A stretch of DNA of 32,000 nt from an uncultured Opitutales bacterium (GCA_934613415.1 CAKTSY010000003.1:1-32000); one strand, 5' to 3'. Shown: positions 1-32,000, numbered from the stretch's first letter. Notes: generated by a model from the sequence alone, not told the origin. Program-made: numbers and translations.

Positions 1-2
1 TT

Positions 3-548
3 TTGCCCGACGGCAACATTGTTACGGCAGCCTCGGACGGCAACCACATATGCCTTTTCGACAAAACACAAAACCGCAACACATTCGACACTGTAAAAAA
101 GATAAATTACGAGCTTGAGTTTGCACACGGCGTTGTGTGGGACAAAAAGCGTGAAATTTTGTGGGCGTTGGGGCTAAACCAAATAAAAGCGTTTAAATAC
201 GAAAAAACGCCAAAACCAAAACTTGTTTTGCTTGAAAACATAGATTTACCCGCAAAAGATTTTAACGGACACGACCTATACCCCATTCCGAACAAAGATC
301 TTTTGTTTGTTACGGGCGAGAAATCGGTTTGCGTTTTCGACCCCGTAAGCAAAAAAATATTTACCGCATGCTACGAGGAAAATCTAAAAAGCATTTCGCA
401 ACTTAATGGCGAGATAATATTTTTGCGCCCCGAAATTTCGTGGTATTCGCAAACCGTAAAATTTGCCAACGGCAAAACGGCCGCTTCGGCAAAAGGCGCA
501 AAATTCTACAAAGCCCGCTGGCTTGTTCCCAACACTTTCAGCGAATAG
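3..548 (+). CDS. hypothetical protein, C-terminal part (5' end lies outside the window)
   Basis: The ORF is open from the window edge to TAG at 546-548. I can name no motif. Short strand-like segments (HGVVWD, LWALG, LLFVTG, VCVFDP) give a by-eye impression of a beta-propeller-type fold only. Confidence 0.55.
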   Translation: MPDGNIVTAASDGNHICLFDKTQNRNTFDTVKKINYELEFAHGVVWDKKREILWALGLNQIKAFKYEKTPKPKLVLLENIDLPAKDFNGHDLYPIPNKDLLFVTGEKSVCVFDPVSKKIFTACYEENLKSISQLNGEIIFLRPEISWYSQTVKFANGKTAASAKGAKFYKARWLVPNTFSE

Positions 549-1025
549 CGCGCCACGCTTAAGCACAGGGGTTTCACTTCGTAAAATATTGTTTATTCCA
601 TCAACAGAATCTGACAATATTTTTACAATCAGTGATTCCAACCTACTATAACAAGCGATGCACCAACCATTTTAAGGAGTTTGTAGCATGAAATAGAACC
701 TCCGAGCAACTTAGAGGAAAACCCATGCATATAGCCGTAAATCAAAAGCACAATAAAGGCAATAAGTAGCATTACTAAAACAATACTTAACGCGGTTCAT
801 ATACGCCACATATTTCGTTATTGCATACAAATTTCTTACAAGTTGAAAGCAATTTTGGTTAAAAACTTTATACCCACAGCACATTTTTACACTAAACGCT
901 TTTTGTTTTTGCTCAACTGACTATATTTGCGATAGTTATAGTAAAAATTTTGCTTGCATAATTTTTAAAGAAAATCTATTTAATACTTCGTAAATTTTTG
1001 CGATAACAACAATGTAGGTTATGCC

Positions 1026-1352
1026 ATGAAGCCAAAACACAAACTAAACAAATCGCTTATCGTTCTCGGGTTGGGGATGCTTACAATGCTTTTCCCGAAT
1101 ATTTCGGTCCAAAAGGCGTATTCGGCGCAAAAATCTTTTAGCGTGGCAACAAACTATGCCAAATTTGCGCTTTGGCAATGCGGCAAGAAGAATAAAAAAG
1201 GCGAATCGCTTTTTACCGAAGAAGAAAGTGAGGCGACCGAGTCGCCAAAAAACGAAACGCCTAAGATTAAGATAAACAAGAACAATATGTATAAGCCGAA
1301 CGGCATAAAATGGCCGCCGGTGCCGGAAAATTTTAACGCCTGCAACAACTAG
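1026..1352 (+). CDS. small secreted hypothetical protein
   Basis: 108-aa ORF. The N-terminus KSLIVLGLGMLTMLFPNISVQKAYSA looks like a signal peptide, and the remainder is Lys/Glu/Asn-rich. A hairpin terminator follows. No recognisable family. Confidence 0.45.
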   Translation: MKPKHKLNKSLIVLGLGMLTMLFPNISVQKAYSAQKSFSVATNYAKFALWQCGKKNKKGESLFTEEESEATESPKNETPKIKINKNNMYKPNGIKWPPVPENFNACNN

Positions 1353-1388
1353 CAAAAAAACGCCAACGGGAACACCCTTGGCGTTTTA
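1353..1388. terminator. bidirectional intrinsic terminator between convergent genes
   Basis: Stem AAACGCCAA (1358-1366) pairs with TTGGCGTTT (1378-1386). An A-run precedes it and a T-run follows. It lies between the + ORF ending at 1352 and the - ORF ending at 1386. Confidence 0.5.
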
Positions 1389-1871
1389 TAGTATCAGCAA
1401 ATAGTCTACCACCCCAAGATATTTGCCGAACTTTTTGCCAACCTGCTCGAAGTGCGACACTTTTTTAAACCCAAAATTTTCGTGCAGCTTTTCGCTTTGT
1501 GCGTTGCCTTCGGTTATGCAAGCTACCAATGCGTGGCACGGACAATTTTTGCACTCGGCTAGCAGTTTTTGCATAAGCTTTGTGCCTATTTTCCCGCCCC
1601 TTGCCGCATGGGCAACGTAAACCGAAGTTTCGTAGGTTTGTGCGTAGGCCGCCCTTTGCTTCCATCTGTGAGCATAGCAATAGCCCAAAACGGTATCGTT
1701 ATTATCTACAAAAACATAATACGGAAATTCCGCCGAAATAGCCTCTATGCGTTTTTGCATTTCCGCTACGGTTAAAATTTCGGTTTCGAAAGTGGCGGTT
1801 GAATTTGCAATGTAGTAATTGTAAATTTCGGCAATCTTTTCGGCGTCGGATATTTTTACGGGTCTAATCAT
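1386..1871 (-). CDS. GNAT family N-acetyltransferase, phosphinothricin/methionine-sulfoximine acetyltransferase (PAT/MnaT)-like
   Basis: 161 aa. The N-terminus IRPVKISDAEKIAEIYNYYIANSTATFE is typical of PAT-type GNATs. The acetyl-CoA loop is ARGGKIGTKLMQKLL and the C-terminal segment is GFKKVSHFEQVGKKFGKYLGVV. Confidence 0.8.
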   Translation of the reverse strand: MIRPVKISDAEKIAEIYNYYIANSTATFETEILTVAEMQKRIEAISAEFPYYVFVDNNDTVLGYCYAHRWKQRAAYAQTYETSVYVAHAARGGKIGTKLMQKLLAECKNCPCHALVACITEGNAQSEKLHENFGFKKVSHFEQVGKKFGKYLGVVDYLLIL

Positions 1872-1884
1872 ATAAGTGCAAAAT

Positions 1885-3081
1885 TTAGTTTTCGTTCTCG
1901 ACGGTTGTAGGCCCGAAGATTTTTTGATAGCGGCGCGCTACAAGCGAAAGAACCGCGGCACATAAAGCCCCGCAAACTATCAATATTGAAAAACTTAAAA
2001 CCTCGTTGCCGATGCCTATAAGCGGGGCTGCCACAGCCCCTACAAAGAAGGGCAAAGCCCCAAGCAACGCCGCGGCGGTTCCCGCATTTTGCCTTTGGCT
2101 GTCTAGCACTATTGCAGACGCAGCAGGCGCTGCAATGCCGAATGATGTCATCATAAAAAACAGCATAGTTTCAAGCAAAGCAACAGGGACTTTAAGCGTC
2201 GCGCAAAGGGCCGCCGCCACTGCAAAGCACAAAATTGAAAAGCCCGAAAACACAACGGCGTGTCTGCGGCGTTTAAATTTTGCCGAAAATGCCGCCCCTA
2301 TGCCTATGCCGACCGCATTTAGCGCAAATACCGAGCTAAATTCCATAGGTTTAAAATCGTAAATATTTTCGAATATAAAAGGACTTGCCGATATGTACGA
2401 AAAAAGCACGGTTGCCATTGCCGCCTGCTGAAGTATATACGAAAGCGCAACTTTGTCGCGCACAACGTTTGCATATAGGGCAAATGTAGATACAATGGGC
2501 AAATTAGACCTTCTTGAAGGCTCTAAAGACTCGTCTATTTTATAGCTAAGAATGAGCAGCGCAACCCCCAAAAGAAACAGCAAAACAAATATTGCGCGCC
2601 ATGGAGCCAAAAGCAGGCTTACGCCGCCCGCTATGGGAGCGGCCACAGGGGCAATGCTATGCACCGCCGCAATTAACGCCAAAAACTTAACAAGCTCCAT
2701 TCCCGAATATTTGTCGGACGAAATAGACCTTGAAAGCACAATGCCGCCCGCCCCTGCAATGCCCTGCAAAAAACGCATTACAATAAAGCTGTATATGTCG
2801 GCAGCAAAAATGCAGCCTATAGAAGCCGCAACAAATAAATACATGGAAAACAAAAGTGGCTTTCTTCTGCCGAACTTGTCGCTAATTGGCCCCACAAAAA
2901 GTTGGCCAATTCCAAGCCCGAACATACAAATGCCCATACTAAGTTGCACTAAAAACGTGTTTGCGCAAAATGCCTGCGAAAGGTTGGGCAAAGCGGGCAA
3001 ATACATATCGGTAACAAAGGGCCCGAATGCCGACAACGCCGCCAGTGTTACCAAAAACAAAATTTTATTCTTTTTTTCCAT
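1885..3081 (-). CDS. MFS transporter, Bcr/CflA-type drug:H+ antiporter
   Basis: 398 aa with about 12 hydrophobic segments. The N-terminal LSAFGPFVTDMYLPALP signature and MFS motif A (GPISDKFGRRKPLL) are present. It lies 13 bp upstream of the GNAT gene on the same strand, so an operon is likely. Confidence 0.8.
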   Translation of the reverse strand: MEKKNKILFLVTLAALSAFGPFVTDMYLPALPNLSQAFCANTFLVQLSMGICMFGLGIGQLFVGPISDKFGRRKPLLFSMYLFVAASIGCIFAADIYSFIVMRFLQGIAGAGGIVLSRSISSDKYSGMELVKFLALIAAVHSIAPVAAPIAGGVSLLLAPWRAIFVLLFLLGVALLILSYKIDESLEPSRRSNLPIVSTFALYANVVRDKVALSYILQQAAMATVLFSYISASPFIFENIYDFKPMEFSSVFALNAVGIGIGAAFSAKFKRRRHAVVFSGFSILCFAVAAALCATLKVPVALLETMLFFMMTSFGIAAPAASAIVLDSQRQNAGTAAALLGALPFFVGAVAAPLIGIGNEVLSFSILIVCGALCAAVLSLVARRYQKIFGPTTVENEN

Positions 3082-3237
3082 TATGCTATATGCGCAGCAA
3101 TAGTATGCAAAAAGAATTGCTTTTCAACAAATTTTAGGCAATGCAAACGGCAAACAGCCAATTAAAGAGATACCGTAAAAGCTTGACTATATGACATTGA
3201 ACAAAAATAATCCTGTGTCTTTTGGTATTTATATAAG

Positions 3238-4245
3238 ATGAGAACAACACCGATAGTATTTGCCGTGCTTATTTTTACGGCAAAGCTGCTTTGCGCGCAG
3301 CCCGTAAAAAAGGGAGAATTTATATTTGAATTCTCGCGCTTTTTGCATGTGCACTGCGCATCGATTACCGAAAACGCAAATAAAGAACTTATATGCACAT
3401 GGTTTGGCGGCAAATACGAAAAGACGCCCGACACCTCCATTTTTGTTTCGAGAAAGATTAACGGAGTTTGGACATTGCCAAAGGAAATTGCAAATGCAAC
3501 CGAGCTTTCCGAAAAAAGACTGGCCGCCTGGAACCCCATTTTGTGGAAATACAACAACGACATAATTATTTCGTATAAAATAGGCGATTCTCCCAGAACG
3601 TGGACGGGATTTTACAAAATTTCGAAAGACCAGGGCAAAACCTGGGGCGAGCCGAACGCCTACCCCGAAGGCTTTTTAGGAACCGTAAAAAACAAGCCCT
3701 TTGTTACAAAAAGCGGCAGAATTATTGCGCCGTCGTCTACGGAATTTCACTCGTCTTTTGGGTGGTTCCCGCATTTCGAAATAAGCGACGACGGCAAAAC
3801 TTGGAGAAAAACCGCTCCCAAAAAGTCCCTCACACAGTGTATTCAGCCAGCTTTGGTAGAGTGCCCAAACGGGCAAATTACGGCTTTTATGCGCTCTAGA
3901 AACGGCGTTATTGCTACAACCACAACAAAAGACTACGGCGAAACTTGGAGCGACGTGGAAAAAACAAACATTAAAAACCCCAATTCGGGCATAGACGCAG
4001 TTTTTATGGACGGAATTTATGTTATTGCCTGCAACCCCGAAGAGCACGGCAGAAACAAGCTTGCAATAATGACTTCGAAAGACGCCAAGAATTGGAAGAT
4101 TTTATACTATCTTGAAAACCAAAAAAGCGGAGAATTTTCGTATCCGTCGCTTTTTGTAGATTCCGACGGGAACCTGCACGCCGTATATAGCTACAACAGA
4201 CAATACATAAAGCATATTCAATTAAATAAAGACGAAATAAGGTAA
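3238..4245 (+). CDS. BNR/Asp-box repeat protein, sialidase (GH33)-like six-bladed propeller
   Basis: 335 aa with signal peptide MRTTPIVFAVLIFTAKLLCAQ. There are three clear Asp-boxes (SKDQGKTW, SDDGKTW, TKDYGETW) and a degenerate fourth (SKDAKNW). I saw no obvious FRIP motif, so substrate is not assigned. Confidence 0.75.
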   Translation: MRTTPIVFAVLIFTAKLLCAQPVKKGEFIFEFSRFLHVHCASITENANKELICTWFGGKYEKTPDTSIFVSRKINGVWTLPKEIANATELSEKRLAAWNPILWKYNNDIIISYKIGDSPRTWTGFYKISKDQGKTWGEPNAYPEGFLGTVKNKPFVTKSGRIIAPSSTEFHSSFGWFPHFEISDDGKTWRKTAPKKSLTQCIQPALVECPNGQITAFMRSRNGVIATTTTKDYGETWSDVEKTNIKNPNSGIDAVFMDGIYVIACNPEEHGRNKLAIMTSKDAKNWKILYYLENQKSGEFSYPSLFVDSDGNLHAVYSYNRQYIKHIQLNKDEIR

Positions 4246-4919
4246 TGAATTTTTCTAAAATATTAAGAAGAACGTTGCGTTGGTTTGTTGTTATAATTGC
4301 AACAGTTGTTGCCGGTTTTTACATAGACAGGCACTTTGTACGCTTCTATAAAACCGAAGTTAGACCCGCAATTTTAACGGAGTTTGAAGCCAACGTTTTG
4401 CCCGTGTTTGACGGGAAAACAAAGGTAAACCGCCAAACATTCTTAAAAAGTTTTGGAACTCTTGCCTGCGAAGCCGAAAAAACCGCCATTAAAGAATGCG
4501 GCTTTACCGAAAAAACCGCGCCCGAATATTCGCTTTTGTGCGTGCTTATTGCCGAAGCTTTAAAAGAAGCCGACTTTACCGCCACAAACAATGTAGAAGC
4601 CGTGTTTTCAGGCACCTGGGCAAAGAACGACTCCATAAAAAAATTTAGCGAACGCCCCTACTATGCCAAAATTTTTGCCGAATTTATCCCTTCGGAAATA
4701 GGAGGGGAAACGCACTACGCCGACACCGAAAAAAACTTTATAATAGTTTCGTGCCTAATAGACATAAACAATGTGCCGCACTTCGATTTCCCAATGTCGG
4801 TAAACGGCAAATCGCTTTGGCAGCTTTGCGGTTTTAGGGAAATAAACGGAACCCTTACGCTGGAAAATAACGCGAAGGAAAAGCTTTTAAAGTTTGTTAA
4901 GCAACAAAAAGAAAAATAG
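4245..4919 (+). CDS. hypothetical membrane-anchored protein
   Basis: 224 aa. The start overlaps the upstream stop (TAATG at 4243-4247), indicating translational coupling. A single N-terminal TM segment (WFVVIIATVVAGFYI) is present. No recognisable domain. Confidence 0.55.
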   Translation: MNFSKILRRTLRWFVVIIATVVAGFYIDRHFVRFYKTEVRPAILTEFEANVLPVFDGKTKVNRQTFLKSFGTLACEAEKTAIKECGFTEKTAPEYSLLCVLIAEALKEADFTATNNVEAVFSGTWAKNDSIKKFSERPYYAKIFAEFIPSEIGGETHYADTEKNFIIVSCLIDINNVPHFDFPMSVNGKSLWQLCGFREINGTLTLENNAKEKLLKFVKQQKEK

Positions 4920-4940
4920 ATTTTAAACTGCACAAACGCA

Positions 4941-4980
4941 AAAAAACGCTCCGAAAAATCGGAGCGTTTTCTGTTTTTTA
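4941..4980. terminator. bidirectional intrinsic terminator
   Basis: Stem AAAACGCTCCGA (4943-4954) pairs with TCGGAGCGTTTT (4959-4970) around an AAAA loop. A-run and T-run flank it. It sits between convergent genes ending at 4919 (+) and 4995 (-). Confidence 0.7.
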
Positions 4981-4994
4981 TGGCTGCAAAAATA

Positions 4995-5864
4995 CTAAAA
5001 GCCCCTAGCCTTTAGGCACTTTGCCATAACGTCGAACATATCGGGGTCTTTATAGCCGTGTTTGCCTTTGGAAATTAAGTGCAATTCGGCGGGAACGTCG
5101 AAATTTTTCAACGCCAAATAGTAGGCGATTGCAGCGTCCAAATAAGGGTCGAACTGCGACTGCGTTATAAAGGCGGGAGGCGTGTTTTTGTCTATCTTGT
5201 TCCAGTCGGCAATTTCGTACAGATAGGAATAGTCGCCAGACTTTGCCTTTGGTTTGCCCATTCTGCGGTCTTTTTCGGGCTGCGAGCAATAGGCAGGATA
5301 TATCAAAATAGTGTAGTCGGGCTTAGACGAAAGTTTGTCGATTTCGTCTATCGGCGCATACGAATTTTCGGCATAGTTTGTAGACGTTCTTGCCGCCAAG
5401 CTAGCCCCAGCCGAAAAGCCCATAATTGCAATTTTGTTGGGGTTTATGTTAAGCTCTTTTGCCTTCGAGCGCACAAGCCTTACCGCCCTTTGCGCGTCTT
5501 GCAAAGCTCCGTCGAAATTGTTCGGCACCCTATATTCCAAAACGGCGGCAGAAATCCCCTTTTTATTGAAAAACTCTGCAATCTTAAAACCTTCGCCGCT
5601 AACAGAGTATAGACAAGAATAACCGCCCCCCGGGCAAACTATAACCAAACCGCCGTCTTTTGCGCCCTCGGCGGGGTAATATGTAATTCTTGCCCTTTTA
5701 ATGCTCGGGCGCGAGGGAGGATTTTTACTTTTCGAGAAATCCAAAGGCTCGGTTACAGTTCCCGGCATTTTGCCGCCGCACCAAATGTCGGAGGTTGGTT
5801 TTTCCTGCGCAAAGGCGGTTGCCAATGCCATTAAAGAGAGTATGCAAAATAGTTTCTTCATCAT
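4995..5864 (-). CDS. secreted alpha/beta hydrolase (acetyl esterase/lipase-like)
   Basis: 289 aa with signal peptide MMKKLFCILSLMALATAFAQ. The oxyanion-type segment is VIVCPGGGY, the nucleophile elbow is GFSAGA (GxSxG), and a C-terminal His region is KGKHGY. Confidence 0.75.
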   Translation of the reverse strand: MMKKLFCILSLMALATAFAQEKPTSDIWCGGKMPGTVTEPLDFSKSKNPPSRPSIKRARITYYPAEGAKDGGLVIVCPGGGYSCLYSVSGEGFKIAEFFNKKGISAAVLEYRVPNNFDGALQDAQRAVRLVRSKAKELNINPNKIAIMGFSAGASLAARTSTNYAENSYAPIDEIDKLSSKPDYTILIYPAYCSQPEKDRRMGKPKAKSGDYSYLYEIADWNKIDKNTPPAFITQSQFDPYLDAAIAYYLALKNFDVPAELHLISKGKHGYKDPDMFDVMAKCLKARGF

Positions 5865-5910
5865 ATGCAGTTTATCTATACGAAGCCGATTTTGCTTTCA
5901 AACAAAAAAT

Positions 5911-6756
5911 CTACCGTTTTCTTTTCGGATTTTTGCAGACAAAGCCCGCCGGGGTAAGCTCGCCCAAATAGCGCGCGTTTTCCATAATATCGCCGCTGGG
6001 CAAAACTTTGCTTTTATACGAGCCCATATTATAGTTTTTGCCGCAGTAAATATCGTATTCAACCTCGTTGGCGTCCGCAAAACCCATTCGCCCGTTTATG
6101 GTATCTTTGCCCTTTAGCTCGGCGTAGGTATCGCAAAAAACGTCGTACACTCTTTCGTTTTTAGTGTCTATAAAGAACGAATTGCCAATACCGCCCGTGC
6201 ATTTTAGATATAGCCAGCCGTTTTTTAATTTATACACGGCAAAGTTGCTTTGCCCGCAGGTATCGGGGAAAATCCCCACTATTTTGCCGCTTTTAAATTT
6301 TATGCGCCTATCGTATTCGGGACACATTGCAAAGGCACGCTTAAACTGCATTTTGCAGCCGTCGTATTGCGGCAGCGCAACATTGCTATAATATAAAGTG
6401 CTTGCCAAAAGGTTCAGCAGAAAAACCGCAAAAACCGTGCAATACGACACAACAAAGCCAACCGCAAAACCTAAAAGTGCACCAAAAACCCCAATATTGT
6501 TTTTATCCGCAGCCAACCAGTATAGCAAAAAGCCCAAAAGAACTATGCAAAAAGCAATGTTAAACAACGCAAAGTGGTATGTCTCTGGCAAAAGTTCGCC
6601 CACTGCTATATATAAAAGCCCCATTGCCGCGCAAAAAAGCGGCATTGTCTTTAGCGAAAACCCAAGCCAACAAAATAGCAGTATTTTTTTGCAAAAAATT
6701 TGCGCTAGCCACGAAAGCCCAAGCAACGCAAAAACCAACTCTAGCAACATCAACAT
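5911..6756 (-). CDS. hypothetical integral membrane protein with a C-terminal soluble domain
   Basis: 281 aa. About 4-5 hydrophobic helices fill the first ~130 aa. A Cys/Gly/Tyr-containing soluble region follows (KLKNGWLYLKCTGGIGNSFFIDTKNERVYDVF). No family recognised. Confidence 0.5.
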   Translation of the reverse strand: MLMLLELVFALLGLSWLAQIFCKKILLFCWLGFSLKTMPLFCAAMGLLYIAVGELLPETYHFALFNIAFCIVLLGFLLYWLAADKNNIGVFGALLGFAVGFVVSYCTVFAVFLLNLLASTLYYSNVALPQYDGCKMQFKRAFAMCPEYDRRIKFKSGKIVGIFPDTCGQSNFAVYKLKNGWLYLKCTGGIGNSFFIDTKNERVYDVFCDTYAELKGKDTINGRMGFADANEVEYDIYCGKNYNMGSYKSKVLPSGDIMENARYLGELTPAGFVCKNPKRKR

Positions 6757-6893
6757 AGCGGGCGTATTTTTTATACCGTTTGCAACAAAGTCAAATTTTT
6801 TGTTTTTATAAAAAGTGTTTTATGGGTTGGTTTTTATCTTGCAATTATATGCAAATTTGGCACCTTCAAAAAAAAGAACTTAAGATACCCCCG

Positions 6894-7304
6894 ATGGACG
6901 CAATATCAAAGGCATTTTACGACTACTGCAAAGCAAACGGACTAAAAAAAACTGTCCCGCGCCGCGCCGTGTTCGAGTTGTTCTATCACGGGGGCATACA
7001 CATTAGCGTAGACGACGTGTTTAGACAAATTCGCAAAAAGCTGCCCTCCATTAAAGAAGAGAGCCTTTACCGCGTTTTGGCAGACCTTGAGCGAACGGGC
7101 AATATACGCAGGATGGACATTAGGGGCGTAATGAAATACGAATCGGCAAAGACGGTTCACGACCATTTTGTTTGCTCGCAATGCGGCAAGATTATAGACG
7201 TAAAAAGCTTTGGCGTTAGCGCGCCAAAAATGCTAAAAAACGCCAGCATAAGCTCTGTTACGGTATACGGCGTTTGCCCCGACTGCCAAAAATCCAAAGC
7301 ATAG
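6894..7304 (+). CDS. Fur family transcriptional regulator (metal specificity not assignable)
   Basis: I start at the ATG at 6894 (MDAISKAFYDYC...). The track ORF from 6780 begins at a non-ATG codon and adds 38 implausible residues. A winged-helix part (SLYRVLADLERTGNIRR), HDHFVCSQCGK and a C-terminal CPDC form the Fur-type HxH plus Cys4 pattern. Confidence 0.75.
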   Translation: MDAISKAFYDYCKANGLKKTVPRRAVFELFYHGGIHISVDDVFRQIRKKLPSIKEESLYRVLADLERTGNIRRMDIRGVMKYESAKTVHDHFVCSQCGKIIDVKSFGVSAPKMLKNASISSVTVYGVCPDCQKSKA

Positions 7305-7318
7305 GAATTAAACAAATG

Positions 7319-7366
7319 AAAACACTGCCGAAAATTTTTTTGTTTTTAACTTTTGCAGTGTTTTTT
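7319..7366 (+). terminator. hairpin downstream of the Fur-family gene (possible terminator)
   Basis: A perfect 10-bp inverted repeat, AAAACACTGC (7319-7328) and GCAGTGTTTT (7355-7364), runs into T6. The loop is unusually long (26 nt), so confidence is moderate. Confidence 0.4.
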
Positions 7367-7439
7367 AGCGGGAATGCCTCTTTAAAATAAAATTCTTTTG
7401 CTTGATTTTGCGGACAAAGGGGTTTTTATTTTGCGGTTT

Positions 7440-8315
7440 ATGTTAATGTTTTTCCCTTTAATTGCGGCGGCGTTATATAGCGTTAGCGTTATCTTGGTAA
7501 AGGAGTATTCCTCGTTCGGCAAAATGTCGGGCGTGGGAGCTTTGATATTGAACAACGCAATTATGTGTGCGGCTTTTGCGCCCGCGCTGTTTTTCGGCGA
7601 GGCCGTCGATTTGCACAAAATTTGGGAACCCGTGCTTATAGGCGTGTTTTGGGGATTGGCGAACATTGCAACTTTTATCTGCGCGCAAAAGGGCGAAGTT
7701 TCGCTAATGACGCCAATTATGGGCGTAAAGGTTTTAATTGTATTTGTTTTTGCGCACTTTCTTATTGGGGCGGTTCTTACAACGCCCATGTACATTGCGG
7801 GTTTTGCGTGCTGCTTTGCGGTTTTCCTTATGGGCTTCGACAAAAGCTCTTTAAAAAGCAAAAAGTTTGCAATAACGCTGGTGTTGGCGTTGTTGGCGTG
7901 CACTTCGTATGCAGCGGCCGACGTTTTAATACAAACATTTTCCGCCGACTTTTCGCCGTGGCACATGCTGGCAATTTCGTCGGTATCGGTTTTGGTTTCG
8001 TCGTTTCCCTTTCTGCATAAGTTTGCTGCCGAAGTTAGGAACGCCGACAAAAAAAGCCTTTCGCTTTGCGCGCTTGCCGCCCTGATTATGGCGGTGGAAA
8101 GCTTGTTTATATTCTATGCAATAAGGGAGGGAGTGGGAGCCGCCCTTTGCAACATTCTGTACAATATGCGCGGGGTAATTTCGGTTGTATTGGTGTTTAT
8201 TTTGGGCAAAAAGCTAAAGGGTGTTGCCGAATTAAACACGACTATGGCCACAAAAAGGCTTGTAGGCTCGATTATAATCATTGCGGCTGTTGCCTTTGCC
8301 GTATTTACGAAATAG
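7440..8315 (+). CDS. DMT superfamily (EamA-like) transporter
   Basis: About 10 hydrophobic segments arranged as two similar halves. An EamA-like segment is GEVSLMTPIMGVKVLIVFVFAHFLIG. The start is set at the ATG at 7440; the track ORF starts at a TTG at 7398, so the start is uncertain. Confidence 0.5.
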   Translation: MLMFFPLIAAALYSVSVILVKEYSSFGKMSGVGALILNNAIMCAAFAPALFFGEAVDLHKIWEPVLIGVFWGLANIATFICAQKGEVSLMTPIMGVKVLIVFVFAHFLIGAVLTTPMYIAGFACCFAVFLMGFDKSSLKSKKFAITLVLALLACTSYAAADVLIQTFSADFSPWHMLAISSVSVLVSSFPFLHKFAAEVRNADKKSLSLCALAALIMAVESLFIFYAIREGVGAALCNILYNMRGVISVVLVFILGKKLKGVAELNTTMATKRLVGSIIIIAAVAFAVFTK

Positions 8316-8343
8316 AGCGGCAAAACAACTGCCTTTTACCCGC

Positions 8344-8372
8344 AAAAAAGCCCCCCGAAAATTCGGGGAGCT
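8344..8372 (-). terminator. intrinsic terminator of the feoA-feoB-small ORF operon
   Basis: The minus strand reads AGCTCCCCG-AATTTT-CGGGGGGCT followed by TTTTTT. It lies 28 nt downstream of the stop of the 59-aa ORF. Confidence 0.7.
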
Positions 8373-8399
8373 TGCTATTACGACAGATTATGAAATTTT

Positions 8400-8579
8400 T
8401 TATTCGTCTTTTGCCGCCCAAGTTTTAACTTTTCTCGGTTCTTTGCCCTTCGAGCACGAGCAGCAACCGCCCGAACACGAAGAACAGTGGCTATTGCGGC
8501 CTTTCTTTAGTTTTTTCGACACAATCAATATGCCTACGGCCGCCAACAAAGCCACAACTATTGTAAGACCTCTTTCCAT
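8400..8579 (-). CDS. FeoB-associated Cys-rich small membrane protein
   Basis: Hand-translated, since it is below the ORF-track size cut-off: MERGLTIVVALLAAVGILIVSKKLKKGRNSHCSSCSGGCCSCSKGKEPRKVKTWAAKDE. An AGGAGG motif sits 9 nt upstream and the ATG is 4 nt after the feoB stop. One TM helix plus a CxxC/CC cluster is the hallmark of the FeoB-associated Cys-rich family. Confidence 0.8.
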   Translation of the reverse strand: MERGLTIVVALLAAVGILIVSKKLKKGRNSHCSSCSGGCCSCSKGKEPRKVKTWAAKDE

Positions 8580-8583
8580 ATAA

Positions 8584-10884
8584 TTAGCCTCCTATAATTT
8601 TTGTGCCCAAATCGAATATAAGGCCTATGTGGTATACCACGAATGTGAAGGCGTATGCCAAAGCGAACAGACCTATTGCTTCGATTATTGCCATTGACCA
8701 AGAGTTAAGCTCTCTTTTAATAACCGCCAATGTAGCCAAGCATGGAATGGACATTAGGCAGAATATCATTATGCAAAAGCCCTGAAGCGGAGTATAGGCA
8801 GAGGCCAATCTTTCGCGAAGGGGAACGCATTCTTCGTCGGCTTCGCCTTCGGCATAAAGAATGCCCAACTGCGAAACAAACACCTCTTTTGCCGCCAATG
8901 CGCCAATGGAAGCCGTTGTAAGTTTCCAGTCGAAACCTATTGGGCGGAATACCGGCTCAAGGAATTTACCTACTCTGCCTGAAATTGTATATTCCATAGC
9001 TTCGGCAGCCTTTTCGTTTTCAAGGGCCGTTGCCTTTTCGGCGGCTTCGGCTTGGGCGTCTACAATTGCCTTTTGGGCAGCGTTAAGCGACTTGTTTGCG
9101 GAAAGCTTTTCAAGCATTTCTCCGGAAAGGGCCGAGCTTTCTTTTACTTCGGCAATTTCCTCCTTATCCAACAAGGGCGAAATTACCGCCAATTTTGCCG
9201 CGTCTATTGCAGCCGACTTTTGAACGGCTTCGGCCTGAGCGTCGTAGTCTTTCGAAAACTCCGTCTTTTCGGGATAGGTATTTGCAATGTACAACAATAT
9301 TGAGGTTGCCAAGATTATAGTACCTGCTTTGTGCAAATACATTTTGCCTCTGTCCCACATGTGCAGCAAAAGGCTTTTAATTGTGGGCATCCTGTAGGGA
9401 GGCAATTCCATTAGATATACTTCACCGTCGCCCTTAAATATGGTGCTTTTCATTATGCGGGCTGCAACCAAGGCAACAACCACGCCTATTAGGTACATCA
9501 ACCACATAATAAACGCCTGATACTTAGCCGCAAAGAATGCGGGAATAATCAGGGCATAAATGGGAAGTCTTGCGCCGCAGCTCATCAACGGCAAAACCAT
9601 AATTGTTGTTTTGCGGTCTTTTTCGGATTCTATGCAGCGAGTTGCCATAATGGCTGGAACGTTGCATCCGAAGCCCAAAATTAGCGGCACAAACGAACGA
9701 CCCTGCAGGCCGAACTTGCGCATAACGCCGTCCATTACAAAGGCAGCCCTTGACATATAGCCGCTGTCTTCCAAAATGGCTATTGCAAAGAACAAGAACA
9801 AGATGTTCGGCAAAAACACCAAAACGCCGCCTACACCGCCTATGATACCGTCGGTTACAAGGCTTCTAAGATAGGGGAACGTTTCTTCGCTCCAAGAATT
9901 TTTAACTAGGTCGGACAAGTAGCCGAAAAAGTCTTCTATCATTCCCATAAAGGGGTCGGCGCAGGTAAACGTAAAATAGAAAGTAACGTATATGATTGCC
10001 AAGAATATGGGCAGACCCAAGAACTTGTTGGTCATTACGTTGTCTATTTTGTCGGAAATTTCGCGACGTTTTTCGCCCGTCATAGAAATGGCGTCGCGGA
10101 ACGCGCCCGAAAGCATTGCATAGCGGCGGTCGGCCATAAAGCTGGCGGCCTCTATTGCGTGAATGTTGTATAGGTGCTTTATCTGGGCGTTTACCTCGTC
10201 GTGAACGGGGGTAAAGTCTTCTATTTTCTTTACGCAGCTGTCGTCTTCCAAAAGCTTAATTGCAAAGAATCTGGAAGGAATATGAGCGTATTTTTCTATG
10301 TGCAAAGCGTCTATCTTGTCGGCAACATCCTTTATGGAATCGTCTATATCGCCGCCGTACGAAAGCATTGGAACGCCGTGGGTTTCGAGCGTTTTTAGCG
10401 CGCCCGAAAGTTTTTCGATAAGCTCGGTCACCCCGCCGGCTTTGCGGCCTATGCACTGGGCTATGGGCGAACCGAAATATTTTTCCAGTTTGGGAATGTC
10501 GAATTTTAAGCCCTTGCGCTTTGCGTCGTCGGACATATTGAACACAATAAGCATCGGTATGTGCAATTCGGCCAACTGTGTTGTTAAATACATGCTTCTG
10601 CGCGGAATCGACGAGTCTACAATGTTAATTAGAATGTCGATGCCGGGCTTTGTAAGTTCGTCGAAAACTACGGCTTCTTCGGGAGACCCCGACGACAGCG
10701 AATATACGCCGGGCAAGTCTACCAGCTCGATGTCGTATTCGCCGAGTTTAAACTCGCCCGACTTGCTTTCCACCGTAACGCCCGGGTAGTTGCCAACATG
10801 CTGGCGAGCCCCCGTTAATATGTTGAAAATGGAAGTTTTGCCGCAATTTGGATTGCCGACTAAAGCCGCCTTAATTTTTTTCAT
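8584..10884 (-). CDS. feoB: ferrous iron transporter FeoB
   Basis: 766 aa. The N-terminal G-domain has GNPNCGKTS (G1), DLPG (G3) and NMSD (G4-like). A polytopic membrane domain follows, with FeoB gate-type segments (GFGCNVPAIMATR, AAKEVFVSQLGILY). Confidence 0.95.
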   Translation of the reverse strand: MKKIKAALVGNPNCGKTSIFNILTGARQHVGNYPGVTVESKSGEFKLGEYDIELVDLPGVYSLSSGSPEEAVVFDELTKPGIDILINIVDSSIPRRSMYLTTQLAELHIPMLIVFNMSDDAKRKGLKFDIPKLEKYFGSPIAQCIGRKAGGVTELIEKLSGALKTLETHGVPMLSYGGDIDDSIKDVADKIDALHIEKYAHIPSRFFAIKLLEDDSCVKKIEDFTPVHDEVNAQIKHLYNIHAIEAASFMADRRYAMLSGAFRDAISMTGEKRREISDKIDNVMTNKFLGLPIFLAIIYVTFYFTFTCADPFMGMIEDFFGYLSDLVKNSWSEETFPYLRSLVTDGIIGGVGGVLVFLPNILFLFFAIAILEDSGYMSRAAFVMDGVMRKFGLQGRSFVPLILGFGCNVPAIMATRCIESEKDRKTTIMVLPLMSCGARLPIYALIIPAFFAAKYQAFIMWLMYLIGVVVALVAARIMKSTIFKGDGEVYLMELPPYRMPTIKSLLLHMWDRGKMYLHKAGTIILATSILLYIANTYPEKTEFSKDYDAQAEAVQKSAAIDAAKLAVISPLLDKEEIAEVKESSALSGEMLEKLSANKSLNAAQKAIVDAQAEAAEKATALENEKAAEAMEYTISGRVGKFLEPVFRPIGFDWKLTTASIGALAAKEVFVSQLGILYAEGEADEECVPLRERLASAYTPLQGFCIMIFCLMSIPCLATLAVIKRELNSWSMAIIEAIGLFALAYAFTFVVYHIGLIFDLGTKIIGG

Positions 10885-10885
10885 A

Positions 10886-11242
10886 TTACTTGTTGCTTTC
10901 TATAAGAATATTTTTTGCGTCGTCCTTATGCAAAGCCATGCTTGTTTCCATAACTTTAACCCTTATAAGCCCGCCGAACGGAGCTTTAGCCTCCATTATA
11001 AGTTCGGTTCCAGGAACAAGCCCCACGTCGGAGAACTTTTTTTCGCCGCGCGCCTGTGGGATTATCCTTAGAATTTTGCAGCTTTCGCCAACTTTAAGGT
11101 CGGCCAAGCTTTTGTTTTGTTTTTTGTCGGATACTACGTCCATGCTTACTTTCATTTTTTTAATTGATGTTGAAAATTTTTTATGAAGCGGCAAAACGCG
11201 CTTTTTAAGCGGGCAATTTTGCACTTTTTTAAATTTTGCCAT
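10886..11242 (-). CDS. feoA: FeoA family protein
   Basis: The FeoA SH3-like core is LADLKVGESCKILRI...VGLVPGTELIMEAKAPFGGLIRVKV. The stop is 1 nt from the feoB start. The start is uncertain: the first 29 residues are an atypical Lys-rich extension. An internal ATG at 11155 gives a typical 89-aa FeoA and fits the promoter predicted at 11245-11273. Confidence 0.85.
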   Translation of the reverse strand: MAKFKKVQNCPLKKRVLPLHKKFSTSIKKMKVSMDVVSDKKQNKSLADLKVGESCKILRIIPQARGEKKFSDVGLVPGTELIMEAKAPFGGLIRVKVMETSMALHKDDAKNILIESNK

Positions 11243-11244
11243 AG

Positions 11245-11299
11245 ATAAAAGTTATATTCATCTAACTTGTCAAGAGAAAAAGTTAATGTTATCTAACTT
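11245..11299 (-). promoter_or_regulatory. putative feoAB promoter with two Fur-box-like imperfect direct repeats
   Basis: The minus strand reads TTGACA (11273-11268), 17 nt, then TTTTAT (11250-11245). Two 18-nt units match at 14/18 positions and start 31 bp apart: GTTATATTCATCTAACTT (11251-11268) and GTTAATGTTATCTAACTT (11282-11299). The first exactly fills the -35/-10 spacer. GTTAATGTTATC resembles the GATAATGATAAT Fur hexamer array. Confidence 0.4.
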
Positions 11300-11412
11300 T
11301 CAAACAAAAATACATATCTTTAAACTGCCTAAAAAAGAAAAATACGCACATATTTGCGTATAAAACGGGCATTTTTGCGAAAAACAAACCCTTGCAAAAC
11401 ACATTGTGGCAC

Positions 11413-11441
11413 AAAAAAAGCCCCCATATTTAGGAGCTTTT
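11413..11441 (-). terminator. intrinsic terminator of the metallophosphoesterase gene
   Basis: The minus strand reads AGCTCC-TAAATATG-GGGGCT followed by T7. It starts 23 nt after the stop at 11464. Confidence 0.6.
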
Positions 11442-11463
11442 GCAAATTTTTTGCGGTAAATAC

Positions 11464-12735
11464 TTACAGCTTAAACGACAGGCTTTCGCGGCTCTTGTTG
11501 CCGTTTTGCCCGTAAAAATCTACCTTAATTTCGTTTTCTACCGAAACATACATAGATTCGTTGTTCGAATTTACTATGATGGGAAATGGCAAAGTTTTGT
11601 TTTCGTTTGCAATTTTGCTTTTATATTTGCCGTCTTCGTAGATTTCCATTTGGTCGGCATTGGCAGGCACATAGTAGTATTTATGCATATGCGCACACAG
11701 CATTAGATTTATGTTTTTGTCTTTTAGCAAAGAATCGAAATGCGTGTCGTTCTTTGTTCTATAAGCCATATAGTCCATCGCCGGTGGAATATGCTGAACT
11801 ACAATTCTGCATTTTGCCTCCTTAAAAGCGGGGCTGTTTACAACGTCTTTAACCCATTTAAATTCCGCGTTTCTATAATGGGTAAAGTCGTTTAAAAACC
11901 TGCCTTCCCAGGAATCGTCGGGCTTGTCTTCGCACAAGTCTAGGCACAGGAAAAACACGGGGCCCGCCCTAAAAGCGTAGTAGGTTTTTCCGCTTTTTGT
12001 GGGGAAATATGTGTAAAAATCTTCGGCCTGCTTGCCGCGCGTTTCGTGGTTGCCCCTAAGGAAATATACCGGCTTTTGGCAGTTCAGATTTTTGGCGACT
12101 GGGTCTACCAAATTCCTAAACAGTTTTCGCTCGTCGCCTATATAGTCTAGCATATCGCCGTTCATAATCAAAAACTCGTAGTCTTTGGGCAAAGCGTCCA
12201 TAAGCGAATTTATAACCTTGGGCCTTTCGTGAGTATCGTTTAAAACGGCAAACTTTAAGACCTTGTTTTTTGCGCTTGTTGTAGTAAACGCAATTTCGCC
12301 GCCATCGGGGTTTTTGGTTAGCTCTATAATTTTACCCAAATAGATTTCGCCGTAGCCCTCGCCCTTTTTCCATTTCCAATTCCAATATTGAACAAGCTCT
12401 TTTGCCACTATTTTTACGGTGTAACGCATTCCCGCCTTAAGCCCACAAACTCTAACATTGTGTATGGTTCCCGCATGCTTTTTGCCCGTAGTAGACGACT
12501 GAAAAAACGCCTTCGGCTCTTTAAAATCGGGATCTTGCTGGCTGGATATATAAATGTCGGCAAGCGAAATTTTGTTTGCCGCAAAAACAATGTTGGCGCA
12601 TGAAGTACCCCCTCCTACAATATAGGGGGTACCCAAAATCTTAAATTCGCCGTCTTTTTCTATATATTTTTGGGTGGCAAAGGCGTTTGCGCACGCCAAA
12701 AGAGCCGACGATATTAAAAAGCTGCGCCTTAACAT
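11464..12735 (-). CDS. secreted metallophosphoesterase (purple acid phosphatase-like, N-terminal Fn3-type domain)
   Basis: 423 aa with signal peptide MLRRSFLISSALLACANAFA. Calcineurin-like motifs occur in order: LNDTHE, NGDMLDY, LRGNHE, VQHIPP, CAHMHKY. The start is 4 bp after the stop of the upstream beta-helix gene. Confidence 0.8.
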   Translation of the reverse strand: MLRRSFLISSALLACANAFATQKYIEKDGEFKILGTPYIVGGGTSCANIVFAANKISLADIYISSQQDPDFKEPKAFFQSSTTGKKHAGTIHNVRVCGLKAGMRYTVKIVAKELVQYWNWKWKKGEGYGEIYLGKIIELTKNPDGGEIAFTTTSAKNKVLKFAVLNDTHERPKVINSLMDALPKDYEFLIMNGDMLDYIGDERKLFRNLVDPVAKNLNCQKPVYFLRGNHETRGKQAEDFYTYFPTKSGKTYYAFRAGPVFFLCLDLCEDKPDDSWEGRFLNDFTHYRNAEFKWVKDVVNSPAFKEAKCRIVVQHIPPAMDYMAYRTKNDTHFDSLLKDKNINLMLCAHMHKYYYVPANADQMEIYEDGKYKSKIANENKTLPFPIIVNSNNESMYVSVENEIKVDFYGQNGNKSRESLSFKL

Positions 12736-12738
12736 TGT

Positions 12739-15123
12739 TTATTCTTTCTCTTTAACGATTTTGTTGCCCTCGAACACAAATCCGTTTACCTTGCGCGTTT
12801 CTATGAACGCCCCCGGATTTTTCACCAAAGGAGAAGCATACCAGGTGTTGTTTACAATTTTTATATTGCTTGCGTGCGAAGCATAGATTGCGCCCCTGTA
12901 GTACTTTTCGTTTACTCTGGGCGTTTTGGCAATAAACTTATTGTTTACAAATGTTACATTGCCAGCCGACGAAATAGAGGCGATGGAACCGAACGAATCT
13001 ATAAAGGTATTGTTTTCGAACAAAACATTGTTGATTATAGGATACATTGTTTGGTCTTTAAACGAATTGTAGCGCATAAATACGCCCATATAAACGTCTC
13101 TTGCCTTGCCGCTTTCGGCAACGGGGTGCGGGCTGCCCTGCTCGAATGTGCAGTTGCGAACTACAATATTGTCGGCGCCGTACCCTTCGCTCCATACGTT
13201 GAAAGTGTAGCCGCTTTCTATTTTAAGCGCACCGTGTTCGCTATGCTTAAAGCGGCAGTTTTCTATTGTTACATCGGGGCATTCTATAATCACGCCCCTT
13301 GCCCTGTTGTCGTGAAAGTAGCAGTTGCGCAATATCATATTGCGGGTTGCATAGTTGCGGTTGAACATAACAAAGCCGTCTATTTTCTCCTGAGGAACTT
13401 TTTGGTCGAATATGAATTCGTATACGCCTTTTTTGGGGTCGATATTTTTGCACTCCTTTAATTTTGCGGTAAAACCCGTGGGCGAAAAGTCGCCATGGCG
13501 AAGCTCTATGTTTGCCCCGTCTGCAAAAACCCAGCGACTTACGTTGTTTGTCTGAATGGAATAGTCGCTTTTGCGGCGCGCAAAGCCGGAGTTGTCGTGA
13601 AAGTTTATGCAGTCGTCTGCCCCGTAGGAAAACTCGCAGTCTTCATACTTGGCATAACCCAGCGTATTTGCAACGTGGCAGTGGTCTGCCGTGCATGTTA
13701 TGGCTCTGCGGAATTTGTTTTCGGGCTTTTTTATATTCACGTTTTTAAAGTGCCAATATTGCTGCTTGTCCTTTATTACAAAAGCATGTCCTGCGCACGA
13801 ATATATGTTTATGTCTTTTAACGTAAGGTGAACATTGCCGCTTTGCACAATGCCGTTCATAACATAGTAATAGTGCTGCATTCTAAACTGCTGACCCACT
13901 TCGTAGCCGTGATGAACTTCCGACAGGTGCATTCTAAGCAAATTGCCGCTTAGCCATTCCTTTTGAGGAATTATTATTTTGTTACCCACGCCAAAATCGT
14001 AGTAGATATCGAACGAAAATTCGGTGCCTACCGACTGCGTTTTGGAGTCGAAAACCGACAAGTTTACAATGCGGCAGTCTTTTTTTGGGAAATCATCGTA
14101 CTCCAAAAACTTTACGTCTACAAACTTCTTTTGGCGGTCTATTTTTACAACTTCCACAATACTTGCCAATGGCGACTTTTCCCAATCCCAGTCGAAGTTA
14201 AAATTGCGCAATAAGGTGCGTTTGCAAAAGTCTACCTTCATATTGGGGACGCGGTTGTTTGTTTTATAAAAAACAAACGTAGAACCGCCGCCGTCGAACT
14301 CGAAATCTTCCATATTTTTGATTTCTATGGATTTTTCCTCGTTCAAATAATATTGGCCCTTGTCTACAAGGAGCTTGGCGGCCTTAATTTTGCGGCAGTG
14401 TTCTATTGCGCGGTTTAGCTTTGTAATAATGTCTTTTTCGCCAACTTTTACGCCGAAGTCGCTTGCCTTTACAACCGCACCACCAGTATTGTTTGGAAGA
14501 AGCACATCAAATTCCTTAGAACCCGTGGGAAGCCCCTTTCTGTCTAGCTTGTAGGGCTTTGGGTTTGCTACGGGCGCGTAATACTTTTCCAACGAGCCTT
14601 CGTAAATCTTTACGTCGCAAATTTCAACTTTTGCCTTGTCTACAGTAGACATACAAAGCCTGTAGTCGGCTGCGTTTTGGTCGGTTTTAAAATGCATCGT
14701 ACGGGTAGATACCCCGCCGCTTGTGTTTGCTATTGATGTGCTGCTATAGTCGCCAGATTTGGGATATTTGTCGCTGCGTATAAGGGCAAGCAGGCTGCCG
14801 CTATTTTCAACCTTGGCGGAAAATTCCAAGATATAATCGGTATTTGGCTTAAATATGCCGTTTTTAGAAGTTATAACACGGTTGTATTTTTCTTTGCACT
14901 TTTCGCTTGTAAACGAAACCGTTTCGCCATTGAAAGATGCCTCTTTTGCAAACGATAAATCGCCGCCTTCTTTTATGCCGTTTACGGCATACACCAAGGG
15001 CTTTTGCTCTTCGGATTGTCTATTTGCGGAATCGCAACCAGACACCGTAAAAACTGCAAACAATGCCGCGGCGCAAAAAGACGCCATGGCAAACACTTTC
15101 TTCAAACTATTGTTTTTCATCAT
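12739..15123 (-). CDS. lipoprotein with an N-terminal CBM-like domain and a right-handed parallel beta-helix (pectin-lyase fold), probable glycan-degrading enzyme; paralog A
   Basis: 794 aa with a lipobox (FTVSGC). A pectate-lyase-superfamily-like entry segment is ASDFGVKVGEKDIITKLNRAIEHCRKIKAAKLLVDKGQYYL. Repeated NxxF/beta-helix coil signatures include RNCYFHDNRARG, ENCRFKHSEHG, VRNCTFEQ, FENNTFID, FVNNKFIA and IVNNTWY. Confidence 0.7.
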   Translation of the reverse strand: MMKNNSLKKVFAMASFCAAALFAVFTVSGCDSANRQSEEQKPLVYAVNGIKEGGDLSFAKEASFNGETVSFTSEKCKEKYNRVITSKNGIFKPNTDYILEFSAKVENSGSLLALIRSDKYPKSGDYSSTSIANTSGGVSTRTMHFKTDQNAADYRLCMSTVDKAKVEICDVKIYEGSLEKYYAPVANPKPYKLDRKGLPTGSKEFDVLLPNNTGGAVVKASDFGVKVGEKDIITKLNRAIEHCRKIKAAKLLVDKGQYYLNEEKSIEIKNMEDFEFDGGGSTFVFYKTNNRVPNMKVDFCKRTLLRNFNFDWDWEKSPLASIVEVVKIDRQKKFVDVKFLEYDDFPKKDCRIVNLSVFDSKTQSVGTEFSFDIYYDFGVGNKIIIPQKEWLSGNLLRMHLSEVHHGYEVGQQFRMQHYYYVMNGIVQSGNVHLTLKDINIYSCAGHAFVIKDKQQYWHFKNVNIKKPENKFRRAITCTADHCHVANTLGYAKYEDCEFSYGADDCINFHDNSGFARRKSDYSIQTNNVSRWVFADGANIELRHGDFSPTGFTAKLKECKNIDPKKGVYEFIFDQKVPQEKIDGFVMFNRNYATRNMILRNCYFHDNRARGVIIECPDVTIENCRFKHSEHGALKIESGYTFNVWSEGYGADNIVVRNCTFEQGSPHPVAESGKARDVYMGVFMRYNSFKDQTMYPIINNVLFENNTFIDSFGSIASISSAGNVTFVNNKFIAKTPRVNEKYYRGAIYASHASNIKIVNNTWYASPLVKNPGAFIETRKVNGFVFEGNKIVKEKE

Positions 15124-15180
15124 ATATGTATTCTTTTAGTTGGATGCATTATTATTACCGCAAGACAAAACCCGGTCAAC

Positions 15181-15210
15181 AAAAAAGCCCCAAGCCAACG
15201 GCCTGGAGCT
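15181..15210 (-). terminator. intrinsic terminator separating the two beta-helix paralogs
   Basis: The minus strand reads AGCTCCAGGCC-GTT-GGCTTGGGGCT followed by T6. It lies 28 nt after the stop at 15238. Confidence 0.6.
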
Positions 15211-15237
15211 ATAAAACTTAAATGCACTTTGCTATTT

Positions 15238-17628
15238 TTACTGATTTTCGCCAATAATTTTGTTGCCTTCAAAAACAAAATTTTTCACATCGCGGCTTTC
15301 CACAAAAGCCCCGGGATTCTTTACCAAAGGCGAAGCATACCAAGTGTTGTTTACTATTTTTACATTGCCTGCGCATTTTGCGTAGAACGCGCCCCTGTAG
15401 TATCTTTCGTTTACCCTTGGCGTTTTGGCTATGAATTTGTTGTTTGCAAATGTTATATTGCCTGCCGACGAAATCGAGGCGATGGAGCCGAATGTATCTA
15501 TAAACGTGTTGTTCGCAAATAGGATATTCTTTAGAATTGGGTATTTTGTTTGGTCGGGCAAAAAGTTGTAGCGCATAAATACGCCCAAGCGTATGTCTCT
15601 ATCTTTGCCGCTTTCGGCAACGGGGTGCGGGCTGGCCTGCTCGAATGTGCAGTTGCGCACAACAATGTTGTCGGCACCCGCCCCTTCGCTCCATACGTCA
15701 AATGTATAGCAGCACCCTATTATCAAACCTCCGTGCTCGCTGTGCTTAAAGCGGCAATTTTCTATTGTTATATTGCGCCCCGACATAACCATGCTCCTTG
15801 CCCTGTTGTCGTGGAAATAGCAGTTGCGTACAATCATATTTGCGGTGTCATAGAGGCGGTTGAACATAACAAAACCGTCTATCGTTTCTTCCGGAATTTT
15901 TTGGTCGAATATGAATTCGTATACGCCCTTTTTCGGGTCGATATTTTTGCACGCCTTTAATTTTGCCGTAAAACCCGTTGGCGAAAAGTCGCCATTGCGA
16001 AGCTCTATCACAGAATCGTTGTTAAAGCTGCTGCGGTTTACGTTGTTTGTTATAAGCGAATAGTCGCTTTTGCGACGCGCAAAACCCGAGTTGTCGTGAA
16101 AGTTTATGCAGTCGTCTGCACCGTAGGAAAACTCGCAGTCTTCATACTTGCCGTAGCCCAGAGTGTTTACAACGTGGCAGTGGTCGTTTGTGCAGGTTAT
16201 AGCCCTGCGGAATTTGTTTTCGGGCTTCTTTATGTTTACGTTTTTAAAGTGCCAATATTGCTGCTTGTCCTTTATTACAAAGGCATGCCCTGCGCACGAA
16301 TATACGTTTATGTCTTTTAACGTAAGGTGAACGTTACCAGACATAACAATGGCGTTCATTCCGCCGTTATAGTAGTGCTGCATTCTAAACTGCTGGCCAA
16401 CTTCGTATTTCGGATAAACACTGGGCAAATGCATTCTAAGCAAATTGCCGCTTAGCCATTCCTTTTTAGGAATTATTATTTTGTTACCCACGCCAAAATC
16501 GTAGTAAATATCGAATGCAAATTCTGTACCAACCGACTGCGTTTTGGGGTCGAAACACGATAAATTCGTTATTTTGCAGTCTTTTTTGGGGAAGTCGTCG
16601 TATTCCAAAAACTTTACGTCTACAAACTTCTTTTGGCGGTCTATATTTACAACTTCCACAATGCTAGCCAGTGGCGACTTTTCCCAATCCCAATCGAAAT
16701 TGAAACTATGCAGCTTTGTGCGCTTGCATAAGTCTACCTTCATATTCGGAAACCTGCCCGTCGTCTTGTAGAAAACAAATGTAGAGCCGCCGCCGTCAAA
16801 TTCGAAATCTTCCATCTCTTTTAGCTCTATGCTTTTAGGCTCGTCTAGATAATATGTGCCCTTTTCTACAACAAGCTTTGCCGCCTTTATATTGCGGCAG
16901 TATTCTATTGCATTGTTTAGCTTTGTAACAATGTCTTTTTCGCCCACTTTTACGCCGAAATCGCCTGCATTTACTACCGCGCCTTTCGGGTTGTTTGGAA
17001 GCTGAACATCGAATTCCTTTGCGCCCGTTGGCAACTCTTCCCGATTTAATTTGTAGGGCTTGGGATTTTCGCTTGGCGCATAATATGTTTCCAAAACGCC
17101 CTCGTATATTTTTATGTCGCAAATTTCAACGTTGGTTTTGTCTATTGCGGCTACACATAATTTATAGACGGAGGCAAACCTACCCGTTTTAAAATGTATT
17201 CTTCGGGTTGTTTTGCACCCTCTTGTACTGGGCACAGTACAGCTTAAAATGTCTTTTTCCTTGGGGAACTTATCGCTGCGTATAAACGCATAAAAAGCAC
17301 CTTCTTTGCAGGGAGAATCCACCTTTACGGTAAATTCCAGAATATAGTCGGTATCGAGCTCGAACAAACCGTTTTTTGTGTACAAAATATGGTTATATTT
17401 TTTCGTGCAATTTTCGGCAGCAATGGAAATTTTTTGCCCGTCGAATGTGGCGTCTTTTGTAATAACAAAATTCTTTGAACCTATGCCCTCAATAATATAG
17501 TTTTCTTCGTCGGACGAATCGCCTCCAAACGAAGGAGTTGGTGTAAGCAGCGCGCTTGCGCAAAGTGCAAAAAACGCCATCGTTTTACATATTACATTGA
17601 ATTTCAATTTGTTAAGGTATTTCATCAT
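15238..17628 (-). CDS. secreted protein with an N-terminal CBM-like domain and a right-handed parallel beta-helix; paralog B
   Basis: 796 aa with a type-I-like signal peptide (MAFFALCASALLTPTPSFG). It is collinear with paralog A, with long identical blocks (FEFDGGGSTFVFYKT, FNFDWDWEKSPLASIVEVV, IDRQKKFVDVKFLEYDDFPKKDC, YSCAGHAFVIKDKQQYWHFKNVNIKKPENKFRRAITCT). Confidence 0.7.
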   Translation of the reverse strand: MMKYLNKLKFNVICKTMAFFALCASALLTPTPSFGGDSSDEENYIIEGIGSKNFVITKDATFDGQKISIAAENCTKKYNHILYTKNGLFELDTDYILEFTVKVDSPCKEGAFYAFIRSDKFPKEKDILSCTVPSTRGCKTTRRIHFKTGRFASVYKLCVAAIDKTNVEICDIKIYEGVLETYYAPSENPKPYKLNREELPTGAKEFDVQLPNNPKGAVVNAGDFGVKVGEKDIVTKLNNAIEYCRNIKAAKLVVEKGTYYLDEPKSIELKEMEDFEFDGGGSTFVFYKTTGRFPNMKVDLCKRTKLHSFNFDWDWEKSPLASIVEVVNIDRQKKFVDVKFLEYDDFPKKDCKITNLSCFDPKTQSVGTEFAFDIYYDFGVGNKIIIPKKEWLSGNLLRMHLPSVYPKYEVGQQFRMQHYYNGGMNAIVMSGNVHLTLKDINVYSCAGHAFVIKDKQQYWHFKNVNIKKPENKFRRAITCTNDHCHVVNTLGYGKYEDCEFSYGADDCINFHDNSGFARRKSDYSLITNNVNRSSFNNDSVIELRNGDFSPTGFTAKLKACKNIDPKKGVYEFIFDQKIPEETIDGFVMFNRLYDTANMIVRNCYFHDNRARSMVMSGRNITIENCRFKHSEHGGLIIGCCYTFDVWSEGAGADNIVVRNCTFEQASPHPVAESGKDRDIRLGVFMRYNFLPDQTKYPILKNILFANNTFIDTFGSIASISSAGNITFANNKFIAKTPRVNERYYRGAFYAKCAGNVKIVNNTWYASPLVKNPGAFVESRDVKNFVFEGNKIIGENQ

Positions 17629-17715
17629 ATATACAACAAGTTAATCGTTATTGTTGTTTACCGATTTATTTATGGTTGTCAAACTTTTTCTCCTGAAAAA
17701 CAGCCATAACACTGC

Positions 17716-17755
17716 AAAAAAACACAAGCCGACAATATAGAACTTGTCGGCTTGT
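17716..17755 (-). terminator. intrinsic terminator of asd
   Basis: A perfect 12-bp stem pairs ACAAGCCGACAA (17724-17735) with TTGTCGGCTTGT (17744-17755). On the minus strand it is followed by GTTTTTTT. Confidence 0.75.
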
Positions 17756-17789
17756 AAATTTATATTTATGCAAAAAACTTGATTGTTTT

Positions 17790-18788
17790 CTACAGCAATT
17801 CGGCAATTTGAACCGCGTTAAGGGCTGCGCCCTTCCAAAGCTGGTCGCCCGTTACCCAGAAAGACAAACCGTTGTCGAAAGCAATATCTTTGCGGATTCT
17901 GCCTACTGCGCACTTTTCCCTCTTTTGCGAGAACAAGGGCATTGGATATTTGTTGTTCTTCGGGTCGTCCACAAGCTCTGCACCCGAAAATTCCGAAATA
18001 GCCTTGCGGGCAAGTTCTACATCTACGGGTTTTTCGAACTCGGCGTTAATTGCAACCGAGTGCGCCCTCATTACGGGAACGCGCACACATGTTGTAGAGC
18101 ATTTCAACGCGGGCATTTCCAAAATCTTGCGGCTTTCGTTTACCATTTTCATTTCCTCTTTGGTGTAGCCGGTATCCAAGAAAACGTCTACATGGGGAAG
18201 CGCGTTAAAGGCAATTTGGTAGGGATATACCTTAACTTCGGGCTTTTCGCCCTTTGCAAAGGCCTTTACCTGGTTTTCGAGCTCTTGCATTGCGGCAACG
18301 CCGGTGCCCGAAACCGCCTGATATGTAGCCGCAAAAAATCTTTTAAGCCCGAATGCCTTGTTTAGCGGGCACAGCGCCATAAGCGAAATTGCCGTTGTGC
18401 AATTTGGGTTGGCTATAATGTTCTTGTGGTTTTTAAGCGCGTGGGCGTTAACTTCGGGAACTATCAGGGGCACGTTTTCGTCCATTCTAAACGCCGAAGA
18501 ATTGTCTATTGCAACGCAGTTGCGCTTTGCGGCCTCGGGAACTAATGCCTTGGAAACGCTGCCGCCTGCGCTGAATATTGCTATGTCCAAATTTTCGAAG
18601 CTTTCGGGTTTTGCCTCCTGAACAGTAAATTTATTTCCGTCTTTTTCGATTGTTTTGCCCGCACTGCGAGCCGATGCCAAAAGCGTCAATTCGCTCATGG
18701 GAAAATTTCTGGCAAACAAAAGGTCAATAAGCTCTTGACCAACTGCGCCTGTTGCGCCAACAATTCCAACTCTATACTTCTTACTCAT
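17790..18788 (-). CDS. asd: aspartate-semialdehyde dehydrogenase
   Basis: 332 aa. The NAD(P)-binding motif is VGIVGATGAVGQELIDLL, the active-site Cys context is IANPNCTTAISLMAL, and the C-terminal segment is WVTGDQLWKGAALNAVQIAE. Confidence 0.93.
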   Translation of the reverse strand: MSKKYRVGIVGATGAVGQELIDLLFARNFPMSELTLLASARSAGKTIEKDGNKFTVQEAKPESFENLDIAIFSAGGSVSKALVPEAAKRNCVAIDNSSAFRMDENVPLIVPEVNAHALKNHKNIIANPNCTTAISLMALCPLNKAFGLKRFFAATYQAVSGTGVAAMQELENQVKAFAKGEKPEVKVYPYQIAFNALPHVDVFLDTGYTKEEMKMVNESRKILEMPALKCSTTCVRVPVMRAHSVAINAEFEKPVDVELARKAISEFSGAELVDDPKNNKYPMPLFSQKREKCAVGRIRKDIAFDNGLSFWVTGDQLWKGAALNAVQIAELL

Positions 18789-18792
18789 AACT

Positions 18793-19344
18793 ATGAAGCC
18801 GTTTATTGATGATTTTTATTCTTTTTGCGATTTCTTGAAAATAGAAAGAACCAAGTTTTGCATATTTGTGGAAATTGGCGAGCAAAAACTTTATCTTTTT
18901 GAAAACGGGGTTTTTAAGCTCGAGTTCAACGTTTCGACATCGCGCAAGCCCCCTTGCTGTGTAAAAGATTCTTTGGGAACTCCTTTGGGGCTGCATTTTA
19001 TAGACGGCAAAATAGGCGAAAACGAAGACTTAGACACTGTTTTTATTGCCAGAAAGCCCGTAGGCAAAATTTCGCAACAGCCCGACAACACGGTAAATAT
19101 GATAACCACGCGCATAATGCGCCTAAGGGGTTTGCAAGAGGGCGTAAACCGCGGCGACAATGTAGACACTTTTGAGCGCTTTGTTTACATTCACGGCACA
19201 AACCAAACCGAAAAAATCGGCACGCCAAACAGCCACGGCTGCGTGCTGCTTGCCCCCAACGACATGAAAAAACTATTCGACATTGTAGACGACAAAAGCC
19301 TTGTTTACATTTACATAGACAAACCAGAATTTGCGCGAAGTTAA
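18793..19344 (+). CDS. L,D-transpeptidase (YkuD) domain protein
   Basis: 183 aa. The YkuD catalytic signature is YIHGTNQTEKIGTPNSHGCVLL (His...Ser-His-Gly-Cys). The start at 18793 is only 4 nt from the divergent asd start, and no alternative ATG exists upstream of the domain. Confidence 0.75.
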   Translation: MKPFIDDFYSFCDFLKIERTKFCIFVEIGEQKLYLFENGVFKLEFNVSTSRKPPCCVKDSLGTPLGLHFIDGKIGENEDLDTVFIARKPVGKISQQPDNTVNMITTRIMRLRGLQEGVNRGDNVDTFERFVYIHGTNQTEKIGTPNSHGCVLLAPNDMKKLFDIVDDKSLVYIYIDKPEFARS

Positions 19345-19422
19345 ACGATGCTAAAAAACCGCTTTTATTGCTTTACACAAAAGGCAAAATGCGGAGAATG
19401 TAAGGCAAAAACAGACAATCCT

Positions 19423-20823
19423 ATGCCCGACAGCATTCTTATAGTAGACGACGAAAAACACACAAGAGACGGACTTAAAGCCGCCTTGTCGATAGACTAC
19501 GATGTTGCGGGGGCGGCCAATGTAGAGGAGGCAAAACGCCTTTTGCAGGCCGAAAAATTCGACTTGGTGCTTACCGATTTAAGAATGGGCACACAGTCGG
19601 GAATGAATCTTTTAGAGTATGTAAAAAATTCGCACCCTAAATGCCTCTGCATTATGATGACCGCCTACGGGACTATTGCGTCGGCGGTAGAGGCAATGCG
19701 CAAGGGGGCATGCGACTTTATAACAAAGCCCATAGATTTAGACACTTTAGACGCGATAATAAAAAAGGCTTTGGCCCAGCGCGAGAAAGAGGAAACACCC
19801 CTGCCCCAGCAAAACACGCAAGGCGCGCAGCCAACGCAACAAAAAAAGCAACCACAGCCGCAAACGCCCGACGAAAAATTTAAAATAATTTCGCAAAGCC
19901 CCGTTTTCGAAAAAGTTTTACAGGAAGCGAAAAAGGCCGCGGCTTCGAAAGCGACGATTTTGCTTACGGGCGAAACGGGAACGGGCAAAGAGTTGGTAGC
20001 CCACTACATACACAAAAACTCTCCTCGAAGCCAAAATCCCTTTGTGGTTGTGCACTGCTCGGCAATTCCGTCGACTTTGCTAGAATCGGAACTTTTCGGC
20101 TACGAAAAGGGAGCATTTACAGGAGCTGTTGCCCGCAAGATTGGCAAGTTTGAGGCGGCGAACAACGGAACGGTTTTCCTTGACGAAATAGGCGAAATAG
20201 ACGCAACTACGCAAGTAAAACTGCTGCGCTTTTTGGAGAGCAAAAGCTTTGAAAGAATAGGCAACACCGAAAGCATTACGGTAGACGCGCGCCTTGTTTG
20301 CGCGACAAACAAAAACCTTGCCGAGATGGTCGAAAACGGCGAATTTAGGCAGGATTTATTCTACAGGCTAAACGTCGTTCAAATTTGCCTGCCGCCGTTA
20401 AGAGAACGCCCCGAAGACATAGAACCTATGCTAAAATACTACATTTCGTATTTTGCAAAGGAAAACGGTTTGCCCGAGTTGGAGATATCCAAAGGCGCTT
20501 TGGACATTTTAAAGGCGTATGCGTGGCCAGGCAACATAAGAGAGCTTAGGAATTTTTGCGAAAACAAAGTTGTAATGCAAAGTTCCAACACCATTACCGA
20601 AAGCGATTTAGACGGCAGGTTTTCGCTTAGCGCGGGCGATTTTGCGTTGCATACAAACGTTTCCGAAAACGCAAACAGCCTTTCGAAACGCGACAACGAG
20701 CTTGCCCTCATAAAAAAAGCCCTAAAAGAAACGGGCAACAACAAGACAAAAGCTGCCGAACTTATGGGCATTTCGCGCAGAACGCTTCACCGCAAATTAA
20801 ACGAATTCGGGCTGGAGCAATAG
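19423..20823 (+). CDS. sigma-54-dependent response regulator (NtrC-type bacterial enhancer-binding protein)
   Basis: The REC domain has ILIVDDEKHTRDGL and DLVLTDLRMG. The AAA+ domain has Walker A GETGTGKE and the GAFTGA sigma-54 contact loop. The Fis-type HTH is NKTKAAELMGISRRTLHRKL. The start is set at ATG 19423 (MPDSILIVDDE); the track ORF starts 25 codons earlier. Confidence 0.9.
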   Translation: MPDSILIVDDEKHTRDGLKAALSIDYDVAGAANVEEAKRLLQAEKFDLVLTDLRMGTQSGMNLLEYVKNSHPKCLCIMMTAYGTIASAVEAMRKGACDFITKPIDLDTLDAIIKKALAQREKEETPLPQQNTQGAQPTQQKKQPQPQTPDEKFKIISQSPVFEKVLQEAKKAAASKATILLTGETGTGKELVAHYIHKNSPRSQNPFVVVHCSAIPSTLLESELFGYEKGAFTGAVARKIGKFEAANNGTVFLDEIGEIDATTQVKLLRFLESKSFERIGNTESITVDARLVCATNKNLAEMVENGEFRQDLFYRLNVVQICLPPLRERPEDIEPMLKYYISYFAKENGLPELEISKGALDILKAYAWPGNIRELRNFCENKVVMQSSNTITESDLDGRFSLSAGDFALHTNVSENANSLSKRDNELALIKKALKETGNNKTKAAELMGISRRTLHRKLNEFGLEQ

Positions 20824-20837
20824 CGGGCTGTTGTATC

Positions 20838-20866
20838 TTGACACGCGCAAGCTAGATTGGTATCTT
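20838..20866 (+). promoter_or_regulatory. sigma-70-type promoter of the SGNH hydrolase gene (near-leaderless)
   Basis: TTGACA (20838-20843), 17 nt, then TATCTT (20861-20866), with TG at the extended -10 position (20858-20859). The predicted transcription start is about 20872-20874 and the ATG is at 20875. Confidence 0.45.
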
Positions 20867-20874
20867 TTGCGCAT

Positions 20875-21627
20875 ATGATGAAAAAATTACTTTGCATATT
20901 CCTTGCACTGTCAACTTCGTTTGCCCTGTTTGCACAGGCAAACGCCCAAACAGCAAAAAAAGAGCCCCAAAAGCCAAAGGCCGCGCAAAAGGCGCAACCA
21001 AGCCGCTATGGCATAGACTGGCCGAATTTCGGCAGATACCACAACGCAAATTTGCAGGTAAAAGAAAGGCCCGTTGCCGTATTTATGGGCGACTCGATTA
21101 CCGACGGCTGGGCGCGCAGCGACCCGAAGTTTTTCAGCGACAACAACTATATCGGCAGGGGCATTAGCGGGCAAACGACAATGCAAATGCTTGTAAGGTT
21201 TAGGCGCGACGTTGTAGACCTAAAGCCGGCCGTAGTTGTAATTTTGGCGGGCACAAACGACTTGGCTCTAAACAACGGCTTTATTGCAAAGGAAAACATT
21301 GTAGGCAACCTGATTTCGATGTGCGAAATAGCAAAGGCAAACAACGTAAAAGTCATTCTTTGCTCGATTACGCCGGTAAGCGAATACAAGTGGAGAAAGG
21401 AAGTTAAAAACCCGGCAGACCTTGTAAGGCAGACAAACGCAATGATTAAGCATTATGCCGAAAAGAACAACATAAAGTATCTCGACTACCACAGCGCGCT
21501 TGCCGACGAGCTGGGCGGCTTGGCCGTTCCGAAACACTCGCACGACACGGTGCACCCGAATATGGATTGCTACAAGATTATGGAAAAAATGGTAAAGCAG
21601 GCCATAAACGAAGTTGTTTCGAAATAG
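20875..21627 (+). CDS. secreted SGNH/GDSL hydrolase
   Basis: The start is set at MMKKLLCIFLALSTSFALFAQA (signal peptide). Four blocks are present: block I VFMGDSITDGW, block II GISGQTT, block III AGTNDL, block V HDTVHPN. Confidence 0.85.
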   Translation: MMKKLLCIFLALSTSFALFAQANAQTAKKEPQKPKAAQKAQPSRYGIDWPNFGRYHNANLQVKERPVAVFMGDSITDGWARSDPKFFSDNNYIGRGISGQTTMQMLVRFRRDVVDLKPAVVVILAGTNDLALNNGFIAKENIVGNLISMCEIAKANNVKVILCSITPVSEYKWRKEVKNPADLVRQTNAMIKHYAEKNNIKYLDYHSALADELGGLAVPKHSHDTVHPNMDCYKIMEKMVKQAINEVVSK

Positions 21628-21653
21628 CGATTTTTAACCCATTTTAATTTTCA

Positions 21654-21683
21654 AGCCGCAGTAGTTTTACTGCGGTTTTTTTG
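21654..21683 (+). terminator. intrinsic terminator of the SGNH hydrolase gene
   Basis: Stem CCGCAGTA (21656-21663) pairs with TACTGCGG (21668-21675) around a GTTT loop. T7 follows. Confidence 0.75.
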
Positions 21684-21936
21684 TGCGCAAAATTTGCCGC
21701 TAGCAATATTTTTGCCGTAGCACTTTTCGTTAAAAAATTTGTCTACAAAACTTTTCACGGACGGATTTTGTGCCGAAAGTTCGGCAAATATGCGCCGCCA
21801 TTAAGCCCTTTTTTGCCTAAATATTTTTAATTAAAAGCCTTGTGGTTTTGTACGATTGCCAAACTACGGAACCAAATTCCGCAACAAAAAATGCGTCGCA
21901 CCGTGCGGCGCAAAAACACAAAAGAAAGGAAATATT

Positions 21937-22521
21937 ATGTTATTGGGAACAAGATACCCCACTTTGGCTTTTCACACCGGCGGCGCAGGCCAGTCCGACG
22001 ACGGAATACCGCCCCAACCATTCGAAACTTTTTGCTACGACAGCGCGCTGCTCGAGGCTAAGATAGAAAACTTCAACGTTGTGCCCTACACTTCGGTTTT
22101 GCCCAAGGAACTTTACGGAAACATTGTTCCCGCAGAAAAGGTTGCAAAAAACTTTAAGCACGGCGCAGTTTTAGAGGTTATTATTGCAGGCAACGGGGCA
22201 AGACTTACCGACCACAGGGCAATAGCAACGGGAGTTGGCATTTGCTGGGGCAAAGACGCCAAAGGCGAGCTTATAGGCGGCTGGGCTGCCGAATATGTGG
22301 AATATTTCGACACCTATATAGACGACGACATTGCCCGAACCCACTGCGAAATGTGGCTAAACAAATCGCTTAACCACGAGCTTGAAATACGCAACGTAAA
22401 AAAGCACAGCGAATTTCAAATATTCCACAACTTTATAAACATCGAAAAAAGCTTCGGCTACTGCCTTACGGCGTTGGGATTTTTGAACTTCGAATTTGCC
22501 GAACCCGTTAAACTGAAGTAG
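21937..22521 (+). CDS. pdaD: pyruvoyl-dependent arginine decarboxylase (PvlArgDC/AaxB family) proenzyme
   Basis: The start is set at ATG 21937, with AAAGGA 7 nt upstream, giving 194 aa. Counting from this start, [12 protein letters not shown] places Thr52-Ser53 exactly where chlamydial AaxB self-cleaves to form the pyruvoyl group. The size and the downstream segment [19 protein letters not shown] fit the family. Confidence 0.8.
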
Positions 22522-22533
22522 AAAGGCATAGAA

Positions 22534-24108
22534 ATGTCCGACCAAAATTCGCCGAACGACTCAGCCAAAAAACTTGGAACTTTGGGGCTTGCCGCCATTG
22601 TGGTAAGCTCGATGATTGGCGGGGGAATTTTCAGCCTTCCGCAAAATATGGCGGCCTCGGCGGGGTTGGCCGCTGTTTTAATTGCATGGGTTATTACGGG
22701 AGTGGGCGTATTTTTTATAGCCAACTCCTTTAAAACCCTTTCGTTTGTAAGGCCCGACCTTACCGCAGGCATTTATATGTACGGCAAGGAGGGATTCGGC
22801 AAATACGCGGGCTTTACGGTTGCCTGGGGCTACTGGCTTTGCCAGATTTTCGGCAACGTAGGGTACGCTATAATTACAATGGACGCTTTAAACTACTTTT
22901 TCCCCGGCAAGTTTGCAGGCGGCAACAACGCGCTTTCCATAATAATTGGCTCGCTGCTAATTTGGGTGTTCAACTTTGCAGTTTTAAAGGGCACAAAGCA
23001 GGCCTCGGCAATAAACATAATAGGAACCATTGGCAAACTTGTACCCATTTTTGTTTTCATTATTGCAATGGTTTTTGTGTTCAATTTCGATAAATTTTCG
23101 TTCGACGTTTTCGGCAACCTTACTACAAACGGCGAACACAATTTGGGAACTTTGCCCGCACAAATTAAAAGCACAATGCTTGTAACACTATGGGCGTTTA
23201 TAGGCATAGAGGGCGCGGTTGTAATGTCGGGGCGCGCAAAGAGCCAAAAGGACGTAGGCTATGCAACAATTCTGGGCTTTTCGGGCGGGCTTATTGTTTT
23301 TGTGCTGCTTTCGGTGCTGCCATACGGCTTTATGTCGCAGGCCGAACTTGCCGACATAGCAAACCCGTCTACAGCGGGCATTCTCGAAAAGGCCGTCGGC
23401 ACTTGGGGTGCATATTTAATGAACATAGGCCTTATAGTTGCGGTTTTGGCAAGCTGGCTTGCCTGGACTATGATTACCGCCGAAGTTCCGTTTGCCGCGG
23501 CAAACGACAGCACATTCCCCAAATTTTTTGCGGCGCAAAACGCAAAGGGCGCGCCCAGCGCATCGCTTTGGACTACAAGCCTTACAATGCAGGCCGCAAT
23601 TTTGTTTGCCGCATTTTCAAGCAACGCATGGAACACAATGCTTAGCATTACAAGCGTTATGGTGCTTTTTCCCTATTTAACAAGTATGTTGTTTTTGTGC
23701 AAATGCGCGTTTAGCGAATCGATTTGCAGGGGAACAAACGCGCGCTTTTGCAAAAAGGCGGCTTTGCTTTCGGGCGTAGTGGGCGCAATATATACGCTGT
23801 GGCTTATATATGCCGCAGGCATAGACTATGTTTTGCTTTCGGTAATATTTTTAACATTGGGCATTCCCGTTTATATGTGGGCACAAAAAGAAAGAAATTT
23901 GCCCGCCTTTAACAGAACCGAACGCTTGGCGGCAATAGTACTTGTTGTCGTTTCGATTGCGGCAATAGTGCTAATGCTCGACAATAAACTGCCCGCATTC
24001 GAAAACACGGCACAACAAACAACCCAGCAAACCACAAAGCCCGAACAAAAGCATTCAAAGCTAATAAAGCGGCACGGGCACAGCCTTCCCATAAAACAAA
24101 ACCAATAG
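22534..24108 (+). CDS. APC superfamily basic amino acid/polyamine antiporter (ArcD-like); predicted arginine:agmatine exchanger
   Basis: 524 aa with about 12-13 TM segments. The N-terminal signature is LAAIVVSSMIGGGIFSLPQNMAASAG. It starts 12 nt after the decarboxylase stop. The C-terminal ~45 aa form a Q/T/K-rich tail (AQQTTQQTTKPEQKH). Confidence 0.8.
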   Translation: MSDQNSPNDSAKKLGTLGLAAIVVSSMIGGGIFSLPQNMAASAGLAAVLIAWVITGVGVFFIANSFKTLSFVRPDLTAGIYMYGKEGFGKYAGFTVAWGYWLCQIFGNVGYAIITMDALNYFFPGKFAGGNNALSIIIGSLLIWVFNFAVLKGTKQASAINIIGTIGKLVPIFVFIIAMVFVFNFDKFSFDVFGNLTTNGEHNLGTLPAQIKSTMLVTLWAFIGIEGAVVMSGRAKSQKDVGYATILGFSGGLIVFVLLSVLPYGFMSQAELADIANPSTAGILEKAVGTWGAYLMNIGLIVAVLASWLAWTMITAEVPFAAANDSTFPKFFAAQNAKGAPSASLWTTSLTMQAAILFAAFSSNAWNTMLSITSVMVLFPYLTSMLFLCKCAFSESICRGTNARFCKKAALLSGVVGAIYTLWLIYAAGIDYVLLSVIFLTLGIPVYMWAQKERNLPAFNRTERLAAIVLVVVSIAAIVLMLDNKLPAFENTAQQTTQQTTKPEQKHSKLIKRHGHSLPIKQNQ

Positions 24109-24140
24109 CACGCAATTTTTGCGAAAAAACAAAATTTGCA

Positions 24141-24170
24141 AACCGCACTTTTTTAGGTGCGGTTTTTTTG
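24141..24170 (+). terminator. intrinsic terminator of the decarboxylase-antiporter operon
   Basis: Stem ACCGCAC (24142-24148) pairs with GTGCGGT (24158-24164), followed by T-run. It falls inside the 5' extension of track ORF 24157..25494, which argues against that extension. Confidence 0.75.
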
Positions 24171-24269
24171 CGTTTGTAAAAAAGCAATATGCAAACCTAA
24201 GCCCGAAAAATTTTCCCTTCGTAAAATATTCCAAATAAAAAAATTCTCGCAAAAAGCTCAAACCGTTTT

Positions 24270-24298
24270 TTGCGCACTTAAAATATGTGCGCTATTGT
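24270..24298 (+). promoter_or_regulatory. candidate promoter and palindromic operator immediately upstream of the portal gene
   Basis: TTGCGC (24270-24275), 17 nt, then TATTGT (24293-24298). The inverted repeat GCGCAC (24272-24277) / GTGCGC (24287-24292) spans the -35 and spacer. An alternative -10, TAAAAT, lies at 24279-24284. The portal ATG is at 24307. Confidence 0.35.
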
Positions 24299-24306
24299 TG
24301 GCGACG

Positions 24307-25494
24307 ATGAACGCGAAAAATATATCCTCGCTTACGGGAAGCTGTAATTTAAGAAACGGCTTTAACCCCATAAGAAATTTACGACCCGAAACACTGGCAA
24401 ATGCGCTAGATTCCTTTTCGTTCGGAATACTCGCACCCGCCGCAAAAATATTTGGCGCAATACTAGAAAGAGACGACCTTATAAGCGCACTTGCACTTAA
24501 AAGGAAAAAGGCGGTATCGCGCCTAGACTACGAAATTGTAAAAAAAGATTTTTCCGACAAAGCGCAGCAACACGCAAAAATCTTGACCGACTTTTACAGC
24601 ACAGTCAAAGCAAAGAGCGTTGTAGACGCAAACTTAACGGGATCATTAAGGCTGCTTATTTCGCAGATGATGGACGCCGTTGCAATGAAATATAGCGTGC
24701 ATAAAATAGAATATAAGTGCGTTAACGGCAAAGTATGCGCAAAGTTTACGCAATATCCCCTTTGGCTTTTCGAAAACAAAAGCGGACGCTTAAGACTGCT
24801 TAAAAACCCAAACGACATTTCCGCAGACGGTACGCCCCTAAACGGAAACGAATGGATGACAACCTGCGGCGACGGGCTTATGACAGCGTCGTCGATAGCG
24901 TATATATTCAAACAGCTGCCTCTAAAAGACTGGCTTGTTTATTGCGAAAGAAACGGTATGCCTGGCATAAAGGCAAAAACCGACGCGTATCCGGGGTCTC
25001 CGCAATGGGAGGCTGCCTGCAAGGCGGTAAGCGACTTTGGCGCGGAATTTAGCGCGGTGCTTTCGCAGGGGACCGACATAGACGCCATAGATATTTCAAC
25101 CTCGGGCGAGCTGCCCTACAAGGCGCTAATAGAGCGCATAGACAAAACTTTGTGCTCGCTTTGGCGCGGGGCAGACTTGTCGACAATGTCTAACAAAGAC
25201 TCTTCGGGGGCAAGTCTGCAATGGTACGAAAGCTCGCTTTTAGAGGAAGACGACGTTTCGAACATAAACGAAACACTGAATGAAAATGTAGACAAAACCG
25301 TTATTCGCTTGGCTTTGGGCGACGATGAACCCCTTGCAAAATTCAAGCTTAAGCTGCCCGACTACGAAATGCACAAAGACGAGCTGGACATAATAGAGCG
25401 TCTTGTAAAGTTGGGGCTTAAACCCGACACGGCAAAATTGGCAAAGATGTTTTCGTTCCCCTGCAAAAAAGACGGCGACAATGAAGAAGTTTAA
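24307..25494 (+). CDS. phage portal protein, Mu gp29 / DUF935-like
   Basis: The start is set at ATG 24307 (MNAKNISS...), downstream of the terminator. The N-terminal pattern LRPETLANALDSFSFGILAPAAKIFGAILERDDLISALALKRKKAVSRLDYEIV follows the DUF935 pattern (L..il..a..G........me.rD..i.....kRk.av..l.w.i). At 395 aa it is short for the family. Confidence 0.7.
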   Translation: MNAKNISSLTGSCNLRNGFNPIRNLRPETLANALDSFSFGILAPAAKIFGAILERDDLISALALKRKKAVSRLDYEIVKKDFSDKAQQHAKILTDFYSTVKAKSVVDANLTGSLRLLISQMMDAVAMKYSVHKIEYKCVNGKVCAKFTQYPLWLFENKSGRLRLLKNPNDISADGTPLNGNEWMTTCGDGLMTASSIAYIFKQLPLKDWLVYCERNGMPGIKAKTDAYPGSPQWEAACKAVSDFGAEFSAVLSQGTDIDAIDISTSGELPYKALIERIDKTLCSLWRGADLSTMSNKDSSGASLQWYESSLLEEDDVSNINETLNENVDKTVIRLALGDDEPLAKFKLKLPDYEMHKDELDIIERLVKLGLKPDTAKLAKMFSFPCKKDGDNEEV

Positions 25495-26296
25495 CAAAAC
25501 GCTGGTTCAGCTGCTATGCCCTTTCGGTAACTGGAAACACACTAAGGGAATGCAAATTGTAGACAAAATTTCGGGCGAAAAACTGGTTAAAAATTTTGGC
25601 GGAATTTTCAGGGCAAAAATTCCCGTATACATTGGCCACCCCGACGAAAACCCAAAAACCGCGCGGGCTGCAAAAGCAGTCGGGCAAATAGACAAACTTT
25701 TTTTGTGCGAAAACTCAATTGCCGCAATTGTGCGCTACGAAGAAAGCGTCTACAAAAAAATCGTTTCGGGCGAAATTCGGGCAATGTCGCCGCGCTGGCA
25801 AATGGAGCGCGTAAACGCCGAAAATTTTAGACCCGTAAAACTGGTTTCGGTGGGGCTTACAAACAACCCGAATATTCCCGAAAGCGGAAAGCTTTTATGC
25901 CCCGAATTATCGGGCAAAAACCCCGCCGTTTTTTCGCTGGTAGAAAAGTGCATAAACAATGCCGAAATTTCGCTAAACACGGCAAAAAAGTGCGCGGCAA
26001 AAAGCCGCAAAATTTTGGCGTTGCAAAGCGAGCAAACGGGCAAAGCCGCAACCAAAGTTTTGGCAAAGGCGGTAAGCGAAGGCGCAATTAGCGCAAAAGA
26101 ATGCGGCAAATGGCGCGAACTGCTTAGAACGAACTTTGCTAAAACCAAAAGGCAAATTGCAAAAAAATCAGTTCGCACCTCGCAGCTTAGCGCGTCGGAA
26201 ATTGTGCGCTTGGCAAAGGAGAAAATGCTTGGGCAATCGCTTGCCTGGGAAAAGGCGTACGATGCCGTAAAAAGCGAATACGGCGTAAAAATTTAA
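25481..26296 (+). CDS. Mu gpI-like prohead protease with a C-terminal scaffold-like region
   Basis: It overlaps the portal stop by 14 nt. Features match the Mu-like prophage I protein pattern: VQLLCPFGNW..., PVYIGHPDEN, AAKAVGQIDKLF, GEIRAMSPRW, LVSVGLTNNPNIP. The helical, Lys/Ala-rich C-terminal third (LALQSEQTGKAATKVLAKAV...) resembles the nested gpZ scaffold arrangement. Confidence 0.7.
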   Translation: MKKFNKTLVQLLCPFGNWKHTKGMQIVDKISGEKLVKNFGGIFRAKIPVYIGHPDENPKTARAAKAVGQIDKLFLCENSIAAIVRYEESVYKKIVSGEIRAMSPRWQMERVNAENFRPVKLVSVGLTNNPNIPESGKLLCPELSGKNPAVFSLVEKCINNAEISLNTAKKCAAKSRKILALQSEQTGKAATKVLAKAVSEGAISAKECGKWRELLRTNFAKTKRQIAKKSVRTSQLSASEIVRLAKEKMLGQSLAWEKAYDAVKSEYGVKI

Positions 26297-26304
26297 CCTC
26301 CCAA

Positions 26305-27024
26305 ATGGGACAAACAAAGGAACAAAAAACAATGAAACTAAAAAAGTTATTAGCCGAAACGGCAAAAGCGTTGTCGGCAAAAATTAAACAGTGCGAGTGT
26401 TTTGCCAACATAGCCGAAGGCACGCATTCGGGCTACATAACAATGACTGCCGCGGCAAACATTGCAAAAAGCAATTTGCTGTTAAGGCAAAATTCGCAAG
26501 GCACGGTTAAAGTTGCAATGAAAGGCGAAATGCCCATAGGCACTTCGTGCGATTGCGCAGAGCAAGGCGAAAGCCTTGGCGTAATATTGGCTGGCGTTGC
26601 AGAACAAACCGTGCTTTGCGTGGCGGCAAGCGCCGTTGCGGCCGGCGATACCGTATACGGAGCCGATTCCGGAAAAGTTTCGGCAAGTGCTGCCGCCAAC
26701 GCCTACAAGATTGGCGTGGCGTTGAATGCCGCCCCAATAGACGGCATTGTAGAAGTTTTGCCGCAGGGCTTCGGCTCTTTGGCGTATCAGACATGTGCCG
26801 CCGGCGTTTATGTATGGGAAGCAGCCACTGCAACCGAAAGCATAGAAATGCCGTCTTTGAAGGAAGGCGATATTGTAGTTGCCTCGCTATATGCAGTCGG
26901 CGCAAGCGAAAAGTCGGTTATAGCTTCAATAGACGCCGAAAGCAAAAAAATCACGTTTAAGTTGGACGCAAACGGAACCGCAAACACCACAAAAGTATGC
27001 TGGATTCTTATGCGCAACGCCTAA
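26305..27024 (+). CDS. putative head decoration/cement protein (DUF2190-like)
   Basis: It sits between the protease and the capsid gene. The Gly/Ala/Val-rich segment GDTVYGADSGKVSASAAANAYKIGVALNAAPIDGIVEVLPQG matches the DUF2190 pattern by eye. The start could instead be ATG 26332 (MKLKKLL). Confidence 0.4.
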   Translation: MGQTKEQKTMKLKKLLAETAKALSAKIKQCECFANIAEGTHSGYITMTAAANIAKSNLLLRQNSQGTVKVAMKGEMPIGTSCDCAEQGESLGVILAGVAEQTVLCVAASAVAAGDTVYGADSGKVSASAAANAYKIGVALNAAPIDGIVEVLPQGFGSLAYQTCAAGVYVWEAATATESIEMPSLKEGDIVVASLYAVGASEKSVIASIDAESKKITFKLDANGTANTTKVCWILMRNA

Positions 27025-27043
27025 TTGAAAGGAAGAAAATTAT

Positions 27044-27958
27044 ATGAGCGAAAATACAATAACACCGGCAAACCAAAGCAGATTTGAACAGGCCAACTAT
27101 TCGGCGGCTTTAACCGCCTATTCGGTAGGCTACAAAGATTCCGAAAATATTTCGGCATTGCTCGACTTTATTGCGCCTCCCATTCCGGTTGGCAGAAGGT
27201 TTGAATTTAAGCGCGCAAACAATGCGGAAGCGTTTTATTCGGAAAGCGACGATGTGCGCTCGATAGGCGCGGAATTTAAGCGCGTGCAATATTCGGGCGA
27301 AAGCATTAACGAAAAAACCCTAAACAAAGGACTTACCATTAGGGTAGACAACGACGAAGTTGTAGGTGACAAGTGGCAGGAAAGATATACTGCAATGCTT
27401 ATACAGCGCCTGTTGCGCAACGAACTTCGCAGGGCAATTGCGGCGTTGGACGCAATTAGCACTTCGGCTGACAAGGTTTGGGATTCGTCGGCAAACCCCG
27501 ACGAAGACTTGCGAAACGCCCTAATGCTTAGCGCAAACGAAAGCGGGGTACGCCCCAACAGAATGCTTTTCGGCGAAAGCGCGTGGGATATGAGAGCAAG
27601 CTGCCTTGAAAAGCAAAGCACATCTGGGGCGTTTAAATCGGGCTCGATGACGCCGAACGAACTCTCCCAAAAGCTGATGTTAGACGGCTGCAAAATTGCG
27701 AGCGCGCGCTACCAAACGGCAAGCGGCAAAACCCAGATTGGCTCTTTGAATGTATACGCATTCTTTGCCCAAAACGGAATTTCGAAAGACGAAGCTTCGA
27801 ACCTAAAGCGTTTCTACACTCCAACCGAAGACGGCACTATGTTCAGGGTATACTGCCAGGAATACGCAAAATATACCGACATTACGGTTGAGCACTACTC
27901 CAGCATTGTAGCCTGCAGCAACTTGGGAGTACGAAAGCTTTGCGTTAGCGCACAATAA
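27044..27958 (+). CDS. major capsid protein (presumed HK97 fold; lambda gpE-like rather than Mu gpT-like by eye)
   Basis: 304 aa with AAAGGAAG 8 nt upstream of the ATG. The call rests on its position after the protease and decoration genes, its size, and the strong stem-loop that follows. The segment LLDFIAPPIPVGRRFEFKR...FKRVQYSGESINEKTLNKGLTIRVDNDEV is reminiscent of the capsid-E family. The assignment is positional plus weak similarity. Confidence 0.55.
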   Translation: MSENTITPANQSRFEQANYSAALTAYSVGYKDSENISALLDFIAPPIPVGRRFEFKRANNAEAFYSESDDVRSIGAEFKRVQYSGESINEKTLNKGLTIRVDNDEVVGDKWQERYTAMLIQRLLRNELRRAIAALDAISTSADKVWDSSANPDEDLRNALMLSANESGVRPNRMLFGESAWDMRASCLEKQSTSGAFKSGSMTPNELSQKLMLDGCKIASARYQTASGKTQIGSLNVYAFFAQNGISKDEASNLKRFYTPTEDGTMFRVYCQEYAKYTDITVEHYSSIVACSNLGVRKLCVSAQ

Positions 27959-27988
27959 CAAACAATAACAACTAACCACAAAGGCAAC

Positions 27989-28014
27989 GGCGGGCGGGTA
28001 CATACCCGTCTGCC
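27989..28014 (+). terminator. GC-rich stem-loop after the capsid gene (attenuator or RNA-stabilising hairpin)
   Basis: An 11-bp stem pairs GGCGGGCGGGT (27989-27999) with ACCCGTCTGCC (28004-28014), including two G:U pairs, around an ACAT loop. GCCCC-A7-T4 follows. There is no immediate U-run, so it is probably only partially terminating. Confidence 0.45.
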
Positions 28015-28033
28015 GCCCCAAAAAAATTTTAAT

Positions 28034-28483
28034 ATGAAATGGAATAGAATTTATGCCGCCGACCTTGAAAGCGCGCTAAACAAAAACCAGCTGGAAATAT
28101 TAAAGTCGCAGTCGCTAGCCTCGGCAGGCCGCTCTATTTGCGACGAAATAATTTCGCTTGTATGCGCCGAAATTAGGGCGGCTGTTGCAAACGCAAATAG
28201 ATATATAGACGAAGACCACCTTAAAATACCCAACGAATTAAAGCTTGCAGCAATAAGGCTTTGCGTTGAAGCCCTGCAAGCAAGGCTTTCGGGAATGGAG
28301 CTTACCGCCCAGCAAATAAAACTTGCCGACATAGCAAGGCAGACAATCGAAAAGGTTGCCCTGGGCAAATTCCTTGTTTCCTCGCCCGACATTCCAATAC
28401 AAACCACTTTCGAAAAAAAGTCGGTTAAACATTTTGCGAGAAGCGAAAAGACAGCATCGTTTGACGCATTAAAGGGAATATGA
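28034..28483 (+). CDS. head-tail connector/adaptor, Mu gp36 (DUF1320)-like
   Basis: 149 aa. The pattern IYAADLESAL...LEILKS...AEIRAAV...RY...LKIPNELKLAAIRLCVEALQARL...IEKVALGKFLV parallels the DUF1320 consensus (Y...dl...l, P..l, a...L..va.Gk..L). This is a by-eye match only. Confidence 0.45.
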   Translation: MKWNRIYAADLESALNKNQLEILKSQSLASAGRSICDEIISLVCAEIRAAVANANRYIDEDHLKIPNELKLAAIRLCVEALQARLSGMELTAQQIKLADIARQTIEKVALGKFLVSSPDIPIQTTFEKKSVKHFARSEKTASFDALKGI

Positions 28484-28484
28484 T

Positions 28485-28919
28485 ATGGTTTCTACTCTTG
28501 AATATCTGCAAAACTCGGTCTTTGAAATTTTAAGAAGCTCGCCACAGCTTGAAAGGGTTGGCATATTTAAAAAGAGCGTGTTTTTCGATGGAAGCTACAA
28601 GTTCCCTGCTGCGGGAATGGGGGTTTTTGTAAGTTTGCCACGACCGCTAAAAGCCTCGAAATATTCGGTTGGCCCTGCATTTTCAAAAGTGGTTTTCTGC
28701 ATAGAAATTGTGGTTGAAAAACACTCGTTTTCGCAGGCGTATTCGCCGCTATTTATAGCCGAACTTGCCACCAAAAAGCTGCACAAAGCGCAGCTGCCGC
28801 TTGCCTGCGGCTACGGTAAAGTATACCTAAGCGACGAAAACCCCTACGGCGAATACAAAATTTCGGAACAAACATTCGCAATAAAATTGAACTTCGAAAC
28901 ACAGGCTCTTTTGCAATGA
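28485..28919 (+). CDS. putative neck/head-completion protein (possibly Mu gp37 / DUF3168-type)
   Basis: 144 aa, starting 1 nt after the previous stop. The call is based on position and the N-terminal pattern LEYLQNSVFEILRSSPQLERVGIF...FPAAGMGVFVSLP. Support is weak. Confidence 0.3.
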   Translation: MVSTLEYLQNSVFEILRSSPQLERVGIFKKSVFFDGSYKFPAAGMGVFVSLPRPLKASKYSVGPAFSKVVFCIEIVVEKHSFSQAYSPLFIAELATKKLHKAQLPLACGYGKVYLSDENPYGEYKISEQTFAIKLNFETQALLQ

Positions 28920-29320
28920 AAATAATTTTAAACGACACTCCGCTAAACCCCTTCGGGCAAATACCGCAAAGTTTTATTGTAAAAAACACGCGCATTGCAA
29001 AGTTTGCAAACGTAATAGACGCCGAAAACCCGCTTGTAAAAAACGGCAAAAATTCGGCGTTAAAAATAGAGTTTTCGATTTGCACAAATTTTGAAAGCGA
29101 AAGCTCCGCCCAATGTTTCGGGGTAAAGCACTGCATATTTTTGTCTAAAATAGGCAGCGCAACGCTAAAAATGGAGTTTGCCGACGAATGCGAAAGCCCG
29201 CTGTTTTCCGCCGAATTTTCGGGGGCGGCGCTTAGCGGCTACGAGTTTGAAATATCGGGGGTACAAACAAAATTTAAATACAACTTTATAGCCCAAAAAA
29301 TGGAGCAAAAAAATGGATAG
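28916..29320 (+). CDS. hypothetical phage structural protein
   Basis: 134 aa with a 4-nt ATGA overlap with the upstream gene. It looks beta-rich. No family recognised. Confidence 0.45.
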   Translation: MKIILNDTPLNPFGQIPQSFIVKNTRIAKFANVIDAENPLVKNGKNSALKIEFSICTNFESESSAQCFGVKHCIFLSKIGSATLKMEFADECESPLFSAEFSGAALSGYEFEISGVQTKFKYNFIAQKMEQKNG

Positions 29321-29450
29321 CGAAAACATAACAGCCCAGCTTGAAAACCTGCAAAACCAAATAGACGACCTAAACGCACAGCTTGAAAGGCTAGACAACC
29401 TGCTCGGACAAATAGAATCGCAAATGGACAACCTTAAAGAGGAAGTTTAA
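29313..29450 (+). CDS. small coiled-coil protein (45 aa)
   Basis: Hand-translated, below the ORF-track cut-off: MDSENITAQLENLQNQIDDLNAQLERLDNLLGQIESQMDNLKEEV. It has a heptad-like Leu/Ile spacing. Its ATG overlaps the upstream stop (ATGGATAG), and its stop is 1 nt before the next ATG, so it fits the coupling pattern of the cassette. Confidence 0.5.
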   Translation: MDSENITAQLENLQNQIDDLNAQLERLDNLLGQIESQMDNLKEEV

Positions 29451-29451
29451 A

Positions 29452-31161
29452 ATGGCGTATTTTTTAAAAGTTAACGACACTACAAAAACGCTTGCCGACT
29501 GGAAAATTACAAAGGCGGTTTTAACCCTAAAAAGTCTGGATTGCGACGAACTTTGCATACACTCGCAAGCCGAATTTGCCTACAATGCCGCAGTGCAGCT
29601 TTTTTCCGACAACCTTTGCGTTTTTTCGGGAAAGGTGCGAACCCTCCCCCAATACGAAGCCGCCCAAACAAAATATAGGGAATATAAAATATTGGGGCCG
29701 TGGAACGAGCTATGCGAAATTGTATACCAGCAAAAATGGAAATGTGCAAAGCAGTCGAGCAACGACGACACGCAGGCCGAAGTTTTCGATACCTATAAAA
29801 GCCGCGTAATTCTCGGCGAAAACGACGCCGAAGAGCGCATAGACATTGGAACGCAAATAGAAAACATTGTGGAATTTGCAAAAGCTGCAGGCGCAAATAT
29901 TCAAAGCGGAAACATTGCCGCAAGCTACCCGATGTTGTACGACGAAACCTGCGACATAAATTGCGCGCAGGCCGTAAAAAGAACGCTTAAATGGCTACCC
30001 GACGCAATATCGTTTTTCGACTACTCTACTACGCCGCCAAAGCTTAACATTGTGCGGCGAAACGCGCTCGACAAAAAGGAAATAAATTTGAATTCCGATT
30101 CGGTTAAAGACTACAAGGTTTCGCCGCGCAACGATTTGCTTATTTCGGGAGTGGAGATCAAATACGAAAAAACGCAAAGCATTGGCAGCGAAAGCTACAG
30201 CACTTTGCAATGCGACAAATACCCGCCAAATTTCGACAGCAGAACGCCAAAGTCGCTTGTTATGACTGTTGAGCTTGACGGCTACAAAGGCATTTTGCAG
30301 GAGCACACAATACAAACCGAAGAGATTAAGCCCAACGACACCGATTGGTGGGTATCGAAAATTCCGTCGCTTTCGGAAGCCTACAACCTTAAAATTTTGG
30401 AAAGCTCGCGTGATTTTCCAGACTATAAATACGCGCTTACCAAGGGAACAATTCCCGACTGGGCAAATATTGAAAGTAAAGTAGACACAATTTGCGCGTA
30501 TGTTTCGTACACGACAACAAGCCATATTTGCGCAAGGCAAAAAATTTCGATAAGGCTTAGGGTTACAAAAACAAAAAGCCGCAAGTTTTCGCGGCTAGCA
30601 ACTTCTCGCAGCGACGAACCCGTGCCCGAAGGCTTGGCGCAGTCGCTATATACGGGGCTTGGCACGTTGCAATACGATTCGCAATTTTGCATATACAACG
30701 CACAAGCGCACAACTATGCAGGCAAAGCCCTTAATTTAAAAGGGGCAAACCCGCTTTTCGAAAATATGAACAGCGCAATTGTAGAATGCAAGCAAGACCT
30801 TTTCGAAAACACACTAACAATAAAGGCAGGCAGCCCCGAGCATCTTTATCCGGCAAAAATAGCGGAACTATTCAGAATAAACAAGGCAAGGAAAACAACG
30901 TCTAGTTTTTCCACAAAAACAAAGGCCCAATCGCCGCTTAAGGGGAAAATTTCGCTAAACGCGCAAAGTGTAAAGGAAGTTCCAACGCAAATTAACACTG
31001 TTATGCGCTCTATTACACTTTCGGTAGACGCAACAAAACCCAAAATTGTTTTGGATTCCTCGAACATTCCCGATGGGATAACCCTTGGCGTACAACGGGT
31101 TTTAGTTTGCGAAAACGGCCAGCCTGCCTACGCCTATACAATTTTAAGCAACACCGAATAA
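29452..31161 (+). CDS. large hypothetical virion protein; the N-terminus is weakly reminiscent of gpD/gp27/VgrG-type hub proteins
   Basis: 569 aa. YFLKVNDTTKTLADWKITKAVLTLKSLDCDELCI, FSGKVRTLPQYEAAQTKYREYKILGPWNELCEI and IDIGTQIENIVEFAKAAGANI resemble the order of conserved hub blocks (F.G.V....Y.Y.l.PW...L, then ...i...a...G). This is a low-confidence inference. Confidence 0.45.
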   Translation: MAYFLKVNDTTKTLADWKITKAVLTLKSLDCDELCIHSQAEFAYNAAVQLFSDNLCVFSGKVRTLPQYEAAQTKYREYKILGPWNELCEIVYQQKWKCAKQSSNDDTQAEVFDTYKSRVILGENDAEERIDIGTQIENIVEFAKAAGANIQSGNIAASYPMLYDETCDINCAQAVKRTLKWLPDAISFFDYSTTPPKLNIVRRNALDKKEINLNSDSVKDYKVSPRNDLLISGVEIKYEKTQSIGSESYSTLQCDKYPPNFDSRTPKSLVMTVELDGYKGILQEHTIQTEEIKPNDTDWWVSKIPSLSEAYNLKILESSRDFPDYKYALTKGTIPDWANIESKVDTICAYVSYTTTSHICARQKISIRLRVTKTKSRKFSRLATSRSDEPVPEGLAQSLYTGLGTLQYDSQFCIYNAQAHNYAGKALNLKGANPLFENMNSAIVECKQDLFENTLTIKAGSPEHLYPAKIAELFRINKARKTTSSFSTKTKAQSPLKGKISLNAQSVKEVPTQINTVMRSITLSVDATKPKIVLDSSNIPDGITLGVQRVLVCENGQPAYAYTILSNTE

Positions 31162-31163
31162 AA

Positions 31164-31808
31164 ATGCCATTTATAGTAACTCACCCATACAACGGCTACC
31201 CTTTTGTTTTAGACCCGTTCGAAAGCGCGCCCTCCGAAACCGTAGGCTTTGCCGAAAGCTCCGACGGCGTTTCGGTTGTAGCCGAAGAGTTTACATTTTC
31301 GCTTGCAAATGCAATGTCGCTTTTTTGGCTTTCGCAAATAAGGTCGGTTAAAGCCGCCATACGCGCAAGTTTTACCTACGACAACAACTCCTCCGACGGC
31401 ATAAACGCAAGTTTTACATGTCCAAACATAAAATTTGCCTCGTCGGAATACAACGTTATACCGCCAGCCGCAAACAGGGTCGCTTTCGACAAGTCTCAAT
31501 ATCTCATACACGCAACGGGCAACAATTTCGATTTTAAAATAAGTATGCCCAAATATGTATCGGCCACTTCGCAAAAATACTTTATGTTCGGGCATGCCGC
31601 AGCAAATAGGAATAACGAAAAATTTTTGCTGCTTATAGGCTACAAGCTAAGCTATGAAAGCTACGAACATATAGAAAGAGACACCATACAAATTTTGGGG
31701 CAAAGCGTGCCCGTTATTCTTATTCACGAAGGCGCAAAAAATATATTCACAAACTTTTCGATGTCGGGCTCGTTTTCCACCGACTTAAACTGCACGCTTA
31801 TTCCGTAA
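31164..31808 (+). CDS. hypothetical protein, last gene of the cassette
   Basis: The start is set at ATG 31164 (MPFIVTHPYNGY), 2 nt after the previous stop. The track ORF from 31107 would overlap the 569-aa gene by 55 nt. The protein is 214 aa and no family is recognised. Confidence 0.45.
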   Translation: MPFIVTHPYNGYPFVLDPFESAPSETVGFAESSDGVSVVAEEFTFSLANAMSLFWLSQIRSVKAAIRASFTYDNNSSDGINASFTCPNIKFASSEYNVIPPAANRVAFDKSQYLIHATGNNFDFKISMPKYVSATSQKYFMFGHAAANRNNEKFLLLIGYKLSYESYEHIERDTIQILGQSVPVILIHEGAKNIFTNFSMSGSFSTDLNCTLIP

Positions 31809-31813
31809 ATAAG

Positions 31814-31845
31814 AAAAATCCCGTTAAAATAAACGGGATTTTTTA
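31814..31845. terminator. bidirectional intrinsic terminator closing the cassette
   Basis: Stem ATCCCGTT (31818-31825) pairs with AACGGGAT (31832-31839). A5 precedes it and T6 follows. It lies between the convergent cassette and the TolC-like gene. Confidence 0.75.
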
Positions 31846-31860
31846 CATATCCTATAAATT

Positions 31861-32000
31861 TTATTTTTCGGTTTCGCTTTCGTTAAAAAAGGTACCCGTG
31901 GCGTGGGCTAACCTTGCAACCGCCAATGCAAGCGAAGCCTTTGCGCTAACGTGCTGCTGGCGCGCCGTAGCCAAATAAGACTGCGCCGAAAGCAAATCTG
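31861..32000 (-). CDS. TolC-family outer membrane efflux protein, C-terminal end (partial; the rest is outside the window)
   Basis: Hand-translated minus strand: ...DLLSAQSYLATARQQHVSAKASLALAVARLAHATGTFFNESETEK*. It matches the typical TolC C-terminal helix pattern (D.l.Aq..l..a......a.......l..l..A.G). Confidence 0.45.
   Translation of the reverse strand, partial: DLLSAQSYLATARQQHVSAKASLALAVARLAHATGTFFNESETEK

Follow-up and report, generated by a model that had tools for sequence, protein, structure and literature searches.

We identified a cassette of ten intact, tightly packed plus-strand genes (24307-31808) in a gut Verrucomicrobiota (Opitutales) chromosome. It is probably the head-plus-stub-tail operon of a domesticated, Mu-like-phage-derived, GTA- or PBSX-like particle system fixed in the Opitutales/Puniceicoccales chromosome. 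Our best reading is that such a domesticated GTA-like system is new for the phylum Verrucomicrobiota and previously undescribed; in the literature we found no report of particles, packaged DNA or transfer for any member. Positions are those of the window, the whole 32 kb stretch of DNA that was analysed.

We ran Pfam on the 30 proteins of the window and used precomputed Pfam annotations for the genes of the next 6 kb downstream. Within the window, a chromosomal permease lies on one side of the cassette and a convergent RND/TolC operon on the other (Pfam). The junctions of the ten ORFs are exactly those given in the first-pass annotation (-14, +8, +19, +75, +1, -4, -8, +1 and +2 nt). Terminators frame the cassette on both sides, as that annotation stated, but the start it gave (24141) falls in the permease terminator, outside the cassette. 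It was also right that terminase, integrase/transposase, sheath, tape-measure and lysis genes are absent nearby, as Pfam and tblastn showed none in the window or in the 6 kb downstream of it. No regulator or lysis genes for the cassette system were identified. The features are as follows.

24140-24165, permease terminator, upstream of the cassette
24250..24298, +, promoter-like element of the head operon, read from the sequence
24307..25494, +, g1, portal, 395 aa (Portal_Mu PF06074, E 4.8e-52; phrog_113, 1.9e-26)
25481..26296, +, g2, head maturation protease with scaffold-like C-terminus, 271 aa (Mu-like_Pro PF10123, E 5.8e-7)
26305..27024, +, g3, capsid decoration/cement protein, 239 aa (PF09956 Phage_cement_2, E 2.4e-7)
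27044..27958, +, g4, major capsid protein (MCP), 304 aa (phrog_1005 major head protein, 7.9e-10)
27988..28015, +, GC-rich stem-loop with a 12-bp stem, directly 3' of g4 (folding against shuffles)
28034..28483, +, g5, head-tail adaptor, 149 aa, Mu gp36/DUF1320-like (phrog_195; profile against PDB)
28485..28919, +, g6, conserved neck-position protein, 144 aa (HMM)
28916..29320, +, g7, predicted tail-tube-fold protein, 134 aa (AF2 model and Foldseek)
29313..29450, +, g8, coiled-coil peptide, 45 aa (only coiled-coil matches in Pfam and PHROG)
29452..31161, +, g9, predicted tail/baseplate hub, 569 aa, gp27/Mu gp44/VgrG-type fold (AF2 and Foldseek)
31164..31808, +, g10, fast-evolving distal protein, 214 aa (dN/dS 0.11-0.14)
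31814..31843, unstranded, bidirectional intrinsic terminator that also serves the convergent OEP/TolC gene (hairpin, 12-bp stem between an A-run and a T-run)

Profile searches revealed a Mu-type head module with a DUF935 portal, a gpI protease and a gpT-like capsid protein; Pfam and PHROG matches thus uphold the earlier assignment of portal, protease/scaffold, decoration and capsid genes. The g1 portal corresponds to the Mu gp29-type core. It is ~130 aa shorter than the portals (523-545 aa) of phage-like relatives in IMG/VR, which are 30-43 kb contigs with MCPs 36-55% identical and the full-length portal retained. Where Mu has its F gene, one of them (L116) carries an unannotated gene of 269 aa; others have extra tail genes. 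In g2, the Mu-like_Pro match covers the N-terminal part (positions 4-127; phrog_328, 3.6e-9), and the C-terminal part matches phrog_3894 and phrog_2976. The g4 protein has 941 homologues across Opitutales/Puniceicoccales, 49-98% identical. One g4 homologue is named 'Phage major capsid protein E' in one source.

The gp36-like connector proposed at first is borne out by g5, which falls in a head-tail adaptor family (phrog_195 matches in 4 of 34 orthologues, best 9.8e-7; weak profile match to the DUF1320 structure 8rka_B, E 0.095). The 'gp37-like' label given to g6 is unsupported, as Pfam, PHROG and PDB searches all returned no match. g6 is present in 66 of 81 loci (HMM), and by position is a candidate head-closure or stopper protein. 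The first-pass annotation saw no tube or tail gene, a view at odds with two AlphaFold models (g7 and g9) computed from shallow alignments of 13-14 sequences. The g7 model (pLDDT 83.7) matched AFP/PVC tube proteins, the phage 812 tail tube, Hcp1 and the RcGTA virion chain 6tba_50 in Foldseek (E 2e-4 to 2e-2, probability 0.99-1.0), predicting a tail-tube/Hcp fold. The g9 model (pLDDT 78.3, pTM 0.69) matched the AlgoCIS, Anabaena CIS, diffocin, PVC and AFP hubs, together with the MuSo2 43-kDa tail protein, Mu gp44 (1wru, 9ki1_G) and VgrG (E 9e-12 to 1e-6), predicting a baseplate/tail-hub protein. A counterpart of g8, an ORF of 45-90 aa (121 aa in one case), occupies the same position in 35 loci. 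The dN/dS of g8 is 0.04-0.24. It may be the vestige of a ruler for tail length, or an assembly factor. The g10 protein had no Pfam or PHROG match and only a weak hhalign link (56% probability, E 1e-4) to the position-10 family of other species; those families are interlinked at 95-97%. Its position makes g10 a candidate receptor-binding or tip protein.

The promoter-like element contains two direct CAAA-type repeats (CAAAAAG...CAAACCG), a TTGCGC -35-like box (24270-24275), a 17-nt spacer and a TATTGT -10-like box (24293-24298). The portal ATG follows 8 nt after the -10-like box, implying a leaderless mRNA or one with a very short leader. In at least 22 species of the gut clade, the portal is preceded at a distance of ~45 nt by a better-conserved version, CAAAGT-N-CAAAGTAAATTTGCG ... 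GATATWA. The hairpin after the MCP gene has an MFE of -24.7 kcal/mol (z -4.4), and none of 200 shuffles folded as well. A comparable hairpin of different sequence occurs at this position in almost every one of the 24 species loci shown, and we interpret it as probably an intra-operon attenuator or mRNA-stabilising hairpin.

The cassette had been described as self-contained; comparison with relatives indicates that it probably is not, the evolutionary unit taking in a TerL packaging operon. In non-gut relatives, this four-gene operon directly precedes the portal. Its products are TerL, a small terminase resembling gp27 (p3) and two or three small proteins (p0, p1, p2), and the operons of different loci are orthologous (phmmer). 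In gut relatives it is inverted near the cassette or placed at a distant locus (stand-alone or inverted in at least 10 gut species), with the same promoter-like motif upstream. Packaging and head operons occur on different contigs of the same assembly in three cases: the isolate Intestinicryptomonas porci (L044 + L092), CASDUP01 (L028 + L135) and CALXLX01 (L038 + L159). Since the packaging genes of related species sit at a separate locus, the cassette looks like half of a GTA-like system, and the packaging operon of the window's lineage is presumably elsewhere in its genome. A domesticated, GTA-like module with other parts elsewhere was among the alternatives first listed, and it fits a conserved TerL operon that is contiguous, inverted or distant in relatives. 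TerL, which is 55-77% identical across the order, co-evolves with the cassette. Eight of 22 p3 members match Mu gp27, over positions 51-167 of the 173-position model, and the p3 N-terminus is variable. Integrase, transposase, replication and repressor domains were absent within 5-10 kb on either side of the packaging loci (precomputed Pfam).

We propose that a dedicated promoter type common to both operons would switch them on jointly. The second operon would supply two small proteins, the gp27-like small terminase and a Mu gp28-like headful TerL, while g1-g4 would build a portal-containing, protease-matured, cement-decorated capsid of HK97 type. The hairpin after the capsid gene would probably raise the head-to-tail stoichiometry. 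TerL would then load DNA into the capsid and g5 and g6 would close the portal. The tube-fold g7, the coiled coil g8 and the hub g9 would form a tail of one or two rings, with g10 at the tip. Having no replication, transposition or integration genes and being split over two loci, the element cannot propagate itself. We infer that particles form, are released and transfer DNA, and that the packaged cargo is most likely host DNA.

The structural evidence is identical for a killer or defence particle: a 'headed bacteriocin' or defective phage of PBSX type that kills or blocks competitors or absorbs phages and packages DNA only incidentally. The hubs and spikes with which contractile injection systems and tailocins puncture cells share the modelled g9 fold, and, like receptor-binding proteins in arms races, g10 is fast-evolving, as is the fibre-like C12 protein. 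We nevertheless consider such a particle unlikely. The window's clade has no sheath or contractile machinery, Pfam detected no toxin or lysin domain in g9 or g10, and the conservation of TerL and the small-terminase-like protein (55-77% identity) argues that DNA packaging itself is selected. The likeness to tailocins and extracellular contractile injection systems is limited to the predicted tube and hub folds, and the cassette encodes a capsid and a portal.

The window lineage's own TerL operon was not located: TerL is absent from the window and the 6 kb downstream, and of the 120 TerL clusters listed we examined only a small part, ~12 loci, none with the tetranucleotide signature of the window. 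For that reason we keep a low probability for loss of the packaging operon in this lineage, which would leave DNA-free capsid-like particles carrying protein or RNA, or serving as decoys. However, the operon is intact in every other gut-clade species examined, and purifying selection on the portal, adaptor and hub is as strong as in relatives. The non-DNA cargo raised in the first-pass annotation is disfavoured because TerL co-evolves with the cassette across the order.

MCP relatives were found in 134 species-representative genomes, all Opitutales/Puniceicoccales, including the isolates Marseille-Q1082, Intestinicryptomonas porci and two Cerasicoccus; Ruficoccus amylovorans was among the MCP protein matches. 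All 80 inspected MCP loci came from different assemblies, one per genome, and were always flanked by housekeeping genes. These neighbours include hemF/hemE/PGM (Pfam) and, elsewhere, genes that we take from their translations to be galK/epimerase/UDP-sugar pyrophosphorylase-like (C23/C19/C13/C10) and purH (C14). L048 and L071 too have housekeeping genes at their flanks. Twenty-three metagenome contigs, the longest of 357 kb, carry the window's locus, which is neither the end of a complete prophage nor an assembly break. All ten genes, similar in length and unchanged in order, are retained in about 35 gut species, whose MCPs are as little as ~62% identical. Compared with a congener, the ten genes are identical in length, with dN/dS of 0.06-0.30 and dS of 0.49-0.77 (0.21-0.65 for the flanking genes). 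All ten are under purifying selection. Cassette divergence tracks that of adjacent housekeeping genes (Pearson 0.5-0.9), pointing to vertical inheritance under purifying selection across the whole bacterial order.

This inheritance bears on a phage satellite, also raised at first, which would make its own capsid and take its other functions from a helper. Helper phages induce cf-PICIs, which are mobile islands that carry an integrase. The cassette superficially resembles cf-PICIs as a compact head and connector set, encoding less than a full virion and no replication or lysis genes, and some cassette fragments are listed as viral contigs in IMG/VR. In contrast to such islands, it is vertically inherited, single-copy and fixed in position and diverges with its housekeeping neighbours; no integrase, att-like boundary, primase/rep or regulator, helper-responsive or other, was found beside either locus. 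A split over two loci would be intolerable for a mobile island, and we regard a satellite as very unlikely. An inert prophage remnant with decay still to come is barely credible: although most phage functions are missing and phage-like relatives have a longer portal and protease, the low dN/dS and the retention of all ten genes in ~35 species effectively refute it, the promoter motif and post-MCP hairpin are conserved, and the first-pass annotation had already judged the cassette not to be decaying.

The domesticated particle system that we favour shares many features with RcGTA of Rhodobacter capsulatus (Alphaproteobacteria), for which we draw on general background and the review PMC11841831. 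Each is a phage-derived head-tail cluster of 8-15 kb in the chromosome and has no replication or integration genes. Each is single-copy, is passed on vertically within an order-level clade, is under purifying selection, and has extra parts at other loci and a T4-type TerL (Terminase_6 in Pfam). Unlike RcGTA, whose function is experimentally established, the cassette is known only from sequence. We saw no sequence homology between them, and the cassette's ancestor was Mu-like (Portal_Mu, gpI protease, gp27/gp28-like terminase) and its host phylum is Verrucomicrobiota. It lacks tape measure, distal-tail, megatron and peptidase genes, and all that is left of the tail is a hub, a tube-fold protein and a peptide of 45 aa. 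In VSH-1 (Brachyspira hyodysenteriae), BaGTA, Dd1 and VTA, tailed phages have likewise been domesticated independently into particles under host control, but with other gene families and hosts, and these agents were found through transfer activity or particles. The 'divided genome' of VSH-1, as named in a title cited in PMC11841831, would parallel the two-locus split in relatives of the cassette. In known GTAs, no DNA-binding domain is present in the putative small terminases (PMC11841831), to be compared with the partial gp27 match of p3.

The cassette has Mu-like gene order, with the gp29/DUF935 portal, gpI protease-scaffold, gpT-like capsid, gp36-like adaptor and gp44-like hub, joined in relatives by the gp27/gp28-like terminase. 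It differs from Mu in its shortened portal and protease, its immobility and its split, and in having no sheath, tape measure, baseplate wedge or fibres. Transposase A/B, repressor, gp30 (Mu F), contractile or long tail and lysis genes were absent from the window and 80 related loci (clustering or Pfam).

As in GTAs, phage-like structural genes (head, adaptor, tube, hub) lie between housekeeping genes with a TerL operon in relatives; no self-replication, integration/excision or self-transfer genes occur in the window, the 6 kb downstream or the surroundings of the packaging loci (Pfam); and inheritance is vertical, with purifying selection across the host clade. The GTA class is further defined by particles that hold essentially random host DNA, in amounts too small for the genes encoding them, and by the transfer of markers from cell to cell. 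We tentatively suggest, as a possibility somewhat short of even, a sixth independently domesticated GTA lineage, the first in the PVC superphylum, organised as a Mu-like-derived two-operon regulon under one promoter type. If so, its tail of one or two rings would be the shortest known for a tube-and-hub virion, with a 45-residue coiled-coil 'ruler' replacing the tape-measure protein, and the particles would carry host DNA between Opitutales of gut and marine habitats.

The cassette consists of ten + strand genes, as read from the ORF table and the translations of the window, and the gene junctions given in the first-pass annotation agree with these exactly. Its proposed start at 24141 was not retained: this position belongs to the intrinsic terminator (24140-24165) of the upstream amino-acid permease, and the true first codon is the ATG at 24307.

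Genes of the cassette (24307-31808, + strand, in order) with protein lengths in gut-associated species, and the downstream border.
g1: Mu-type portal (PF06074, 4.8e-52); ~395 aa
g2: protease of the Mu gpI type at the N-terminus, scaffold-like C-terminus; 235-294 aa
g3: cement/decoration protein; 225-315 aa
g4: major capsid protein (MCP); ~305 aa
g5: head-tail adaptor family (phrog_195 in 4/34 orthologues, best 9.8e-7; weak DUF1320 match in PDB); ~149 aa
g6: no usable match; ~141 aa
g7: tail-tube-like by predicted structure (model pLDDT 83.7, 14 sequences); 124-136 aa
g8: coiled coil, 45 residues in the window; 45-53 aa
g9: baseplate/tail hub by predicted structure (model pLDDT 78.3, pTM 0.69, 13 sequences); 564-613 aa
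g10: distal protein; 194-230 aa
31814-31843: bidirectional hairpin terminator between the last cassette gene and the convergent outer-membrane-factor gene

The g7 model, computed from an alignment of 13 library representatives, matched the tail-tube proteins of AFP/PVC and phage 812 and Hcp; an RcGTA virion chain ranked lower among the matches. The g9 model (alignment from 12 word-search hits) matched contractile-injection-system hubs, the MuSo2 43-kDa tail protein, Mu gp44 and VgrG at E values of 1e-11 to 1e-6. Profile searches of Pfam, PHROGs and PDB with orthologue alignments returned nothing usable for g6, g8 and g10; g10 was weakly linked by hhalign to the same-position gene of other species. 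With the predicted tube and hub included, these identities indicate a head, a neck and a minimal tube-and-hub tail, not the head-only module without tail genes that had been described.

The upstream part of the window is ordinary chromosome, with genes for a BNR sialidase-like protein, MFS, FeoAB, two beta-helix proteins, asd, YkuD, a sigma-54 response regulator, a GDSL lipase, a pyruvoyl arginine decarboxylase and the permease. An RND efflux operon lies downstream of the cassette. As the first-pass annotation had stated, no terminase, transposase, integrase, sheath, tape-measure or lysis gene was detected in the 32 kb window by Pfam and tblastn, the latter including a search with 24 TerL orthologues. 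A 491-aa ORF (19348-20823), considered as a TerL candidate because of its size and AT skew, was rejected, as it encodes the sigma-54 response regulator. The two beta-helix proteins (12739-15123 and 15238-17628, - strand) are adjacent and each of ~795 aa, share a right-handed beta-helix domain at corresponding positions and are probably tandem paralogues. The arginine decarboxylase and permease pair (21856-24108) is missing in the closely related MAG locus L009 (1-2300), where the portal follows the GDSL gene almost directly, revealing an indel polymorphism at the upstream border of the cassette.

Twenty-three metagenome contigs, the longest of 357 kb, encode an identical MCP. Of these, the eight loci displayed carry the same cassette, with the same flanking genes on both sides where the contig extends far enough. 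An assembly artefact and a prophage edge, two possibilities that the first-pass annotation had raised against its own reading, are both excluded. Beyond these contigs, we recovered 941 MCP homologues, and a scan of one genome per species gave 134 MCP relatives, every one from Opitutales/Puniceicoccales. Eighty of the 134, from 80 different assemblies, were retained for locus comparison by ORF clustering at all loci followed by HMM searches over all six-frame ORFs. They include the isolates Puniceicoccaceae Marseille-Q1082, Intestinicryptomonas porci and two Cerasicoccus; Ruficoccus amylovorans is present among the MCP protein hits.

The ten genes recur in about 35 gut-associated species, with unchanged order and nearly equal lengths. 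Housekeeping genes flank the cassette and vary from lineage to lineage: translations show galK/epimerase/UDP-sugar pyrophosphorylase-like genes upstream and purH downstream in many species, and Pfam identified hemF/hemE or PGM beside the cassette in non-gut relatives. No complete prophage was found among the relatives, and the Cerasicoccus and L071 clusters, considered as candidates, were rejected as they are flanked by hemF/hemE and PGM.

Several non-gut relatives (L042, L051, L059, L066, L071, L073 and others) encode a large fibre-like protein of 500-1000 aa (cluster C12) downstream of the neck genes; in some of them its gene separates g7 (tube) from g9 (hub). Neither a tube nor a hub gene was detected in four of these loci (L042, L051, L059 and L066). 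In L066, C12 contains a Laminin_G_3/ConA-lectin domain and weakly matches a phage tail repeat. C12 is absent from the gut clade, which has the 45-53-aa g8 instead.

The first-pass annotation had proposed a comparison of synteny and dN/dS in related genomes. Between the window and its congener L010, all ten genes have identical lengths and dN/dS values of 0.06-0.30 (dS 0.49-0.77), in the same range as the neighbouring chromosomal genes (0.02-0.30). Across the 10-15 species with a common insertion context, pairs that differ more in MCP, portal and hub also tend to differ more in the adjacent housekeeping genes (Pearson 0.5-0.9). This selection regime, like that of the neighbours, and the co-divergence with housekeeping genes suggest that the cassette is a vertically inherited, functional host locus.

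In non-gut Puniceicoccales, a TerL gene (Terminase_6N and 6C) lies immediately 5' of the portal. It is preceded by the gp27-like small terminase gene p3 and by genes for two or three small proteins (p0, multi-TM; p1, with a TM and a coiled coil; and p2). The p3 protein matches PF11985 in 8/22 members, with a best value of 3.3e-6 and coverage of model positions 51-167 only. This packaging operon has been relocated in gut species. At L026, L027, L030 and L093 it lies inverted, a few kb 5' of the portal; at L089, L092, L133-136, L146, L156, L159 and L161 it stands alone amid unrelated housekeeping genes. The small proteins of the relocated operon are orthologues of p1, p2 and p3 (phmmer), and TerL is 55-77% identical across the order, conserved to the same degree as MCP. 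Head cassette and packaging operon are on different contigs in three assemblies.

Assemblies with the two modules on different contigs.
Intestinicryptomonas porci isolate: head cassette on JALBUT01 contig 1 (L044), packaging operon on contig 10 (L092)
CASDUP01: head cassette on contig 51 (L028), packaging operon on contig 1 (L135)
CALXLX01: head cassette on contig 47 (L038), packaging operon on contig 39 (L159)

The initial observation is largely confirmed. Its description of the cassette as self-contained is not supported, given the packaging operon that adjoins the portal in non-gut relatives and is relocated in gut species; the alternative it had listed, a domesticated module with other parts encoded elsewhere, gains support from the separate packaging locus. 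The operon of the window's own lineage was not found among the retrieved TerL loci, either by a tetranucleotide test (r >= 0.957 for window-lineage loci, r <= 0.86 for every retrieved TerL locus) or in the neighbourhoods of 11 TerL proteins; from the relatives, we infer that this lineage has one.

At the gut-clade packaging loci examined (L089, L093, L133-135, L146, L156, L159 and L161), most species have a gene for an HU-type DNA-binding protein 3' of TerL, and most have a PF06439 (3-keto-disaccharide hydrolase) gene divergently preceding the operon. The HU gene may be a member of the system or mere conserved synteny. One MAG shows yet another arrangement of the head and packaging modules: a p3-TerL pair (L065, 18575-20235) follows the capsid gene at a distance of ~8 kb and in the same orientation. 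Four TerL hits (P0174, P0187, P0195 and P0215) are 327-434 aa long, cover only 73-77% of the query and may be truncated genes or contig-end artefacts.

The two operons share a promoter-like element composed of tandem CAAAGT repeats, TTTGCS and the -10-like box GATATWA. In at least 22 gut species, CAAAGT-N-CAAAGTAAATTTGCG lies ~45 nt 5' of the portal; GATATWA follows after 16-18 nt and the ATG after another 6-12 nt. The short distance from the -10-like box to the ATG suggests that the head-operon mRNA is leaderless or nearly so. The same arrangement lies 5' of the packaging operon in most gut species examined. Head-operon copies were found at L011-L045, and packaging-operon copies upstream of p1 at L089, L093, L133, L135, L136, L146 and L156, with the weakest at L092; for L026, L027 and L093, the head-operon and packaging-operon copies of the element occur within one genome. 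The window copy (24250-24298) is diverged. We do not claim the inverted repeat GCGCAC-N9-GTGCGC in its spacer as an operator, as it is not conserved in L009 or L010. Directly 3' of the capsid gene stop is a GC-rich hairpin (27988-28015; -24.7 kcal/mol, z -4.4). Nearly all of 24 species loci (L009-L032) have a 10-14-bp stem-loop at this position; the sequences are unrelated, so position and structure are conserved and sequence is not. Such a hairpin is what one would expect for tuning how strongly head genes are expressed relative to tail genes. Together, the promoter-like element and the hairpin appear to be signs of coordinated expression.

IMG/VR contained 30 related contigs. Five are cassette fragments (L103-L105, L131 and L132); cataloguing these as viral can inflate virus or prophage counts for these bacteria, and they probably give rise to false "virus" calls in Opitutales. 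The remaining contigs look like true Mu-like phages: they are 30-43 kb long and encode MCPs 36-55% identical, full-length portals of 523-545 aa and longer protease-scaffolds. One of them, L116, has a 269-aa gene without annotation at the Mu F position. Several phage-like contigs carry large tail genes, and several an extra ~310-aa gene between g6 and g7. This extra gene, of 281-315 aa in phage-like contigs and some relatives (L104, 8945-9790; L105/L131/L132, +281 aa; L108, 16721-17668; L116, 13484-14431), is in a sheath-like position, has no PHROG match and is absent from the window's clade. Given the full-length portals, longer protease-scaffolds and extra genes of the phage-like contigs, the chromosomal element appears to be a reduced derivative of Mu-like phages. 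An MCP query of the phage record collection found no close phage relative and one weak Vibrio phage hit only.

The most economical reading of these gene data is a domesticated GTA or defective-phage-type particle system. The two-operon regulon would assemble a Mu-type capsid that is filled with DNA and bears a stub tail. The system would be unable to propagate itself, since replication, transposition and integration functions are absent and the element is physically split. Tail length is proportional to ruler length. Considering this proportionality and its gene position, the 45-residue g8 may act as the ruler in place of a tape measure and hold the tube to one or two rings.

Experiments have established few independent GTA lineages (RcGTA-like, BaGTA, VSH-1, Dd1 and VTA), and a review raises the question of how widespread GTAs really are (PMC11841831). 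We found no literature reports of a GTA in Verrucomicrobiota. The system described here is a credible candidate for a new, putative GTA-like lineage. The candidate is directly testable in the cultured carriers I. porci, Puniceicoccaceae Marseille-Q1082, Cerasicoccus spp. and R. amylovorans. If true, the GTA phenomenon would reach a new phylum and members of the human and animal gut microbiota, and the known cases would gain one of Mu-like descent whose tail is radically reduced.
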